DNA of 62,122 nucleotides. It comes from a virus (Duplodnaviria; Caudoviricetes). Of the stretch, positions 1-62,122 are shown in pieces. The DNA lies in the IMG/VR virus record IMGVR_UViG_3300031269_000015, positions 1-62,122 of that record; one strand, 5' to 3'. The notes beneath the pieces are model-generated. The model was not told the DNA's origin, made no database searches, and saw only the letters and a list, made by a program, of their open reading frames with translations. How positions within the stretch are numbered: position 1 is the first letter of the stretch; every line of letters starts with the position of its first letter. The translations under genes were made by a program, and so were the position numbers.

Positions 1-66
1 CGACACAGTTTCACCGCCGACCGCTGGCGTCCACGGGATCGAACGGCTTGTTCCTGTTGTTGATGT
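1..66. repeat. Terminal direct repeat, left copy (matches 62057-62122)
   Basis: 65/66 identity with the last 66 nt; G at 50 vs A at 62106. Indicates a circular or permuted assembly. Confidence 0.95.
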
Positions 67-472
67 AACGGTGGACAACTCGAAAACCACACGCACCAAA
101 TCGGCAACGGTTGAAACGGTAGAGGCAGACCGCGTTCTGCGCACGGTAACTGTTTCAGACATGGATATTAAAGACATCCGTGCGAAAAAGTCCATCAGCA
201 AGGGTGATTTTTGTAAACAGCTTATCAACTTTGAGGTGTTATCTAGCTATGACGGAATTTCAGCTTCCAAGGGAAATTGGCCTAATGCAATGGATGAGTT
301 CCTTGAATACATGAGCGACGACCAAAAGGTAAGCGCCCAGATTGAGTGGTCAACGGCACAAAGCGTTGAGCGAATGCACTGGCTAGTATTGTTTATGATT
401 TCAATGGATGTCATGACAGAAACTGCGGTTGATGCTTTGTTTACAGACGAAATGCAGTTTAATGCAAATTGA
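2..472 (+). CDS. 3' part of a hypothetical virion/fibre-associated protein spanning the junction (starts ATG 61980)
   Basis: Frame MKLAHIKDGK... from 61980 continues through the terminal repeat into the 71..472 ORF. C-terminal W...ERMHWLV...VDALF resembles phage fibre chaperone tails. Confidence 0.7.
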   Translation, partial: DTVSPPTAGVHGIERLVPVVDVTVDNSKTTRTKSATVETVEADRVLRTVTVSDMDIKDIRAKKSISKGDFCKQLINFEVLSSYDGISASKGNWPNAMDEFLEYMSDDQKVSAQIEWSTAQSVERMHWLVLFMISMDVMTETAVDALFTDEMQFNAN

Positions 473-1994
473 AACAAAATCATATCCAAAGAATGTAGTA
501 TGGAGACCCATGCCTGGATCTCAAGAAGCGTTCTTGTCTTCCACCCCTGTCTTCGAGGTGTTGTTTGAAGGGACAAGAGGTGGAGGGAAAACAGACTCTC
601 TCCTTATGTCCTACTGTATGCACGTCGGCAAAGGTCACGGCGCTGGGTGGAAAGGTATTCTGTTTCGTCAAACCTACAAGCAGTTGACCGATGTTATCTC
701 GAAGACAAAAAAGTGGATCCCGCAGATCTGGCCTACTGCGAAGTTCAACCACTCCGAGCATACGTGGACTTGGCCAACTGGTGAGCAGCTTCTTCTACGA
801 CAGTTTGCAAAAGAAAATGACTACGATAACTATCATGGTCACGAGTATCCATGGATTGGTTGGGAAGAACTCTGTAACTGGCCTAACGCTAAAGGCTACA
901 AGAAAATGATGTCTACCTGCCGCTCATCTGTGAAGGGTATGCCTCGTATGTGTCGCGCGACAACGAACCCATCGGGTCCAGGTCATAATTGGGTAAAGAA
1001 TCGTTTCAAACCACAGAGCCTCAACATGATAGTTCGTCGTGACCTCATGGATGAAGATGGGGAAAAAGAACCACCGCGTCTCAGCATTAAATCTCACATT
1101 GACGAAAACCTAATACTTCTTGAAGCAGATCCAGAATACAAACAGAAGATTGCCGCATCAGCCGATAACGAAGCCCAGAAGAAGGCTTGGTTAGACGGTT
1201 CATGGGATATCGTATCCGGAGGAATGTTTGACGATGTATGGGATCCTAAGTACAATGTTGTCTTACCGTTTGATATTCCCTTTAATTGGAAGATCACTAG
1301 AAGCTTTGACTGGGGTGCGAGCAAGCCTTTCTCTGTGGGCTGGTGGGCGATCAGCAACGGAGAAGACGTACAGCTACGGGATGGAAGTTGGAGAAGCACC
1401 ATTCGGGGAGATGTATTTCGTATTCGAGAATGGTATGGATGCCATGACAACCGTCCGAACGAAGGGCTTAATATTCTGGCATCAGAGATCTCCGAAGGTA
1501 TTGTCAAGAGAGAAATGGAATGGGGTTGGAGAGAAAGAGGAACAACTTGGTGCCGTGTCCGAGCAGGTGTTGCTGATTCGCAGATATTTGCTGCTGAAAA
1601 CGGAAATTGTATCGCCACGGATATGAAAGCCAAAGTGAGACTAGATGATGGGAACAGATATCCTGGAATTATGTGGAATGCGGCTGATAAACGTCCTGGA
1701 TCTCGTGTAACCGGCTGGACTCAAGTGAGACAACGTATCAGAAACGCTGGTCCCAACGTAAAGAAAGATGAAAAAGGTGAAGTTATCGCTATTTTCCCTC
1801 GGGAGAAGCCTGCTTTATTCGTTTTCACTACGTGTACAGCTTTTATTGAGACTTTACCAGTTCTTCCTCGTGATGAAAAGAACCCAGACGACATAAACAC
1901 TGACGCAGAAGACCATGTCGCTGATGAAGTTCGCTATTTTGTTCGCTTTGTTGGGCAAACTGGAACTTCTGGAACAACGACAGGTGCTCATTGA
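462..1994 (+). CDS. terL: Terminase large subunit
   Basis: Walker A-like GTRGGGKT, WEEL Walker B, TTNP coupling motif, C-terminal nuclease DWG and EDHVADE. Start 462 preferred over 429. Confidence 0.95.
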   Translation: MQIETKSYPKNVVWRPMPGSQEAFLSSTPVFEVLFEGTRGGGKTDSLLMSYCMHVGKGHGAGWKGILFRQTYKQLTDVISKTKKWIPQIWPTAKFNHSEHTWTWPTGEQLLLRQFAKENDYDNYHGHEYPWIGWEELCNWPNAKGYKKMMSTCRSSVKGMPRMCRATTNPSGPGHNWVKNRFKPQSLNMIVRRDLMDEDGEKEPPRLSIKSHIDENLILLEADPEYKQKIAASADNEAQKKAWLDGSWDIVSGGMFDDVWDPKYNVVLPFDIPFNWKITRSFDWGASKPFSVGWWAISNGEDVQLRDGSWRSTIRGDVFRIREWYGCHDNRPNEGLNILASEISEGIVKREMEWGWRERGTTWCRVRAGVADSQIFAAENGNCIATDMKAKVRLDDGNRYPGIMWNAADKRPGSRVTGWTQVRQRIRNAGPNVKKDEKGEVIAIFPREKPALFVFTTCTAFIETLPVLPRDEKNPDDINTDAEDHVADEVRYFVRFVGQTGTSGTTTGAH

Positions 1995-2004
1995 CAAAAA
2001 GTGA

Positions 2005-2033
2005 TTGTCAAACCAATTAGATACAGGTATGCT
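2005..2033 (+). promoter_or_regulatory. Sigma70-like promoter before portal
   Basis: TTGTCA-N17-TATGCT, same class as many other promoters in the genome. Confidence 0.5.
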
Positions 2034-2040
2034 CTTCTTT

Positions 2041-3549
2041 ATGGATAATTCTCTCACTCAAAATCACCCTTCTTACACGGAACACCTTCCAGACTGGAAG
2101 CAGATGCGTGATACGTACAAAGGTGAGAAGCGAGTTAAGTCTCGAAGTACTGAATATCTTCCTGCTACGTCATCTCACATTTTAGATGGTTATGGAAAAG
2201 AAGCAAAATCCACAGGATCTACCGCTTACGCAGCTTATTTGAAAAGAGCTCGTTATCACAACTTTGTTCGTGAAGCTGTGCAGATGGCAGTTGGTATGAT
2301 GCATAACCAACCTCCGAAAATAGAATTACCTGACGGAATGGAAGACATTCGCTCCAGTAAAGGCGAAAAACTTGAAGACTTACTCCGCCGAATCAATTCA
2401 GAACAGCTTCTTGTTGGCCGCACTGGTATTATGGCAGATTTACCTCTTGTTCCCGGCTCTGGGCCAGATTTACCTATTCTATCGTTGTATGGAGCAGAAC
2501 GTATCATCAATTGGGACGTCGGCACCACTGATCTAAACAAAGACTCACTAAACATGGTGGTCTTAGACGAAACTGCTTATATTCGCAAAAATAACTTCAT
2601 GTGGGATCTCACAACCCAACATAGAGTTCTTATTCTCGGTGAACCAGATGATAACCAACAAATCGGAACTTACAGCCAAGCATTGTTTCGTGACAGCGCA
2701 TTTGACGAAGATGAGTTGAAGAGACCTTCCTACAAAGGTCGAGAACTCAATAAAATTCCGTTTGTGATCGTAAACTCTGTTGATGTTACCGCCGAGCCAG
2801 ATGATCCAGTTCTTTTGGACTTGAGCAACCTTTGTCTCACCCTATTTAGATCAGATGCAGATTATCGTCAAAATTTGTTTATGCAGGGGCAAGATACTTT
2901 CGTTACTACCGGAGCACAACTGGAAGAAGGAGATGCTGTCCGGACCGGTACAGGTGCTCGCTTAGATCTTCCATTGGGTGCGACAGCGGAATTTGTTGGC
3001 GTAGAAGGCAAAGGTCTAACAGAGCAACGTGAGGCTATCGACAAGTTAGAGAGCCGTGCTGGTACTATGGGTGCGAATACTTTAGACAGCACTAGTCGCG
3101 AGCGTGAAAGCGGCGACAGTATGCGAATCCGCGTCGCGAGCCGCACAGCAGACCTCAACCAAGTCGCAGATGCTGGCGCTATGGCACTCGAAGATATTCT
3201 TAAAACATGTGCTGTTTGGATGGGTCTAGACCCAAAAGAAGTAAAAGTCACACCGAACAAAGAATTCGGCGAGACACCACTCACAGGTCAGACGATGGTA
3301 GAGATGGCAACTGCTCGCACCTTGGGTTTCCCAATCAGTGCCTCTTCATTACATACTCTTGCTCGCAAGCGTAAAATCACTGCGCTTACTTTTGAAGAAG
3401 AAATGGCAGCTTCTAAACTAGAGGAAGCTGAAGATCATCCTTTCAGAACACCAGAAACTGGTGATATGGCTGGACCTGATCAAAATTCTACTGGAGACAA
3501 AACAGACGATAAAAAGTCTGCCCGTAACAAAGCTAAGACAGGGGAATGA
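2041..3549 (+). CDS. Portal protein (DUF4055-like)
   Basis: Follows TerL; ~500 aa; HP.Y...W...RD and Y..YL.RA motifs typical of this portal family. Confidence 0.88.
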   Translation: MDNSLTQNHPSYTEHLPDWKQMRDTYKGEKRVKSRSTEYLPATSSHILDGYGKEAKSTGSTAYAAYLKRARYHNFVREAVQMAVGMMHNQPPKIELPDGMEDIRSSKGEKLEDLLRRINSEQLLVGRTGIMADLPLVPGSGPDLPILSLYGAERIINWDVGTTDLNKDSLNMVVLDETAYIRKNNFMWDLTTQHRVLILGEPDDNQQIGTYSQALFRDSAFDEDELKRPSYKGRELNKIPFVIVNSVDVTAEPDDPVLLDLSNLCLTLFRSDADYRQNLFMQGQDTFVTTGAQLEEGDAVRTGTGARLDLPLGATAEFVGVEGKGLTEQREAIDKLESRAGTMGANTLDSTSRERESGDSMRIRVASRTADLNQVADAGAMALEDILKTCAVWMGLDPKEVKVTPNKEFGETPLTGQTMVEMATARTLGFPISASSLHTLARKRKITALTFEEEMAASKLEEAEDHPFRTPETGDMAGPDQNSTGDKTDDKKSARNKAKTGE

Positions 3550-3596
3550 TCCCCACTAACCACGGCCATGGAGCCGTTATATAAAGGAGACCGGAC

Positions 3597-4421
3597 ATGG
3601 ATCCGATCGAACTAGTTTACCAAACAATGGCAGAAGTTCCTGTCACTTTCAAATCTCTTTACACTGAGCAAGACGGCAAAGCTGTGTTGACAGGCGTTAT
3701 TGGCATGAAAACCCAAGTGGACGTAGACCGTGTCCAAGAAGGTCTTCGCAAAGAACGTGAAGACCACGCTAAAACGAAAGCTGATTTAAAGCCGTTCAAG
3801 GGTATGAACGCCGCAGAAGTTCAAGCTACGTTAGATCGCGTCGAAGAGTTGGAAGCCGCAAGTGGGGGCAAGTTGGATGATGAGGCAATCAACAAAATCG
3901 TTGAGTCTCGCATGAAACAGAAAACTGCACCTCTGGAACGGCAGATTGAAGAACTCACAACAGCGAATAGTGAGTTGACCTCAGACAACGATAAGCTGAA
4001 CGGAACTATCACCACAGGCTCTCGTAACGAAGTTGTTCGTAAGATTGCCTCTGAGATGAAAGTTCATGGCACGGCACTCCGCGATATTGAACTCGTGGCT
4101 GCAGACTACCTCGAGAAAGATGAGACTACTGGTAAATGGATTGTTAAGACTGATGCTGATGGAGTCACTCCTGGGGTAGACGTAAAGCAGTTCATGCAAG
4201 AGATGCAGAAACAGCGTCCTCACTGGTGGCCTACATCTACAGGCGGTGGCGCTGTCGGCGGTATGGGTGGTGTCAACGGTGGTAAGAATCCATTCTCAGG
4301 TGATAATTGGAACGTTACTCAACAGGGCAAACTCATCAACTCAGATCGAGAGTTAGCTAATCAACTCGCAACTGCCGCTGGAACATCTATTGGTGGTGCT
4401 CGTCCTGCTTCGAGCAAATAA
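3597..4421 (+). CDS. Capsid scaffolding protein
   Basis: Coiled-coil, Gly-rich linker then NPF...WN.T.Q C-terminus; directly upstream of capsid gene; AAGGAG RBS. Confidence 0.8.
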   Translation: MDPIELVYQTMAEVPVTFKSLYTEQDGKAVLTGVIGMKTQVDVDRVQEGLRKEREDHAKTKADLKPFKGMNAAEVQATLDRVEELEAASGGKLDDEAINKIVESRMKQKTAPLERQIEELTTANSELTSDNDKLNGTITTGSRNEVVRKIASEMKVHGTALRDIELVAADYLEKDETTGKWIVKTDADGVTPGVDVKQFMQEMQKQRPHWWPTSTGGGAVGGMGGVNGGKNPFSGDNWNVTQQGKLINSDRELANQLATAAGTSIGGARPASSK

Positions 4422-4558
4422 CCTGTTGCTATCTTCTGCAGCGTGATGTAAATATATTGTCAAGGGCTTCCATGGGAGGCTCTTGACAAATTCTCTTCGG
4501 CTGGTCATGGGACTAGCAATTATCTAGCCATGAACATCTTAGGAAAGGATCCTCTTCA

Positions 4559-5602
4559 ATGGCCTCTGGACACACTTCAATCTCGGACATCATTGTCCCC
4601 GAAATCTTCACTCCCTACGCTATGCAGGAAACTGAAGAAAAATCTCGCCTCATTCGTTCTGGTGCCGTAGTCTCCGATAGCGACATGGCCGATCTGCTAA
4701 ATGGTGGTGGTCTCACTTTCAACATGCCTTCTTACGACGACCTTGACAACGACGAAGAGCGCGTATCTAACGAGAGTCAGCGAAACACTTTCACTGGAGG
4801 AGTTGTTGACCCCGATCCGAACAAAATCAGCACCCTGACAGAAGTTGCTGTTCGTCTTGAGCGTAACAACTCTTGGACTGCCACTCAACTCGCTAAGTTG
4901 ATGTCGGGCGATGACCCTGCCGCTGCTATCCAATCTCGAGTCGCAGACTATTGGGTTCGTCGTCAACAGGTTGCTTTTGTCAACGTTGTTAACGGGGTTT
5001 TCGCAGATAACGCGGCTGCTCCAGCTGATGCTGAGCACGTTCAAGGTGATATGACCAACGACATCAAAGGTAGCTCTTACGAAGCTGGTGTAACTGACTT
5101 CTCCGCAGAAGCCTTTATCGACACTACGTTGACAATGGGCGACAGCATGGAAGATCTGTCGATGATCATGGTCCACTCAGTGGTCTACGCTCGCATGTTG
5201 AAAAACAACTTGATCGACTTTATCCCTGACAGTATTAACGGACGTGCTATTCAAGTTCCCACCTTCTTGGGTCGTGAAGTTATTGTTGACGATGGTCTTC
5301 CTGCTGCTGGTGGTGTTTACGAAAGCTGGGTCTTCGGCGCTGGTGCGATTGTTTTCGCGCAAGGTTCTCCGGATAAACCAACCGCGATTGACGATCAACC
5401 AGGAGCAGGTAACGGCGCTGGTCAAGAAATCCTCTACAACCGTGTTCGCTGGGGCTTTCACCCCAAAGGCCACGCTTATGAAGGTGCGACTCCAGCTGGT
5501 GGTCCAGCTAACTCGGTTCTTGCTACTGCTGCTTCTTGGAAACGTGTGTTCCCAGAGCGCAAGCAGATCAAGATGGCTCGTCTGATCTCTCGCGAGGCAT
5601 AA
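4559..5602 (+). CDS. Major capsid protein
   Basis: ISDIIVPEIF N-terminus, TFLGREVIVDD, HPKG motifs; highly biased codon use; hairpin follows. Confidence 0.92.
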   Translation: MASGHTSISDIIVPEIFTPYAMQETEEKSRLIRSGAVVSDSDMADLLNGGGLTFNMPSYDDLDNDEERVSNESQRNTFTGGVVDPDPNKISTLTEVAVRLERNNSWTATQLAKLMSGDDPAAAIQSRVADYWVRRQQVAFVNVVNGVFADNAAAPADAEHVQGDMTNDIKGSSYEAGVTDFSAEAFIDTTLTMGDSMEDLSMIMVHSVVYARMLKNNLIDFIPDSINGRAIQVPTFLGREVIVDDGLPAAGGVYESWVFGAGAIVFAQGSPDKPTAIDDQPGAGNGAGQEILYNRVRWGFHPKGHAYEGATPAGGPANSVLATAASWKRVFPERKQIKMARLISREA

Positions 5603-5612
5603 CTGAAAAACA

Positions 5613-5634
5613 GGGCGGAGCTTAGGTTCCGCCC
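5613..5634 (+). terminator. Hairpin after capsid gene
   Basis: GGGCGGAGC-TTAG-GTTCCGCCC; weak U tract. Confidence 0.6.
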
Positions 5635-5705
5635 AAATCTTATAAAAGGAGAAAACAATGTCTCTACTTGGGCTCTCCTTTCCTCCCTCCTGAAAGGTCG
5701 ATACT

Positions 5706-6263
5706 ATGGAAGATAAAATTATAGAAGCCCTTGGACTGATGGACGCCATGGATGACGAACAATGGACTGCGGACGGTGCGCCCAAGGTAGACTTTGTTGC
5801 CTCCTTGGGTGATTTTGAAAATCTGAAACGAGCTGACATCATCAACGCTGCACCAAAATTCTCACGAGTTAACTTCGACGTTTCCAAAGACGTTGATGAA
5901 GAACAACCTCAGTTAGATGAGGAAGTTGAAGAAAACTCCATGGGTTACGATCACCCAGATATCGTTAAAGCTCAAGAAGAGTTTGATGAAATCGTTTCTG
6001 CAGAAGCAAATTTCAAAGCAGAAAAGAAAAAACGCAGTGATGCACTAGCTGAGGTTACGGCTCGTTTGATGCATCAAAAAATCGATCCTCAAGCCAATCA
6101 ACGCGAGATCATGCGGACCATCGCATCTTCTAATGCTGCTCGTGCCGGTAGAGTCGCTAACTTCCAAAAAAATCGATCCCTATTGCTTGATCAACATCCA
6201 GTGTCTCCGTTGGATCAATCAAAATCAGGTGAGAAGAAAGTTCGTCCGTTGATGAGAAAGTAA
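5706..6263 (+). CDS. Hypothetical virion-module protein
   Basis: WTADG.P motif common in head-associated proteins; position after capsid. Confidence 0.6.
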   Translation: MEDKIIEALGLMDAMDDEQWTADGAPKVDFVASLGDFENLKRADIINAAPKFSRVNFDVSKDVDEEQPQLDEEVEENSMGYDHPDIVKAQEEFDEIVSAEANFKAEKKKRSDALAEVTARLMHQKIDPQANQREIMRTIASSNAARAGRVANFQKNRSLLLDQHPVSPLDQSKSGEKKVRPLMRK

Positions 6264-6268
6264 TTACC

Positions 6269-6590
6269 ATGAGCACTCTCGGTCAAAAACGCATGGCAGC
6301 GGCATTGTATCATGCTAAAAAGAACAGACTTTCTAAAAATACTTAACAGAGACCTGTTCTCCATAGATGCTCTATTCGCAGGCGGCACTGAAGGTATGAC
6401 CCGTCTGACCTATCCACGATGTTCCAAGATAGCGCAGGCACCACGCCTGTAACGATATCGGGGCACCGATACAATCAATGAAGAAATGAAATTGATCGGT
6501 GTTTCCCTGATTAACGCTGACACGATCCAAAGCCCGTCACGGGTGTTCTTGTAGAGATACAGCAAGAAGTTTAAGGGAATAGGTGCAATA
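6269..6590 (+). pseudogene. Remnant of a fibre/decoration gene
   Basis: FSIDALFAGGTEG and YDPSDLSTMFQDSAGTTPVT in different frames at ~6358-6453; no intact ORF. Confidence 0.6.
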
Positions 6591-7100
6591 ATGACAATCA
6601 TCGTAGAAGATGCAACTGGACTATCGACTGCTGAGAGTTATCTATCATATTCTGATTATGTTACTTATTGGTCTGATCGTGGAGTCGCAGTTTCCGAGAC
6701 AGAAGCTCAGATTGAAGTTCAGTTACGTCTTACTACGGAGTACATCGATCTTCGCTGGGGTGATAAAGCTCCTGGACTTACGATCTCTGAAACTCAAGCT
6801 CTGTCTTATCCAACGGACTATTTCATAGTTGATCCTGTAGCACTACCTGTTCAGCTCAAGAGAGCTATGGCAGAGTATCTTCGTTATTCTCTTACGAACA
6901 CCTTGTTCATAAACAACACAGCGATCAATGGTCCAGGTATAATCTCTCTTACAGAGAAACTGGGACCGATTGAGACTAGAACTGTTTGGTCTGGATCAGG
7001 AAATGGCTCTGTTGGGCGTAAATATCCAATAGTCCCCAAAGCTGATAGTCTTATGCGTCAAATAACACTGGGAAGTTCTAATGGAGGTGTTATCCGCTAA
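6591..7100 (+). CDS. Head-tail adaptor (DnaT-like putative family)
   Basis: IIVED.TG...AESY N-terminus, EKLGPIE motif, neck position. Confidence 0.75.
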   Translation: MTIIVEDATGLSTAESYLSYSDYVTYWSDRGVAVSETEAQIEVQLRLTTEYIDLRWGDKAPGLTISETQALSYPTDYFIVDPVALPVQLKRAMAEYLRYSLTNTLFINNTAINGPGIISLTEKLGPIETRTVWSGSGNGSVGRKYPIVPKADSLMRQITLGSSNGGVIR

Positions 7101-7492
7101 TGTTTGATTATTATAAACTCGCAGAAACTTCGGAACGTTTGATCACTGATCGTGGACGTAGCATAACATTTATTCAGAATCCCGAGACACCTGTAGATTC
7201 GACTAAACCTTGGAAAGCCCAAACAGGAGCAGACGTCGTATTTACGACTAAAGCTGTCTTTCTTCCTCCTAGATCAGTTACTCAATTCGGTCTTTCCGCC
7301 CTTGGGCAAGGTACTGAATTTGAAGATTTGATTGCATCATCTGAGTATTTTGCTATCTTCTTTCCTGGAACAATTGATTGCCGTAATTTCATTAAAGTAC
7401 AAGATGGGTTAGAAACATTTGGTATAAAAGCTATTCAGATTCTACAACCCGGAGACGTTCAATTACTTGGACTTGTTGGGATGCGTAGATGA
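7100..7492 (+). CDS. Head closure/neck protein
   Basis: Position, size, overlapping stop/start coupling. Confidence 0.6.
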   Translation: MFDYYKLAETSERLITDRGRSITFIQNPETPVDSTKPWKAQTGADVVFTTKAVFLPPRSVTQFGLSALGQGTEFEDLIASSEYFAIFFPGTIDCRNFIKVQDGLETFGIKAIQILQPGDVQLLGLVGMRR

Positions 7493-7905
7493 GTCTTACT
7501 TATGAAGAAGCTGTCGACGATATAAATGCAATGATGTTAGCCGCATGGACAACAACTGGATATGTTCTTCGTTGGGATGACGTGCAAAAACAGATAGACT
7601 TATCAAATGATCCATGGGCTACATTCATTACAAGACACGCAACCGGATCTCAGAAAACTCTCGGTGGAGTAGGAAACCGAATGTTTGAGCGAACAGGAAC
7701 AGCTATCGCTTCTATATTCACTCCAACAGGAAATGGCTTGTCAGACTCTTACATCTTAGCTAAAGTAGTGGCCAACGCATATGAAGGTAAATCATCTGAT
7801 AATGGAGTGTGGTTCAAAAATGTTCGCATTCAAGAAATACCCAGTGAAGGTCAATTTCGTCAGTTGAACGTACTCATGGATTTTGAGTACACTGAAACAA
7901 AGTAA
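7489..7905 (+). CDS. Tail terminator protein
   Basis: Immediately before tail tube; R.G....IF.P.G.G motif. Confidence 0.7.
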   Translation: MSLTYEEAVDDINAMMLAAWTTTGYVLRWDDVQKQIDLSNDPWATFITRHATGSQKTLGGVGNRMFERTGTAIASIFTPTGNGLSDSYILAKVVANAYEGKSSDNGVWFKNVRIQEIPSEGQFRQLNVLMDFEYTETK

Positions 7906-7916
7906 GGAGGCCTTAA

Positions 7917-9446
7917 ATGGCACAGAAAAATAAAATTGACTCCAATATCACTGGCCTCGCATTCGCTGAGGAAGCTGTACTCGGTAGTCTTCCAGGTGAG
8001 AACGGTCAATCAGGAACTCCTGTTTGGCGATCACTGTCTCCAAACAGTTACAGTGATTTTGGTGGTGAGATTGTTAAGGTTTCGCCAAATCCAATCAATC
8101 CATCTCGTCAACGTCGGAAAGGTGTTACGACTGATCTCAACGCATCTGGTGGTATCAACTCTAACCTGACGTTTTCAAGTCTGACCAATATGATGCAGGG
8201 TGTTATGTTTGCTGACGTGCGAGAAAAAGGTTACGAAGAGCCTAGTGCTGTGACTGGAACACTTTTTGAAGTGACCTCGACTACTGGTTTTCTTGTCGGT
8301 TCTTTGATCAAAGGTCAGAATTTCGCTAACCTCGGTAACAACGCTCTGCAAGTCGCAAGCGCGATTGTATCAGATACATCAGTCGCAGCCGCAGCTACGA
8401 CCGCAGAAGCTTCTCCTCCTTCTACAGCTAACATTCGAGTAGTTGGTTTTGAAGCTGCGACAGCTGACTTAGACGTTGACAACTCAGGAACTCTCCCTGC
8501 AATCACTTCTACTACTCTAGATTTTACAACTCTTGGTATTGTTCCAGGACAGTGGGTTTTTGTTGGTGGTGATCTCGCTGTTGAGAAGTTTGTTAACGCT
8601 GCGAATAATGGTTTCAAACGTATTCGAGCAATCACAGCAAATCGATTGACATTTGATAAATCAGATGTTACTATGGTAAACGAAACTGGTACTTCTCTTG
8701 ATATCCGTTTGTTCTTCGGTGACGTACTTCGTAACGAAACTGGAGCTCTTATCAAACGTCGTTCTTATAACGTAGAACGCCTCTTGGGTGCTCCTGACGA
8801 CAGTTCCGGCAATATTCAAACTGAAGTTCTAGTCGGTGCCGTTCCGAACGAATTCACATTGAATGTACCTTCTGCTGATTTGTTAAATGCAGATATCACA
8901 TGGATGGCAACTGATAACGTTCAACGTGATGCCGACACTGGACCTAAGCAGAGCAGCATCGTCGCACCGTTCACTTCTAAAGAATACAACACTTCTAGTG
9001 ACATCAGTCGTATTCGGTTGTCTGCAGTCTCAGATACTGATGCGGCTCCTGCTGCCTTGTTTGCTTTCGTTACGGAAGCCACGATCTCTATCAATAACAA
9101 CGTAACTCCGAACAAAGCGGTTGGTACTCTTGGTGCGTTTGATGTGACTGCTGGTACATTCGCTGTCTCTGGTAACCTCACAGCTTACTTCTCAAATGTT
9201 TCTGCTGTGCTCGCGGTTCGTAACAACTCAGATGTCTCATTAGATATTGGTTTTGTTCGTGACAATCAAGGTATTATCTTCGATCTTCCCCTTATCTCTC
9301 TCGGTGACGGTCGGCTCTCGGTTGAAATTGATCAACCAATTACCCTGCCTTTGTCAACCGAGGCTGCGTCTGGTGAAGACATTGATGCAACTCTAGATCA
9401 CACGTTGTTGATCACTTACTTTAACTATCTTCCAACAGCAGCTTAA
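7917..9446 (+). CDS. Major tail tube protein
   Basis: IDSN.TGL..AEE, PNSYSDFGG, R.R.KG..TDL motifs of YuA-type tail tubes; AGGAGG RBS. Confidence 0.88.
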   Translation: MAQKNKIDSNITGLAFAEEAVLGSLPGENGQSGTPVWRSLSPNSYSDFGGEIVKVSPNPINPSRQRRKGVTTDLNASGGINSNLTFSSLTNMMQGVMFADVREKGYEEPSAVTGTLFEVTSTTGFLVGSLIKGQNFANLGNNALQVASAIVSDTSVAAAATTAEASPPSTANIRVVGFEAATADLDVDNSGTLPAITSTTLDFTTLGIVPGQWVFVGGDLAVEKFVNAANNGFKRIRAITANRLTFDKSDVTMVNETGTSLDIRLFFGDVLRNETGALIKRRSYNVERLLGAPDDSSGNIQTEVLVGAVPNEFTLNVPSADLLNADITWMATDNVQRDADTGPKQSSIVAPFTSKEYNTSSDISRIRLSAVSDTDAAPAALFAFVTEATISINNNVTPNKAVGTLGAFDVTAGTFAVSGNLTAYFSNVSAVLAVRNNSDVSLDIGFVRDNQGIIFDLPLISLGDGRLSVEIDQPITLPLSTEAASGEDIDATLDHTLLITYFNYLPTAA

Positions 9447-9455
9447 TAAACTCAA

Positions 9456-9484
9456 GAGGATACCTTCGTTGTGAAGGTGTCCTC
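9456..9484 (+). terminator. Hairpin between tail tube and chaperone genes
   Basis: GAGGATACCTTC-GTTGT-GAAGGTGTCCTC. Confidence 0.55.
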
Positions 9485-9507
9485 AATAACCAAAGAAGGA
9501 ATATAAT

Positions 9508-9939
9508 ATGGGAATGTACGACACTTTTGAGACGGATCCGGAACTTGAATCCAAAGGCGTTTGGATTGATTATGGGGATTTCCGCGTTCTTCTTGCTTCT
9601 GCTGGGCAAGGTAACAAGAATTATGTCAAGTACGCTGAAAAGAAGCTCAAGCCTGTTCGTCGTGCTCTTGAGTCTGGAGCTCTGAGTAACGATCGTTCTC
9701 AAGCACTCATGGCTGACATATATGCCAAAACAGTTATCCTTGCTTGGGAAACTATGCAAGGTAAAGAGATGAAATCTGGTATCGAAAGCCCAGACGGGAA
9801 AATCCTTCCTTTCAACTCTGCTAATGTCGAACAAGCTCTGTCAGCTCTTCCGCGAATGTTCACAGATATTCAAGAACAAGCTGCTTCTCTTGCCAACTAC
9901 CGCAAGGCAGAGTTGGAGAATGATACAAAAAACTCGTAG
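9508..9939 (+). CDS. Tail assembly chaperone (gpG-like)
   Basis: After tail tube; ends on slippery A AAA AAC. Confidence 0.85.
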   Translation: MGMYDTFETDPELESKGVWIDYGDFRVLLASAGQGNKNYVKYAEKKLKPVRRALESGALSNDRSQALMADIYAKTVILAWETMQGKEMKSGIESPDGKILPFNSANVEQALSALPRMFTDIQEQAASLANYRKAELENDTKNS

Positions 9940-10256
9940 AGTTCCTGTGTTATCAGTTAACACAGGGACCTTCTGAACAAGCGATTATTGAGCAATGCAC
10001 TAGGGCGGGTTGGGATCTACCAGAAAAGATAGCCAACGCCCCTAGTCTTCTTCCCGGCCTTGAGTTATACTATATAGGGTTTCATGATCTTATTGCCTCT
10101 AGGCAAATGGGTATGAGTGCTGGACCAATATGGTGGACAACTATTCAAGAGTACTGCGAAAAAAGTGGATGCGACGACGAACAAATAGAGGCGATGCACA
10201 CACATTTGAAAGATATGGACTTAGCTTATCTTAAGCAAATTGGGAAGAAAACTTGA
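9927..10256 (+). CDS. Tail assembly chaperone -1 frameshift extension (gpGT-like)
   Basis: A AAA AAC at 9927-9933, 12-bp hairpin 9941-9969, -1 frame open to TGA 10254-10256. Confidence 0.85.
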   Translation, partial: KKLVEFLCYQLTQGPSEQAIIEQCTRAGWDLPEKIANAPSLLPGLELYYIGFHDLIASRQMGMSAGPIWWTTIQEYCEKSGCDDEQIEAMHTHLKDMDLAYLKQIGKKT

Positions 10257-10709
10257 ATGGCTACTCTAGCTCAATTCTCTAGAAACATCAGGCGGCGGGG
10301 TTCTCAGATTGAGAACTCCGCTTCTCGCATTGTTAAAGCTGTCTCTGTGCGTTCTTTGAAGAGTCTTGTTCGAAACACTCCTGCTGACAAAGGCGTCGCT
10401 CGTTCAAATTGGCGAGTGGGTATTGGTGCTCCTACTAGATCTGTTATCGATGCGTATTCTCCAGGAAAGAATCTTGGTATTGGTGAGAACGCAAATGCTT
10501 CTGCTGCCATCAACGCTGGACGAGCTCGCATAAACTCATTACGATCTTCTACAAGAGGTCTAGAAACTTCTATCTATATCAGCAATGCTGCTCCTTACAT
10601 AGAGAAGCTAAACTCCGGTTCATCTAAACAAGCCTCTGCAGGTTTTATTGAAATTGCTCTGTTGGAAGCTAAGGTCGAAATCGCTGGATTTAGGGTGTTT
10701 GAACGCTAA
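10257..10709 (+). CDS. HK97 gp10-like tail completion protein
   Basis: TP.D.G..RSNW and N.APY...LN.GSS.QA motifs. Confidence 0.8.
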   Translation: MATLAQFSRNIRRRGSQIENSASRIVKAVSVRSLKSLVRNTPADKGVARSNWRVGIGAPTRSVIDAYSPGKNLGIGENANASAAINAGRARINSLRSSTRGLETSIYISNAAPYIEKLNSGSSKQASAGFIEIALLEAKVEIAGFRVFER

Positions 10710-13700
10710 TGGTTACTGAGAATGTAGACATCAGATTTCGAGAAACTGGCGCAAGAGTAATCAAGCGCAGGATCGATGAAATAGGCGTAGCAGCCAACTC
10801 TGCTACTCGCGGCATCTTCTTGATGCAACGGGCTTTGTTCGTCTTGGGTGGAGCGGGAATCCTTCGTGGATTAACACGTCAACTTGATACACTAACTGAA
10901 TACGAGAACAGACTTCGTTTGACATCATCTAGTGCAAAAAATCTAGACTCGATACAGCGTCGTTTGTTTCAAACAGCTAGAGATAGTCGTACTGGATTTG
11001 AAGCTGTTGCTGAAATTTATAGCAGGACAGCACTCTCCGTGCGAGAGCTTGGTATCTCTCAAGCTGAAACGATAAGGTTTTCAGAAAGCCTTAGTAAAGC
11101 AACTATCATATCAGGTGCATCAGCCCGAGAAGCTCATGCAGCTCTTGTTCAGCTTGGACAAGGTATGGCCTCAAACACATTGCGGGGAGACGAACTTCGT
11201 TCTGTTCTTGAACAACTTCCATTTGTCGCTGACGTTATATCTAAGAGTCTTGGTGTAACTCGTGGTGAATTACGAATTCTTGGTGAAGAAGGTAAAATTT
11301 CAGCGCTGACTATTCTCAAAGCGTTCCGAGAAGCTGAAACAGAAATAGATCAACTTTTCGCAAACACGATGCCAACTATAAGCCAAGCACTATCAATCGC
11401 CAATACAAACTGGCTAGAGTTTCTAGATAGTATCGATGACTCAACTAATGCTTCTGGAAAACTCGCTCGGGCGATCATAGTTTTATCAAATAATATAGGT
11501 CTTATACTTGGTACAGTAGCAACATTGACTGTGGCTCTCGCTGCTGTATTCACAGGTAAAGCTATCACAGGTATCAGTAACTATATTCTCAGCTTAAGAG
11601 GGGCCGCACTTGCGTCTGGTCGTCTGCTTGAAGTAGAGAATCTCAGATCTTTATCATCAGTTCGTAACAATGCCTTAGTCGTAGCTCAGAATGCCCAGAG
11701 ACAAGTAGAACTTTCTCAGCGTCTAGCTCTCTTGGGTGTACTAAGATCTAATCTTAAACTAACAGTTCTTGATACTCAATTTACGGTGGTTAACGGGAGA
11801 GCTCGTAACATCGCAACAGGTAAATTCGTTGCTCTAGAAGTAGCTAAAACCAATCTCGCTAGAGTAACACAGAAACTTTCTATTGTAGAAAACATTGAAC
11901 TCACGACTGCTGGGAGGCTTGCCACAGCAAGGGCAGCACAAACAGGGGCCACCAACACCCTAGCGGGGGCCAACGCCCGTTTAGCGGGTGCACAAGCGGC
12001 GCAGGGGGCTATGGCGGCAAGGTTAACAGCTCTATTTCCAACTATGGCAGGGGTAATAGGTCGCCTAGCTGCTTCTGTTGGGTCTCTGGTCGCTTTCATT
12101 GGACCTATCGGGTTGATCGCTGTTGCTATCGGTGCGGTAGTAGGCTTGTTCGTTTTACTAGCGAACAAAATAAAGGTCACCGCGGATAATGTGGTCGGTC
12201 TCAGAGATTACGTAGTCTCCGCACTTCAACTTATGAAAGAGGTCATCTCTCCGGTAACGACTCTTATTGTAGAAGGTTTTGGTAGAGCAGTGGGATACGT
12301 TCTAGGTTTCTTTGCTGATCTTTCTACGGTTTTTGTAGAAGCGATGAAATCTTTAATTAAGGCAGCATACGACGCTTTTACATTCATCCCTAGATTAGTA
12401 GTTGCTGTCATTACTGGAATCATCGACGTTTTCCTACAGTTAGGTCCAGGAGCAGGATCAGCTTTAGACGCAGTCGTAGATATATTCGTGACGGGATTCG
12501 AAGCCGTAGGGAATATTGGTGTCGCAGGTATTCAAAAAATCATTGATGCTTTTAATTTATTAGCGAATACTGGCGCTGGTGATTTACTAGGGTTGAGTGA
12601 GATTGATTCTCTTGAAAACATAAATCTCGATAGATTGAGAACTAATTTTGGTGATGGAGGCGTTGGAGCGGGTGAAGCTTTCGCCGCAGGTTTCACTAAA
12701 TCTTGGGAATCTACTTCTTTTGATTCCGCTGCTGAAACAGTTTCTTCTGCTTTACAACCTCTAAATCAAGCAATCATAGATAGAGCACGAGAAAACATGG
12801 CCGCAGCAGAAGCGGAAGCTTTAATGCGACAGACAGAAATTGATACGTTAACTCCAGACAATAGTAATCCAAATAACACTGGTTCTGGTTCTGGTTCTGG
12901 TTCTGATAAGAATTTTGCTTCTATTTTAGCTAACATGAATAAAGAAATTGATCTTCTTAAATTAACTGCACAAGAGAGAACAGTTCTACAGGGTATCTTG
13001 AAAATAGAAGAAGAGCTGAAAAGAAATTTAACTGACCAAGAAAATCTTTTGGCTGTATCAACTCTTAGAAGTCTTGAAGTAGCTAAAGAGTCTGCCTCAA
13101 TATACGAAGAAATCAAAGGTCCATTAGATAGTTACACAACCAGTCTCGAAGCTTTGTATCTTGTACTAGACACAGGAAGAATATCTCAAGATGCGTTCAA
13201 TGTTTCTTTAGCTTCGTTGAATCAAACTATCTTAGAAACTGTGACGCAATCAGGAGATGGTTCGTTCGCGGACGGTTTCCTCTTGGGTATATCTCGAATG
13301 ACAGAAGGAGTTAGAACATTTGCTGCTTCTAGCGGTGAAGTGTTCTCTGACTTCTTTGGTTCTCTCACAACAGGATTCGCTGATAGTGTTGGTAAAGCTA
13401 TCGTTTTCTCAGAAAACTTAGGTCAGGCTTTGAAAAGTGTAGCCCAGAACGCTCTGGCTTCGTTGATCTCAGGGTTAGTGGAGATGGGAATCCAGTGGTT
13501 ACTGAACGCAGCTCTTGGACAGTCAATCGCTGTTGCAGCAACGGCTGCTTCCGTAGCGACTGCCGCCACAACTGCCGCCGCTTGGGCACCCGCCGCTGCT
13601 CTGGCTTCTCTAGCAACTCTAGGAACGAACGCTGCTCCTGCCGCTGCTGCAATCGCTTCAACCGTAGCTCTTAGCACTGGTCTTGCTGCTGCTGGGGGAT

Positions 13701-14122
13701 TTGCAGAAGGTGGTTTAATCACAGGACCAGGAGGTCCGAAAGAAGATAAAATACCAGCTTGGCTATCTAACAGAGAATTCGTGGTAAATGCTGATGCAAC
13801 CTCTAAAAATCTTCCATTGCTAAAAGCCATAAACTCAGGTATGGATGTATCCAGACTTCTACCTTCTTTCGCTTCTGGGTCTAGTAGCGACAAGCCGAGC
13901 ATGACTTCTGGGGGAATGAAAGTTTCTGTTCATAACTATACAGGGCAGAATGTTAAAGTTGAACAGATAAGTAAAGATGAGATAAGGATTATAGCTGGAG
14001 AAGAAGCTGAGAAAAAAATAAACGAGGTAACTCCAGAAATTGTAGCTGGTCAGCTAGTTGATTCGAACAGCACAATTTCATCAGCTTTTTCTGAGAACAC
14101 AACTGCTGAAAGAAGAAGATAA
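10709..14122 (+). CDS. Tape measure protein
   Basis: 1137 aa; AL.QL.Q....L.GDELRS.LEQ domain; C-terminal FA.GG.I.GPG...D.IPA.LS..EFVVNA. Confidence 0.95.
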   Translation: MVTENVDIRFRETGARVIKRRIDEIGVAANSATRGIFLMQRALFVLGGAGILRGLTRQLDTLTEYENRLRLTSSSAKNLDSIQRRLFQTARDSRTGFEAVAEIYSRTALSVRELGISQAETIRFSESLSKATIISGASAREAHAALVQLGQGMASNTLRGDELRSVLEQLPFVADVISKSLGVTRGELRILGEEGKISALTILKAFREAETEIDQLFANTMPTISQALSIANTNWLEFLDSIDDSTNASGKLARAIIVLSNNIGLILGTVATLTVALAAVFTGKAITGISNYILSLRGAALASGRLLEVENLRSLSSVRNNALVVAQNAQRQVELSQRLALLGVLRSNLKLTVLDTQFTVVNGRARNIATGKFVALEVAKTNLARVTQKLSIVENIELTTAGRLATARAAQTGATNTLAGANARLAGAQAAQGAMAARLTALFPTMAGVIGRLAASVGSLVAFIGPIGLIAVAIGAVVGLFVLLANKIKVTADNVVGLRDYVVSALQLMKEVISPVTTLIVEGFGRAVGYVLGFFADLSTVFVEAMKSLIKAAYDAFTFIPRLVVAVITGIIDVFLQLGPGAGSALDAVVDIFVTGFEAVGNIGVAGIQKIIDAFNLLANTGAGDLLGLSEIDSLENINLDRLRTNFGDGGVGAGEAFAAGFTKSWESTSFDSAAETVSSALQPLNQAIIDRARENMAAAEAEALMRQTEIDTLTPDNSNPNNTGSGSGSGSDKNFASILANMNKEIDLLKLTAQERTVLQGILKIEEELKRNLTDQENLLAVSTLRSLEVAKESASIYEEIKGPLDSYTTSLEALYLVLDTGRISQDAFNVSLASLNQTILETVTQSGDGSFADGFLLGISRMTEGVRTFAASSGEVFSDFFGSLTTGFADSVGKAIVFSENLGQALKSVAQNALASLISGLVEMGIQWLLNAALGQSIAVAATAASVATAATTAAAWAPAAALASLATLGTNAAPAAAAIASTVALSTGLAAAGGFAEGGLITGPGGPKEDKIPAWLSNREFVVNADATSKNLPLLKAINSGMDVSRLLPSFASGSSSDKPSMTSGGMKVSVHNYTGQNVKVEQISKDEIRIIAGEEAEKKINEVTPEIVAGQLVDSNSTISSAFSENTTAERRR

Positions 14123-14595
14123 TGGAACATTATAATCTCATCCCAGACGTAAGTGGTTATGGAGCTACTTTCGGAACAGGATTAACATCAATAGATACAG
14201 ATGGAGGTTTTCCTAGACTAAGAGCTGATCAGTTAATTGAACCAACCGAGTTTTCTGTAACTTGGGTCATGACTGTATCACAATACTTAGAGTTTTCTTA
14301 CTTTTTTCAAAGAAAGATTTCTAAAGGTAGTTCTTCATTTACTGTAAATTTGATATCAATTCAAGGTAATGTCGAGCTACATAACGCTCAATTCGTTCCG
14401 GGGTCAGTAAGGCTAACAGATGCCACTGGTCTTAGAAGAATTGTCCAAGCCTCTATCCTCGCTGTTCCTTCAGTTGAATATTCTTCTGTGTTTATTATCT
14501 CAGACAGTATAGGAGAGTTAGCTGATGTAGACCAATGGTTGCTTTCTTTAGAAGAGTTGGTTAATGTTAACACTCAAGGGGGACTAGGTGTCTGA
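14122..14595 (+). CDS. Distal tail protein
   Basis: First gene after tape measure; GG.PR.R motif. Confidence 0.65.
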   Translation: MEHYNLIPDVSGYGATFGTGLTSIDTDGGFPRLRADQLIEPTEFSVTWVMTVSQYLEFSYFFQRKISKGSSSFTVNLISIQGNVELHNAQFVPGSVRLTDATGLRRIVQASILAVPSVEYSSVFIISDSIGELADVDQWLLSLEELVNVNTQGGLGV

Positions 14596-15088
14596 TTACT
14601 CTGAATTCTTTTTATCTTCAGCGAGTTCTGTGGTGCAGCTAGAGACTTTTGAGCTAAGTCATTCTTCTTTCACAGAAACTTATCGTTTCGTAAGAAATGC
14701 GATCGGTGGAGTAACTGTGATTGATGAAAACAGTGTCTCTAAAGTGTTCGAATATTACCCAGCAAAAATAACTCCTCTTGGGAGTTCTGGAACTTTAGAT
14801 CAATCAATAAACATTTCTCTTGGAGACTTAGGTGAGATAATTCCACTGGAGTTAGACGCAGTAAATGCTTCTGATACTTGGGAAGAAAAGCCAAAAGTAA
14901 TCTACAGAACATACAGGTCAGATAATCTAAGCGTTCCTCTTTTTGGTCCAATAGAGTTAGAAGTTTCTAAGCTTAGTTTCAACAAGAAAGGTTCTAGCTT
15001 CGATGCCTCTGCACGTAGTTTTAACAATTTGTCAACCGGTATAATATTCGATTATATCAATTTTCCTGGACTGAGGGGTTATCTGTGA
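14588..15088 (+). CDS. Minor tail protein (DUF1833-like)
   Basis: LET.ELSH, YR.Y.S and C-terminal FPGL motifs. Confidence 0.75.
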   Translation: MSDYSEFFLSSASSVVQLETFELSHSSFTETYRFVRNAIGGVTVIDENSVSKVFEYYPAKITPLGSSGTLDQSINISLGDLGEIIPLELDAVNASDTWEEKPKVIYRTYRSDNLSVPLFGPIELEVSKLSFNKKGSSFDASARSFNNLSTGIIFDYINFPGLRGYL

Positions 15089-15453
15089 GTTTAGATTTTT
15101 TGTATTGGCAGGAATATCAAAAAGGAAGTCACACTTGTTGGGATTTCGTAGTGTTAGCTTGGAAAGAGCTAACTGGTATTGATTTGTCTCTACAAGCTGA
15201 CTTTCCGGAAGGTCTCTCTAATCAGATGAGATTTTGGAAAAATCAGAGAAAAAGATTAATTCTTCTGAAAAAACCAAAAGATCCATGTATAGTTTTTCTT
15301 TTTAACGCTAAGAGAAATCCTCATGTTGGTGTATTCCACAAAGGAAGAATCCTTCACTTAGATGAAAACGGACCTACTGCCCAAATGAAATCAACAGTCT
15401 CAATGTTTTATAATAAAATGGAATTTTATGATGCCCCAACTACTGATCAGTGA
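15085..15453 (+). CDS. NlpC/P60-like tail tip protein
   Basis: CWDFV, HVGV, ILH catalytic-type motifs. Confidence 0.8.
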   Translation: MSLDFLYWQEYQKGSHTCWDFVVLAWKELTGIDLSLQADFPEGLSNQMRFWKNQRKRLILLKKPKDPCIVFLFNAKRNPHVGVFHKGRILHLDENGPTAQMKSTVSMFYNKMEFYDAPTTDQ

Positions 15454-17986
15454 CAATCCACTGCAAGTCTCAGATTGGGAAATGGTCAACTGTAAGAGCA
15501 TCGGCGAAGAGTTGTCCAAAAGGTATGATAAAATGCCTGATGGAGCTCGTCTTTTCTTAGGTCAGGTAAGTAATCATACAGATATAACTCCAAGGAATAA
15601 AGAAGGAGTAGAAATTCTTGATTCACTCCCTGAAGACTCTAGAGTCATATTCGTGAACTTTCCCGGTAATCCTGTTTTAATCCTTATAGCTGTGGTTGTC
15701 GCTGTCGCTGTTGCAGTAATTCTTCTGGTACCATCAATACCTACGGTTAACCGTAGAAACTCTCGTCCAGGTTCTTCAACCAATAGTCTAGTTTCAAGGA
15801 CTAATGGTCCAAGACCTCTTGCTAGAATTAACGACTGTTACGGACAAGTAAGGATTATCCCAGATTTGGTTGGTCCGACCCTTACTAGGTACGAAAGTAA
15901 TAAAGAAGTTGAAATTTCCCATCTCGTGTTGGGTCGTGGGGAATATGACATAGCTGATATAAGAGATGGATCAACAGAGTTGGCAAATATATCAGGAAGT
16001 AGTCTTCAAGTCTATGGTCCAGGAACGAGCGCAAGCACTAATATATCAAACTCAGATTCTCCTGTTCTTTCTATCGGGGATAGTATAACCTATGGTGTTT
16101 TTACCGCTCATAGAATGAACGAGGTTAATGGTCAGGAGTTAGAAGCTCCTAACTTAAACACTTTCGTTGGTAACAACAGATTGATTTTTGAATGGCCAGA
16201 TGGAATCAGAGAGTCTGGAACTTCTGGTGCAACTATTGAATTTGATACTTATTTTTCCGCAGGAGATACTATCAGTTTAGACGCTAGCTCAGTAGAAACA
16301 ATTACTTCTGGGGGAAGTGTAGTTTTGAATTTGTCTGGTACTTACGAAATACTAAGTTCTGATGCAGGAGCGATAACTCTCGTGAATCCTTCTTCGGTTA
16401 ATTCTGCGTGGAGTGACATAGGAGACGCTACGACTGATGAAAGCGAAGTTTCTAGCGGAACTTTGATAGGTCTTGTTTCGGATGTATGGGAAGGTCCCTT
16501 CTTCATTGGGCAATATGTTAATCCCACGAGCATTGTCTGTAATTTCACTGCTCCTCAAGGTCTTTATAAAGATAATGGTAGCTTACAGACTTCTACATCA
16601 GTTATTTTACAGGTAGAAATAACAGAGTGTGACTCAACAGGCACTAACACTGGAACTCCTGTAGTTCATGGGGTTACAATCGTTGGAAGTAACAAACTTA
16701 AATCTCAAAGAGCAATTACTTTAGACATAGAAAGTCTTCCAGGAGATAAGTTTTACAACATAAGAGCTAGAAGAACTTCAGATTCGGATTTAGAATTTGA
16801 TGGAACTGTAGTAGATGAAATTAGATGGAGTTCTTGTTTCGGAGTTAAGGATCATCCTGCTCATGTTTACGGAGATGTGACTAGTATAATCGCTAGAACT
16901 CTAGCTACCGCTGGAGCTCAGTCACTTAAAGAGAGAAAATTGAATATGCTATGCACCAGAAAAGTTCCTTCTCGGAACTCTACTGGTGTCGCTGGTTCTT
17001 TAGATATTAGTTCTTCTCCAAGAGAAATTGTTCCTAGTATATTTGAAGATCCAGTTATTGGAAATCAAGACTTATCTAGTTTTGATTTTGAGAGTCTTGA
17101 TCAAGCGTGTACAGATGTAGAAGCTCATTTTGAAACTGGTATCCCACTAATCTATGGAGCTATATTTGATGACGTTAATGTTTCCCTCGAAGAGATGATA
17201 TCTTCAGTGTGTGAAACTTGTTTCATAAAAGCCTACCGAAGAGGTAGTCAATTGATGTTCAGGGCAGAAATTCCAGATGACATTCCAGTTCTTTTGTTTA
17301 ACCATAGAAACAAAAGACCAAACACGGAAAAAAGAACTGTTAGATTTGGAATAAACAATGACTACGATGGGGTAAAAATTGAATGGAGGGATGTTAATGG
17401 AGAACCTTTCTTTAAAGAACTTCCTTCTTCTGGATTAGCCAGACCGAAGACAGTTAATCTGCTTGGGATAAGAAGTTCTCAACATGCTGAACTCCACGCT
17501 CATAGAGCTTGGAATAAGATGCAATATCAGAATTTATCAGTTTCTTTTGATGCTCTACAAGAGGCTGCTCTGATATCGGTTAAAGATGTTGTTATTGTAG
17601 CTGACAACACAAGACCTGATGTCATAACTGGAGAAATTAAATCACAAGACAATCTAACTCTTTCTGTTATCCCAAACAGAGAAATTCCACTCGGAGTCAC
17701 GTACACTTGTCAAATTCAGTTTTATAATGGAATCGTACAATCTGTCGGGGTATCTTCTGTAGAAGCTAGTTCTATTATTCTTTCAGAACCTCTTGCTTAC
17801 CCAATAAACACAACAGACGGTTCTTATGCGAAATCGACTTTCTCTTTAGTTTCAGTACCTTTGTCGAGAACTTCAACTAGAATGATTGTAGGTAAGAAAA
17901 CAGCTAAAGATGGTTTTGTCTATGGTCTAGATCTAATAAATGACGACGATAGATATTATGAGAACGACAAAATGTTTGCTGTTTAA
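15428..17986 (+). CDS. Tail tip hub / host specificity protein (gpJ-like)
   Basis: R...RI.D.YG.V...PDL motif, 852 aa, ends N.DDRYY..D. Confidence 0.85.
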   Translation: MMPQLLISDNPLQVSDWEMVNCKSIGEELSKRYDKMPDGARLFLGQVSNHTDITPRNKEGVEILDSLPEDSRVIFVNFPGNPVLILIAVVVAVAVAVILLVPSIPTVNRRNSRPGSSTNSLVSRTNGPRPLARINDCYGQVRIIPDLVGPTLTRYESNKEVEISHLVLGRGEYDIADIRDGSTELANISGSSLQVYGPGTSASTNISNSDSPVLSIGDSITYGVFTAHRMNEVNGQELEAPNLNTFVGNNRLIFEWPDGIRESGTSGATIEFDTYFSAGDTISLDASSVETITSGGSVVLNLSGTYEILSSDAGAITLVNPSSVNSAWSDIGDATTDESEVSSGTLIGLVSDVWEGPFFIGQYVNPTSIVCNFTAPQGLYKDNGSLQTSTSVILQVEITECDSTGTNTGTPVVHGVTIVGSNKLKSQRAITLDIESLPGDKFYNIRARRTSDSDLEFDGTVVDEIRWSSCFGVKDHPAHVYGDVTSIIARTLATAGAQSLKERKLNMLCTRKVPSRNSTGVAGSLDISSSPREIVPSIFEDPVIGNQDLSSFDFESLDQACTDVEAHFETGIPLIYGAIFDDVNVSLEEMISSVCETCFIKAYRRGSQLMFRAEIPDDIPVLLFNHRNKRPNTEKRTVRFGINNDYDGVKIEWRDVNGEPFFKELPSSGLARPKTVNLLGIRSSQHAELHAHRAWNKMQYQNLSVSFDALQEAALISVKDVVIVADNTRPDVITGEIKSQDNLTLSVIPNREIPLGVTYTCQIQFYNGIVQSVGVSSVEASSIILSEPLAYPINTTDGSYAKSTFSLVSVPLSRTSTRMIVGKKTAKDGFVYGLDLINDDDRYYENDKMFAV

Positions 17987-18040
17987 TGTTGTATAGAAGC
18001 TATTCTTAGTGTAACGTAACAAAAAACAATCGGAGTTATC

Positions 18041-18874
18041 ATGTCCTCAATCACTCAAACAGACATTGACAATGGGAAAAGAGATCTTGATGACCTTGGT
18101 CAAGTTGTCAATGGTGCTGTAGATTTGAACGGTACAGGAACTTTATCTACTAGATTAGGTGTGGTTCTTAAAACTTTGCTTAAACAAGAAGTCTCGACAA
18201 GTGAGGATAGAATAGCTGCTGCTGCATCTGCTGATGAAGCGGAAGCATCCGCTGCTTCTATCAATGTTGATAAAACTGGAAACGCTTTGAGCTACATTCG
18301 CGTTAATGCTGCCGAAAACGCTTTTGAAATTCTCACTCCTGCACAGGTTTTGGCTGCGATTGGTGGGCTTGCTACGGATGGAGACGGTTCAGCACTGACC
18401 GGCGTTAGGGTGATAGGTGAAGTCGCAGCGTTTGCGTTTACTACGGTTCCGACTGGCTGGCTTGAATGTGACGGGTCAACAGTATTACGCACCACCTATT
18501 CAGCGTTATTCACAGCGATTGGGACCACGTTCGGCGCAGGTAACGGGTCAACGACTTTCAAAATCCCCGACCTTCGCGGCGAATTTGTGCGCGGCTGGGA
18601 CGACTCACGCGGTATCGATTCCAGCCGAGCCTTTGGTTCTGCTCAGGCTGATGCACTTGACGCTCACAACCACCTAACGGTTGTAGATACAGCTTCGTCT
18701 GGGGGGTTTTCTTGGGCGGGTGGCGACCACATCCGACAAAGCGGGTCATATGGAGACAGCACCTATAGATTGCAAGGATCAAACGGAACCCCGTCAGAGG
18801 GTCTTACAAGTGACACAGGCGGCAACGAGACACGTCCACGCAACATTGCAATGATGTATTGCATCAAATTCTAA
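18041..18874 (+). CDS. Tail fibre protein with tail-collar domain
   Basis: P.GWL.CDG......Y..LF..IG..FG.G.GSTTF..PDLRGEF.RGWD; ETRPRNIA...CIK end. Confidence 0.9.
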   Translation: MSSITQTDIDNGKRDLDDLGQVVNGAVDLNGTGTLSTRLGVVLKTLLKQEVSTSEDRIAAAASADEAEASAASINVDKTGNALSYIRVNAAENAFEILTPAQVLAAIGGLATDGDGSALTGVRVIGEVAAFAFTTVPTGWLECDGSTVLRTTYSALFTAIGTTFGAGNGSTTFKIPDLRGEFVRGWDDSRGIDSSRAFGSAQADALDAHNHLTVVDTASSGGFSWAGGDHIRQSGSYGDSTYRLQGSNGTPSEGLTSDTGGNETRPRNIAMMYCIKF

Positions 18875-18884
18875 GGGGAACCCT

Positions 18885-19472
18885 GTGCAGGAATTATACC
18901 ACTATAACGGAGAGACTGGTGAGTTTGTTGGCACATCTTCAGCTCGTCCTGACCCGATGGAAGAGGGCCGCTATCTCGTTCCGGCCAACGCAACAATCAT
19001 TCCCGCCGCCCCCCAGAAGGGCAAGGTTTCTGTTTTTTTGAACGGCGCTTGGTCCAATGTGGACGACAATCGTGGCGACGTTTATTGGCTACCGGATGGC
19101 ACCAAAGTTAAGGTTGATACGCTCGACCACGTAAAGCCGTCCGATGCACTTGTGGTCGAGCCACAAGCGTCCATAGAAGACGAACGCAACAACTCCACCC
19201 TAACCCGTGCTGCGTTCGCAATCGGAGCGGCAAACGCAGGTTGGATAACAGAAACCGAAGCGGAGGAATGGGGTGCAGGTGTGGCAATCCCATCTATCGC
19301 GGCAAACGCTATTGCCGCGCTTCCCGAAGCTGATCGTTTTGCAATGCGAGTGTCCGTTAGAACTCGGCAAAAGATTTGGCGGACTGATACGCTGGTTTTG
19401 ATTTTAATGGCGGCACAAGACCCGAAAGTCACAGCGGAACAGATGGATACGTTTTTCGGGATTGGCGCGTGA
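18885..19472 (+). CDS. Tail fibre assembly protein
   Basis: Y.Y..ETGEF.G....DP....YL.PA.AT...P; W..V.D.RG. Confidence 0.75.
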   Translation: MQELYHYNGETGEFVGTSSARPDPMEEGRYLVPANATIIPAAPQKGKVSVFLNGAWSNVDDNRGDVYWLPDGTKVKVDTLDHVKPSDALVVEPQASIEDERNNSTLTRAAFAIGAANAGWITETEAEEWGAGVAIPSIAANAIAALPEADRFAMRVSVRTRQKIWRTDTLVLILMAAQDPKVTAEQMDTFFGIGA

Positions 19473-19512
19473 TCGTGGGCTTTCTAGACAACTAAGATGC
19501 AGGCTACTACTG

Positions 19513-19809
19513 ATGACCGAACAAAATAATAAATCTGACATACGTTTCAGTAATCGTCGACGAATGGCGTGGATATCTTTCTGGTTCATGCTTGTCGTCG
19601 GAGGATGGATGCTGATCTATGGTACAACCCAAGACGCAGCAGCAGAACGTGTCGAGAAACTCTCTTTCCTCTTGGGTTCATTGTTTGGTATGTGTACGAC
19701 TATTATAGTCAGCTATTTCACATCTTCTACTTTGACCCAAATAAACGACACTAAGTTTGGAGCCGTAGAAGACACTGTAGAGGGCAACGATGGTAATGGT
19801 AAGGCATAA
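19513..19809 (+). CDS. Putative holin
   Basis: RRRMAW then two hydrophobic helices; start of lysis cluster. Confidence 0.6.
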   Translation: MTEQNNKSDIRFSNRRRMAWISFWFMLVVGGWMLIYGTTQDAAAERVEKLSFLLGSLFGMCTTIIVSYFTSSTLTQINDTKFGAVEDTVEGNDGNGKA

Positions 19810-19911
19810 CACCCAAACAGGCAAACAGGACCTAAATGGCGGCGCTGTGGTGGTGCTGGTTGCACTGTGGTACACTACCCCAACACTGGCGCGTCTGTAG
19901 AGGTCTAAGTT

Positions 19912-20283
19912 ATGTCATCATTTCTAATTTCGCTGTTCGGAAAACGGGCTGGGGTTGCATTAGTGAAGTTTTTGCCGTATCTTTTGGTTGTGTCAATTGT
20001 CCTTTTGACTCTGTGGTGGGTTGATGGTAACGGCTACGACCGTGGTGTCGAAGCAACAGAACACAAATATCAAACAGCGATTCAAGAGGAACGTTCTCGT
20101 CAATCTGAAGCCAATGAAGAGGCTCTGGCAGAAGCGAGGCAGCGACAACTGAAACTTGAGAGATTACTTCATGAAAGAAATACAGAAATTGAAGAGTTGT
20201 TACTCGAAGGTTCTGAAGACCCTGATGCTGATCGCCGTGCTATTAGCGACGACAGCGTGTTTAGACTCAATCGGCTCCGTTGA
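19912..20283 (+). CDS. Inner-membrane spanin (Rz-like)
   Basis: N-terminal TM helix then coiled coil; overlapped by a lipoprotein gene. Confidence 0.75.
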   Translation: MSSFLISLFGKRAGVALVKFLPYLLVVSIVLLTLWWVDGNGYDRGVEATEHKYQTAIQEERSRQSEANEEALAEARQRQLKLERLLHERNTEIEELLLEGSEDPDADRRAISDDSVFRLNRLR

Positions 20284-20485
20284 ACCACCAATTCTAGTAG
20301 ACCCACCTCTTGGGTTCACTGTTGCTTGCGAGCGACCTGTTCTGTTACCTTCTCGATCATTGACTCAAGCAGAGGTAGAATCTTTTTGGATAAGTGATAG
20401 ATCTAATCTTATCAGTTGCGGATTGCAGCTTCAAGCCCTCATCGACTTCTATGTGAAGCGAGATACAAGGATAACTAATACATGA
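20225..20485 (+). CDS. Outer-membrane spanin lipoprotein (Rz1-like)
   Basis: MLIAVLLATTAC lipobox, Pro-rich, C..P and W..DR..L..C motifs. Confidence 0.75.
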   Translation: MLIAVLLATTACLDSIGSVEPPILVDPPLGFTVACERPVLLPSRSLTQAEVESFWISDRSNLISCGLQLQALIDFYVKRDTRITNT

Positions 20486-20757
20486 ATTTTTCTTTCCCTG
20501 AGTTGATTTCCCTGTTGGGTCTACTCTTAATGGCATTGGGTCTTGTGATAACTACGGTCTACAACATCTGGCGAAAAGTCATCGCTAACTCAGAAGCCTT
20601 ATCTGATTTCAAATTGAAAGTAGCCCAAGAATACGTCGGGGCTTCTAGGCTGGTTGCAATGGAACAAAAAATGCTGCTCAGTGAGGAGCGGCTTCACTCA
20701 GCATTAGGAAATCTGGCCTCGCGCATTGACAGACTTCTTGAAAGAATGGAGAAATAA
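20482..20757 (+). CDS. Single-TM lysis-associated protein
   Basis: Hydrophobic N-terminus, coiled-coil C-terminus, adjacent to endolysin. Confidence 0.55.
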   Translation: MNFSFPELISLLGLLLMALGLVITTVYNIWRKVIANSEALSDFKLKVAQEYVGASRLVAMEQKMLLSEERLHSALGNLASRIDRLLERMEK

Positions 20758-20758
20758 T

Positions 20759-21265
20759 ATGACTTATTTTCTTGGAGAACGTTCAAAAGAAAATCTCAAA
20801 GGTGTTCACCCAAAGTTAGTGGAGATGGTTGAGGAGTGTATCAAGATCACACCAGTTGATTTTACAATCTTGAATAATGGAGGTCTTCGTACTGCTTCTA
20901 TGCAGATGAAGCTTTTCAAACGAGGTGCCTCAAAACTCGATGGTCGCAACCGAAAGTCAAAACACCAGAAACAAGAAAGCGGCTTCGGTGAAGCTATCGA
21001 TCTGGTTCCGTATGTCGGAGATCCACGTTGGGAATGGCCTTTGATTTACCCGATCGCAGGCTGCATGGCTTGGTTGAGTCGTGAGATGGACGTTGAACTT
21101 CGGTGGGGTGGTGTATGGGACAAAGAGCTCGATGAGTATGCTCCTAAATCTCTGAACAGTCCAGAACAATACGCCAATGCGATTAAAAAAGCTGTTCGTG
21201 CATACACTATTCGGAATCCAGGACCTGACTTTATTGATGGTCCACACTACGAGATGCTGCGCTAA
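20759..21265 (+). CDS. Endolysin, M15-type L-Ala-D-Glu peptidase
   Basis: L.GVHP.L, G.RT...Q, SKH, AIDL, WGG.W, DGPH.E. Confidence 0.92.
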   Translation: MTYFLGERSKENLKGVHPKLVEMVEECIKITPVDFTILNNGGLRTASMQMKLFKRGASKLDGRNRKSKHQKQESGFGEAIDLVPYVGDPRWEWPLIYPIAGCMAWLSREMDVELRWGGVWDKELDEYAPKSLNSPEQYANAIKKAVRAYTIRNPGPDFIDGPHYEMLR

Positions 21266-21284
21266 CATACTATTAGGGAAGCCA

Positions 21285-21527
21285 AGTAGAGTCATCGTTG
21301 TTTTCTATGTTGTTGTTATTACTGCAAAGATTATCGCTGACTTTACTTGCACCCCTGCCACCCCTAGTTTCTAAATTGCTGGGGTTGCTGTGTTTAGCTG
21401 GGGTTATATTTTAGTAAAGTAAGTAAAGTAAGTAGAGTCAATGATAAATAAATATAATAAAAACAAAGGGTTAAGATGCCCTCACTTGGGGTCAAGCGAC
21501 GCTTCACGAATGAAGTCAGTAGAGTCA
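21285..21527. repeat. Three AGTAGAGTCA copies plus AAGT tandem and AT-rich tract; candidate origin
   Basis: Copies at 21285, 21431 and 21518 in the intergenic region between lysis and replication modules. Confidence 0.55.
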
Positions 21528-21533
21528 AAGATG

Positions 21534-21562
21534 TTGTCATGATAACCCACTTGGGTTAACCT
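21534..21562 (+). promoter_or_regulatory. Promoter for helicase operon
   Basis: TTGTCA-N17-TAACCT followed by AAGGAG RBS. Confidence 0.65.
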
Positions 21563-21583
21563 GCAATCAGAAAAGGAGCAAAC

Positions 21584-23053
21584 ATGGATATCAAAGATTA
21601 CCCTCACACAGTCAAACCGTTTGATCATCAACTTAGTCACCTCGCAGATCACGTAGAGCAAAAGTCATGGGGCTTACTTTGGGAGCAGGGAACTGCAAAA
21701 ACAAAGCCTATTATTGACACAGCTTGCTTTCTATACGAAAACAAAAAGATAGATGCTTTGGTAGTTGTCGCTCCTCCTGGAGTTGAACGAAACTGGAACA
21801 CAGATGAAATTCCAAAGCATATGCCTCCAGAATATGTGTTCGACACTATGGTATCGGTATTTCTAACAGCTAAGAAAAACACCAAAGCCCACAAACGATC
21901 TATGGAAGCCCTGATTCAATGGGACGGTCTTGCTGTTCTTCTCATTAGTTACAATGCGTTTATGACGAAAGAAGGAAAGGAATTTGTTTGGAAATTCTTA
22001 AAGAAACGGAAGTGCTTGTATGTCCTTGACGAAGCCCACAACGTCAAAACACCTAACGCAAAACGCACCAAGTCAATTGTCGCTTCTGGCAAATATGCTG
22101 ACTATCGCCGTATCCTTACCGGAACTCCCGTGGCTGTCGGACCATTCGACCTCTATAGTCAAATTCGTTTCCTTGACGAATACTTCTGGAAAAACAAAGG
22201 AATCCACGGATCAGTAGAGTTTCGTCAGTTCTTTGGGCGCTGGTTCACTCGTGCTGAACATCAACAACTGCATGGTTTCGATCCTGGGTACGACCAACTT
22301 CTTGAGTATCAGAACATTGATCTACTACGCAAATGGTTGACTGAAATCACTGATCGTGTACTCAAAGACGATGTACTTGATCTACCTCCGAAACTATACT
22401 CTAAGCGTTACTTTGATATGAGTCCTGCCCAGAAAGCGGCATACAAAGAACTTAATGAAGAACTTATGATTGAAGTTGGGGGAGAGGTTATCACTGCCGA
22501 ACTTCCGATCGTTAAATTGCTTCGTCTTCAACAAATCGCCTGTAACTATGTTCCTGTCGGTGAAGATGAACCAGTTCATATGTTTTCTGAAAAGAATCCG
22601 CGACTGACAGTCATGGAAGATATCCGCGACCAGACATTCCAGCCAACTATTGTGTGGGCGCGTTTCACTCATGACGTAGACCAACTGATGGACCTTTTGG
22701 GTAAAGAAGCTGTACGTTACGATGGATCAGTTGATGATGATACTGCCGAGCGTAATAAATTAGCTTTCCAAGCCGGGGACGCTAAATGGTTTGTTGGAAC
22801 AGCCCAAAAGGGAGGTCCGGGACTGACTCTAACTCAAGCGAAAAACATGGTCTACTACTCCAATAGTTTTCGTCTGATTGACAGACTGCAATCTGAAGAC
22901 CGATGTCACCGTGCAGGAATGGACGAGCATCCGGTTAATTATATTGACATTGTAGCAAATGATACAGTCGACAATAACATCGTCGACAATCTCCGAAACA
23001 AAAGAGACGTTGCAGTGGAAATCCAAGGAGACAAATGGAAAGAATGGATCTAA
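21584..23053 (+). CDS. SNF2-family (SF2) helicase
   Basis: EQGTAKT, DEAH, LTGTP, G.GLTL, QSEDRCHR.G. Confidence 0.92.
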   Translation: MDIKDYPHTVKPFDHQLSHLADHVEQKSWGLLWEQGTAKTKPIIDTACFLYENKKIDALVVVAPPGVERNWNTDEIPKHMPPEYVFDTMVSVFLTAKKNTKAHKRSMEALIQWDGLAVLLISYNAFMTKEGKEFVWKFLKKRKCLYVLDEAHNVKTPNAKRTKSIVASGKYADYRRILTGTPVAVGPFDLYSQIRFLDEYFWKNKGIHGSVEFRQFFGRWFTRAEHQQLHGFDPGYDQLLEYQNIDLLRKWLTEITDRVLKDDVLDLPPKLYSKRYFDMSPAQKAAYKELNEELMIEVGGEVITAELPIVKLLRLQQIACNYVPVGEDEPVHMFSEKNPRLTVMEDIRDQTFQPTIVWARFTHDVDQLMDLLGKEAVRYDGSVDDDTAERNKLAFQAGDAKWFVGTAQKGGPGLTLTQAKNMVYYSNSFRLIDRLQSEDRCHRAGMDEHPVNYIDIVANDTVDNNIVDNLRNKRDVAVEIQGDKWKEWI

Positions 23054-23057
23054 TCTC

Positions 23058-23396
23058 ATGACTGTATTTGCAATTCAACAGCAAATGAAATTTGATGGGG
23101 TAAAGCGTGAGTTGGTTCCACGCTTCCCATCAATTTCCAAAGCCGAAAGGTGGGGCAGTATCGTCTATGTCCTCTCCCCTTCTGCTCACCCCTTCAATCC
23201 TGAACTTATACTTGGTGATATTCATGATAAGTTGTCTGGGTTCAATGATGATGACTTCCTTCTGCTTATCGGTAATCCTGGATTGATAGGAATGTCTACG
23301 GCTGTCGCTGCTTATTACAATGAAGGTAGAGTTAAATTCCTACAGTGGAGCGGACGACACGGAGAGTACACTAAGGTTGTCTCAAAGATATTTTGA
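23058..23396 (+). CDS. Hypothetical protein
   Basis: D.LL..G.P motif; ORF fills gap between helicase and next promoter. Confidence 0.65.
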   Translation: MTVFAIQQQMKFDGVKRELVPRFPSISKAERWGSIVYVLSPSAHPFNPELILGDIHDKLSGFNDDDFLLLIGNPGLIGMSTAVAAYYNEGRVKFLQWSGRHGEYTKVVSKIF

Positions 23397-23398
23397 TG

Positions 23399-23427
23399 TT
23401 GTCACCTGCGGCCACTTGAGCTAGTGT
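23399..23427 (+). promoter_or_regulatory. Promoter
   Basis: TTGTCA-N17-TAGTGT. Confidence 0.55.
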
Positions 23428-23456
23428 TAACAAACTAACAGCCCAAGGATATAACC

Positions 23457-24005
23457 ATGACAGATGACCCATACGCCGCATTCAAAGATGACGCTATTCC
23501 TGGAAATCTTGAAGTTGTATTGATGCAACTCGCAGATGAACTACAGGAGGCAGACGTTCTGATACTAGAGCTTGAGATAGCTCTTGAAAAAGCCAAAGAT
23601 GCTCGCAAAGATATCGCCGAGCAACGAATTCCAGCTGCTACAGAAGGCATGAACGGGAAGCTTACTCTCAAAGATGGCCGGATACTTGAGGTTAAAGAAG
23701 ACATCCGCTCCTCTATCGCTGGTGAAAAACGTGTTCCCGCTATTAACTGGTTAGATGCAAACGGATACGGTAATCTTCCCAAACGTCAAATTATTGTTGA
23801 GTTTTCTAAAGGAGAAGACAAAGCATTCAAGAAATTCGCAGCAGATTTAAGGCGTCGCAAGTTACCTTTAGTTGTGAAAGAAAATCATACCGTTCACCAT
23901 GCAACTCTAAACGCATGGGTGAAAGAGCAGCTAAAAGAAGGTGTAGAATTACCCAAAGATACCTTTGGTATTTTCCGCCAACGAGTTGCCAAGGTGAAGG
24001 AATAG
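23457..24005 (+). CDS. Conserved phage replication-module protein
   Basis: WL...G.G and VH..TL.A.VKE motifs; position before SSB. Confidence 0.7.
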   Translation: MTDDPYAAFKDDAIPGNLEVVLMQLADELQEADVLILELEIALEKAKDARKDIAEQRIPAATEGMNGKLTLKDGRILEVKEDIRSSIAGEKRVPAINWLDANGYGNLPKRQIIVEFSKGEDKAFKKFAADLRRRKLPLVVKENHTVHHATLNAWVKEQLKEGVELPKDTFGIFRQRVAKVKE

Positions 24006-24077
24006 CTTCGGCTACTGGTCCAGAGACTGCCAGAATATAAAGTCTCATCAAACTCTAACGACCTAAGGAATAGCCTA

Positions 24078-24935
24078 ATGGCAAAAGAAGTAGCGAAAGC
24101 TCAAGAACAAGCAGTCGTCAGTTACGACTACGGTGATGCAAAACACGAAGGCTTTGAAGGTGTAAAAGTCACAGACCTTTCTATTCCGTTTATCTCTGTT
24201 ATGCAGAGCAACTCGGTTCTGGTTGAGGACGAAGACAACAACATCAAATCAGGTGATCTTGTAAACTCTGTTACAGGTGAAGTCATCCAACAGCCTTTAA
24301 TCGTGCAGCCGATCCACAAAGATCACCTTTGGGCTGAATGGGTCCCTCGTACTAAAGGTGGTGGTCGCGGTGATTCCCACGAAGACGGTTCTGCTATTGT
24401 TCTGGAAATTCTCAAGAAAAACGGTGGATCACGCATTCCTCCTGAAGACGCAGATGGCAAACGTATGCCGTTCAAAACTCCAGACGGCATGGATCTGATC
24501 GAAACACATTATGTGTACTGTCTCATCCTGGATGAGACAGGAACAGAAACTGTTGGATATTGTGTGCTTCCATTCTCAAGCACTAAGATCAAAGTGCAGA
24601 AAGATTGGTGGACTTCTATGTACACAATCAAAGGTGCTCCACCTTTGATGGCTAACCGTGCCAAGGTATCTACGACCAAACAGACTGCTAAAGGCAAGAG
24701 TTTCTATAACTTGTCTATTCGTCCGTTCGGAGATACTTGGATGAGTTCACTTATCAAGCCCGACGAGGCTGGTATGTTGATGCTGACTGCGGCACGCGAA
24801 TTCCGTGAAATGATCGAAGGTGGATTGGCTAAAGCGGCCACTGAAACCGAAGGTAAGGTCACGGATCAAGGGTCGGGTGACTCCTCGAGTGGTGGTGGTT
24901 CGAGTGCAGACACCGACGAAGATATGCCGTTCTAG
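24078..24935 (+). CDS. Putative single-stranded DNA-binding protein
   Basis: DL.IP...Q motif; Gly/Ser linker; acidic DEDMPF C-terminal tail. Confidence 0.7.
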   Translation: MAKEVAKAQEQAVVSYDYGDAKHEGFEGVKVTDLSIPFISVMQSNSVLVEDEDNNIKSGDLVNSVTGEVIQQPLIVQPIHKDHLWAEWVPRTKGGGRGDSHEDGSAIVLEILKKNGGSRIPPEDADGKRMPFKTPDGMDLIETHYVYCLILDETGTETVGYCVLPFSSTKIKVQKDWWTSMYTIKGAPPLMANRAKVSTTKQTAKGKSFYNLSIRPFGDTWMSSLIKPDEAGMLMLTAAREFREMIEGGLAKAATETEGKVTDQGSGDSSSGGGSSADTDEDMPF

Positions 24936-24961
24936 GTCGGGCTGACTAAACGGTATATCAC

Positions 24962-24999
24962 TGGAGGGTGGCGCTCCCAACGCTGCCCTCCAAACTTCT
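24962..24999 (+). terminator. Intrinsic terminator-like hairpin
   Basis: TGGAGGGTGGCG...CGCTGCCCTCCA then AACTTCT. Confidence 0.55.
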
Positions 25000-25014
25000 T
25001 TAGGAGGCCCAACA

Positions 25015-26259
25015 ATGAAATTTAATGACCAACAAAAAGACTCGCTCAGTAAAGTTAATGAGTGGATCAATCATGGAGATTCTCAAGTCTTCCGCTTCTT
25101 TGGGTATGCGGGAACAGGTAAAACCACACTTGCAAAACACCTAGCTGAAGGAATTGATGGCGAAGTCATATTCGCAGCTTACACTGGCAAAGCCGCTCAC
25201 GTCCTACGATCTAAAGGTTGTGAAAATGCCTGTACCATCCACAGCCTGATCTATCATAGTAGAGACAAAAGCCGTGTAAGATTAGTTCAGCTCGAATTAG
25301 AACTAGAGAACTTAATCAAAGAATTATCAGCAGCTAACTTGAAAGCTGATTTCATCGATGATCATCCAAAGGTACGACGTCTTCGATCAGATGTGAAAGC
25401 TGAGAGCGATAATTCAGAACAACCATTCTTCGTACTAAACACTGAAAGTGAAATACGTCAAGCAGAACTTATTATCATTGACGAATGCTCTATGGTCGAT
25501 GAGCGTATGGGTAAAGACCTTCTATCCTTTGGTGTTCCTGTCCTTGTTTTGGGCGATCCTGCACAATTACCTCCAGTCGGCGGCGCTGGGTTCTTCACCG
25601 AGAACGTAAAGCCTGATGTCATGCTTACAGATATCCATCGGCAAGCCGGTGAAAGCCCTATCATCCGCATGGCAACAGAGACTCGCAACCAGATAGCATT
25701 GACAATCGGTGACTACGGTGATAACTGTGTGGTTTACCCAGAGGGAACGAAACTAGAGCCAGAAGCAATGCTTTCTTTTGATCAGATTCTAGTAGGCAAA
25801 AATACCACACGGCGTCTCACTAACAACAAACTTCGTCAGTTAAAAGGTATTGAAGATAAATACCCTGTGGTCGGTGACAGATTAGTTTGCCTTAGAAACA
25901 ATAGTGAACTAGGGTTGCTAAACGGGGCTATCTTCGAAGTATCTGATGTCACTGCGGTCCTAGACCAAAAAGTGTTCATGTCTATGCATCCAGAAGACAG
26001 CATGGCCTCAATCGAAATATCAGCTCACGAACACCATTTCCTAGGTACAGAAGAAAAACTCGCTTGGTATGAAAAGAGAGAAGCTCAAGAATTTGCTTAC
26101 GGGTATGGATTGACGTGTCATAAATCACAAGGTTCACAATGGCGCAGCGTTTGCGTCTTCGACGAGAGTAACTGTTTCCGCAAAGATAAATGGCGGTGGC
26201 TTTATACTGCGATAACCAGAGCAGCAGATGATGTAGCTGTCGTTAGAATGAAAAGGTAA
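25015..26259 (+). CDS. RecD/Dda-like SF1 helicase
   Basis: GYAGTGKT, DECSM, GDPAQLPPV, HRQ, T.HKSQGS, YTAITRA. Confidence 0.93.
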   Translation: MKFNDQQKDSLSKVNEWINHGDSQVFRFFGYAGTGKTTLAKHLAEGIDGEVIFAAYTGKAAHVLRSKGCENACTIHSLIYHSRDKSRVRLVQLELELENLIKELSAANLKADFIDDHPKVRRLRSDVKAESDNSEQPFFVLNTESEIRQAELIIIDECSMVDERMGKDLLSFGVPVLVLGDPAQLPPVGGAGFFTENVKPDVMLTDIHRQAGESPIIRMATETRNQIALTIGDYGDNCVVYPEGTKLEPEAMLSFDQILVGKNTTRRLTNNKLRQLKGIEDKYPVVGDRLVCLRNNSELGLLNGAIFEVSDVTAVLDQKVFMSMHPEDSMASIEISAHEHHFLGTEEKLAWYEKREAQEFAYGYGLTCHKSQGSQWRSVCVFDESNCFRKDKWRWLYTAITRAADDVAVVRMKR

Positions 26260-26262
26260 CAA

Positions 26263-28125
26263 ATGCGAACTCAGGAGAAACGACGAATGGTTGGTCCACA
26301 AAACCCACACTGCGATGCTGTCGGAGCAGAAAAATACCGAGGCAAAAATGAAGATCATAGAGAGGCCACAAATCGGGTAGCTGGTTTCCTTCAAGATAAC
26401 CACGAACATTATATGGCATTTCGAGAATGCACAATGGATCAGCGGTTTATGCCTCCTGGTCGAGTTCAAGCTGGAGCAGGTTCTCTCAAGAACGTAACTC
26501 TATTCAATTGCTTTGTTATGCCAACTATACACGACAGTTTCGTTGATGGTCCAACTGATGAAGAGCGCAAACAATACATTGACTCTATTGATGGAAACAC
26601 TATTAGTTTCAAATTCTCAAACCACCTAGGATTCGCTCCAGAAAGCATAATGGACGTAGCTAAACTGTCGGCAACAACTATGCGACAGGGTGGCGGTGTT
26701 GGTTACGACTTCTCAACTCTACGTCCTTCGGGTGACATCATTAAAGGTGTAGACTCTACCACAGACGGTCCTCTAGTGTTTGCTGGTATCTATGACGCAA
26801 TCTGCAAAGCTACATCATCAGCAGGAAACAGACGCGGCGCACAGATGATGGTTATGCGGTGTGATCACCCAGACATCGAAGAGTTCATTCGTGCAAAGCA
26901 GGTCAGTGATCCAAACATTCCTTGGAACATGCGGCCTCTCCGAGGTTTCAACATGTCAGTGGCTGTTACTGACGAGCTGATGGAGGCTGTCAAATCAGAC
27001 AGCATGTTCACATTGAAATTCAATGGCATTGATTATCGTGAAGTCAATGCTCGTGCTTTGTGGGACATGATCATGCGCAGCACCTACGACTGGGCAGAAC
27101 CTGGAGTCCTGTTCATTGATCGTATCAACGAGATGAACAACCTGTACTATTGTGAAAAGATTGCGGCGACTAATCCCTGTGGTGAACAACCTCTCCCTCC
27201 TTATGGTGCTTGCCTCTTGGGTTCTTTCAACGTTGTTAAATATCTCCACAAAACTCCTAACGGTTCATGGACTTTCGATTGGGAACTTCTCGCACAAGAT
27301 ATTCCGAACGTAGTTCGTGCCATGGATAACGTAATTGATCGGAGCCGCTACCCTCTTCCTGAACAGCGTGTAGAAGCCCACTTGAAACGTCGTATGGGTC
27401 TCGGTCAAACTGGTCTAGCGAACGCCCTCGAAGCTATGGGTATGCCATACGGAACTCCTGAGTTCATTAAATTTCAAGATCGTCTTGGAGAGTTCATTGC
27501 AAATCACTGCTATCAAGCATCAGCTCTTCTTGCTGCTGAAAAAGGTTCATTCCCACTATATGATGAAACTCGTTATCTCTCTTCCAAGTTCGTCTTCTCT
27601 CTTTGGCCGGAAACTATCGATCTCATCAAGAAGCATGGTATTCGCAACAGTCACTTGACCAGCATTGCGCCGACTGGCACTATCTCACTTTATGCTGACA
27701 ATGTATCGTCTGGCGTAGAACCTGTTATAGCCTACAAACAGAAACGTAATGTTATCATGACATCCGGTGTTCAGACAGTAGAGATTCCTGACTACGGCGT
27801 TGCCGTTCTTGGGCATAAGGGTCGCACTGTAACTAACGGAAACATCACTGCTGATGAGCATGTAGCTGTTCTATGTACTGCCCAAAAGTGGAGCGACAGC
27901 GCGGTATCTAAAACGTGTAACGTTCCTTCTGACTTTACGTACGACGAGTTCAAAAACATCTATATGTCTGCTTGGGAAAATGGTGCCAAAGGTCTGACAA
28001 CATATCGTCCTGCCGGTAACTACGATGAGCCTATCAAATCTGCTGATGATGTTCAAGTTGAAGATGCTGGTGGGTCTTGCACTTTAGATGAGTTCGGTAG
28101 AAAAACTGGTGCCTGTGCAGACTAA
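26263..28125 (+). CDS. nrdJ: Class II (B12-dependent) ribonucleotide reductase
   Basis: FNCFV, GGGVG, RRGAQM, TNPCGEQ, APTGTIS; C-terminal Cys pair; no small-subunit gene. Confidence 0.9.
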   Translation: MRTQEKRRMVGPQNPHCDAVGAEKYRGKNEDHREATNRVAGFLQDNHEHYMAFRECTMDQRFMPPGRVQAGAGSLKNVTLFNCFVMPTIHDSFVDGPTDEERKQYIDSIDGNTISFKFSNHLGFAPESIMDVAKLSATTMRQGGGVGYDFSTLRPSGDIIKGVDSTTDGPLVFAGIYDAICKATSSAGNRRGAQMMVMRCDHPDIEEFIRAKQVSDPNIPWNMRPLRGFNMSVAVTDELMEAVKSDSMFTLKFNGIDYREVNARALWDMIMRSTYDWAEPGVLFIDRINEMNNLYYCEKIAATNPCGEQPLPPYGACLLGSFNVVKYLHKTPNGSWTFDWELLAQDIPNVVRAMDNVIDRSRYPLPEQRVEAHLKRRMGLGQTGLANALEAMGMPYGTPEFIKFQDRLGEFIANHCYQASALLAAEKGSFPLYDETRYLSSKFVFSLWPETIDLIKKHGIRNSHLTSIAPTGTISLYADNVSSGVEPVIAYKQKRNVIMTSGVQTVEIPDYGVAVLGHKGRTVTNGNITADEHVAVLCTAQKWSDSAVSKTCNVPSDFTYDEFKNIYMSAWENGAKGLTTYRPAGNYDEPIKSADDVQVEDAGGSCTLDEFGRKTGACAD

Positions 28126-28240
28126 CTAAACTATTTGTCTTTACTGGACAATTAAGGGTTGCCTCGGATATGGGAATAAGTTAGGCTTAATTATGCCCAA
28201 GCAGAGGCAACCTTTGATATCAGATAAACGGAGAAATGAT

Positions 28241-28957
28241 ATGAACATCACCTTTAACGATACAGAATACGCTGAAGAAGACTTGGCTCAACTGTCCATT
28301 GAAGACCTTTTGATACTGCGCAATGAAGTGGCCGTCAGCCTCAGCGTCGCAGAAGTCAAAGGTTTCAAAGATCAAGCCGCTGGCGCTGCTCAGACTTGGA
28401 AAGCGCTCCTGCGTCACAACAAGGCTTCTGAAGTACCGAAAGCCAAAGCTGTCAAAGTAAAAGCTGAACCCAAAGAGCGTGGTCTGGCCAAATCTGCTGA
28501 AGCGAAGACGGTCAAACGTCCGAACCAGAAAATGTTTTCAACCATCACCAAAACTGGCGAACACGATGGTACTCAGGGTCGGACACATCGCTGGCCGAAC
28601 TACACTGATGGCATGACCATTGTCGACGTCATTGAAAAAGAAGGCACTGAGCCATGGGACGTCTACAACTGGACTGGTCAAGGTATCATGACCATCACCG
28701 AACCAACCGAAGAAGAGTTCGTTGCTCGCAAAGCGGCTTGGTACACGAAGCATGGTTTGACTGATCCTGAATCTGCAAAAGCTGAAGCGGCTGCCGAACG
28801 AGCAAAAGCGAAAATTGAGCGTGACGAAGCTGCTGCTGTCAAGAAAAAAGAACGCGAAGATGCGAAACTTGCGAAAATCGCTGAGCGTGAAGCTGCTGTC
28901 AAAGCCAAGGCTGACGCGAAAGCCGAAAAAGAAGCTGCGAAAGCTGCTGCTGAATAA
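28241..28957 (+). CDS. Hypothetical protein with Lys/Ala/Glu-rich C-terminus
   Basis: Strong codon bias; TTGCCT-N17-TAGGCT upstream; coupled to the next gene (TAATG). Confidence 0.7.
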   Translation: MNITFNDTEYAEEDLAQLSIEDLLILRNEVAVSLSVAEVKGFKDQAAGAAQTWKALLRHNKASEVPKAKAVKVKAEPKERGLAKSAEAKTVKRPNQKMFSTITKTGEHDGTQGRTHRWPNYTDGMTIVDVIEKEGTEPWDVYNWTGQGIMTITEPTEEEFVARKAAWYTKHGLTDPESAKAEAAAERAKAKIERDEAAAVKKKEREDAKLAKIAEREAAVKAKADAKAEKEAAKAAAE

Positions 28958-29847
28958 TGTCTGAACTTCAGACACAAGCGTTCTTCAGCTTTGTTGAGGA
29001 ACGCGAACAGATCCGCCTGCGAAAGCTGGCGGATTTGCCATTTCCCTGGACCGAAGACCAGATCCTGAGGGATTACAAATTCACCAATGTCCACAGACAC
29101 CATGACCGAACCAGTAATGAACTGAGAGAGCGGTTCTACACTCCACATTTCAACGCCGACCCTGTTACTATTTTAATGAATGCTGCGACATTCCGTTATT
29201 TTGGAACCTATGAGTTCGCTTCTGTTATTGGGTGGACTGAGTCTCAACACATGACCTCTGAACACTGGGATATGGTTAAAGAACTCGCTAGAGACAGACT
29301 AGCGAACAAACAGCGAGTTTTCACTGGTGCCTATGTTATCACGAATCAAGGTATCTCTGCTCCAAAACAAGAAGTGGTAGTTGATTATTTTCTCAAATCT
29401 CTTCAAAAGAAAGCCTCTTTTCTCACTGCAATAGCTAAAGAAACTCAAAGCTGGGAAAAAGTTGCTACTGAGATGCGAAAGATCAACGGTTTTGGCGGCT
29501 CTGGGTTCATGACAAAAGAGATCTTGTTAGATACTACTTACACTGATTTCTGGTCTGATCCTGATGGACTGTTCTCTTTCCCCACTGACTGGAATGATTG
29601 GACACCTATCGGTCCAGGAGCCAGACGTGGTGCGGCTCGTGCTCTGGGAGATGAAACTGCAAAACCACTAAAAGAAGATAAAGCGTTCTCTGTTATCTGG
29701 CAGCTATGGTTTGAGCGTGATAAGTTCATCCCTGATATAGAGATGTGCCTTCATGATGTGCAGTTCCAACTTTGTGAGTTTGACAAGTATGAGCGTGTTC
29801 GTTTGGGTCAAGGACGACCACGGTCTCGATACAAAATACCTAAATAA
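28957..29847 (+). CDS. aGPT-Pplase1 / 5-hmdU DNA kinase helical-domain family protein
   Basis: F...ERE.I......P.PWT.D.IL..YKFTNV.R..DR.S, FR.F, GPGA.RG, LCEFDKY.R. Confidence 0.85.
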   Translation: MSELQTQAFFSFVEEREQIRLRKLADLPFPWTEDQILRDYKFTNVHRHHDRTSNELRERFYTPHFNADPVTILMNAATFRYFGTYEFASVIGWTESQHMTSEHWDMVKELARDRLANKQRVFTGAYVITNQGISAPKQEVVVDYFLKSLQKKASFLTAIAKETQSWEKVATEMRKINGFGGSGFMTKEILLDTTYTDFWSDPDGLFSFPTDWNDWTPIGPGARRGAARALGDETAKPLKEDKAFSVIWQLWFERDKFIPDIEMCLHDVQFQLCEFDKYERVRLGQGRPRSRYKIPK

Positions 29848-29932
29848 TCTAAAAGAGGGCGACAACTAGCACTTGTCTTTTGCGCCCTCTGCTATTATGG
29901 TGGTTAAACATAACCTGTTGGAGACAACCCAA

Positions 29933-31204
29933 ATGAAAATATTAGTCGCACTTCATAAGTGCATGGACCTCGGTGGTATTGTTGATCACACCGAACAATT
30001 GATCGGCGGTCTTAAAGAACTAGGTCACACAGTTCAACTTAAAGAACTCGTATGGTCATTCCAAGCATCAGACCAACGCAAAACTGCAGACTGGTCTTTC
30101 GGACCAAGTAACATTCCTCATCACCAAGGCAAAGGCTGGAACTTTGCAAAAACAAATCGCATTCCTTATCGCGGCAGAGCTCACCTTAGCGGTGCCAAGC
30201 AAATTCTGGGCGGGTACGATCTCATTATCTGGACAATGCCTGTTCCAAGCAAAAATCAAGACAATCTAGGTAACAATGACTGGCCTGAATTGTATGATCT
30301 CCCATCCACTACCAAACAAATTGCGTTTGTTCACGATGGTAACGTAGTGAAAGGAGCCGGACATCTTCTGGCTATCCAAGATAAACTTTCTGGGCTTGCT
30401 TGTGTTCACCCTTGTGCTCTCAATGGAGCGGTTTTTGCAGACGTCCCACGAGCATTGGTCTTAAACCCACAGAAAAATCCTGTTCGTACTTATGCTAGAT
30501 GGGACTGGAAGTCTCGCGGTTTCGTAAACATGCAAACTTTCAAAGCGTGGAAACATGCTCATGAACTAGTCGAAGCTATCAGGTATATGCCTAGCAAAAA
30601 GTCCGATGAGATGCGTGAAATAGCCGGCTTAGGCATTGAATATCGCTATATGACCAGTGAAGAAAAGTGCAAAGATGCTTATTTCCATGAAGATGGGACA
30701 AAGTTTTGGGATGCTGCTATAGAAAACGGCATGACTCATCATGACTATTGGGACAAAACTGAAGTTGACAATTATCTTGTTGAATCTCGAGTGCTTGTTG
30801 ATCCATCATGGTCAAACAACTATTCTAAAGTCGGAGGTCATTTTAACCGAGTGGCTGTTGATGCTATGATGCGGGGTTGTGTGGTCGTGGCTCGTCAAAA
30901 AGGTATGGGTTCTGAATTGTTCAAAGCTGGTGAGCATTACATAGCTATTCCAGAAAATGCCGATTCTCAAGAGTATGCTGAAATCGTTCTGGAAGCCGGA
31001 AACCAATCTATCAAAACAGCCCAATGTATGATCGATGCAAATCAAGAACTTTTGCCATTGTTTGAACGGAAAACGGTGGCTCAACGTGTGATCGATCTTG
31101 CAAATGGGAACTGTGATGTAGAAGCAGTCCAGGGAACTGCGACACAAGCAATGAAAGCAAAAGTTGAAGATCAACTGTTTAATCACTTTGGAGTTTTACT
31201 ATAA
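29933..31204 (+). CDS. GT-B fold glycosyltransferase, putative DNA base glycosyltransferase
   Basis: N-terminal GG motif, HD, K..H.L..A, DPS and VDAMMRGCVVVA (variant of EAM..G.PVV). Confidence 0.75.
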   Translation: MKILVALHKCMDLGGIVDHTEQLIGGLKELGHTVQLKELVWSFQASDQRKTADWSFGPSNIPHHQGKGWNFAKTNRIPYRGRAHLSGAKQILGGYDLIIWTMPVPSKNQDNLGNNDWPELYDLPSTTKQIAFVHDGNVVKGAGHLLAIQDKLSGLACVHPCALNGAVFADVPRALVLNPQKNPVRTYARWDWKSRGFVNMQTFKAWKHAHELVEAIRYMPSKKSDEMREIAGLGIEYRYMTSEEKCKDAYFHEDGTKFWDAAIENGMTHHDYWDKTEVDNYLVESRVLVDPSWSNNYSKVGGHFNRVAVDAMMRGCVVVARQKGMGSELFKAGEHYIAIPENADSQEYAEIVLEAGNQSIKTAQCMIDANQELLPLFERKTVAQRVIDLANGNCDVEAVQGTATQAMKAKVEDQLFNHFGVLL

Positions 31205-32202
31205 TGCACATTATCAAAGCAAGAAACGTAGAAGACGCTCTTCTGTTGGGTGTTGATATGATCAATGAAACTGGTGTTCAGCGAGACAGCCGTAATGGTC
31301 CAGTGAAGCTAATGCCTCAACCAGTAACAACTGTCTACGAACATCCAAGAGAAAGAGTTATGTTCCTTCCTGAACGTGACTGCAATCCGTTCTTCCACTT
31401 CATGGAATGCCTCTGGATGATGGCAGGTCGTCGTGATGTTGAATGGATTAGTCGCTTCAATAGTGGTATGGTTAACTACACTGACGATGGAGTCAATTTC
31501 CATGGAGCCTATGGCTATCGCTGGCGAAACCACTTCCCAGATGGTGAATTCGTGATTGATCAGCTCGCTACTATAGCAGCCACTCTCAAGTCAAACCCTG
31601 ACGACCGTCGTACTGTTCTGCAAATGTGGGACGCGACATCTGATCTTGGTTTCGAAGGTAAGGACTTTCCATGCAACCTAATCATCACGTTTCGTATCAA
31701 CGTAGCTGGTCATCTCGATATGACTGTGTTCAATCGCAGCAACGATATGATCTGGGGAGCCTACGGAGCCAACGCTGTTCATATGTCATTCATGCAAGAA
31801 GTTATGGCTTCTTGGATTGGTGTCCCTGTTGGGTGTTACTGGCAGATCAGCACAAATTTCCACGCCTATCTCGAAACACTGAAAAAAGTAGAGCCTCTGT
31901 TGTCTCAGTCTGCTGGGTTCACTGATTACGAGCTTGGTAACGTGGAACCTTTCAACATTGTTAACTCTTCAATCGATACATGGTTTAGCGAACTGTCTAT
32001 GTTCATGGAAGATGGCGCTAATGTGATGGGTTACACAGATCCGTTTTTCAAACGTGTTGCTGTACCGATGATGCTTTCTTGGGAAAAATGGAAAGATAAA
32101 GGTAATCCTGATCGTGTTGAAATGGCAATCGCTTCAGCAGAGAATATTGTCGCAACTGACTGGCAGAAGGCTTGTATTGAATGGTTGGAGCGTAGAGCGT
32201 GA
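31204..32202 (+). CDS. Thymidylate synthase homolog, probable dUMP hydroxymethylase
   Basis: GAYG.R, DRR, PCN catalytic Cys, RSND..WG..AN (Asn at the dUMP-specificity position), H.Y. Confidence 0.85.
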   Translation: MHIIKARNVEDALLLGVDMINETGVQRDSRNGPVKLMPQPVTTVYEHPRERVMFLPERDCNPFFHFMECLWMMAGRRDVEWISRFNSGMVNYTDDGVNFHGAYGYRWRNHFPDGEFVIDQLATIAATLKSNPDDRRTVLQMWDATSDLGFEGKDFPCNLIITFRINVAGHLDMTVFNRSNDMIWGAYGANAVHMSFMQEVMASWIGVPVGCYWQISTNFHAYLETLKKVEPLLSQSAGFTDYELGNVEPFNIVNSSIDTWFSELSMFMEDGANVMGYTDPFFKRVAVPMMLSWEKWKDKGNPDRVEMAIASAENIVATDWQKACIEWLERRA

Positions 32203-32747
32203 TTTATGAAATAGATGGAATTTTAAGTAAAATAAAATTCACTCGGGAGGCATCGGCAGTCAGTCGGTGTCATACCATTGCTCACCATGGAGAATATCCG
32301 GTAGGTCTCCATACTTTTAATATGTTAGCTACTTTAAGACTAATGTGGCCTGTTGCTCCTCTTGTCTTAGTTTGGGCTATACTAGAGCACGATATCCCAG
32401 AGAGACTTACTGGAGATATTCCTTCTCCACCTAAAGATCATGGAGTTGTAGGTAAAGATCATCTTAATAATTTAGAAATAATGATCAACACTGCTGTTTT
32501 CGGTTGTCACAATTTATCTTCACTAAACCCAGAAGAAACAACATGGTTTAAGGGATTAGATATTCTAGAACTTTATATGTGGTGTAAAGATCAGGAAATG
32601 CTCGGTAACAAAAATATACGAGTAATGATGGCTAGAATTGATAAGTTTTTTAAATTCAATTCTCATAAAGTTGCCAAAGAAATTGTCGACGTATACCACT
32701 TGTGTTATCATGACACTTGGGATATGTGTCACGACCTAGGAGATTAA
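32199..32747 (+). CDS. HD-domain 5'-deoxynucleotidase (YfbR-like)
   Basis: V.R.H, V..H, HD.PE..TGDIP.P, D.LE. Confidence 0.8.
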   Translation: MIYEIDGILSKIKFTREASAVSRCHTIAHHGEYPVGLHTFNMLATLRLMWPVAPLVLVWAILEHDIPERLTGDIPSPPKDHGVVGKDHLNNLEIMINTAVFGCHNLSSLNPEETTWFKGLDILELYMWCKDQEMLGNKNIRVMMARIDKFFKFNSHKVAKEIVDVYHLCYHDTWDMCHDLGD

Positions 32748-32748
32748 A

Positions 32749-33330
32749 ATGAAATCAATTCAAGTAGGTGGAAATCACTACTCCGCAGCTTACCAACACT
32801 GGGATTGGGCGATGGACGTTGACCTTGGTTATTTCGAGGCGGCGGCTTCCAAGTATGCTTTTCGCTGGTACAAGAAAAACGGTCTTGAAGACTTGGACAA
32901 GGCTCGGTCGTATTTAATTAAAGCTAAGGAAGGATATGTGAGTAGAAGAAAGTTTAACAGATGCTATCACGTTCATGTTCTCATGAATTGCCGTGAAAAA
33001 GCTAAAGAAAAGTATCGTAATTTTGTGAACAGTGCAAAGGTACCAGAGGTAGAAGCTGGACTGTGTCTTAGAATTGCTGAATGGCACAACGATACTGACC
33101 TCAGCGTTCTGATTGGCTTAATCAGTGCTTACATGGACGCCGTACAAGTGCAACTGGATGCAGGTGGTACCCTTGGCCCCCTTGCGCCGCTAACGGCCAC
33201 CCAGCGGCAAAAAACAGGGGGTAGCGGACGTTCTAACGGTGCCACCACCCAAGCCACCGCTTCTAGCGCGTCCACAGACGTCGGTATTAATCATCCTTTC
33301 CCATTTGGTTATTGTCCAGGTGATCTCTAA
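32749..33330 (+). CDS. DUF3310-like protein (putative nucleotide kinase) with low-complexity tail
   Basis: QVGG.HY, KY..R...KNG.EDL.KA..YL. Confidence 0.75.
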   Translation: MKSIQVGGNHYSAAYQHWDWAMDVDLGYFEAAASKYAFRWYKKNGLEDLDKARSYLIKAKEGYVSRRKFNRCYHVHVLMNCREKAKEKYRNFVNSAKVPEVEAGLCLRIAEWHNDTDLSVLIGLISAYMDAVQVQLDAGGTLGPLAPLTATQRQKTGGSGRSNGATTQATASSASTDVGINHPFPFGYCPGDL

Positions 33331-33728
33331 TGATCATTAAAGGATGGGCATCAGTGTTTGGTGAGATTGATATTGAAAGTGAAGTAATAGTTAAAGGGTG
33401 TTTTAAGAAAGACTTAAAGAAATTAACATTCGCTAGACCAATGCTTCTTGAACACAACACAGATAAAGTTATTGGAAGATGGGATATCATTAAAGAAAAA
33501 GAATATGGTCTATGGTGCGAAGGAACAGTGTTCGATGAAACCACACAGTTTTGGATTGATAAATGTGGAATATCTGGCCTTTCAGTACTTTTAAATGAAG
33601 TTAAAAAGAAAAGAATTAACGGTCTATGGTATCACGTAAAAGGAGAGATAGAGGAAATATCTGTGTGTTGTACCCCTATGAATAGAACAGCAAGAATTGT
33701 GGAAGTCATCAATGGTAAAGCAGACTAA
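33330..33728 (+). CDS. HK97-family prohead protease-like protein, out of context
   Basis: GWASVFG..D...E....G.F, ML.EH....IG.W...E...GL..EG, GLS, EIS....P.N. Confidence 0.8.
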   Translation: MIIKGWASVFGEIDIESEVIVKGCFKKDLKKLTFARPMLLEHNTDKVIGRWDIIKEKEYGLWCEGTVFDETTQFWIDKCGISGLSVLLNEVKKKRINGLWYHVKGEIEEISVCCTPMNRTARIVEVINGKAD

Positions 33729-35793
33729 ACAGCAAGAAGCTAAAGCTAGGAACAGCGGAGAGTCCCCGTTGCAAATGTCGATGTTCATGCCCAAAGCAGA
33801 ATGGAGACCTCCCTCTATTTCTGACCTTCCTTCTTGGGCTGGTGCAAAAAGGATAGCTATTGATGCTGAAACAAGAGATCCATCAATCAGTGCTGGACTG
33901 GGAACCGGACAAATGCGAGACGGCTATACCGTTGGATGGGCTTTTGCCATTGATGGAGGACCTAAACACTATTTACCTTTTCGACACGAAGGAGGTGATA
34001 ACCTGGACGAAACAGAAGTCCTTCGATACCTTAGAGATAACATCAAAAATTACCGAGGGGAATTCGTTGGGGCAAATCTTGCCTATGATGTCGACTACGG
34101 ATACAACGATGGATTTGAATGGCATAGAGATGCTAAATTCAGAGATATACAAATCGCCGATCCCCTTATCAATGAACTTGAATGGTCCTACTCTCTCACT
34201 AACATCGGTAAGCGTCACGGAATTGAAGCCAAAGATGAGACGCTTCTTATTGAAGCAGCAAAAGCACATGGACTGGATGCAAAGAAAGGTCTTTGGCGGC
34301 TACCAGCTCGTTTCGTCGGAGCTTATGGTGAACAAGACGTCACCTCTCCACTTGATATCCTACGAATGCAAGAAGAGAAGATTGAGGCGGCGGGATTGCG
34401 TGAGATATGGGACCTTGAAACAGACGTTCTCCCCGTACTCGTAAGAATGCGACGTCGTGGTGTGCGGATTGATTTTGAAAAACTAGAGTCTATTGAAAAA
34501 TGGGCCTTAGACGAAGAGAAAAAAGCGTTAGACCTTGTGAAACGTGAGACAGGCGTCTCTATTGGGTTGGACAACATCTGGAAACCGAACCTCATAGCTC
34601 CTGCTCTTGAAGATATAGGTATGCGACTCAATAAAACTACGACTGGAGCACCACAGATTGATAAAGCTCTGCTCGGAGGTTCAGACCATCCTGTCCCTAA
34701 CGCTATTCTTCATGCACGTAAAGTAAATAAGATCAGGACAACTTTCTCTGCGTCAATCCATAAATATGCTGTCAAAGGTAAAATACATTGTTCTTTCAAA
34801 CAGATTGCAGCAGAAACAGAAAGCGGTGTTCAAAAAGGTGTTCGCTACGGTAGACTATCAGCCATTGATCCTAACTTGCAACAACAACCAAGTCCTGATC
34901 GAGACCCTGTAATCGCCGGTGAATGGAGGAAGATCTTCATACCAGAGGAAGGGGCAATCTGGGGCTGCAACGACTACTCTCAACAAGAGCCTAGGTGGAC
35001 GACACATTTCGCAGCGCTCATGGATTTCCCAAAGGCAAGAGATGCCGCCAAGCGTTATCGTGAAGACCCAAGTACAGACAATCATGAAATGATGACTCGT
35101 ATAGTTAATGGTGACAGCATTGTCGATAAGTGGATGTCGCAAAGCCCAAAGCAATTCAAACTAGAGCGAGGATTCTCTAAGGCTATCTACCTTGGGTTAT
35201 GCTACGGAGAAGGTGGAGCTAAACTCTGCGTGGACATCGGCAAACCTACTCGTTGGGCACATATCTCAGGATGGGGTAAAAAACGCCGCATTGAGTACCA
35301 TGACAGCAAAGAAGATGCGATGTCAGCCCGAATGGATATGGGAACAGGTTACTATAAAGAGATGGCTGGTGAAGAGGGTCAAGAGATACTGGATAAGTTC
35401 GACAGAGAAGCACCTTTCGTTGGAGCCTTGGCGAAAGCTGCGTCAGCAAGGGCTGAAGCTAAAGGATTTGTCAAGACAATATTTAATAGACACCTTCATT
35501 TTGAACAACGAGATGATGGTTCTTACGATTACACCCACAAAGCCCTGAACAGAGTTATCCAAGGTTCTTCTGCCGATCAAACTAAACTTGCCTTGGTAGA
35601 GATTGATAAAACTGACGCCTATCTACAACTACAGGTCCACGATGAGACTGATGGTAGTTACGGATCAGTTGCAGAAGCTGTTGCTGTCGGAGACATAATG
35701 AGAGACTGCGTTCTAAAGCGTTGTCGTCCACTTGTGCCGTTCAAAGTAGACTGTGAAGTTGGGCCTTCGTGGGGAGAAATTAAGAGTGTCTGA
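33712..35793 (+). CDS. polA: Family A DNA polymerase with 3'-5' exonuclease
   Basis: IDAET exo I, GRLS..DPNLQQ, DYSQQE.R, K...LG..YG, N..IQGS.AD, VHDE. Confidence 0.95.
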   Translation: MVKQTKQQEAKARNSGESPLQMSMFMPKAEWRPPSISDLPSWAGAKRIAIDAETRDPSISAGLGTGQMRDGYTVGWAFAIDGGPKHYLPFRHEGGDNLDETEVLRYLRDNIKNYRGEFVGANLAYDVDYGYNDGFEWHRDAKFRDIQIADPLINELEWSYSLTNIGKRHGIEAKDETLLIEAAKAHGLDAKKGLWRLPARFVGAYGEQDVTSPLDILRMQEEKIEAAGLREIWDLETDVLPVLVRMRRRGVRIDFEKLESIEKWALDEEKKALDLVKRETGVSIGLDNIWKPNLIAPALEDIGMRLNKTTTGAPQIDKALLGGSDHPVPNAILHARKVNKIRTTFSASIHKYAVKGKIHCSFKQIAAETESGVQKGVRYGRLSAIDPNLQQQPSPDRDPVIAGEWRKIFIPEEGAIWGCNDYSQQEPRWTTHFAALMDFPKARDAAKRYREDPSTDNHEMMTRIVNGDSIVDKWMSQSPKQFKLERGFSKAIYLGLCYGEGGAKLCVDIGKPTRWAHISGWGKKRRIEYHDSKEDAMSARMDMGTGYYKEMAGEEGQEILDKFDREAPFVGALAKAASARAEAKGFVKTIFNRHLHFEQRDDGSYDYTHKALNRVIQGSSADQTKLALVEIDKTDAYLQLQVHDETDGSYGSVAEAVAVGDIMRDCVLKRCRPLVPFKVDCEVGPSWGEIKSV

Positions 35794-35887
35794 TGTATGT
35801 AGTGTAAAGGGATGTAATTTCAAAGGAACTCTCAAAGCTGAAATGTGTGGTAAGCATAGAACACATAGCGACAGAAAAAGGTTTAAC

Positions 35888-36193
35888 ATGAATTCTCAAC
35901 TTCAGAAACAGGTCCTCGGTTGGGCCGAAGGACAATTCGGAGTAAATCCTGAATTGAAAATCGCAATCCGTGGTAACAAAGAGATGGCTGAACTTGTTTC
36001 AACTATTTCCAACGGAATGGGAAAAAAGTCTATCGGCGAGGAATGTGCTGATGTAGCTTTTTTCCTAATTCAGATTTGCGAGAAAAACGGATTTGACCTA
36101 ATGAAAGAGGTTGAAGCTAAACTCGTAATAAATCGCAAACGAGAATGGGGTATCGCCTCTGATGGTTCCCACCAACATATCGAAGGAACATAA
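35888..36193 (+). CDS. MazG-like dNTP pyrophosphohydrolase
   Basis: E..EL....EECADV; K...N..R.W. Confidence 0.75.
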   Translation: MNSQLQKQVLGWAEGQFGVNPELKIAIRGNKEMAELVSTISNGMGKKSIGEECADVAFFLIQICEKNGFDLMKEVEAKLVINRKREWGIASDGSHQHIEGT

Positions 36194-36194
36194 C

Positions 36195-36734
36195 TTGAAA
36201 CACTGTATGATAGACTTAGAAACATTTGGTACCTCAGCGGGTTGTGTCATTCGCTCAATCGGCGCTGTTGCTTTTGATCCTAGAACTCCTCGTTTGGGCG
36301 CAGAGTTCTACAAGAATATTACGGAAGAAGATCAAATTGCATGTGGAGCTTTCAAAGATCCATCCACTATCAAATGGTGGGATTCGCAAGGCGATTCTGC
36401 TAAAGAAATTTTGGAACCAAACCAGATGGATCTAAAAACTGTTGTCAATGGATTCAACAATTTTTGGAAAGAAAATAAGTTAAAATTCGCTTGGTCTCAA
36501 GGATCTAACTTTGATAGTGTCTTATGGGAAGCAACTTGTAAGTTAGTCGGCGTTAGACCACCTTGGCAGTTCTACAATACCCGAGACACTCGAACTGTCT
36601 ACGACATGGCTGGTCTTAACACAAAGACCATTCCTCGCAAAGGAATCTACCATTATGCTTTGGATGACTGCAAACATCAAGTTCGATGTGTTTACAAATC
36701 TTACATGATGCGCGATGGAGTAACTGAACGATGA
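36195..36734 (+). CDS. DEDDh 3'-5' exonuclease
   Basis: MIDLET, NFD, RD.RT, H.ALDD. Confidence 0.88.
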   Translation: MKHCMIDLETFGTSAGCVIRSIGAVAFDPRTPRLGAEFYKNITEEDQIACGAFKDPSTIKWWDSQGDSAKEILEPNQMDLKTVVNGFNNFWKENKLKFAWSQGSNFDSVLWEATCKLVGVRPPWQFYNTRDTRTVYDMAGLNTKTIPRKGIYHYALDDCKHQVRCVYKSYMMRDGVTER

Positions 36735-37186
36735 ATGATGATAAAATGTTTATGAAACACGCAGTTCATGCAAGCAAATTCAGTCCTGATCCTTCCACGA
36801 AAGTAGGTTCAGTGGTTGTTCTTGGGGGCGCTGTGTTCTCCGTAGGCTTCAACCAATTTCCTAGTGGAGTACTAGAAAGTGATGAAAGACTGAACGATCG
36901 TACTCAAAAATACCCAAGAGTAATACATGCAGAAGCAAACGCTCTCGTCGAAGGGGCAAGATTGATGCATCGAGAACGACCACTTCTTGGGTTTGAATGG
37001 GCCACTCTCTACACCACCGAATTTCCTTGCTGTTCCTGCTGTGGGCTGATTATTCAACATGGTATTAAGAGAGTTGTGTCCCAAGATTTAAGTAGTGATT
37101 ACGCCGAAAGATGGGCAGAACAGATTGAAATCTCTAAGTCTATGTTTAGTGAATCTGGCGTAGAACTAGTGGTAATTCCCCGATAA
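36731..37186 (+). CDS. dCMP deaminase
   Basis: S.DP..KVG, HAE.NAL, PC..C. Confidence 0.92.
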   Translation: MNDDKMFMKHAVHASKFSPDPSTKVGSVVVLGGAVFSVGFNQFPSGVLESDERLNDRTQKYPRVIHAEANALVEGARLMHRERPLLGFEWATLYTTEFPCCSCCGLIIQHGIKRVVSQDLSSDYAERWAEQIEISKSMFSESGVELVVIPR

Positions 37187-37235
37187 CTAGAGGTTGTCAA
37201 TTGCCACCTCAACAGCTAGTATAAAGGTTCACGAT

Positions 37236-37658
37236 ATGTCGGAAGCTACCTCACGTTCAAACTTAGTTAAAAGGCTTAAAACGCTTGACGCGGTGTCAAT
37301 CGAGAGTCCTTCTACAGGACTAGGAATTCCGGACGTATTTTTTATCGGCGGGGTGATCGAATGTAAGTGGTTAAGATATTGGCCTAAGACGGCAGATACA
37401 AAACCAGTGAAATTCGGTCACCCTTTATCCAAAGAGCAGCAAGTCTGGCTTTGGCGAAGAGAACATCGAGGAGGATTGGCGCTAGTGTGTGCGCAAGTTC
37501 AGAAGTCTTGGTTCTTTTGGTCAGGAAAGCAGATCAAGGAAGAGAAACTATGGGACAACATGACGAGACCGGAAATGATATCAAAAGCCCTGCTCTATTA
37601 CCCGAACGGACTACAGACAGAAAGCCTCTTGAGCTTTCTCAAGGAGAACGCAGCTTAA
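37236..37658 (+). CDS. PD-(D/E)XK nuclease, Holliday junction resolvase/VRR-NUC-like
   Basis: G.PD...IE.K, Q..W; TTGTCA-N17-TAGTAT promoter at 37194. Confidence 0.75.
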   Translation: MSEATSRSNLVKRLKTLDAVSIESPSTGLGIPDVFFIGGVIECKWLRYWPKTADTKPVKFGHPLSKEQQVWLWRREHRGGLALVCAQVQKSWFFWSGKQIKEEKLWDNMTRPEMISKALLYYPNGLQTESLLSFLKENAA

Positions 37659-37945
37659 TTTATCGACGTCGTATGGGTTTCAGTCAGAAACAAATGGCAG
37701 CTATTTCTGGCGTCAAGCGACGCAAATATAGCGAGATGGAAACACAAGGGGTTGATAGTCTAGCTATCGTAGCTTCTGTTGATCCACTAACCAAAGCTGA
37801 GGAGTGTCTCATAATGAGACGTCGCTCTGGGTGTACCCAACAGTATTGCGCTGACTCTATGGGAATTACTCGATATTGGTACAACCTTATGGAAAACGGC
37901 AAAGCGCCTTCCATTAAACTGGAGGTTTTCTGGAATGAAAGGTGA
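37549..37945 (+). CDS. Tandem XRE-type HTH protein (start uncertain)
   Basis: Two copies of RRR.G..Q...A...G..R..Y...E. Confidence 0.75.
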
Positions 37946-40361
37946 GTCACAACGCGCTATAGATTTCCTACAAAAGTTCTACCCAAAGGGACCTTGGCTT
38001 CTCACCTCAATTCAAACAGATCGTAAAGCTATTGACACAAAACCGTTCGGTCCGAAATCAATTGAAGAGTGTATGTTTTGGCTTGAAAAATACAACGGTG
38101 ATCGCAATATATATTTCACGGTCAACCAGCCTAACATTGCTTTTCTAAAGTCAAGTGGAGTCAAAAAACCAAACAAAGAAGACATGTTTGAAGCTCATTG
38201 GTTGCATGTCGATATAGACCCAGCGGAAGCTTCAGCAGACGAAAAAGATATGGATGGTTTCATTAAAATGGAACGAGAGCGTATCCTGAGCGTATTGACT
38301 GATCGTTTACCAAAAGGCATAGAAAAACCAACGGTGATCATATTCTCCGGTGGTGGATATCAGGCTTTCTGGAAATTAGATAAACCTTTCCGAATAGATG
38401 GAACTGAAACAGCGTGGAGTGAATTTGAACTATACAACAAACGTCTAGAACAAGTGTTCGGAGGCGACCACTGCCACAACGTAGACAGGATAATGCGACT
38501 TCCTGGGACAGTTAACGTTCCTGATGCAAAGAAACGCAAAAAAGGCCGCACAGAGCAACTCGCAAAGCTGTTAGAGTTTGACAAGAAAAACTCTTATTCA
38601 ATAGAAAATTTCAAGAAAGCGCAGGCAGTTCAAACTTCAGGTCCTGGACGCCATGATGGTGGTGAGTACGGTATCAAAGTTGATATTCCTGGGAATGTTG
38701 AAAAAATTGCTGACCTAAGTGAATTAGACGTGTGGGAAGTTCCCGATAGAGTTAAGGTTATTATCGCACAAGGACAGCATCCAGATCAACCAAAAGAGGG
38801 TGATAATTCTCGGTCTGCTTGGCTGTTTGATTGCGTGTGTTCGCTGGCCAGATGTAACGTTCCAGACGGTGTTATATTTGCAATTTTGACCGACCCTGAG
38901 TGGGGGATTGCGAGCAGTATTGTTGAGCTCAAAGGAGGTGCTGAAAAGTATGCAATTCGCCAGATCAAGCGGGCAAAAGAGTACAGTGAAGATCCCCATC
39001 TAACAAAGATGAACGACCGACATGCAATTATCGGTAACATTGGAGGAAAGTGCCGCGTCATCGAGGAGATCGAGGATGATGTTCTGCACCGCAGTCGTAT
39101 CACAATGTCAAGTTTCGAAGATGTTCGTAACAGATATGGTAACATTCAAATTCAAATCGGTTCTACTGACAAGGGTGATCCTGTTCATATCCCCTTGGGT
39201 AAGTATTGGATTAATCACCGAATGCGTAGACAATACGACACTATGAAGTTCATGCCTCAGGGTGATCAACCAGGAGTTTATAATTTATGGCGAGGATTTA
39301 ATGTAGAGCCAATTCCCGGCGATTGTTCTATTTATCTAGAGCATCTAAAAGAAAACGTATGCAGTGGAGACAAAGGACATTATGATTACCTCATTAAGTG
39401 GATGGCAAGAGTTGTTCAGACACCTGCAAGTCCGGGAGAAGTTGCGATTGTCCTTAGAGGAGGAAAAGGTACTGGTAAAGGCTATTTCGCAAGAACATTC
39501 GGCAGGCTCTTTGGAAGACACCATCTTCACGTTGCTAATCCTTCACACCTTGTCGGAAACTTCAACGCTCATTTACGAGACGTTATATCTCTGTTTGCGG
39601 ATGAAGCTTTTTTCGCTGGTGATAAGAGACATGAAAGTGTTCTCAAGATGCTTATCACTGAGGACAGTATTCCAATTGAAGCCAAAGGAATTGATACCGA
39701 ACCCTATCCCAACTACGTTCACCTCATCATGGCTTCGAATGACCCTCACGTTATCAGGGCCACAGGGGACGAGCGCCGTTACTTCGTACTAGATATGGGG
39801 GACGGTCGTAAACAAGACTCAGGTTTCTTTAAGTCACTAACTCACCAAATGGATAATGGTGGATATGAAGCTTTACTGTACCATCTACAAAATGTAGATA
39901 TGACTGATTTCGAAGTTCGTAACGTACCTCAAACTGAGGCGCTAAACGAACAGAAACTAATGTCTATGGGTGTTGAAGAAGAATGGTGGTATCACAAACT
40001 CTGGGACGGTTACGTACTAGAAGGTCACGACAGCTGGATGCGTGATGTTCAAACAGAGTTGCTTGAAAAAGACTACACTAATTACGCTGACAAATGGAAA
40101 TTTGCGAGAAGAGGCAACGCCACTCTCTTAGGTCGTTTCTTAAAAAGTGTTATTCCCCACATAAACAAAATGCAAAAGCGAGTTACTGTAGAGGAGTACG
40201 ATCAAGGAACAGGAGGAACCCAGAGAACTAAGAAAAGATTATACCATTACGACCTTGGGAGCTTAGATCAGTGTAGAATATCATGGGACAAAGTTTATGG
40301 TGCTCGTGATTGGCCTTCTCCCGTTGAACTTGATCCAGGAGAGATGGAGGTTCCATTCTAA
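37935..40361 (+). CDS. Primase-helicase
   Basis: H.D.D, SGGG.Q..W, RIMRLPGT.N primase; G.KGTGK Walker A, FADE, SN, RRY. Confidence 0.9.
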   Translation: MKGESQRAIDFLQKFYPKGPWLLTSIQTDRKAIDTKPFGPKSIEECMFWLEKYNGDRNIYFTVNQPNIAFLKSSGVKKPNKEDMFEAHWLHVDIDPAEASADEKDMDGFIKMERERILSVLTDRLPKGIEKPTVIIFSGGGYQAFWKLDKPFRIDGTETAWSEFELYNKRLEQVFGGDHCHNVDRIMRLPGTVNVPDAKKRKKGRTEQLAKLLEFDKKNSYSIENFKKAQAVQTSGPGRHDGGEYGIKVDIPGNVEKIADLSELDVWEVPDRVKVIIAQGQHPDQPKEGDNSRSAWLFDCVCSLARCNVPDGVIFAILTDPEWGIASSIVELKGGAEKYAIRQIKRAKEYSEDPHLTKMNDRHAIIGNIGGKCRVIEEIEDDVLHRSRITMSSFEDVRNRYGNIQIQIGSTDKGDPVHIPLGKYWINHRMRRQYDTMKFMPQGDQPGVYNLWRGFNVEPIPGDCSIYLEHLKENVCSGDKGHYDYLIKWMARVVQTPASPGEVAIVLRGGKGTGKGYFARTFGRLFGRHHLHVANPSHLVGNFNAHLRDVISLFADEAFFAGDKRHESVLKMLITEDSIPIEAKGIDTEPYPNYVHLIMASNDPHVIRATGDERRYFVLDMGDGRKQDSGFFKSLTHQMDNGGYEALLYHLQNVDMTDFEVRNVPQTEALNEQKLMSMGVEEEWWYHKLWDGYVLEGHDSWMRDVQTELLEKDYTNYADKWKFARRGNATLLGRFLKSVIPHINKMQKRVTVEEYDQGTGGTQRTKKRLYHYDLGSLDQCRISWDKVYGARDWPSPVELDPGEMEVPF

Positions 40362-40663
40362 TGACTTGTACATCACCATGTTTTGATTGTCCTTATTTAA
40401 GAGACTCTGAGAAACTAAAAATCGCCGACACTGTAATATTCGATTTCGTATTCAAACATCACACAATAGATGGAGGACACGAACCTCATATTTGCCCAGA
40501 GCAAGAAGACATCTGCTTTGGGCAGATACAAATGATAGCGAATGGATACAAGACCGGACTAGATCCGTTCTCTGAGATCGGAGAAGCTGTTGAAGAAACT
40601 GCCCCTAATGATAAAGAATATTTCAGCGGTTCTTGGGAATTTATAGCTTACCACGAGCTCTAG
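40361..40663 (+). CDS. Small Cys-rich hypothetical protein
   Basis: PC.DCPY, H.C, C.G. Confidence 0.6.
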   Translation: MTCTSPCFDCPYLRDSEKLKIADTVIFDFVFKHHTIDGGHEPHICPEQEDICFGQIQMIANGYKTGLDPFSEIGEAVEETAPNDKEYFSGSWEFIAYHEL

Positions 40664-40809
40664 GGACGCGCTAGATGCCGTTGCTTACCCTGCCCTACCC
40701 CTACAGCATTCAAGGCCGTCCCTGCCCCACCGTATAGGGCAGGGATACAAAGGTTTGGTCAGTTTGGCGGCTACTGTGCTACAATAAAGTTCAATTATTG
40801 GAGGCTACC

Positions 40810-41757
40810 ATGAAACCACTATTAGCAGGAAAATTCTTTGAAGAGAAAGTTGCAAAACAGCTTCCTCTTTATGGACAAATCAAATACGATGGAATTCGTA
40901 TTTTTGAGAACCACTCTGGCGTTGCTTCTACTCGATCGTTAAAAGCTGCCAGATCAGAGCAGCTTCAATCTTTCTTTGCTTATAACAAAGATATACTACG
41001 AGGCTTAGATGGTGAGATCATCTGTGGTGATCCATATGCTTCAGGATGCTATTCTCGTACAGACTCTGCTGTCATGTCGTTTAACAAACCTCATGAAGAC
41101 ATGCGGTTCTATGTGTTTGATAAATGGGATGAACCAGGAACTTTTGAAGAAAGAATGAAAGTTGTTGAAGAAATCTGTGACTATTTATGGGTTGGACAAG
41201 TCAAAGTTTTACCTGCTGAGACAACTCTGTTTCATACCATGGAGCAGGTGTGGGAATTCTACGAAGAGCAGACCCTTCTTGGGCATGAGGGGATTATTCT
41301 GCGTCGACCTGACTCCTACTATAAATTTGGCCGAGGTTCTCCAGTGCAATGTGAGTGCATCAAAATGAAAGAAGGAGGCTGGATAGATACAGAAGTTCTT
41401 ATTACAGGCTTTTATGAAGAGAATGAGAATACCAACGAAGCTAAGAAAAATGCTCTTGGGAACACTCAGCGCTCTGGACACAAAGAAAACTTGCTCGGCA
41501 AAGGAACTCTCGGCGGCTTCGAGATATCAGGAAAGTTGTGGGATGGGCGTGACTTTGATGGTCACGTCGGCGGTGGGGAAGGACTTACCCAAAACAGCAG
41601 ACAAGGTTACTGGAATCAACGGGATGAGCTGATCGGTAAAATTGCAAAGATAAAATACTTTAAGATTGGTGTGAAAGATAAGCCGCGTTTTCCTCAGTTC
41701 CTTGGGATCCGAGACCCTCTTGATATGGATGCAGAGCAATTGGATATGTTCAAATGA
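40810..41757 (+). CDS. ATP-dependent DNA ligase
   Basis: KYDGIR, LDGEI, FYVFD, EGIILR, K.K, RFP.F..IR. Confidence 0.93.
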   Translation: MKPLLAGKFFEEKVAKQLPLYGQIKYDGIRIFENHSGVASTRSLKAARSEQLQSFFAYNKDILRGLDGEIICGDPYASGCYSRTDSAVMSFNKPHEDMRFYVFDKWDEPGTFEERMKVVEEICDYLWVGQVKVLPAETTLFHTMEQVWEFYEEQTLLGHEGIILRRPDSYYKFGRGSPVQCECIKMKEGGWIDTEVLITGFYEENENTNEAKKNALGNTQRSGHKENLLGKGTLGGFEISGKLWDGRDFDGHVGGGEGLTQNSRQGYWNQRDELIGKIAKIKYFKIGVKDKPRFPQFLGIRDPLDMDAEQLDMFK

Positions 41758-42002
41758 GTTGGGGACTTTGGATCTATAAGAGTTGTCCAGTAATAGGAGA
41801 TTGGATTAAAGTAGATTGCACATATTCAGATACCTTAGAAACTCGTACGTTCCAAGGTTTAGTGGTTTCAGTATCAGATAATCGGATTGTAGAAATCTGC
41901 CCTAGACCACCAGAAGATAACAAATACTTTGCAAAAAGATGGGCGAAAAAAGCTTTATCTGAAGGTGTTGAAGTCATGAGAAAGGCTACGGTAGACGCAT
42001 GA
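41754..42002 (+). CDS. Hypothetical protein
   Basis: ATGA overlaps on both sides. Confidence 0.55.
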   Translation: MSWGLWIYKSCPVIGDWIKVDCTYSDTLETRTFQGLVVSVSDNRIVEICPRPPEDNKYFAKRWAKKALSEGVEVMRKATVDA

Positions 42003-42241
42003 ACCACGAAGAACTCAAACAGAAACTTCTCAAAGGTATGGGTGGGAAACCACCTATGGCTGCTCGAGAGTCATGGGCGGCGTTCCAAAGAGAACGTGCG
42101 ACAGAGTTTTGGTACAACTACGAGTGGATCAAGGTTCCACAGTTCCACGCTTGGGCTTACGATTGTCCAGACGTAGATAATGGTCTCGGTGGATCTCAAG
42201 GAACTACTATAAGAATAATGAATTTTGGAAGACAAAAATAA
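41999..42241 (+). CDS. Hypothetical protein
   Basis: Coupled to previous ORF. Confidence 0.55.
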   Translation: MNHEELKQKLLKGMGGKPPMAARESWAAFQRERATEFWYNYEWIKVPQFHAWAYDCPDVDNGLGGSQGTTIRIMNFGRQK

Positions 42242-42242
42242 T

Positions 42243-42271
42243 TTGTCATTGGTAATTTGTAAGGTTAATAT
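42243..42271 (+). promoter_or_regulatory. Promoter for the protein + ncRNA unit
   Basis: TTGTCA-N17-TAATAT with A-rich upstream tract. Confidence 0.7.
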
Positions 42272-42307
42272 ACCTTATAAGAATTAAACATAACGGAGAT
42301 AGTAATA

Positions 42308-43051
42308 ATGGCGAAACTTCATGAGTTGTTAGCGGTAATGGCTGACACCACCAACGCAGCGCAAGCGGTGACTACCGAGACTAGTACTGTGTTTGCGAAA
42401 AAACCTGACCATTTTCGCGGTCAGTCCAAAACAGTGAATTTCTTTGAAAGTAGCCGCGAAGGTGAAAACACTGTGGAAAACAAGCAAATGGTGACTACTG
42501 TCGCCGACAAGCTTGATCACGCTTTCAAAAGCATAGGTCGCCATTATGATGCTCTGTTGCAGCTTGAAGAGGCCAATGGACGTGCTCGAGCAGACCTCAT
42601 TGTAGATGGGACCACCATCCTCAAAGATGTCCCAGCGACCTTTCTTTTGGGCATGGAAAGCCGCCTCAAAGCTGTTCGGGAAATGATCCTTAACATTCCA
42701 ACTCTGGAAATGTCTATCAAATGGACACCGGACGCCAATCTTGGTGAAGGTACTTATCGTTCAGAAGCTACTGTGTCTATGAAGACTGAAAAGTCTCTTA
42801 AATCACGAATCCTGGTAGAGCCAACGAAAGAGCATCCAGCCCAAGTGGAGAAATGGAACGAAGACGTTTCCGTAGCTCGTATTGAAACAACTCACACTTC
42901 AAGCATGATCACACCGCACGAGAAATCGGCGATGATTCTTCGGTGTGACAAAATGATCTCGGCTGTCAAGAAGGCTCGCCAACGAGCGAACACTGTTGAC
43001 GTCAAAGATCTAAGCATTGCTAAGGAAATCTTCGGATATATCCAAGGCTAA
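42308..43051 (+). CDS. Conserved protein of unknown function (DUF7873-like, from recall)
   Basis: MAKL...AV, AN..ARAD..VDG....DVP...LL..E, T..HPAQVE, AVK.AR..AN, IFGY motifs. Confidence 0.8.
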   Translation: MAKLHELLAVMADTTNAAQAVTTETSTVFAKKPDHFRGQSKTVNFFESSREGENTVENKQMVTTVADKLDHAFKSIGRHYDALLQLEEANGRARADLIVDGTTILKDVPATFLLGMESRLKAVREMILNIPTLEMSIKWTPDANLGEGTYRSEATVSMKTEKSLKSRILVEPTKEHPAQVEKWNEDVSVARIETTHTSSMITPHEKSAMILRCDKMISAVKKARQRANTVDVKDLSIAKEIFGYIQG

Positions 43052-43496
43052 CTTATTGCATCGGGCTATCAGCTCACTCGTGAGGGGAAGTAACTGTCTC
43101 TAAGAATCGGGACAAGTCGGCTCGACCTGATGCACCATAGATCCCATAGGGGATAGACTGAGACTGAGACTGAACTATGCGGGTGGAAAAACTCTAAGGA
43201 GTAAACAAATTCCCGTGACTCATATTTGAGAGACTTATGCCCCTCAATGTGAGAAACAAAGTGACTGGAGACAAGAGGTTTCTTAAACAATGAAGTCGCT
43301 GGTTCGAATCCAGCCCCGCCATCCAACACCCTTTAGTTGGACTGCTGGCGGGTAGCTCAGTGGTAGAGCGCATTTGGTAAGATTGACGGAACCTCAGTGG
43401 TCAGAGAGTCATAGGTGCTGCTCTTTATTGAGCACTTGATTTTTAATCAAAGCAACAGGGGTCGATCCATAGGTAGTTGGGTCGGCCCCGACTTTT
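43052..43496 (+). ncRNA. Large structured RNA with permuted tRNA-like module (YrlA-like)
   Basis: Nearly continuous helices; T-arm 43298-43314, acceptor 3' strand + TCCA 43315-43325, acceptor 5' strand + D-arm 43346-43369; no credible + strand ORF. Confidence 0.8.
43458..43496 (+). terminator. Intrinsic terminator
   Basis: GGGGTCGATCCA...TGGGTCGGCCCC-GACTTTT. Confidence 0.75.
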
Positions 43497-43564
43497 GTGA
43501 ATAACTAACCTTGTCATTTGCCAATCCCCGAGTTACTATAAATTATAGCAATTAGGAGGCTACC

Positions 43565-43801
43565 ATGCTACCAGAAATTTACGAACATGAACTACAGCAA
43601 GTTGTGAAAATTCTTAAAATCATTAATCCAGGACGATGTTCTGAAAGCTTCATTTTGAGCCGTATAAATATGGAATGGCCGTTTGATAACATCTCAACAG
43701 GTGGATTCGTGGCTTACGCAGAGAGCCCAGACAGAACAAACAAAGTGCGGATCGCGTTGACTCCATACTCTGTTAGTAAGTATCTGTTTCCGACAGGATA
43801 A
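43565..43801 (+). CDS. Hypothetical protein
   Basis: Own promoter (43511) and AGGAGGCTACC-ATG. Confidence 0.7.
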   Translation: MLPEIYEHELQQVVKILKIINPGRCSESFILSRINMEWPFDNISTGGFVAYAESPDRTNKVRIALTPYSVSKYLFPTG

Positions 43802-43986
43802 ATAGAACTGGTCATTGGGTAGTCCTAAGGTTATATTAAGTAGTATAAACAAAGGATTACTCAATGCACTTTCTAAACCTTTTGCGAGCGTGGGCCGCAG
43901 ATTCTTTTATCCAACTTGGATACACTATTGCTCCTAACCACTACTTAGAGGGTATGATAACTCCAACCGAGGAAGAGTAGGCTACC

Positions 43987-44718
43987 GTGAAAAATCAAGA
44001 CATGATCGCAAAAATTGCCGCGCTCAAGGCCAAAATCCCTGAGCGTGGCGCGACTGAAGACGAAGCCATAGCTGCGCTGACCATTGCCGAAAAGCTGATG
44101 GAGAAGCATGGTATCACCGAAGCTGATCTCAAGTCTGTAGAATTCTCACGTGATATGCGTGAAGGGTCTTTTACCCAGAAGCAGAAAATAATTCACCCTT
44201 CTCAGAAATACTGCGCTACGACCATCGGTCGTTTTTGCAATGTGAAACCTTGGACATCTTCCACAAACTCCAAGAAACATCTCAAAATGTTTGGTTTGAT
44301 AAATGATGTCGAGATGGCTGAGTTTCTTCTTGGGCTTATCCACGACAGCATGGATCGAGGCTGGAAAGAGTTCCTCGCTACAAACCCAAAGAGTAGCGCG
44401 AGCCGTCACACGCAATACTGGTCCTTCATGATCGGCTTTTCTGAGCGGGTTAACTATAAGATCAACGAAATTATTGAGAGCAGAACAGTGCAAACAGACA
44501 GCACCGGTAATGATCTCGTGGAAATCAAAATGGCACTTGTAGATCAAGGAATGGAATCCATGCTGCCAGACATTAAACTTCGCAAAAGTAGCTCTCGTAG
44601 CATGAAAGCGAACATGGATGCCTATGGTCAAGGTCAAGCCGCAGGTGATAAAGTCAATATTCAACGACCAATCTCACGTCAACAGTCAACTACGGCGAAA
44701 AGAATCACGAAGAAATGA
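43987..44718 (+). CDS. DUF2786-domain protein
   Basis: KI..L.A.....G.TE.EA..A...A..LM.K.GI; F..GF; AY..G...G. Confidence 0.75.
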   Translation: MKNQDMIAKIAALKAKIPERGATEDEAIAALTIAEKLMEKHGITEADLKSVEFSRDMREGSFTQKQKIIHPSQKYCATTIGRFCNVKPWTSSTNSKKHLKMFGLINDVEMAEFLLGLIHDSMDRGWKEFLATNPKSSASRHTQYWSFMIGFSERVNYKINEIIESRTVQTDSTGNDLVEIKMALVDQGMESMLPDIKLRKSSSRSMKANMDAYGQGQAAGDKVNIQRPISRQQSTTAKRITKK

Positions 44719-44814
44719 TCTGAGATCTGGAGTGTAAACATGACCCCTCTGCCCACCTACAACGGAATCCCGCCACTGACGGCGCACAAACCCTGACAGA
44801 AAAGGAATGATGAT

Positions 44815-44985
44815 ATGAAAGAATTTACCGCAGCGGACGCCACCGCCGAAAGCATTGCAGACGCGATGGAAACACTAGACCAGATGCCAGAGGGTCGCGA
44901 AGCCGCGCTTGTGAAAACCAAGCTGCAAGAGGCGATGATGTAGCTGAATAGTGTGCGACCAACGCGCAACGAAACCGATGGATGA
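44815..44985 (+). pseudogene. Acb2/Tad1-like hairpin protein with in-frame amber
   Basis: GREAALVKTKLQEAMM*LN; TAG at 44941 where Trp is expected. Confidence 0.55.
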
Positions 44986-45135
44986 CCTAACGTGCATCAC
45001 GGCCCGCAGCATACTTGAGGCCCGTCTGGGCCTCGCATTGGGGCCGATTAGGACTATGCCGAAAGATATACGCCGCGCCATGTTTTTGCTGGCGCTGCAA
45101 CTCAACAGAAAAGAAACCATTTAAGGAACATAAAG

Positions 45136-45447
45136 ATGGACCAACGAAAACTAACAGAGCGATTGCGTGATTCATCGTGGGTAAAGCACTGGTTCGATCA
45201 GGCAGGCGTGCAAGCTGCAGAAAGAATAGAAGAACTTGAAGCGGCACTAAGTGAAGTAAAATCCGCCTTAGAGCACGAGCCTGAATACCACGATCAGGGT
45301 ATGGGCTGCGGCCTTGAGGATCGGAACATCACTGATCGGTACGAGGCTATGAGACACGGATGGGATCAAGCATTTGAACGCATATTCTCAGAAACAATAG
45401 GCGCAGCAAGTGACGTTATCGAAGCCGCTGCACCTTCAAACATTTAA
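45136..45447 (+). CDS. Hypothetical protein
   Basis: AAGGA RBS; AA.RIEELE motif. Confidence 0.65.
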   Translation: MDQRKLTERLRDSSWVKHWFDQAGVQAAERIEELEAALSEVKSALEHEPEYHDQGMGCGLEDRNITDRYEAMRHGWDQAFERIFSETIGAASDVIEAAAPSNI

Positions 45448-45458
45448 AGGACCAGATT

Positions 45459-45767
45459 ATGCCAACCAGCTTTAGCGTTGTCCACAGAAACTACGGGCAT
45501 TGGGATATTACAAGCCATGAGGTTGGACGCTTGTTTCGCCTGCGTGGTGGACCGGGACAATGGGATGTGATTGATGAGCGTAAGGGCAAGGGGCAGAACT
45601 CGACCATGCCACCACCGTTCAAAGATCAATCCGCAGCAATGTCATTTATCTGCGCGGAACTCATGCATGAATTGCTGACCGTTGAGGGGCAAAAGCCTTA
45701 CGAAATGGAAAGCTGGAATATCAACTTCACCGCCGCCCAAGACCCTATGGGTCCAGTGGATCACTAA
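45459..45767 (+). CDS. Hypothetical protein
   Basis: AAGGA RBS. Confidence 0.6.
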   Translation: MPTSFSVVHRNYGHWDITSHEVGRLFRLRGGPGQWDVIDERKGKGQNSTMPPPFKDQSAAMSFICAELMHELLTVEGQKPYEMESWNINFTAAQDPMGPVDH

Positions 45768-45805
45768 ACGACCAATCTCACTTCAACAACTAAGAGGATT
45801 ACATA

Positions 45806-46120
45806 ATGTCACGCATCGCAAAGAAAATAGCGCGTCGTTTTCGTAGGAAAGGAACTCGTCACGAGTCTGATAGTTATAAAATGAACAAGGCTCAGCTTTT
45901 GATCAACAACAACTGGAACATTTCGAACAAATCTCCAGAGCCGGAACGAAACGGACTGTACCGAGCAATCGACCGTTTGACTGCAAAACGCAAGGCGAAC
46001 GCCAAGATCGAATATCCAGAGATTGAGCCTACTCGTCAAGTCTTCCGTCACATGGCTCGCCGCAACGTCAAAATTCATCGTCAGCTCGAGACCGTGAAAT
46101 TTACACGTAAGAACGGATAA
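45806..46120 (+). CDS. Highly basic hypothetical protein
   Basis: GAGGA RBS; Arg/Lys-rich. Confidence 0.6.
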   Translation: MSRIAKKIARRFRRKGTRHESDSYKMNKAQLLINNNWNISNKSPEPERNGLYRAIDRLTAKRKANAKIEYPEIEPTRQVFRHMARRNVKIHRQLETVKFTRKNG

Positions 46121-46182
46121 GTAGAATTTGTCATAGGTAGCCTCCATGGTGCATACTAATTACAGCTAAGGAGGCTACCAAA

Positions 46183-46443
46183 ATGATTTGTCTGAAAACC
46201 GGAGCACATGTCCACCTTATATGTCATGACGAATGGCTTTATGGTGATGTGTTTAAGACTAACGGCGGAGATCTTGTTATGAGAGTTTGTGCTCGAGAGT
46301 TCACACCTATCATACCCATTAAGCATTTCAGCATAATGAACTTTAACGTATGGTTCGACGAAATTAAGACTTCAGGTGAAGTTAACTCTACATTGTTCGC
46401 TGAGGGTTTCATAGAACACAGCTATGAGGGAATTCTGATATGA
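46183..46443 (+). CDS. Hypothetical protein
   Basis: Promoter 46128 and AGGAGGCTACC leader. Confidence 0.65.
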   Translation: MICLKTGAHVHLICHDEWLYGDVFKTNGGDLVMRVCAREFTPIIPIKHFSIMNFNVWFDEIKTSGEVNSTLFAEGFIEHSYEGILI

Positions 46444-46613
46444 CCCCTAAGCAACGAGAACAGCTTCACAACAGAGTCAGAGTAAATCCTAACAAAAAGA
46501 AAGCTAAAGACCCGACAGTTATGCTTTGGATCTTGTTTGGCTTCTGCTTGTTGTTTTTCTGGCCCGCTGCTATCGTAGTTGCGATAGTGATAATTGTAAA
46601 TAAAGGAAAATAA

Positions 46614-46832
46614 ATGAAAGAGTTCGAAATGACTCAAGAGCAGCTAGACAGACTGCTTGATCACATTAAACCTGCACCGATGATCATGCTGCAATGTGGC
46701 TCACCACCTAGCCAACAAGAGATGGCGAACTATGCGTGGCAAGAGCTTGGTAAAGAAATGGGTTTTAGCGCATTTTCTGTTCGACCTTCTAACAAAGGTG
46801 ATCGGTTTTTCACAGCGGAGCCTATTTCATGA
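46614..46832 (+). CDS. Hypothetical protein
   Basis: AAGGA RBS; W..LG..MGF motif; overlaps next start. Confidence 0.65.
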   Translation: MKEFEMTQEQLDRLLDHIKPAPMIMLQCGSPPSQQEMANYAWQELGKEMGFSAFSVRPSNKGDRFFTAEPIS

Positions 46833-47845
46833 TTGTTTTTCAAAACGAAGGACTTATGCCGTTAGAAGCGGCGACCACTTTTGGTATCAATGTAAAACTC
46901 GGCGAGAACCCGATTGGTTTCTTTGGTACAGGTCTCAAATATGCGATCGCAGTGACACTTCGCTTGGGCGGCACTTTTCGCCTCTTTTTGGGTAAGGTTG
47001 AATATGAATTCTATGTCAAAGCGGAAGACTTCCGCGGCAAAGAATTCGGGATGATCCGTATGCGAAATCGGAACTCACCGCTAAAACGCTGGTCGTATGA
47101 GAAGCTGGCTTTCACGACAGAGCTCGGCAAGCATTGGGAGCCATGGATGGCTGTCCGCGAGTTGGAAAGCAACACACGTGATGAAGGTGGCTGGTCAAGT
47201 CAATTAGAAGATAGGGTTCTAATAGGATCAGAGAATACTACTAAGATCATCATCGAGTGCGAAGAAATGGAGACAGCTTACAACGAGCAGGTCATATTTA
47301 TGCCTACTGACATGGACTTGATCTACGAAGATGGGTACGTTCAAATCTTCAATCAACCCGCAAATCACATTTTCTTCCGTGGGCTTCGGGTCACTGATTG
47401 TAAACCGACGATGTTTACATACAATTTAACTGGAGGTGTGACACTTACAGAGGATAGGACTTCTAAGTTCTCTTACTCAGACCAAATCTATATCATGAAA
47501 GCTCTGCAGTCTATTACCGACCCTGATAAACTAGATATTATCATGGATTCTGAAGATGAATCCATCTATGAAGCTGATCTTCCTTGGGATGTTGACTACG
47601 GTAGTCAAGGTTCAACTTATGTGGCTCGTGTCTCTTACAGATTCCATTCTGGTGCTCATCTACCAAAAAGAATAAAATCGTTTTACGAAAGTCGTGTTGA
47701 AGAGGATGCCCAAGAGAAGTTTGTAGACGTGAAATTAACTGAGTCTATGATCGAGAGGCTTACGAAAGTACTGAAAGAAGCTGATACAGAGGATATTGAT
47801 AAAAGTATTTTCTTACAGCTTCCTGATGTAGAAATATTGTTTTGA
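46829..47845 (+). CDS. GHKL/HSP90-like ATPase domain protein
   Basis: IG.FGTGLKYAIA G-box; RELESN..DE. Confidence 0.7.
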   Translation: MIVFQNEGLMPLEAATTFGINVKLGENPIGFFGTGLKYAIAVTLRLGGTFRLFLGKVEYEFYVKAEDFRGKEFGMIRMRNRNSPLKRWSYEKLAFTTELGKHWEPWMAVRELESNTRDEGGWSSQLEDRVLIGSENTTKIIIECEEMETAYNEQVIFMPTDMDLIYEDGYVQIFNQPANHIFFRGLRVTDCKPTMFTYNLTGGVTLTEDRTSKFSYSDQIYIMKALQSITDPDKLDIIMDSEDESIYEADLPWDVDYGSQGSTYVARVSYRFHSGAHLPKRIKSFYESRVEEDAQEKFVDVKLTESMIERLTKVLKEADTEDIDKSIFLQLPDVEILF

Positions 47846-48114
47846 TGGAATGGTTCGTATTTTACGGTCCGTTGGTGATCGTCGGTATTCTGGTTTTCCT
47901 GCCTATTAAACTGGATCCCGCCTTTTGGGCTGCTAGTAAACGTGATGATCCTTTTATCAAACAAGCCAAAATAGATCAACAGAACGCTGATTATCCAGGA
48001 TGCAGACAAGGTTTCATGGAATGTAGATCCACGAGTTGTGGATGCGATGAAGAGAAACCACACTGTGACTTCATAACAGAAAGAGCAAAGAGGTTAAGAA
48101 ATGACAATTCGTGA
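47845..48114 (+). CDS. Small membrane protein with Cys cluster
   Basis: Hydrophobic N-terminus; TGATG coupling. Confidence 0.5.
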   Translation: MEWFVFYGPLVIVGILVFLPIKLDPAFWAASKRDDPFIKQAKIDQQNADYPGCRQGFMECRSTSCGCDEEKPHCDFITERAKRLRNDNS

Positions 48115-48316
48115 TCCAAGTTCACAATACTTGCCGAAGTTCGGCTACTGGTGGCACGTGAAAACCAAAGAACGATACGAGATCTTAGCGTTCGCTATTG
48201 AAGAACACTCTATGATCCCTGTCGTTGTTTACAAAAACGAAGGACCTATGTCTACTACAATATGGACCCGCCCATGTAGTGAGTTCTTCGAGATAGCCCG
48301 CTTTACGCAGGAGTAA
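48101..48316 (+). CDS. DUF1653-like protein
   Basis: Y.H.K...Y.I...A......VVVY....W.RP..EF. Confidence 0.7.
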   Translation: MTIRDPSSQYLPKFGYWWHVKTKERYEILAFAIEEHSMIPVVVYKNEGPMSTTIWTRPCSEFFEIARFTQE

Positions 48317-48376
48317 TACTTGTCATTTGCTGTGTCCTTGGGTTACACTAGGGGCACAGTAAATTAGGAGGCTACC

Positions 48377-48715
48377 ATGACTAAATTTCACGCAGTGCTT
48401 ACCGACGAATGCGGAAGCGAATTCGGTGCAACCGTTACAGCAGAAAGCCGTGATAGTGCGTATGAAATGCTGCAAGAAGATTACCCAGAAAGCAGAGTAA
48501 TTCAGCTGGAAAGCCCCGAAGAATTCAAGCATTTCGAAATCGCTCAACTGAGAGGACAATGCAGGATCGCGAGCGCAGGTATGACTATTAGAGGTACGAC
48601 CAAGCGAGCTCTCGCTGATGCTGCTGGAGAAATCACTGGTAAGAAATACAAAACCAAAGAACTGCACCAAGCCGCTGAAGATATTACTACTTATTTGAAG
48701 GAGAATTACCGTTGA
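48377..48715 (+). CDS. Hypothetical protein
   Basis: Promoter 48320 and AGGAGGCTACC-ATG. Confidence 0.7.
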   Translation: MTKFHAVLTDECGSEFGATVTAESRDSAYEMLQEDYPESRVIQLESPEEFKHFEIAQLRGQCRIASAGMTIRGTTKRALADAAGEITGKKYKTKELHQAAEDITTYLKENYR

Positions 48716-48999
48716 ATATCACGTTTGAGTTAAAAGAGTTCTGGATTACAGAGCAGATCAAATCAGTTATCTGTGAAGTAGACTTGGTGATGACTGAACG
48801 GTCATCACCTGACATAATGCCTTCGTTGAACGATCCAGGTGAACCTGGACATCCAGCGGTGTTTGAAATTCACGAAGTGCGTCTTATTGATGTTCCTTAC
48901 ACTCTCACACTTTCAGAAACAGAATTTGCCACTTTCTTTGAGAATGGTCAAGACGTGATGAACAGCGCCTACGAATGGGCTTCAGAGCAAAATCTATAG
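48712..48999 (+). CDS. Acidic hypothetical protein
   Basis: AAGGAG RBS, TTG start. Confidence 0.55.
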   Translation: MNITFELKEFWITEQIKSVICEVDLVMTERSSPDIMPSLNDPGEPGHPAVFEIHEVRLIDVPYTLTLSETEFATFFENGQDVMNSAYEWASEQNL

Positions 49000-49044
49000 A
49001 AAATGAAGTTGTCACCCTACTGTCTTAGGTGATAGCTGTAAATC

Positions 49045-49338
49045 ATGGTGAACAATGTGCATATATCAGCTGGACTACGTGTAGGGTTCTGGGTTCAATA
49101 TCCCACAGAGTTCAGGAAACCGTTTACTTGTGTGGGTCATTACAATGGACCTCCCTTGGGTGATCAACTTCCTGGATGGAAAGGCCAGCAAGAGCTCATG
49201 GAAGGAACTCTTAAGTTTAGAGTAGGAGTTCTTTTCCGCCCTGACTTGGGTAAATACAATCGTCTCGAAACAATTATCATTTTAGAAAATCACATCGAAG
49301 AGATGTTTGAGTACGAAGACTGGGAAGCTACAGGATAA
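49045..49338 (+). CDS. Hypothetical protein
   Basis: Promoter-like 49009 upstream. Confidence 0.5.
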   Translation: MVNNVHISAGLRVGFWVQYPTEFRKPFTCVGHYNGPPLGDQLPGWKGQQELMEGTLKFRVGVLFRPDLGKYNRLETIIILENHIEEMFEYEDWEATG

Positions 49339-49404
49339 ATAAAGTTAGTCGTAACTGTGTCTAAGTTGTATGCTAATCTTAGTTAAACAAAAAAGGCTAC
49401 CATT

Positions 49405-49803
49405 ATGACTGCTCCCTTTACTCCATTTTTCACACCTCGGCAAATGTTAGAAATAGGCGTCTTCGATGGCGGATATTTTAACGAAAGCCCAGAAGACACG
49501 ATAGGTGTCGTTGCTGCCCCTGAGAATTTTTACGCTCCTAAAGTAGGATCTTCCCGTGCTGAATGGCAATCACGTGGTTGGATTGATGAACGTGATCCTC
49601 TTGGTTGGTTTCAATGGTACATGAGGTATTCTAAAGGTAGAAGAGTTGAATCTTACGATCACTGGCAAATAGGACGATGGTCTTCGTTCGGAGCTCGTCA
49701 CGGCGCTCAGGTGCTGAAAAACGGCAACGGTGATATGACTAAAAGATTACGTCAGCGCCAAGGTCTTCTTCATTGGTCACATAATCCTGAACCCGACAAA
49801 TAA
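49405..49803 (+). CDS. Conserved Trp-rich protein of unknown function
   Basis: TP..ML..G.F.G.YF, GWI...DP.GWFQWY.RY..GRR, Q..RW, RQ.LLHW. Confidence 0.75.
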   Translation: MTAPFTPFFTPRQMLEIGVFDGGYFNESPEDTIGVVAAPENFYAPKVGSSRAEWQSRGWIDERDPLGWFQWYMRYSKGRRVESYDHWQIGRWSSFGARHGAQVLKNGNGDMTKRLRQRQGLLHWSHNPEPDK

Positions 49804-49862
49804 AGTTGGTCATAGCTGTGTCTTTAAAGCATAGTGGTTACAGGTTAAACAAGGAGACTACA

Positions 49863-50105
49863 ATGTCAAACGAATTTGGAATACCAGAGACAGATTACAA
49901 TCTGTTGCAAGAGCTAGCTTCATCTGAAGGGCACGACGATCCACTTGAGATGATAGAAGAAAACATTCACGACAGTGTTGTTCCTGGGATTTGCGTATCT
50001 TGTAAAGGAACCCAAGAGTGTGAGCCAGATGCTCGCGCTAACTGGTGCAGTGAGTGCGGTACGAGCACTGTTCGCTCTTGCCTTGATTTGGTGGCGATGA
50101 TTTGA
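49863..50105 (+). CDS. Small Zn-ribbon protein
   Basis: C..C...EPDA...C..C; AAGGAG RBS; promoter 49807. Confidence 0.7.
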   Translation: MSNEFGIPETDYNLLQELASSEGHDDPLEMIEENIHDSVVPGICVSCKGTQECEPDARANWCSECGTSTVRSCLDLVAMI

Positions 50106-50409
50106 TTTTTAACCGCACCAAAACTGTTAGACTGCTCACCTCTGGAGAAGTACAGAGGAAGTATTTGCGAAACGGTGAAACAGTGATCTGGAAAACAGTA
50201 GATTGTTTTACGTTATCGCCTAAAGAACAGCCGCGACCATGCCCTACGGGGTACAGGAAACGGCTAGTACAGACCGCATACTAGCGGTCTGGGACGTCCC
50301 TTGCTGCTGGCGGGTGTGGTAGCCTACGGCAGCGGCAAGGTGACAGTCTGGCGGGGCGTTTTTGCGTCCCCCCTGCCAATTTTAACAATAGCTACCATAA
50401 GGAAATAAC

Positions 50410-50664
50410 ATGGTGCCGCATTTAGAAGCTCTCTACGAGAAAATGAAGTTAATTGAATTGATATCAAATCGTGCGAAACTAGCCATCATTGGGTTCGAGG
50501 TAGCGGTTGAATCTGAAGATATCAAGAAACAAGAAGAGCTTCGCACTGAAATCCACCAACTGATTGATGATCAACTAGATATTCAATTGGAAATTAAACG
50601 ATTGAAAAATCAAAACGAAAAAGAAATCATGGATAGATTTCGCAACCCAAGAAGGGATAAATAG
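50410..50664 (+). CDS. Coiled-coil hypothetical protein
   Basis: AAGGA RBS. Confidence 0.6.
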   Translation: MVPHLEALYEKMKLIELISNRAKLAIIGFEVAVESEDIKKQEELRTEIHQLIDDQLDIQLEIKRLKNQNEKEIMDRFRNPRRDK

Positions 50665-50726
50665 AGTTTGTCTCACCCTACCAGCTACACTATACTCTGA
50701 GTATAGTTAACAAAAAGGTTACCGAC

Positions 50727-51044
50727 ATGAATATTAACAGGCTACCGACTTCATACAAAGAAACTTCTCATTTGTTGGGTGCGTATGATGCTGAAAACAA
50801 CCGCGTTGTTTGGGCTATTGATGGACAAGCATTTTACACATCCGATATGTTTATAGATGGGACTAACTGGTTCGTGGTTTGGAGAGTGGGTAATGTTATT
50901 CATTGTCAAGCTGCTCAATGGCACTCTCCTTCCGGTGACTTCTGTTTGTTCCTCACTGATGTAACTCCGGATCAAGCAGTAGCTACAGCTTCTCGGGCCG
51001 CGACAGCCGCATGGGATTATATGTGCGAAAATATAAAATTGTAG
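50727..51044 (+). CDS. Hypothetical protein
   Basis: Promoter TTGTCT-N17-TATACT at 50668; AAGGTTACC leader. Confidence 0.6.
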   Translation: MNINRLPTSYKETSHLLGAYDAENNRVVWAIDGQAFYTSDMFIDGTNWFVVWRVGNVIHCQAAQWHSPSGDFCLFLTDVTPDQAVATASRAATAAWDYMCENIKL

Positions 51045-51243
51045 AAATCACAATGACAATGTTTGATCATCCACAAGCCCAAGGGCGTCAAATCATGTAC
51101 TAAGCTGAAAAATGTCAAAACAAAGCCAACCAGCATTGGGAGATGGCAGGTCTCGCTAGGCAAGACGGGGATACTGCTGATGCAGATCGCCATACCAGAG
51201 ATGCTCTTCTTTGGGATCAACGTGCAAAAGATGGAGGACACCC

Positions 51244-51609
51244 ATGCGAGGTATATTAATTAATCCGTACATGCGGACCGTTACAGATGTTATCATTAAG
51301 AAAGGTAACATACAAACAGTTTACGATGCGATGACATGGCTGGCCCACGAGGTTAGCATCGTGCAGGTCGGTTTCATTCTGCCCAACGGTGACAACATGC
51401 TGGTAGATGAAGAAGGTGCTCTCAAACCTGGACGACCTGTCTGGAAGCTGAACGGAATGGCTTTTGTTGGAACAGGTTTGTTCCTCGGGTCAGATGGTGA
51501 TGGTGAATGGAGTAGTGCGAAAATCCTGCTGGGTGACGTTCAGGCTTACGCTTCTTGGACGAACATTGTTTCAACTGGTGAAGATAGGATGCCTCATGAA
51601 GTGGAGTGA
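51244..51609 (+). CDS. DUF3846-like protein
   Basis: ILINP, VDEEG.L, G.GL..G motifs; GGAGG RBS. Confidence 0.65.
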   Translation: MRGILINPYMRTVTDVIIKKGNIQTVYDAMTWLAHEVSIVQVGFILPNGDNMLVDEEGALKPGRPVWKLNGMAFVGTGLFLGSDGDGEWSSAKILLGDVQAYASWTNIVSTGEDRMPHEVE

Positions 51610-51611
51610 TC

Positions 51612-51913
51612 ATGAAATATGTAATGCTTGAAGATGAAATGGGTGGAAAGCATCCTGTGCTCTTCCATGAAAAGTTGATTCATAGTGTTGTTGCTCGCGG
51701 TATTTGCCGTGAGTATCGCAAACAAACTCCAGTTGGATTTTGGACCGTGATTAACGCTGGTTTCTACGACGCAAAACAGTTTACGGTCGTAGTGAAAGTC
51801 TTATGTTAGATTCAGCGCCGATAGATGCACATCGTATTGTTTTAGGTTCAGATGTGATTTACCTATCTGACGAGAAACTCTTGACATTGATCAAACTTGA
51901 AAAGGAAAAGTGA
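51612..51913 (+). pseudogene. Frameshifted small gene
   Basis: MKYVML...AGF continues in another frame as VYGRSESL...EKEK* ending at the next start. Confidence 0.55.
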
Positions 51914-52140
51914 TGGAGATCAAAGAATACTCAAAAGGCAAGTTCAAGGCTGATTGTACAAAGTTCTTGAACGATGCAATCGAGAATGATGACGGAGGCT
52001 GGGAGAAACACACAGAGTTTCATTGGTCTCGTATCGTCGCTGGTAAAAAGCTAGATTACTGGCCTTCTCGCAAGAAGTTTCAATATCTCGGCAAAGTTCG
52101 TCGTGGTAACGTACTAGCGTTTATCGAAAGGAAAAGTTGA
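51913..52140 (+). CDS. Hypothetical protein
   Basis: HW....G..LDYWPS..K motif. Confidence 0.65.
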   Translation: MEIKEYSKGKFKADCTKFLNDAIENDDGGWEKHTEFHWSRIVAGKKLDYWPSRKKFQYLGKVRRGNVLAFIERKS

Positions 52141-52410
52141 TGGAGAAAAATATAATCTGCGCGGCCTTGGCCTAAATAAGAGACGATAAATTCGTTTCCT
52201 CTGGGATATTAGAACCTGAAGACATTTTTCAACGCAGCGATCATTCACATTCATGAGTTAGATGTTAAAAGTGAAAAGCTGCGGCGCGAGCTCGAGGATC
52301 TGCGTATGCTTTGCACTGGCATGGTGCGCAAAATAAATGCCCAGTTAAACGGGGACAGCTCTTAGGACGCGCTGCTTACTGCGCCCTACCCTAACCAGAA
52401 AGGTCCTAAG

Positions 52411-52635
52411 ATGGCCAAAATTGTGTTACCTCCACGTAAGCAAGCTTCGTTGCTCAATGCACAGGCTAAAACGCTTGCTCTGGCTCGTATTCTACAACAG
52501 GCTGCTTTTCTAGCTGAACGACGATTAGCTAAAACTGGTGATTTCAAACCGGCTCCGTTGTATATGACCCAAGCGGAGAACCTTCATAAAGATCAAATGT
52601 TGCGTGTGAAGTTGAAGGCGGTGCTGGATGCGTAA
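52411..52635 (+). CDS. Hypothetical protein
   Basis: AAAGG RBS. Confidence 0.55.
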   Translation: MAKIVLPPRKQASLLNAQAKTLALARILQQAAFLAERRLAKTGDFKPAPLYMTQAENLHKDQMLRVKLKAVLDA

Positions 52636-52898
52636 TTTATTGTTCAGAAATCATGATGCTTCTAAGAGAGAGATGTGATGATTCGAGTGTGAATCGCATC
52701 TTGGAACTTTACGGATCACATCATCAAGGTGATCGGTACAATGTCAAACTAGACGGCGTACCTTTGAAGCTAGATTTCATGGGGGAAGAGAGTAGAGTAA
52801 TGGACTCTCTTTCCTCAAGGTGATTATGTTGGGATACTACCCTAGCGCCTATGACGCTAAGATAGCAGAGTATGGAGTTTCCATTGTCGAGGAAAGAT

Positions 52899-53588
52899 CT
52901 AACCCTTTAAGACCTGTTTCGAGGAGCAACTAAACGATCGAATATCTCTTCGTGTTTTCGGAACCGAGTGGTCTAATCTGCCTTCTTTAGTCATTTTGTA
53001 TTTAACCCAAAGAGCCATCCAGTCAATATTCTCCACTTTCTCAAATGCGTGTTCGTTCATAACCTCTCCGGCGTACAAACTCTCCATATCTCGCACACTG
53101 AGCGCAGCTAAATCATCAAAAATATCAAGCGTCATTTCAGCATGTTGTTCGTTTGTGTTCTTGTGAATATCTTTCCATTGGTTTTCAAGTCTCCATATCC
53201 ACATAGATAACATCCACTCTAGACCATACTGCAACTCTTCTTTGAATCTCCACAGATAACAAGCTGTTGCTTTATCGTTGTCTTTAGTGACACCTTTCAA
53301 CCTTCTTGGGTTGTAGATAGTCGTTTGCAAAATAGTCCTCCCCATGTTACTTTTACTGACAGATGGGAAGTTTGTGAATAAGATGTCTCTTAATTCGGCG
53401 ATTGATACGAAGTTAACGAAATCATTTCTGCACCAATGATAGAGTATCACCTGTGCGGTCATGTTATCTGGGTCATATAACCTGTATCTTGAGTGTGGAT
53501 CATCGATATGTGTGCGGTAAGATAGAGTCTCTCCTTCACTGTTCACTTTGGGTCGTTCTGGTAGAAATCTGTTATATTCGTAAGCCAT
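52899..53588 (-). CDS. Hypothetical protein; only credible minus-strand gene
   Basis: AAGGAG RBS before MAYEYN; ~229 aa open with no competing + ORF. Confidence 0.75.
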   Translation of the reverse strand: MAYEYNRFLPERPKVNSEGETLSYRTHIDDPHSRYRLYDPDNMTAQVILYHWCRNDFVNFVSIAELRDILFTNFPSVSKSNMGRTILQTTIYNPRRLKGVTKDNDKATACYLWRFKEELQYGLEWMLSMWIWRLENQWKDIHKNTNEQHAEMTLDIFDDLAALSVRDMESLYAGEVMNEHAFEKVENIDWMALWVKYKMTKEGRLDHSVPKTRRDIRSFSCSSKQVLKG

Positions 53589-53955
53589 TGGATACTCCTT
53601 TGTATATAAGGTGAAGGATATATTATTCTGTTTACGTTGTAAAGGCACAATAAAACGGCGGGAGATAATTAATGTTTAGGCCCAAAGGTGGCTGGGTCCG
53701 GTTGTGGGGTAAAGTGGCTGTAGCTACGGTGGAGGGTAGGGGATAGTAGAGTATATAATATTATATTATTATTATTATAAATTAAAGAGTATATTACAAT
53801 AACTTAGGGACTTTATCAGAGAAATAGACTGACTCCCCCTAAATAGAAAGTTGATGTCTGATGAATGGGTGGCTTGCGTTTCTTGGGTTTGGATGGTAAT
53901 TATTTAGTGGGAGATCTCAACGATCTTGGCTCGCCTATACATGATGAGGACTAAG

Positions 53956-54594
53956 ATGAACAACGATAACAACGATAACAACGAAGAAACAGACTACGCT
54001 CAGAAGTACGACGAGCAATTTGCGATGAGACGTCGCCCACGCTCGCTCGTCAGCCGAGGATCCAAGGTCGTCAAGTACGACGTTCAAGATGAAGTCACGG
54101 GAGAGTGGCGAACAGCGATCCGCATGTCCCGCACCAAGTTTGACGAGAAAGCGAAAGAAGTGTTCTTGTTAGAGTATGCGAAATGGGGACGGATGGGAGA
54201 GAGTGCAGCAGCCGCCGGAGTATCGACTCTCACAGTTCGCCGACATATGGAAGAAGACGAAGAATTCGCCGAAGCCTTCTACATGCAGGAAGAAGAATAC
54301 AAAGACAAGCTGATCGGGCATCACCAGAACCTTCTTTTCAATGGTACAATTAAAGAGACTTATGACAGGAATGGTGGACTAGTCAACAAAGAGACGATCT
54401 ACCCTATCCGTCTCATCGAACTGGAACTGAAGAAGCACGACAAGGCATACCGTGAAAAACAAGAAATCGCAGTGAACCATACTGGTGGAGTTCTAGTTGC
54501 TCCAGCTGAAACAGCGAGTATCGATGACTGGGAGACAAGATTTGGATCGGCGACGGACGTAACTCCTGCTCCTGATGAAGACAACGAAGATTAA
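53956..54594 (+). CDS. Putative terminase small subunit
   Basis: FL......G....A...GVS..TV.......EF HTH, L...LK.....YRE, acidic tail. Confidence 0.7.
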   Translation: MNNDNNDNNEETDYAQKYDEQFAMRRRPRSLVSRGSKVVKYDVQDEVTGEWRTAIRMSRTKFDEKAKEVFLLEYAKWGRMGESAAAAGVSTLTVRRHMEEDEEFAEAFYMQEEEYKDKLIGHHQNLLFNGTIKETYDRNGGLVNKETIYPIRLIELELKKHDKAYREKQEIAVNHTGGVLVAPAETASIDDWETRFGSATDVTPAPDEDNED

Positions 54595-54678
54595 ATTTTC
54601 GCCGAGTGAGTCTGTCCGATTCTCTGTCTGCAGGAAGGTGTCCTCATCTTCCTCGATAATTCTCAATCGTCTTCCTCT

Positions 54679-55137
54679 TCATCCTCTTCCATAAGATCTT
54701 TGAGATCTCGTAGATCGTAGATGGACCCAGACACGACAAATAGAATTGGTCACACCTTACCACTTATTGCATAGTAAGGTGTAACCCAAACCGAAAGGCT
54801 ACCAAATGAATTTCTTTGCATGGTACGACTCAAAGACGAACGACGTTATCTTGAAAGAGAAAGCTGATGCTGGAGACGGAGCTCCAGACTACGTCATTAC
54901 CGTAGAAAATGGATACGTAGAAGTTCAGTCTATAAACGGTGAGAAAATCCAACTCAACGAACACATGCAGACCGTAGAAGAAGCAGTCATCCTCTTTACT
55001 ACTTTGTTGGGCCTGAGAGAAGCTGCACGATAAAATTCAAATTTCGCCGAGTCGGTATATCCGATTCGGCGTCTCTCCGTGGACTTCTTCATCTTCATCA
55101 TCCTCTTCCATAAGATCTTTGAGATCTCGTAGATCGT
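54679..55137 (+). repeat. Exact 40-bp direct repeat (54679-54718, 55098-55137)
   Basis: TCATCCTCTTCCATAAGATCTTTGAGATCTCGTAGATCGT, each shortly upstream of a promoter. Confidence 0.9.
54806..55033 (+). CDS. Hypothetical protein
   Basis: Promoter 54747 and AAAGGCTACC leader. Confidence 0.65.
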   Translation: MNFFAWYDSKTNDVILKEKADAGDGAPDYVITVENGYVEVQSINGEKIQLNEHMQTVEEAVILFTTLLGLREAAR

Positions 55138-55232
55138 TCGTAAGCCCAGACAAAAAGAGTTAGTCCTAACCTTGGTTACATGCTACCTTAATTGTAGGCA
55201 TTAACGCCATAAATAAAAAAGGCTACCTCACT

Positions 55233-55517
55233 ATGTCAAATGTTTGTCAAATAAACTACAACGAAGATTCAGCTCAGCTTTTTGCCTTGCTTGCAATCAA
55301 TATGCTAAATGAAGATCTTTGTGCTGGTCCACCACAGTTCAATCCAGCTTCTGGCGCTATCACGCAACTTTATGGTATGTGTCCAATGTCTTCAGGTAGC
55401 ATCTGCACGTTTAGCCCAGTCGGTCCTCTTAGCTGGCATGTTAGCTACCAAGACGAAGAAGATTCTGCTATTCTCACCCTAAGCCAAATTCCCGGCTGGT
55501 TTACCGGCGATTACTGA
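55233..55517 (+). CDS. Hypothetical protein
   Basis: Promoter 55161 and AAAGGCTACC leader. Confidence 0.6.
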   Translation: MSNVCQINYNEDSAQLFALLAINMLNEDLCAGPPQFNPASGAITQLYGMCPMSSGSICTFSPVGPLSWHVSYQDEEDSAILTLSQIPGWFTGDY

Positions 55518-55531
55518 AAATCACACAACTG

Positions 55532-55558
55532 TCCCCGCTGATTTCTCAGCGGGGATTT
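55532..55558 (+). terminator. Intrinsic terminator-like hairpin
   Basis: TCCCCGCTGA-TTTC-TCAGCGGGGA-TTT. Confidence 0.65.
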
Positions 55559-55708
55559 CGCCGAGTCCGTCAATCGGAATCTCTGTCTCTGTGAAGAAGT
55601 TATCCTGTTTGACGATGAAGAGGAAGAAGATTTTCGCCGAGTCCGTCCATCAGAATCTCTGTCTCTCTATTGGTCTATTCATTTTCTTCGCTATCTTCAT
55701 GCCTCCCA

Positions 55709-55748
55709 ATGCTGCATCGCAGCATCCCTTCTATGCTGCATCGCAGCA
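55709..55748. promoter_or_regulatory. Tandem palindromes ATGCTGC-ATC-GCAGCA(T), PhaR-box-like
   Basis: Copies at 55709 and 55733. Confidence 0.55.
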
Positions 55749-55909
55749 CACGTAACATTGTTGCGTATTTGGTCCTAACAACGCAATAATGTTATGAGGT
55801 TTTTACTTGGCTTATGCGGGCGGCATATGTAAGGTATATGCAAGGCCAAGCAATAACGCAAACGGCCTAGGGCGCAAACGGCCCGCAAAACCTTAAAGGG
55901 GTTTACACA

Positions 55910-56305
55910 ATGGCTACCACAAACAAAGCACCAAACAAAGCAACCAAAACTAAGCGCACCGCGCCATCCGCCACAGCCGCCACGGGCAGCGCCACAGTGG
56001 CCACCACTAAACAGGCAAAGGGTACTAAGGCAGCACAAGCCGCCGCGCCACAAGCGCCGCTTTTTGTAGCAGGCATTATGCCACCCGTGCGCGGCGGCAC
56101 TCACCGCGCATATGCCCAAGACGTTGCACGTGCGCTTACAACGGCCAACCCCAAGGGCTTTACGTTAGCAGCTTACCGCGACGCGCTTGTAGCAGGCGCG
56201 GCAGCTAGTAGCATAGCGCCACCGCGCGGCGGCTGGGCAGCGCACAATATGCCTACATGGGCGAGCAACGTAGCACAGAGCTGGTTGGTAGCGCCAAGCA
56301 AGTAA
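55910..56305 (+). CDS. Basic Ala/Thr/Lys-rich protein in the GA/TC-free island
   Basis: TTGGCT-N17-TAAGGT promoter at 55807, AAAGGGG RBS, hairpins downstream. Confidence 0.7.
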   Translation: MATTNKAPNKATKTKRTAPSATAATGSATVATTKQAKGTKAAQAAAPQAPLFVAGIMPPVRGGTHRAYAQDVARALTTANPKGFTLAAYRDALVAGAAASSIAPPRGGWAAHNMPTWASNVAQSWLVAPSK

Positions 56306-56735
56306 GGCGACGGACAAGACACAAGGGGCAGGGCGCAAGCCTTGCCCTTACTGTTGTAATTATGCAACCCGCCCCCATCAACGGGCAGGGTGTTGCATTT
56401 TTGGCACAAGCACCCGCGTACCCAGAGCTAGACCACATCCTCCGTAATCCTCACTTATCGCGACACAAACCACTTGTCACCCTAACCCCGCCCCCTTACA
56501 ATTATAAAGCGTGACCAAACAAACACTGATTAAAATACCAAAATAAAAGGATCCCAATTATATGAAACTAATAAAGATGCCCGAAGACATGACAGTTCTC
56601 ATTATGTCGGTAGAGGTAGAACATGTTGATGATGTTTCAACTTCAGACGGAATTGTAGATCATTGAGGTCGACAAGCCATTTTCGGATTTTAGACCAAGG
56701 CCCACCCTCTTGGGTTCAATATTGAAAGGAATACC

Positions 56736-56974
56736 ATGAGCGATAACGTAATATCAGGACCTGGATATAACACCCAGCCGAACGAAGTAGTCATCAGCTT
56801 TTTAGAAAAGATGCTAGAAGTGGAGAAATTCAAGGTATCGGATGTGCTCATGTGGACAAAAACATGGTCGCAGCCTACTCAGTCATTGGACTGGTGGGTG
56901 GATACTCTATGCTGGGTGCATCTCAATGTGTGGTTGCAGCGATTACCGAAGTAAACAGAGAAGCAGAGACATGA
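56736..56974 (+). pseudogene. Frameshifted small gene
   Basis: ...FLEKMLE then SGEIQGIG...GGYSMLGA in another frame. Confidence 0.55.
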
Positions 56975-57029
56975 TCAACGAACTAGAACGAGAAAACGGT
57001 CGCATGGTTTACTGCGATGAGAGTGTACT

Positions 57030-57314
57030 ATGACAGAATCCAACTATCATAAAACAGCGATGAGAGCGGGAAGCCGCATGAAAGCTCGCGCTTGGGCTAA
57101 TAAAGAATTCTTCTGTCCTTGTTGTGGGGCTAGAATGTACTTTCCAATTCATGAAGAAAAGATAAAAAGAAACAAAGATCCGGAGGGAAGAAAAGCCCAA
57201 GCGAAAAGAATGGCCAGTCTCGATCACATCTTGGAAAAATCTAAGGGAGGAACCAACGAGATACATAATCTGAGAATTATCTGTCAGGGATGTAACACAG
57301 ATAGGTCTCGGTAA
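57030..57314 (+). CDS. HNH endonuclease
   Basis: CPCC, DHI...S.GG.N...NL...C..CN. Confidence 0.88.
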   Translation: MTESNYHKTAMRAGSRMKARAWANKEFFCPCCGARMYFPIHEEKIKRNKDPEGRKAQAKRMASLDHILEKSKGGTNEIHNLRIICQGCNTDRSR

Positions 57315-57376
57315 GTTTTAGGCTTGCTAGTGCGAACAAGAAATGCTAAGTTAAATTTTATCAGAACGAGGATAAA

Positions 57377-57664
57377 ATGCCAATTATTTCTGTTACCAGT
57401 GGATCAGACGCCACGATGCAATTCTTGTTTCAGGATGAAGCTGAGGAGGCTATTCCGATCACGTCTCCGGTGATAATTGAAGCCTCTGGTGATCTAAGTG
57501 GAAAATGCACAACGGCGCTCGTAGACGGACCAAATGGATTAGCTTCCATAACGATTGAAGGTACTTCGATGGTAGCTGTTGGGAAGTATTATCTAAGATT
57601 GCAAGTAGAGCTTTCAAATGGCGACTCTTTAGCCAGTGATAGGGTTGAGGTGCATGTCAGATAA
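57377..57664 (+). CDS. Small beta-sandwich adaptor (BppU N-terminal-like)
   Basis: G.Y...LQV...G motif; first gene of the fibre block; GAGGA RBS. Confidence 0.5.
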   Translation: MPIISVTSGSDATMQFLFQDEAEEAIPITSPVIIEASGDLSGKCTTALVDGPNGLASITIEGTSMVAVGKYYLRLQVELSNGDSLASDRVEVHVR

Positions 57665-58466
57665 AACAATAATCGTAACTTCCCCAAACTCTGTTACTAT
57701 TGTAATTTCTCAAGTAGGAGTAACTGCCGCGCCAAGGGAGGTCGTTTCGTTACCTACCGCGCCGAAACAGGTTGTCGTTTCGTTACCTGCCGCACCAAGG
57801 GCGGTCGTTTCGTTACCTGTCGCACCAAGAGTCGTTGTGAGTACTCAGGGGGCGCGTGGCACAGACGGCACAGACGGCACAGATGGTACAGACGGCATAG
57901 ATGGCATAGACGGCATAGACGGTACATCTGTCACGATGGATACACGCATAAACATTCTAGGTGATACGTCTTACAATGGGGCAATGGCTTACGCGACAGA
58001 TCACCACGCCATGTATCTATTTGTTGACGGCTGGCAGGAATCTTCCGCGTTAATGACACCACGTTCCGGCCCTGTCGACATGGGCGTAGAGCAGACCAGC
58101 AACCTTTCGGGCTACGGCGCGGACTACATCACAGACAAGCGTTTGAGCAACGTGTCTATCGGGTCCAATGCAAACGAACGTCTTGGCGGGGTTCGCGTGG
58201 TGTTCGCAGCGTCACTGGGCCGCAACCTTACTCAGGTCTATCTCGATGGCGCTTGGCAGACTGTTTTGACTGGCGTAAACATCCAGACGGACAGTGCGGA
58301 GGCCGTCCCCGACATAGAGTTCACCGACTTTTCGCCTTGGGTGCTTTCGCTCATTACGGGAAACAGCGATGCTAAAGACGCAAACGACGTTCCACTTGTG
58401 CAAAACATGAAAATTGACATGGGCGCTTATTCCGCGCCACTTGTTATTGATGGGGGTTCATTTTAA
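57654..58466 (+). CDS. Collagen-like fibre protein
   Basis: VVSLP.AP x3, (G.D)7 triplets, ends IDGGSF. Confidence 0.7.
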   Translation: MSDKTIIVTSPNSVTIVISQVGVTAAPREVVSLPTAPKQVVVSLPAAPRAVVSLPVAPRVVVSTQGARGTDGTDGTDGTDGIDGIDGIDGTSVTMDTRINILGDTSYNGAMAYATDHHAMYLFVDGWQESSALMTPRSGPVDMGVEQTSNLSGYGADYITDKRLSNVSIGSNANERLGGVRVVFAASLGRNLTQVYLDGAWQTVLTGVNIQTDSAEAVPDIEFTDFSPWVLSLITGNSDAKDANDVPLVQNMKIDMGAYSAPLVIDGGSF

Positions 58467-59350
58467 TGGCGACTTTTTACCTTGGACCTTCGGGCGATGA
58501 TGCTAATAATGGGTCGGCAGGTTCGCCGTGGCTTAATCTCAATTATGCACTGAGCAACAGCGGAACGACTGACACTATTGTCATTCAAGAAGGTACAATA
58601 AACCAAACTGCCGGAATTTCAAACGTTAGTATTGGTAACAGAATACTTGTTGGGGGCAGCTCCGATAGTTTAAAAAACATTCTTGATTTTAATGGCCTTG
58701 AAATAGAGAGAATAGGCGCAGCTTCCCTTTCGCGCATTGATGGGTTCACTATACAAAATGTCAGGATGTCTAGCGTTTCAAGGCCTATATTTCAAGGTTC
58801 GTTTGAGCCTCAGTCTTTTGACAGAATGGTTCTTAAGGATATTTGGCTGGCGGGGTATGGCAACGGGTCACTTCCGGCGGGTGGAGTTTTCCAAGATTGC
58901 GTTGCAGCAAACATCACGAACAGCCTTTTCATAAACATACGCGGCGTTGATGGATCGGGCGGGTCGTATTCGTTATTCTCTTACGACCGAGACCCCGGGA
59001 CGATTACGCTTAAAAACTGTACGATATACAGCAACACTGCGGCTGTCACTGGTTCTGTGGAGATTGATCGTATTTTTGCAGTTCGTACAGATCCTGGAGA
59101 AACCGTAAATGTAAACTTGCAAAACACTATCATACTGTACGAAAATGATGGGTTTATTAGTGATTTCTTTTTGAAGTTGGGTGCAGGGACAATCAATGTC
59201 ACAGTGTCATCATCCCTGTTTCATAACGTAGCTTACGACCAAGGAGGTTCCGGCGTTATCACGACCGACCCTCTATTCGTTGACGCGCTAAATGGTGACT
59301 TTCGTCTACGCCCTGCAAGCCCGTGCATCGGGACTGGTAGCCTCACATGA
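58466..59350 (+). CDS. Parallel beta-helix (pectin-lyase-like) protein, putative depolymerase/adhesin
   Basis: FY..PSG.D.N.G....PW start; DPLFVD...GDFRL...SPCI..G end. Confidence 0.7.
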   Translation: MATFYLGPSGDDANNGSAGSPWLNLNYALSNSGTTDTIVIQEGTINQTAGISNVSIGNRILVGGSSDSLKNILDFNGLEIERIGAASLSRIDGFTIQNVRMSSVSRPIFQGSFEPQSFDRMVLKDIWLAGYGNGSLPAGGVFQDCVAANITNSLFINIRGVDGSGGSYSLFSYDRDPGTITLKNCTIYSNTAAVTGSVEIDRIFAVRTDPGETVNVNLQNTIILYENDGFISDFFLKLGAGTINVTVSSSLFHNVAYDQGGSGVITTDPLFVDALNGDFRLRPASPCIGTGSLT

Positions 59351-59712
59351 AGAGCTTAAATAACCATCCGGTTATCATCAGACCTAAAACGGGCCTGAAG
59401 GCGAACATAAACGCAACCGCGACAAAGGCACTTGCGACAGAGGGGGAGCTTCATTGGACAAGTGATACCGCAGAGTTGTTTTCGTTTAACGGAACTGAAA
59501 ACGTCCGCGTTCCTTCCCTTGCGTCGGCTGCGTCTGCGCCGTGGTCCGGTACGTTCACAAATGGTGCCACTGTGACGGTCGAAAATGGCATAACTATTGG
59601 GGCTGCTCCGAGCGCACCAACCATTTCAAGTGATGCTAACAATGGCTTAACAACCGGAACAGATGGAGGTTTATTCGTGACAAATGCGTTAGACCTTGGC
59701 ACTTTCAACTAA
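59347..59712 (+). CDS. Small fibre-joint protein (Mtd_N/hyaluronidase-N-like)
   Basis: I..K.G....L..GEL....DT; ends LDLGTFN. Confidence 0.55.
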   Translation: MKSLNNHPVIIRPKTGLKANINATATKALATEGELHWTSDTAELFSFNGTENVRVPSLASAASAPWSGTFTNGATVTVENGITIGAAPSAPTISSDANNGLTTGTDGGLFVTNALDLGTFN

Positions 59713-59732
59713 CAAAACAAAGGAACGATAAT

Positions 59733-60185
59733 ATGCCTTCGATTCAACAAAAACGCGGCCTCTTTGCAAACCTCCCTTCATCGGCCCTCTTGCCTGGTCA
59801 GATATTCGTCACGACTGACCGTCAGACAGCGCACTTCCCGACAGACGCTACCACGATGGTTCCAGTCGTTCCGGCGATTGATGCTTTAAGCGCGATTGGT
59901 ACGGTTGCAGGTGCAGCTGACTTGCTAATCATGCATGATGCCAGTGCAACGGGTCTGAAGGAAAAAAAGATCACGTTCGATGCGTTCAAAACTGCGCTAA
60001 ATATCCCTGCGGGTTCAACAGACGAACTTGTTGCCGTCGTGGACGGCGGCACGGCAGGATTCATCTGGGGAACTGACGGCACTGACGGCATCTTTCGCAT
60101 GAACACGTCAATGTCTTGGTCAAAAGATGCTGGTGACGGTTTCGTCACTTTGGCCGTTGGTGCGGTAGACTGCGGTACATTCTAA
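59733..60185 (+). CDS. Small fibre-joint protein (Mtd_N-like)
   Basis: IQ.KRG....LP...L..GQ....TD; ends VDCGTF. Confidence 0.6.
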   Translation: MPSIQQKRGLFANLPSSALLPGQIFVTTDRQTAHFPTDATTMVPVVPAIDALSAIGTVAGAADLLIMHDASATGLKEKKITFDAFKTALNIPAGSTDELVAVVDGGTAGFIWGTDGTDGIFRMNTSMSWSKDAGDGFVTLAVGAVDCGTF

Positions 60186-61292
60186 ATGCCAGATGTTCAA
60201 CACAAGAGAGGGACTCGCGCTGATCTTGACACACTAGCCGCAGCTGATGGCCTTCTCGTTGGGCAGATTTATGTCATCACAGACGAAGACCGTTTGGCCG
60301 TTGCAAAGACAATCGGAACGTATCAGACAATGGCAAAGGAGGGCGAGGGGTCCGCCGCTCCTTTCTCCTTCTGCCAAGTACGCAACACGGACACATCGAC
60401 TAACATCAATGTAAGCACTGCCGCAAACATCCCGTTCGGCGGAACAAACGACGCAACAGACTCGGACTACACTTTGGCCAGTGACAGCATCACAGTCAAC
60501 TTTGATGGGGTTGTAAGTGTACAGGCGCACATATCCCAAAGCGGGTCAGTAGCGCGATCAAACGTCGGTATCTGGATCACAAATAATAATACTAAGGTCA
60601 GTGGTGTGGGACAGTCGGGTTACATCCGCGCTGCAAGCGGCCATAATGAGTCATCTTCACATGTGAGTGCTACGTTCGCTGTGTCTGACGGAGATGTTAT
60701 CCGCGTTCAGGGCAAACAGCGCGCGGCATCTGGCACCGTTAACCAAATAGCAGGCGAAAGCCAAGTCACGGTGTACCGTTGTGATGGTGTAGCAGGGCCA
60801 GCAGGGCCAGCAGGGCCAGCAGGTGGTTTGCTTGCGTCTAACAACCTGTCAGACGTTGCAAACGCGGGGACATCAAGAACAAACCTCGGCCTTGCGATTG
60901 GCACCGACGTGCAGGCATACGACGCGGACACGCTCAAGGCAGACACGACGGCAAACCTCACGGCAGCGTTCACAGCCGCAATTGATGACGACGGCACGAT
61001 AACGACAGGAACCTACACGCCCACCACGGCGGCAGGGTCGCAATATAAAAAGATCATTGGTGGTGGCGCGTTTACATTGGCACCACCTGTTGTTGCGACC
61101 AACACAGCCACCACGCTTTCCCTGTTCATCATCAATAATTCCAGCGCGGGGGCAATCACGACAAGCGGTTTTGACAAGGTTGCGGGCGACGACTTCACAA
61201 CCACAAACGGGGATAAGTTCTCTTGCCGAATTGAGGTCAATGACATCGGCGGGACGGAGTATTCGACCCTTACTGTGCTGGCAATGCAATGA
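60186..61292 (+). CDS. Fibre protein with Mtd_N-like, C1q-like and short collagen segments
   Basis: VQHKRGT..., (GPA)3, NNLSDV....SRTNLGL.IG.DVQAYD. Confidence 0.7.
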   Translation: MPDVQHKRGTRADLDTLAAADGLLVGQIYVITDEDRLAVAKTIGTYQTMAKEGEGSAAPFSFCQVRNTDTSTNINVSTAANIPFGGTNDATDSDYTLASDSITVNFDGVVSVQAHISQSGSVARSNVGIWITNNNTKVSGVGQSGYIRAASGHNESSSHVSATFAVSDGDVIRVQGKQRAASGTVNQIAGESQVTVYRCDGVAGPAGPAGPAGGLLASNNLSDVANAGTSRTNLGLAIGTDVQAYDADTLKADTTANLTAAFTAAIDDDGTITTGTYTPTTAAGSQYKKIIGGGAFTLAPPVVATNTATTLSLFIINNSSAGAITTSGFDKVAGDDFTTTNGDKFSCRIEVNDIGGTEYSTLTVLAMQ

Positions 61293-61969
61293 CTTTGATT
61301 TTACCAATGATCGGGTCGGGTTACATCCCAGCGGGCGGGGGTGGCACTCCTAACAGCACAATCTTATCCAGCTTTGCAACGTCTTCATTGCAACCATCTG
61401 GACTAGCTTACGATGGGACTAATCTAATTAGTTGTGATTACTTCTCTGACACAATCTATATTCACGATGGTGTTTCATCAACAATTCTTTCAAGTTTTGC
61501 TTCGCCTTCATCGCAACCATTTGGACTAGCTTACAATGGAGCCAACTTGATTAGTTGTGACAGAAGCGGCAGCACAATCTATATTCACGATGGTGTTTCA
61601 TCAACGATTTTATCCAGCTTTGCTTCGCCTTCATTGCGGCCATATGGACTAACTTACGATGGAGCCAACTTGATTAGCTGTGATTTTGATTCCGACACAA
61701 TTTACATCCACGATGGTGTTTCGTCTACAATCTTATCCAGCTTTGCTTCGCCTTCGTCGCGGCCATCTGGACTAGCTTACGATGGGACTAACTTAATTAG
61801 TTGTGATTTCTTCTCCGACACAATCTATATTCACGATGGTGTTTCATCAACAATTCTTTCAAGTTTTGCTTCGCCCTCATTGCTACCATCTGGACTAACT
61901 TACGATGGAGCCAACTTGATTAGCTGCGACCAACTCTCCGACACAATCTACAAGCATGGAAATTCATAG
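61289..61969 (+). CDS. Beta-propeller-type repeat protein (five 41-aa units)
   Basis: 123-bp repeats at 61358, 61481, 61604, 61727 and 61850; P.GL.YDG.NL...D.....IY. Confidence 0.8.
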   Translation: MTLILPMIGSGYIPAGGGGTPNSTILSSFATSSLQPSGLAYDGTNLISCDYFSDTIYIHDGVSSTILSSFASPSSQPFGLAYNGANLISCDRSGSTIYIHDGVSSTILSSFASPSLRPYGLTYDGANLISCDFDSDTIYIHDGVSSTILSSFASPSSRPSGLAYDGTNLISCDFFSDTIYIHDGVSSTILSSFASPSLLPSGLTYDGANLISCDQLSDTIYKHGNS

Positions 61970-61979
61970 AGGGTAAACC

Positions 61980-62122
61980 ATGAAACTAGCACACATCAAA
62001 GACGGAAAAGTAATTCGCACTTACCACGGCACGGGGCGGGTGACGTTTGAAAACGGCGACACAGTTTCACCGCCGACCGCTGGCGTCCACGGGATCGAAC
62101 GGCTTATTCCTGTTGTTGATGT
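61980..62122 (+). CDS. 5' part of the junction-spanning gene
   Basis: GAGGG RBS; frame open to the window end. Confidence 0.7.
   Translation, partial: MKLAHIKDGKVIRTYHGTGRVTFENGDTVSPPTAGVHGIERLIPVVD
62057..62122. repeat. Terminal direct repeat, right copy
   Basis: Matches 1-66 with one mismatch. Confidence 0.95.

Follow-up and report, generated by a model that had tools for sequence, protein, structure and literature searches.

Hypermodification of thymidine that depends on a dinucleotide is described, in the sections of the literature available to us, for the phages M6, ViI, PhiW-14 and SH-Ab 15599; it is partial, set by the base that stands after the T, and protects restriction sites (PMC6449724, PMC8989533, PMC13458397). 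According to the same sections, the TG context has been published for M6 and phage 15599, and TG or TC for such phages generally (PMC6449724, PMC8989533, PMC13458397). No description of context-free islands was met in this literature on hypermodified phages, as far as its available text reaches. For Pseudomonas phage iggy, the accessible part of the report places preQ0 (7-deazaguanine) at GA, on 97% of GA sites, and for CAjan at GA plus GGC (PMC10484667).

The window, i.e. the whole analysed stretch of 62,122 nt, is a near-complete phage. Pfam matches delineate a thymidine-hypermodification gene block at 28957-32747 (+), which comprises an HMUDK-helical/aGPT-Pplase-like protein, a group-1 glycosyltransferase, a thymidylate-synthase homologue and an HD-type deoxynucleotidase-like protein, the last with a weak match below its cut-off. 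ORF 28957-29847 matched HMUDK_hel of Pfam at 9.4e-36 and, in tblastn, proteins annotated as aGPT-Pplase with 24-28% identity; the helical domain family alone was matched, with no P-loop kinase domain detected and no family match in Pfam, PHROG or NCBIfam for the neighbouring ORF 28193-28957. ORF 31204-32202 matched Pfam Thymidylat_synt at 1.1e-22 and reached 69 bits against the cut-off of 174.55 of the best NCBIfam thymidylate-synthase model; being so far below this value, it is a divergent homologue, and by its sequence it qualifies as a candidate dUMP hydroxymethylase. A dCMP deaminase (36731-37186; Pfam, 3.2e-18), a family A polymerase and a ribonucleotide reductase are also present, so that dUMP supply, dTTP exclusion and an own replicase are all represented.

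The M6-type phages share with the window the thymidylate-synthase homologue, the aGPT-Pplase/HMUDK-helical protein, the dCMP deaminase and the own polymerase, and the order of the replication module matches that of M6. The window differs from M6 and Pam3 in having the glycosyltransferase and in being without the PLP and radical-SAM enzymes annotated in these two phages. Furthermore, its statistics point to TC only, whereas the context published for M6-type phages is, in the available parts of the papers, mainly TG.

GA/TC-poor stretches of the window

GA and TC occur at 8656 sites in the window, i.e. one per 7.2 nt; they are over-represented genome-wide (observed/expected 1.12), and about 25% of all T sit in TC context. 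Nevertheless, the longest runs without any GA or TC measure 171 and 134 nt (both in 55796-56101), followed by 117 nt in the tape-measure gene, whereas the longest run in genomes simulated with a third-order Markov model did not exceed 77 nt (40 simulations). In a scan of 100-nt frames with a Poisson tail below 1e-4, six frames passed for GA/TC and none for AC/GT, AG/CT or CA/TG each, which leaves GA/TC as the sole common dinucleotide class with such deserts in the window. Intergenic DNA as a whole is undepleted (observed/expected 0.98). Non-coding DNA accounts for 8.6% of the window, and 7 of the 9 deserts overlap intergenic sequence, while, of the 43 intergenic stretches that reach 40 nt or more, the majority do not qualify as deserts. 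It should be added that a tRNA scan of the window found none.

The tape-measure gene (10709-14122, +) is an ORF of 1137 aa with 41 related loci in viral contigs. Its desert, delimited as 11902-12060 by the 100-nt scan, contains the segment 11916-12031, which encodes RLATARAAQTGATNTLAGANARLAGAQAAQGAMAARLTA and was correctly described in the original prediction as free of any GA or TC (0 sites, where its base composition predicts 13.5). When synonymous codons were resampled from the pool of the gene, 0 sites were obtained in 1 of 200,000 trials (mean 8.1), and with the genome-wide codon pool in 1 of 20,000; a run of at least 117 nt arose anywhere in the gene in 0.04% of 5000 permutations, and none of 1000 whole-genome within-gene shuffles emptied the segment. 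In the same whole-genome shuffles a coding run of at least 117 nt did appear in 17% of trials, because the codon pool of gene 55910-56305 is already poor in GA/TC. Codon-shuffled controls, which had been set beforehand as the test that could refute the claim, thus did not reproduce the long runs in this segment, and chance is excluded.

The abrupt switch of codons in mid-gene, noted in the original prediction, is borne out by codon counts against the rest of the gene. Ala is written as GCT in 2 of 16 codons of the segment and in 77 of 145 elsewhere, Gly as GGG in 3 of 4 against 13 of 93, Arg as AGG in 3 of 4 against 4 of 56, and T-ending codons make up 13% against 36%. The peptide, from which Asp, Glu and Ser are all absent, is conserved in relatives, and therefore the desert is no insertion. 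No promoter-like element or recognisable site was seen within it. The segment lies deep inside a late gene.

The coordinates and counts of the other GA/TC-poor patches named in the original prediction were all reproduced on recount. The mostly intergenic desert at 19781-19899 (I19) stands directly upstream of gene 19912-20283, and its core, 19791-19894, has 1 site against 13 expected. The desert at 21335-21434 (I21), which separates lysis-like genes from the SNF2 helicase gene, has a core (21341-21435) with a single site where 11.2 are expected, and carries a long inverted repeat (fold z-score of the desert -3.1) and, at 21342-21370, promoter-like boxes of the same type as those preceding the gene of a 131-aa protein described below. 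The desert at 33123-33261 (I33) lies in codons for the C-terminal part of the product of gene 32749-33330 (DUF3310-like), some 70 nt before the next gene. It retains 5 sites, whereas codon shuffling left 14.2 on average and never fewer than 6 (20,000 trials); the originally predicted span 33138-33270 holds 4. Desert I40 with its motif copy (40658-40797, +) extends to promoter-like boxes (40755-40785) that precede the ligase gene and has 4 sites in 40676-40790, and patch I52 (52301-52397, +), upstream of gene 52411-52635, has 3 against 12 expected. Two patches are weaker: 50228-50409, upstream of gene 50410-50664, with 9 sites against 20.8 in 50228-50400, and 53629-53786, with 6 against 18.8, between the diverging genes 52899-53648 (-) and 53926-54594 (+), the latter assigned by PHROG to the small terminase.

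The largest desert, 55742-56430 (+), corresponds to a whole small transcription unit, as predicted from promoter-like boxes at 55807-55835, gene 55910-56305 (+) downstream of them and two hairpins, one at 56323-56349 and one, with a T run behind it, at 56363-56402 (fold z-score of the hairpin region -2.5). It has 11 GA/TC sites in 55796-56425 against 75 expected, and the gene itself has 6 against a codon-shuffle mean of 29.7 (minimum 14 in 20,000 trials). The part with the two longest runs, 55796-56101, was absent from the original list of patches.

Conservation, shared words and the 131-aa protein

All 8 related loci, which represent 5 distinct sequences, have the tape-measure desert in the corresponding position, with 0-1 sites and runs of 111-123 nt, at protein identities of 53-92%. 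Inside it, synonymous codons are only 38-72% identical among the relatives, and Ser is written as AGC. A distant relative, L009 (39% identity), exhibits only partial GA/TC depletion at this site. Five deserts, I19 and I33 among them, are syntenic in the two complete relatives G001 and G002, so that the positional conservation proposed as a check of the original prediction was observed both for the tape-measure gene and beyond it. Deserts occur in each of the 6 examined records of the clade, where the longest run measures 164-616 nt, and the pattern is kept in genomes of 45-52% GC. Purifying selection keeps the deserts free of GA/TC by way of synonymous codons (GCA/GCG/GCC, GGG, AGG, and AGC for Ser) and of amino acids, Asp and Glu being nearly absent. 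A DNA similarity search against 50,697 phage records gave no match for the tape-measure gene or for the largest desert.

The words that several patches had been said to share are real as well. Five of the ten copies of CCCTAC in the genome fall inside islands that constitute 2.7% of the sequence, and the likeness seen around 40661 and 52363 belongs to a family of 20-nt motifs that heads four small deserts of the window: I19 (19883-19902, -; 14 of 20 positions, and 17 and 19 of 20 in relatives), I33 (33260-33279, -), I40 (40658-40677, +; 18 of 20, as in each of the syntenic copies of G001 and G002) and I52 (52359-52378, +; 15 of 20). The motif, which itself includes two GA, also heads syntenic deserts in G001, G002 and G005, and the elements so headed occur on either strand, within and between genes. 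The word CCACCA was counted 28 times in the deserts of the clade, where a first-order model of them predicts 4.0.

Among known elements, the E. coli Chi octamer was rejected as a hotspot, with 0 of 4 window copies in deserts, 4 of 9 in G001 and 5 of 13 in G002, strands mixed; the host and its Chi may differ from those of E. coli. A scan for the sigma-70 consensus was uninformative, as its 12 and 19 sites compare with 17.0 and 13.4 in shuffled sequence, i.e. no excess. Structured RNA was likewise rejected, as the Rfam scan at gathering thresholds returned 0 matches and fold energies of the deserts were ordinary (z-scores of five deserts -0.06, 0.32, -1.08, -0.53 and 0.59), I21 alone reaching -3.1.

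The gene in the largest desert encodes a conserved protein of 131 aa, predicted to be basic and disordered in its N-terminal third and to fold into a domain toward the C-terminus, with Asp or Glu at 2 of 130 residues. It belongs with 74 homologous clusters, every one of 73-178 aa; the gene and its upstream region are GA/TC-poor in 11 of 11 related loci (e.g. 0 sites against 43 expected), and the promoter-like boxes and leader are conserved in an alignment of 11 sequences. The protein had no match in Pfam, PHROG or NCBIfam, nor by tblastn in 50,697 phage records. Its structural model (mean pLDDT 70.5) gave fold matches to winged-helix domains (JetA, MukF, CENP-B, ORC, H1) with Z 4.3-5.8, below the reliable level, and weak matches of winged-helix type in a structural atlas, while Foldseek returned nothing at E<=0.001. 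The model is thus compatible with the protein being, possibly, a winged-helix DNA binder.

The probable modified context and other modifying phages

Restriction-site avoidance offers an independent view on which dinucleotide is modified. Against a codon-shuffle null, 6-bp palindromes that contain GA/TC reach 0.85-1.03 of their expected number, whereas the others are reduced to 0.38-0.57. This contrast was seen in all 4 genomes tested (p values ranging from 1e-3 down to below 1e-5) and, under mononucleotide and Markov nulls, in 6 of 6 clade records. M6, used as a positive control, behaves in the same way for CA/TG, with 0.93 for palindromes containing it against 0.34 for others. As GA/TC palindromes escape avoidance here just as CA/TG palindromes do in M6, TC/GA is probably the modified context and the deserts would be unmodified windows. 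The premise of the original prediction, that GA/TC is the context of modification, is in this way strengthened by the hypermodification genes, the palindromes and the M6 control, and stands as a deduction from sequence.

It should also be added that deserts do not follow from modification as such. They were absent from M6 in every dinucleotide class, and from Pam3 (50 kb), CAjan (first 50 kb), PAJD-1 (50 kb) and lambda; the modifying phages among these indicate that dinucleotide-specific modification alone gives no automatic deserts. A parallel is offered by iggy, in which the dinucleotide pair concerned is likewise GA/TC: five stretches of 107-170 nt, coding in some cases and intergenic in others, hold no GA/TC site where 12.5-18 would be expected in each. 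However, iggy modifies a different base with different enzymes (DpdA, QueC/D/E, FolE), none of which was found in the window, its desert words differ, and its GA/TC is under-represented (observed/expected 0.79) and not over-represented. The palindrome contrast is absent from iggy (not significant) despite the established GA modification, and hence this test is not universally sensitive. Relatives of iggy either share 96% identity or more over the desert tested or cannot be aligned there.

In known avoidance of restriction sites, selection on short words at the DNA level overrides codon preference, as it does here; unlike the present case, it is genome-wide and concerns host-enzyme sites of 4-8 bp, whereas here a 2-bp step that is over-represented overall is removed locally. 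Local control regions that are epigenetically unlike the bulk genome are also familiar from unmethylated CpG islands and from regions regulated by Dam at GATC. CpG islands retain the motif and yet escape the enzyme, whereas in the deserts the motif itself is deleted, the escape being written into the sequence, and the deserts extend over one complete gene and a portion of a structural one.

Proposed unmodified windows and rival explanations

The deserts exist, are specific for GA/TC and are conserved. The explanation that we favour, and hold to be somewhat probable on sequence grounds, is that they represent conserved unmodified windows, kept accessible for proteins, in a phage that hypermodifies T before C. 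Thymidine would most likely be replaced by a derivative of 5-hydroxymethyl-dU, and T followed by C would then be hypermodified, the opposite strand reading GA. Selection would keep TC and GA out of both strands over a few stretches of 100-700 bp, which, for this reason, would remain unmodified in an otherwise masked genome. Their presumed purpose is to be readable by proteins unable to handle a modified major groove, such as the host RNA polymerase on the incoming genome, or regulators or initiators from phage or host; the 131-aa protein may be either an immediate-early product or a reader of the windows.

One might instead regard the deserts as copies of a dispersed, oriented repeat, composed of a 20-nt head (CTCTACGGACGCGCTGGATG in G001) and about 100 nt rich in CCACCA words, that serves for binding, priming, recombination or termination by a phage protein, so that the GA/TC-free make-up would stem from the function or descent of the element and not from modification. 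The heads at I19, I33, I40, I52 and at the syntenic deserts of the relatives, the copies on either strand inside and between genes and the excess of CCACCA all agree with this, as does the start of the tape-measure desert, which resembles a degenerate head. We nonetheless consider it unlikely: no head is present at the largest desert or at any of its 11 relatives, and yet these are the most extreme, the contrast between palindromes is left unexplained, and the deserts of iggy use different words. Moreover, hardly any similarity is left between the bodies of the copies, which are still free of GA/TC, so that selection on the dinucleotide itself is needed. Such a repeat would be compatible with unmodified windows if the element is what binds in them. 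Modification of the G or A of GA by an unrecognised purine-modifying enzyme, instead of the T of TC, would leave the meaning of the deserts the same; in iggy and CAjan DpdA has GA as its established motif, according to the available part of the report (PMC10484667), iggy has deserts, and sequence statistics cannot separate GA from TC on the opposite strand. This we find improbable, given the presence of a thymidine pathway and the 0 matches in the window to TGT/DpdA (PF01702) and QueC (PF06508), both of which were recovered from every one of the 14 control genomes.

Constraint at the level of RNA or mutation (a ribonuclease cutting GA/UC, structured RNAs or a TC-directed deaminase) could account for the slight enrichment of AA/TT in deserts, 82 against 58.3 expected in the largest one, as changes from TC to TT would yield it. 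Yet GA and TC are both missing and the elements occur on either strand, which indicates the level of duplex DNA; fold energies are ordinary in four of five deserts tested (z -1.1 to +0.6), Rfam is empty, and deamination would lower the GC content of stretches that are in fact GC-rich and sharply bounded at conserved positions, all of which makes such constraint very improbable. Hardly any credence can be given, finally, to the loss of GA/TC through mere composition, i.e. low-complexity segments rich in Ala, Gly and Thr or GC-rich segments, possibly from a GC-rich donor. The tape-measure peptide without Asp, Glu and Ser and the high GC of the deserts (0.55-0.66 against 0.447 in the window) would fit it, and tape-measure genes are generally mosaic. 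However, 8 sites are expected even given the peptide and 13.5 from local base composition, and none is seen; the conserved peptide speaks against insertion, non-coding deserts are equally depleted, and the pattern persists across genomes that range from 45 to 52% GC.

The suggestion that the deserts act as landing pads stands in part: they are non-random and conserved in position, and they act on coding sequence, whereas roles in replication restart, recombination, packaging or loading found no support and the evidence favours control regions. In this respect, the frequent overlap with intergenic DNA and the identity of the largest desert with a complete small transcription unit point toward control regions, as far as the predicted features allow. 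A wider proposition, which we put forward tentatively and consider rather doubtful, is that phages masking a two-base context write unmasked windows by local deletion of this context. Here, these would include an immediate-early unit, whose winged-helix-like, basic-tailed product reads or exploits the windows, and an in-frame window in the tape-measure gene; the device would have arisen independently in iggy and would form a general and previously unnoticed layer of genome organisation that can be found from sequence alone.

Were unmodified windows confirmed, the modification context of an uncultured phage could be read in two independent ways, from the palindromes that escape avoidance and from the dinucleotide missing in deserts, and a TC-specific thymidine hypermodification would be predicted, while published cases are, in the text available, mainly TG. 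It would also follow that hypermodification is costly for the DNA transactions of the phage itself, a cost paid by selection through recoding of proteins, and that processes intolerant of modified bases become testable at defined sites of 100-700 bp. The deserts would then mark candidate early promoters, origins or binding sites, together with a conserved gene, in a widespread environmental phage group, and would be the stretches still open to restriction enzymes and sequence-specific tools. The public runs for the clade comprise 24 entries, none of them listed as RNA and all of them assembled contigs labelled salt lake metagenome.

Genome context and GA/TC-free stretches

The window represents a whole virus record (completeness rating 97%) with a GC content of 44.7% and almost every gene on the plus strand; terminase, portal, capsid, tail and tape-measure proteins are encoded. 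No DNA-level relatives were found among 50,697 phage records, and the nearest isolates by large terminase showed only 54–57% identity; public runs containing the sequence are labelled as salt lake metagenome. With the record taken as circular, the small terminase gene (53926-54594, PHROG match) lies approx. 8.6 kb from the large terminase gene (429-1994), the gap containing the largest GA/TC desert (55742-56430) and tail-fibre-like genes.

On average one GA/TC is found every 7.2 nt, slightly more than expected (observed/expected 1.10 for GA and 1.15 for TC). The original prediction described islands free of or poor in these dinucleotides (hereafter “deserts”); all its coordinates and counts were correct on recount, and the effect proved stronger than had been stated. 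The run at 11914-12031, inside the tape-measure gene (10709-14122, plus strand), is the third-longest of the window, the two longest (171 and 134 nt) adjoining each other at 55796-56101. The predicted mid-gene codon switch at the tape-measure desert (11916-12031) is real. The encoded peptide of 39 residues is rich in Ala, Gly, Thr and Gln and lacks Asp, Glu and Ser; its composition alone as the cause of the run was ruled out by synonymous-codon resampling. With the gene's own codon pool, a mean of 8.1 sites was obtained and zero sites in 1 of 200,000 trials; with the genome-wide pool, zero occurred in 1 of 20,000 trials, so that codon-shuffled controls, proposed in the original prediction as a check, only exceptionally reproduced the run. 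Over the whole gene, 0.04% of 5000 permutations gave a run of 117 nt or more, and 13.5 sites were expected in the segment from local base composition.

Comparison of ten strand-symmetric dinucleotide classes revealed six desert windows for GA/TC and none for AC/GT, AG/CT or CA/TG; GA/TC was the only class with deserts among those of similar frequency. In third-order Markov genomes, GA/TC-free runs never exceeded 77 nt. Taken together, the intergenic DNA shows no depletion (observed/expected 0.98), and the deserts are therefore not a general effect of coding versus non-coding DNA. It should be added that the segment 57705-57950, at the start of a gene matching collagen-like tail-fibre families (57636-58466), has a 178-nt run without AT and 115 nt without AA/TT and is probably a Gly-X-Y repeat. 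A short tandem repeat with a 9-nt unit (60783-60837, in gene 60186-61292) leaves 54 nt free of GA/TC; this is likely a repeat of the collagen-like type, different in kind from the deserts of the clade.

Tape-measure relatives were found at 41 viral-contig loci, and the eight closest loci covering the segment (five distinct sequences, 53–92% protein identity) were compared. The homologous 117 nt contained 0 or 1 GA/TC in all eight, with GA/TC-free runs of 111–123 nt centred at the same place. Fourfold codons for the same amino acid inside the desert were only 38–72% identical between pairs, and Ser codons appearing in the relatives' deserts were AGC; the sequence thus drifts while the dinucleotide stays excluded. 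At a more distant locus (39% identity), depletion was only partial. Two complete relatives, G001 (66,259 nt) and G002 (64,599 nt), were analysed in full; each has five deserts at the same threshold, syntenic with those of the window in the tape-measure gene and at 19.8, 33.1, 40.7 and 55.7-56.4 kb, which bears out the positional conservation on which the original prediction depended. The longest runs were 301 nt in G005 (complete), 616 nt in G006 (partial) and 265 nt in G007 (partial), and deserts were found in 6/6 clade records examined. No GA/TC-free run of at least 100 nt was detected in five controls: phages M6 and lambda, and the first 50 kb each of Pam3, CAjan and PAJD-1. These data show that the exclusion is specific to GA/TC, is conserved in position and prevails over the choice of codons and amino acids.

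GA/TC as a candidate modification context

The replication block encodes SNF2 helicase, Dda-like helicase, ribonucleotide reductase, family A polymerase, dCMP deaminase, primase-helicase and ligase, in the same order as in Pseudomonas phage M6. A DNA-modification block sits between the ribonucleotide reductase and polymerase genes and comprises an HMUDK-helical/aGPT-Pplase-like protein, a group-1 glycosyltransferase, a divergent thymidylate-synthase homologue and an HD-type deoxynucleotidase-like protein. A 132-aa ORF (33330-33728) matching Peptidase_S78, the prohead serine protease family (2.6e-11), also lies inside the replication block, directly after desert I33 (deserts are named by kb position) and directly before the polymerase gene.

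According to the available part of PMC6449724, hypermodification derived from 5-hmdU is partial and set by the base after T, the context being TG or TC in M6, ViI and PhiW-14; that of PMC13458397 gives mainly TG for phage SH-Ab 15599. Since protected sites need not be avoided, we determined which 6-bp palindromes are avoided relative to codon-shuffled expectation, 16 of them containing GA/TC and 48 not. Observed/expected ratios with and without GA/TC were 0.91 and 0.57 in the window (p=3e-5), 0.92 and 0.48 in G001 (p=4e-4), 1.03 and 0.38 in G002 (p<1e-5), and 0.85 and 0.53 in G005 (p=1e-3). Composition and Markov nulls gave the same contrast, also for G006 and G007. Splitting by CA/TG produced no contrast in the clade; in M6, which served as a positive control, palindromes with CA/TG escaped avoidance (0.93 vs 0.34, p=2e-5), in agreement with its published TG specificity. 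The test was not significant in phage iggy, where GA modification is established. As no TGT/DpdA or QueC homologues were found in the window, the context was read as T then C; counting both strands, 8656 of 34,333 T (about 25%) stand before C. Gene content, palindrome statistics and the working positive control support GA/TC as the putative modification context of the phage itself. In that case the deserts would stay unmodified on both strands, and the original proposal that they are kept so gains support from the same gene content and palindrome statistics. Within the clade, avoidance was stronger for GC-containing palindromes than for those without GC (Markov medians 0.21–0.42 vs 0.79–0.85), which may reflect host restriction enzymes.

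Phage iggy is a second, independent case of GA/TC-free stretches. PreQ0 is present at 97% of its GA sites, as given in the available part of PMC10484667. We found five stretches of 107–170 nt (3179-3285, 27694-27853, 39300-39455, 42700-42869 and 60074-60224), each with 0 sites vs 12.5–18 expected; all are GC-rich, three lying inside annotated genes and two between genes. The longest run was 171 nt against a top of 119 in 40 Markov simulations. Their words differ from those in the deserts of our clade, and sequenced iggy relatives are either too close or too far for judging conservation. The two gene arms of iggy likely start at two of the stretches, and one further stretch lies where these arms meet. 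The available part of the iggy paper (PMC10484667) does not mention such stretches, nothing relevant to the idea came up in a full-text search, and no description of deserts of this kind was found in the searchable literature.

The largest desert and its 131-aa gene

The largest desert is a self-contained unit. It opens with promoter-like boxes (55807-55835) that hold their position across 11 aligned sequences; a conserved leader and a gene (55910-56305) come next, and then two hairpins, of which the second has a T run after it. The gene contains 6 GA/TC vs 29.7 expected given its peptide (minimum 14 in 20,000 trials), and Asp/Glu account for 2 of 130 residues; here, as in the tape-measure segment, the predicted overwriting of coding sequence extends to both codon and amino-acid choice. 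In 11/11 related loci, GA/TC is absent or almost absent from the gene and from the region upstream of it: three have 0 vs 43, 43 and 28 expected, and the two most distant have 2 vs 38 and 0 vs 28.7, with empty zones of ~900 nt.

Homologues of the 131-aa protein form 74 metagenomic clusters (73–178 aa), on contigs that reach the size of a phage genome; the protein could be placed in no family of Pfam, PHROG or NCBIfam. Its N-terminal third is basic and predicted to be disordered, and residues from about 50 to 131 have a predicted fold (pLDDT 83–92). A Foldseek search of the model against PDB found nothing; the best rows of an exhaustive structural aligner were winged-helix domains with Z of 4.3–5.8, rated by the tool as possibly generic, and protein atlas rows were similarly weak. 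That the protein binds DNA through a winged helix and carries a basic tail for this is therefore a lead from the predicted model, not a finding.

At or just upstream of the left edge, a strongly folded region (z -6.4; 55700-55800) carries a 16-nt palindrome in two identical copies (55709-55724 and 55733-55748), along with another long inverted repeat; paired operators, or a terminator for the genes upstream, could lie here. A GA/TC-rich 35-nt direct repeat (55556-55590 and 55632-55666; 94% identical, 76 nt apart) lies just upstream of the desert, and in the leader between the boxes and the gene start an 11-nt word occurs twice without mismatch, 16 nt apart (55857-55883), in the manner of an operator.

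Small deserts and possible purpose

Of the nine stretches, seven overlap the non-coding part of the window, which amounts to 8.6% in our ORF set. A 20-nt motif, itself including two GA, heads deserts I19, I33, I40 and I52 on either strand; the ~100 nt after it contain 2 to 4 GA/TC in I19, I33 and I40 and 6 in I52. The motif with its GA/TC-poor flank recurs in syntenic copies of G001, G002 and G005, two copies in G001 being exact matches. CCACCA words, common to the bodies of motif-headed deserts, are seven-fold enriched in the deserts of the clade (28 vs 4.0 expected). Desert I21 has promoter-like boxes of the type preceding the 131-aa gene, and a long inverted repeat.

The intergenic association, the conservation of the promoter-like boxes and the complete insulation of the small gene suggest that deserts are windows kept readable to proteins that do not tolerate the modification well. 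The host RNA polymerase, meeting an incoming genome that is fully modified, would be the simplest reader; regulators or initiators may also play a part, the 131-aa protein possibly among them. This leaves unexplained the tape-measure desert, which is without a recognisable site, and the absence of deserts from M6, Pam3, CAjan and PAJD-1. The chief alternative is a functional repeat element of which the small deserts would be copies, with a composition that has reasons of its own. Such an element fits the motif family, but neither the largest desert nor the palindrome contrast nor iggy, and it can coexist with windows kept readable. The original interpretation is thus supported in part, as regards stretches that are conserved, overrule coding and probably stay unmodified; landing pads for replication, recombination or packaging would be a further, hypothetical role.

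No E. coli Chi octamer occurs in the deserts of the window; 4 of 9 copies in G001 (in deserts at, for example, 5131, 13366, 44973 and 56939) and 5 of 13 in G002 fall within deserts, on mixed strands.

What the first reader, a model, noticed from the sequence alone, without database searches (positions are those of the whole stretch)
55801..56424. GA/TC-free island: candidate modification-free window
Seen by hand count: about 10 GA+TC dinucleotides in 624 nt (6 in 55801-56280). Uniform expectation is ~78, and one ordinary 60-nt line (14161-14220) has about 10. The block just left is TC-dense (about 18 in 54661-54720), giving a sharp boundary near 55745. Known: phage thymidine hypermodification is installed post-replicatively and depends on neighbouring bases. 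Inference: the phage modifies T in 5'-TC (GA on the other strand), enriches the motif as armour, and strips it where host RNA polymerase or phage proteins must read plain DNA, for example the first-expressed gene or the packaging start. The sequence itself would then map the enzyme's specificity.
Basis: partly seen in the sequence, partly recalled or inferred. Interest (0 to 1): 0.88.

Follow-up and report, generated by a model that had tools for sequence, protein, structure and literature searches.

The report
Dinucleotide-free phage gene mimicking McrB domain
A phage that chemically decorates its DNA keeps one small gene cassette almost free of the two-letter step GA/TC, and that gene's protein resembles a piece of a bacterial enzyme that cuts decorated DNA, so it may be a counter-defence gene kept in a stretch that cannot be marked or attacked.

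Summary
It is the only outlier of its kind in the genome (z about -6).

The island is one expression cassette: a putative promoter, a 131-aa gene (55910-56305) and two terminator hairpins. The purge acts on the DNA itself. It covers both strands, codon choice, codon junctions and non-coding flanks.

It is conserved in all 26 related loci examined, some with zero sites over about 500 bp, although synonymous sites are near saturation. All five genomes long enough to check carry a thymidine-hypermodification module with a glycosyltransferase.

New here: the protein's folded domain is 52-54% identical to a domain inserted in the McrB GTPase of McrBC (modification-dependent) restriction systems of Rhodobacterales. 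There the same domain is encoded with normal GA/TC density and many acidic residues.

Best reading (about 0.4): GA:TC is the step where the hypermodified T is installed or read. The cassette is then a site-free safe house for an anti-McrBC protein.

The modified context, genome ends, timing and protein function are untested. The "motif enriched as armour" idea is not supported. First-stage notes of this scan had already flagged the same island in three other genomes.

The parts
55797..56424 (.). GA/TC-depleted island (10 sites in 628 nt; background about 14 per 100 nt)
55754..55793 (.). Operator-like inverted repeat, AACATTGTTGCGT ... ACGCAATAATGTT. Related TTGCGCAA-type words recur upstream of the gene in L003 and L010.
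   Evidence: read from the sequence. The word WTGTTGCG is not enriched genome-wide. Function inferred.
55807..55835 (+). Putative promoter TTGGCT-17-TAAGGT. It aligns with TTTACA-17-TAAGTT/TAGGTT in relatives. The -35 variants avoid the GA of TTGACA.
   Evidence: alignment A2. NOT flagged by the consensus scan. Inferred.
55910..56305 (+). Gene for a 131-aa protein with a disordered Lys/Ala/Thr-rich N-terminal tail (about 1-45) and a helical domain (about 50-128) homologous to an insertion domain of McrB GTPases. It has 0 Glu and 2 Asp.
56324..56349 (+). Terminator-like hairpin 1 (11 pairs)
   Evidence: MFE -50.5 kcal/mol for 56300-56440, z -2.27. Position conserved in A2.
56362..56402 (+). Hairpin 2 followed by a run of five T: intrinsic-terminator-like. 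The island ends about 20 nt later.
55540..55745 (.). GA/TC-hyperdense non-coding block abutting the island (46 sites in 206 nt, 31 of them TC), with repeats
   Evidence: Also seen in L003/L004.
28957..32202 (+). Associated thymidine-hypermodification module: HMUDK_hel protein (28957-29847), GT1 glycosyltransferase (29873-31204) and ThyA homologue (31204-32202)
   Evidence: No P-loop 5-hmdU kinase found.
53926..54594 (+). Small terminase subunit. The island gene lies between terS and terL across the family.
429..1994 (+). Large terminase subunit

Best explanation
The island is a self-contained expression cassette: an operator-like repeat, a weak sigma-70-like promoter, one gene and two terminator hairpins. 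Selection on the DNA itself has removed the GA:TC step from both strands, as far as the protein can tolerate. The clade's one recognisable DNA-modification system is a 5-hydroxymethyl-dU-type thymidine hypermodification module with a glycosyltransferase. I infer that the hypermodified base is installed at T in 5'-TC, is read there by host enzymes, or both, so the cassette is the one stretch of the genome carrying no such mark. Its product has a folded domain homologous to a domain inserted in the McrB GTPase of McrBC modification-dependent restriction systems of Rhodobacterales. I infer that it interferes with such an enzyme. It could act as a stand-alone mimic of the McrB domain (a decoy), or it could occupy what that domain binds (a shield). 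A cassette without recognition sites can stay intact and transcribable while the marked genome is under attack. The logic is that of the site-free first-entering regions of T5 and T7, transposed to restriction that depends on modification. Shown: the purge, its conservation, its DNA-level nature, the cassette anatomy, the co-occurrence with the module, and the McrB homology with McrC adjacent. Inferred: the modified context, the target enzyme, the anti-restriction activity, and early expression.
For: (1) The purge is at the DNA level. The recode control gives 29.8 +/- 4.0 against 6 observed, and junctions are purged at P = 0.005. The non-coding flanks are purged as well. (2) It is specific to GA/TC. 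Pooled O/E is 0.13 over 11,668 nt of 23 loci, and no other dinucleotide falls below 0.72. The island still holds 16 GCGC, 10 CGCG and 5 GGCC, so this is not general avoidance of palindromes. (3) It is conserved in all 26 of 26 rows (0-4.85 sites per 100 nt against 8.0-17.1 outside) down to 44% protein identity. It is the single z = -6.2 to -6.5 outlier in 4 of 4 complete genomes. (4) Selection is ongoing. Between 51% and 69% of four-fold sites differ between the window and each relative. Yet only 38 of 594 observed synonymous states (6.4%) touch a GA/TC, while 1235 of 4845 possible synonymous changes (25.5%) would create one. A population variant, 55967 T>G, removes one residual TC. (5) The depletion runs from about -100 to stop +50 in 16 loci, matching promoter to terminator. 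(6) The module co-occurs: PF18723 in 4 of 4 and the glycosyltransferase in 4 of 4 long relatives. No methyltransferase or TGT family is in the window. (7) Literature: 5-hmdU is converted in sequence-specific contexts (PMC8989533, passage), and a TG/TC context is inferred for M6, ViI and phiW-14 (PMC6449724, passages). (8) McrB link: the profile search found P0084 and P0093, AAA_5 proteins with the domain inserted. Of 80 fetched McrB-like genomic loci, 13 carry it (E 1e-33 to 9e-8). McrC (PF10117, E 3e-73 and 1e-72) follows directly in both loci examined. Identity is 52% (E 2e-25) and 54%. (9) Natural control: in bacteria the same domain is encoded at 10.4-16.9 GA/TC per 100 nt with 8-17 Asp+Glu, so the fold does not demand the purge. 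(10) Precedents: T5 is restricted only when sites lie in its first-step-transfer region (PMC10644984, passages). Ocr is expressed from the first T7 ORF during entry, and T4 Arn inhibits McrBC (PMC12707154, passages).
Against: No data show which base or context is modified, or that the island is unmodified. No P-loop 5-hmdU DNA kinase was found in the window, so the chemistry may differ from the characterised pathway. PaMx11, the one characterised hypermodifying phage scanned, has no comparable island: GA/TC z is -4.1 and TG+TC z is -5.5, only a 35% dip. A site-free cassette rescues a genome only if entry is staged, or if damage is repairable or shared among co-infecting genomes. The physical ends are unknown, and in the window the island lies 5.7 kb from a contig end. 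The promoter is weak and was not flagged by the consensus scan. The phage copy is basic while the McrB insert is acidic, so the two may not bind the same partner. The direction of domain transfer is unresolved because the two groups are reciprocally monophyletic. The host is unknown. That these McrBC variants act on modified thymidine is not shown; in 2019 its authors knew of no such enzyme (PMC6449724, passage).
Confidence: 0.4

Rival explanations
1. This is the first reader's core idea: a plain-DNA cassette for expression, with no link to defence. The hypermodified T in TC hinders host RNA polymerase or regulators. One gene that must be read from the fully modified incoming genome (a pioneer or timing factor, possibly autoregulated through the upstream inverted repeat) is therefore kept free of the motif.
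For: The purge matches the promoter-to-terminator unit. There is an operator-like repeat. The -35 variants avoid GA. The module co-occurs with the island.
Against: No RNA polymerase was recognised among the ORFs I scanned (not every ORF was scanned), so host polymerase presumably transcribes more than 20 kb of motif-dense replication genes from the same incoming DNA. Other intergenic and regulatory DNA is not stripped (O/E 0.94-1.16). Both strands are purged equally (GA and TC residuals are about equal), whereas a block to elongation should weigh on the template strand. This reading leaves the McrB homology unexplained.
Confidence: 0.2
2. A packaging-linked element. The cassette sits between terS and terL because it holds or adjoins the pac/cos site, which terminase or HNH must recognise and cut on unmodified DNA. 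Alternatively, the protein is a reader of modified DNA that helps terminase select phage DNA, and hosts later captured that reader into McrB.
For: The gene lies between terS and terL in L031, L008 and the window; in L010 and L011 only terL (downstream) was annotated on the contig. An HNH gene lies at 57030-57314. Repeated TTGCG-type words lie upstream. Conserved Trp/His/Asn positions (GGW..HNMPTW) could form a binding pocket; that is inference only.
Against: The purge follows the coding sequence to its terminator and ends there, which a pac/cos site does not require. Synonymous sites are free to vary, so no conserved cut site is visible inside the island. Headful cuts would still have to be made in modified DNA. 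The ends are unknown, and a 197,896-nt contig holds three tandem copies, which suggests permuted or circular assemblies.
Confidence: 0.12
3. Avoidance of a TC-specific agent unrelated to the phage's own modification, for example a double-strand DNA cytosine deaminase or a nuclease with 5'-TC preference. On this reading the cassette encodes whatever must survive it.
For: The avoided unit is exactly the TC:GA step on both strands. TT/AA is over-represented in the islands (O/E 1.43). That TC-preferring dsDNA deaminases exist is my recollection and comes from no call.
Against: No such defence is documented here. This reading does not explain the link to McrB or the co-occurrence with the module. 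The island is GC-rich (58-62%), the opposite of a deamination footprint.
Confidence: 0.08
4. Not a selected feature: a by-product of GC content, of amino-acid composition, or of recent horizontal acquisition from a donor with odd composition.
For: The island is GC-rich (0.57-0.62 against 0.45) with foreign codon usage. The protein is Ala/Thr/Lys-rich.
Against: Composition predicts 74 sites and the amino-acid sequence predicts 29.8 +/- 4.0. The purge persists through near-saturated synonymous divergence in 26 of 26 rows. The same domain in bacteria has normal density.
Confidence: 0.02

Closest known systems
Site-free first-entering regions carrying anti-restriction functions (T5 first-step-transfer region; T7 leading end with gene 0.3/Ocr)
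   Same: A short stretch is kept free of the recognition sites of host nucleases, has its own early expression signals, and encodes functions that protect the rest of the genome (PMC10644984 and PMC12707154, passages).
   Different: Here a whole dinucleotide step is purged rather than specific 4-8 bp sites. The presumed enemy cuts modified DNA, not unmodified DNA. The stretch is one 0.6-kb cassette flanked by motif-dense DNA. Its position relative to the genome end and its timing are unknown.
Thymidine hypermodification of M6 / ViI / phiW-14 / PaMx11 type
   Same: A ThyA homologue, an HD nucleotidase, dCMP deaminase and the PF18723 helical protein lie in the same order as PaMx11 gp50-gp52. A sequence-specific TG/TC context is reported for the known phages.
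   Different: No P-loop 5-hmdU kinase was found. No amino-acid:DNA transferase (aGPT-Pplase2) appeared among the 29 ORFs scanned against Pfam, and I made no dedicated search for one. A GT1 glycosyltransferase sits in the cluster instead, with no match in cultured phages. TG/CA is not avoided in the island (O/E 1.5). PaMx11 shows no such island.
McrBC Type IV restriction systems (McrB AAA+ GTPase + McrC)
   Same: The island protein's domain is 52-54% identical to a domain of McrB proteins that are followed by McrC. That E. coli McrBC reads a modified base in a two-letter context (R-mC) is my recollection and comes from no call.
   Different: The phage protein has no AAA+ or nuclease part, only the inserted domain plus a basic tail. 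Only 13 of 80 fetched McrB-like loci have the insert. The function of the insert is unknown.
Protein inhibitors of modification-dependent restriction (T4 Arn against McrBC; T4 IPI* against GmrSD)
   Same: A small phage protein proposed to disable a Type IV enzyme. IPI* is likewise basic (PMC12707154, passages).
   Different: No sequence or fold match: PDB none, and BFVD one unnamed viral protein at E 2e-3. It is not an acidic DNA mimic like Arn. It is not known to be injected. It would act by homology to a part of its target.

Membership tests
5-hmdU-based thymidine-hypermodifying phages | ThyA-family dUMP hydroxymethylase | tested here: inconclusive
   A ThyA homologue is present (PF00303 E 1.1e-22; phrog_5131 E 1.4e-125), syntenic with PaMx11 gp51. 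Substrate and product are not testable here.
5-hmdU-based thymidine-hypermodifying phages | P-loop 5-hmdU DNA kinase (PF18748 / PF18747) | tested here: not met
   No match at E <= 1 in the 62-kb record. The upstream 254-aa ORF has no similarity to PaMx11 gp49.
5-hmdU-based thymidine-hypermodifying phages | PF18723 helical protein (PaMx11 gp50-like) next to the ThyA homologue | tested here: met
   E 9.4e-36 in the window. Present in 4 of 4 long relatives. PaMx11 gp50 scores E 5.6e-41.
5-hmdU-based thymidine-hypermodifying phages | Modified thymidine in virion DNA, in a defined sequence context | not testable with these tools
   Only assembled contigs of public runs were available.
Site-free leading region with anti-restriction gene (T5 FST / T7 Ocr type) | Lies at the genome end that enters first | not testable with these tools
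   The record is linear with no end repeats. Relatives assemble as circles or a concatemer. No raw reads were available.
Site-free leading region with anti-restriction gene (T5 FST / T7 Ocr type) | Lacks the recognition sites of the relevant nuclease | tested here: inconclusive
   GA:TC is purged, but the nuclease and its site are inferred, not known.
Site-free leading region with anti-restriction gene (T5 FST / T7 Ocr type) | Encodes a demonstrated anti-restriction activity | not testable with these tools
   There is only homology to a McrB domain.
McrB insertion-domain family (unnamed) | Significant sequence homology over the whole folded domain | tested here: met
   Profile E 1e-33 to 9e-8 in 13 loci. 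BLASTP gives 52% over 77 residues, E 2e-25. The shared motif is GGW..HNMP.W...WLVP.
DNA-mimic anti-restriction proteins (Ocr, ArdA, Arn) | Strongly acidic surface imitating DNA | tested here: not met
   The protein has 2 Asp, 0 Glu and 15 Lys+Arg in 131 aa.
pac/cos packaging site | Conserved cleavage or binding sequence at mapped termini | tested here: inconclusive
   Synteny between terS and terL is seen in L031, L008 and the window; L010 and L011 show only terL downstream. No conserved non-coding core lies inside the island. Termini are unmapped.

The most novel reading that the evidence does not exclude
The GA:TC step marks where this phage clade installs a glycosylated or otherwise hypermodified thymidine. 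Rhodobacterales McrBC variants read or exploit that base through the inserted domain. The phage keeps a stand-alone copy of that very domain in the only stretch of its genome that cannot be marked. If so, the sequence alone would reveal three things at once: the specificity of an uncharacterised DNA-modifying pathway, a first Type IV restriction system directed at hypermodified thymidine, and its inhibitor, whose amino-acid composition has been reshaped by a constraint on its DNA.
Probability: 0.3. Interest if true: 0.92.

Novelty: new variant of a known kind. Interest (0 to 1): 0.82.

Why it matters
If this reading holds, a simple composition scan (one dinucleotide-free cassette per genome) would read out the sequence context of a DNA hypermodification in uncultured phages. 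It would also point directly at the gene the phage most needs to keep expressible.

The reading would supply a candidate inhibitor and a candidate target (insert-bearing McrBC) for restriction that depends on modified thymidine. A 2019 study stated that no such enzymes had been found (PMC6449724, passage).

It is also a clean natural example of a DNA-level constraint rewriting a protein. The phage copies have lost nearly all acidic residues, while the bacterial homologues keep 8-17.

Two full-text searches found no paper describing such an island or such a McrB-domain homologue. That is not proof that none exists.

Tried and rejected
Near and protein-level searches of the cultured-phage collection with the island, its protein and a distant homologue found nothing. 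The glycosyltransferase also has no match there. Pfam and PHROGs give no family for the 131-aa protein. The protein atlas returned only unnamed viral clusters. Foldseek gave no PDB match with E <= 0.001 and one unnamed BFVD protein at E 2e-3.

Sequencing runs: 24 holders were listed, all salt-lake metagenomes kept as assembled contigs, and no RNA holder was listed. Laying four of them gave contig depths that the tool itself says cannot rank regions. The roughly two-fold higher figures over 53680-56704 in one run are therefore not used. No termini or starts could be seen.

Complex prediction of R. capsulatus McrC with residues 45-131 of the protein returned 'no answer'. It is reported here only and counts neither way.

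I tested 'regulatory DNA in general is stripped of GA/TC' and 'GA/TC is enriched as armour' and rejected both.

I looked for an analogous island in a characterised hypermodifying phage, PaMx11. None was comparable. Only this one phage was scanned.

The word WTGTTGCG is not enriched in the window: 6 hits against 4.2 expected.

A tree of the domain held 127 sequences after removing identical and gappy rows. P0084, P0093 and P0094 were excluded as whole proteins, and the inserts of the first two were cut out and kept. The McrB inserts form one clade (support 0.97), together with one McrB fragment and one stand-alone protein. That clade sits opposite all phage copies, so the tree cannot say who donated the domain.

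Classical restriction-site avoidance was rejected because GCGC (16), CGCG (10) and GGCC (5) abound in the island.

RNA-level explanations (nuclease sites in the mRNA, tRNA depletion) were rejected because both GA and TC are purged, codon junctions are purged, and DNA upstream of the transcript is purged too.

I did not open supplementary files. The supplementary restriction tables of PMC6449724 could sharpen the TG/TC inference.

I did not use the second structure job or the third fold search.
Full report
**The observation**

Region 55801-56424 holds 7 GA and 3 TC, and 55801-56280 holds 6. The comparison lines 14161-14220 and 54661-54720 hold 10 and 18.

The island's own base composition predicts 74 sites (O/E 0.15 for GA, 0.10 for TC), while the window as a whole has O/E 1.10 and 1.15. 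In 300-nt windows the genome averages 41.6 +/- 7.0. The island windows hold 1, 4, 5 and 9, and nothing elsewhere falls below 22. The two longest GA/TC-free runs, 171 and 134 nt, are both in the island, whereas block shuffles never exceeded 89 nt. Of the ten strand-symmetric dinucleotide classes only GA/TC produces an outlier, at z = -6.2.

**It is a constraint on the DNA, not on the protein**

The island holds one ORF, 55910-56305 (+), of 131 aa. It is Ala/Thr/Lys-rich, with no Glu and two Asp.
- Re-encoding the same protein with the genome's codon usage gives 29.8 +/- 4.0 GA/TC, with a minimum of 14 in 5000 trials, against 6 observed.
- Permuting the gene's own synonymous codons gives 11.9 +/- 2.3 (P = 0.005), so even codon junctions avoid the step.
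- Ser is AGY in 6 of 7 codons, Phe is TTT, Ile is ATT or ATA, and Gly is GGC or GGT, against the genome's preferences.
- The 113 nt upstream of the start codon hold no site at all.
- The island keeps 16 GCGC, 10 CGCG and 5 GGCC, so this is not general avoidance of restriction palindromes.

**Anatomy**

An imperfect inverted repeat (55754-55793) lies upstream. In alignment A2 the stretch TTGGCT-17-TAAGGT (55807-55835) lines up with TTTACA-17-TAAGTT or TAGGTT in relatives. The -35 variants differ from TTGACA exactly where the consensus has GA. This promoter is inferred, and the strict consensus scan did not flag it.

After the stop codon come two hairpins (56324-56349 and 56362-56398), the second followed by five T. 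Across 16 loci with a complete gene, GA/TC per 50 nt has these means:

| Region | GA/TC per 50 nt (mean) |
|---|---|
| Last 100 nt before the ATG | 0.5-1.1 |
| First 150 nt of the gene | 0.1-0.3 |
| Rest of the gene | about 1 |
| First 50 nt after the stop | 0.9 |
| Background, reached within 100-150 nt | 7-9 |

The purge therefore tracks a promoter-to-terminator unit and is as complete as the protein allows. The low-complexity N-terminal tail is clean in all 16 loci. The residual sites sit in the folded domain.

**Conservation**

The protein has 74 homologues (E <= 0.01 among 472 candidates), all metagenomic and many on contigs of 60-66 kb. I fetched 30 loci. After dropping five that are the same contig under another name or a further copy on one contig (L016-L019, L024), 26 rows including the window remained. 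All 26 show the island: 0-4.85 sites per 100 nt against 8.0-17.1 outside. That includes homologues at 44-50% identity, and several loci have zero sites over about 500 bp.

Pooled over 23 loci (11,668 nt) GA/TC has O/E 0.13. The next lowest are AT at 0.72 and CG at 0.74, and TG/CA is enriched at 1.5. In three further complete genomes the island is again the single z = -6.2 to -6.5 outlier.

Synonymous sites are close to saturation, with 51-69% of four-fold sites differing from the window. Even so, only 38 of 594 observed synonymous states touch a GA/TC, although 1235 of 4845 possible synonymous changes would create one. In two public runs a variant, 55967 T>G, removes one of the window's three residual TC. 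First-stage notes of this scan had flagged the same island in three other genomes.

**Genomic setting**

The window is a 62-kb IMG/VR siphovirus record, estimated 97% complete. Its capsid is 61% identical at best to cultured phages. Its replication module is syntenic with PaMx11.

It carries the following:
- a PF18723 'HMUDK_hel' protein, the homologue of PaMx11 gp50, which sits beside that phage's 5-hmdU kinase gp49;
- a GT1 glycosyltransferase;
- a ThyA homologue, an HD nucleotidase and a dCMP deaminase.

No P-loop 5-hmdU kinase family matches. No DNA methyltransferase or TGT family matches either. All 4 of 4 long relatives with the island have PF18723 and the glycosyltransferase, the latter at 72-93% identity. 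The glycosyltransferase has no match in cultured phages.

The island gene lies downstream of terS in L031, L008 and the window and upstream of terL in L031, L010 and L011; only L031 and the window show both genes. In the window a tail-fibre block separates it from terL.

**What the literature allows**

[quoted passage not shown] Restriction mapping of M6, ViI and phiW-14 implicates T in TG or TC (PMC6449724, abstract and passages). A TC-only context for this clade is thus plausible but unproven.

Glycosylases that defend against thymidine-modified phages have been reported (bioRxiv 10.1101/2025.10.29.685425, abstract only). In 2019 no modification-dependent nuclease against modified T was known to the authors of PMC6449724 (passage).

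**The new link**

A profile of 53 homologues searched against 1.84 billion representatives found 48 proteins at E <= 0.001. Two are long AAA_5 proteins (P0084, 782 aa; P0093, 510 aa). In both, the domain is inserted between the FHQSMSYEEFVEG...GIF segment and the Walker-B strand LIIDEINRAN.

A scan of species-representative genomes with P0084 confirmed 251 relatives and kept 80. My hmmsearch with the phage-protein profile finds the insert in 13 of those 80, at E 1e-33 to 9e-8. All 13 are Rhodobacterales or unclassified relatives, including the Rhodobacter capsulatus SP18 chromosome. In both loci I annotated, a McrC gene (PF10117, E 3e-73 and 1e-72) starts at the stop codon of the insert-bearing gene.

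The window's residues 51-127 are 52% identical to residues 574-649 of the R. capsulatus protein (E 2e-25). Another pair gives 54%. The AlphaFold model (pLDDT 74.7) shows a disordered tail and a helical domain without known structural relatives.

**A natural control**

In the 13 bacterial genes the insert is encoded at 10.4-16.9 GA/TC per 100 nt (mean 12.6, against 14.8 in the rest of the gene). It contains 8-17 Asp+Glu. The fold therefore tolerates, and normally has, acidic residues and GA/TC-bearing codons. The phage copies have been stripped of both.

**Interpretation**

The facts demand an agent that acts on double-stranded DNA at the GA:TC step and for which even single sites in this one cassette are costly. 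The only DNA-modifying machinery in these genomes targets thymidine, and known relatives act in T-G/C contexts. The cassette's product is a stand-alone copy of a domain of a modification-dependent restriction GTPase.

The most economical reading is that TC marks the hypermodified T, and the cassette carries no mark. A Type IV enzyme then cannot recognise it or cut within it. Its product counteracts that enzyme as a decoy for, or a competitor of, the McrB domain. This transposes the site-free first-step-transfer logic of T5 and the Ocr logic of T7 (PMC10644984 and PMC12707154, passages) to restriction that depends on modification. I put this at about 0.4.

The weak points are these:
- there are no modification data;
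- no kinase was found;
- PaMx11 shows no analogue;
- the genome ends and the timing of expression are unknown;
- the charge of the domain is opposite in phage and host;
- the direction of transfer is unresolved.

**Rivals**

- A plain-DNA cassette for expression or timing, with no link to defence (0.2). It is weakened because other regulatory DNA is not stripped, both strands are purged equally, and the McrB link is left unexplained.
- A packaging-linked element or a reader of modified DNA (0.12). The terS-terL synteny favours it, but the purge follows the coding sequence to its terminator.
- Another TC-specific agent, such as a deaminase (0.08).
- A by-product of composition or horizontal transfer (0.02), refuted.

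Coding O/E of 1.15-1.24 matches PaMx11's 1.25.

Noticed in passing
window 11914-12031 (tape-measure gene); homologous patches at G001 44946-45058, G002 41986-42110, G003 5394-5490: A second, smaller GA/TC-free patch of 96-124 nt inside the tape-measure gene, conserved in 4 of 4 complete genomes. Recoding the 37 codons gives 7.4 +/- 2.1 sites against 0 observed, and no recoding in 5000 reached 0. Further conserved patches lie at 33157-33227 and 21370-21435. Their purpose is unknown.
   Followed up: partly
window 55540-55745: A non-coding block abutting the island is GA/TC-hyperdense (46 sites in 206 nt, 31 of them TC). It holds two of the three copies of a 35-nt repeat (55556 and 55632; the third lies at 55042, outside the block) and two copies of the 16-nt palindromic word at 55709 and 55733. 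L003 and L004 have a similar TC-rich tract.
   Followed up: partly
L010 765-956 (-) and L030 about 3431-3511 (-): In distant relatives the GA/TC-poor zone extends 300-450 nt upstream of the gene. It appears to hold a divergently transcribed small ORF with a hydrophobic C-terminus, flanked by TTGCGCAA-type words.
   Followed up: no
window 56404-56502: A conserved non-coding block directly after the island ends in a promoter-like TTGTCA-17-TACAAT (56474-56502). Its -35 contains the avoided step.
   Followed up: no
L015, L016, L017 (one 197,896-nt metagenome contig): The same contig holds three copies of the island gene about 64.8 kb apart. It is a three-fold tandem assembly of one phage genome.
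   Followed up: no
window 33330-33728: A 132-aa ORF matching the caudovirus prohead protease family (Peptidase_S78, E 2.6e-11) sits inside the DNA-metabolism operon, far from the head genes.
   Followed up: no
G003 45469-46800 (-): The glycosyltransferase homologue of this relative is read through one in-frame TAG.
   Followed up: no
L053 9627-14036 (-): In Rhodobacter capsulatus SP18 the insert-bearing mcrBC pair lies next to gene-transfer-agent-type tail genes (GTA_TIM, Phage-tail_3, DUF2793).
   Followed up: no
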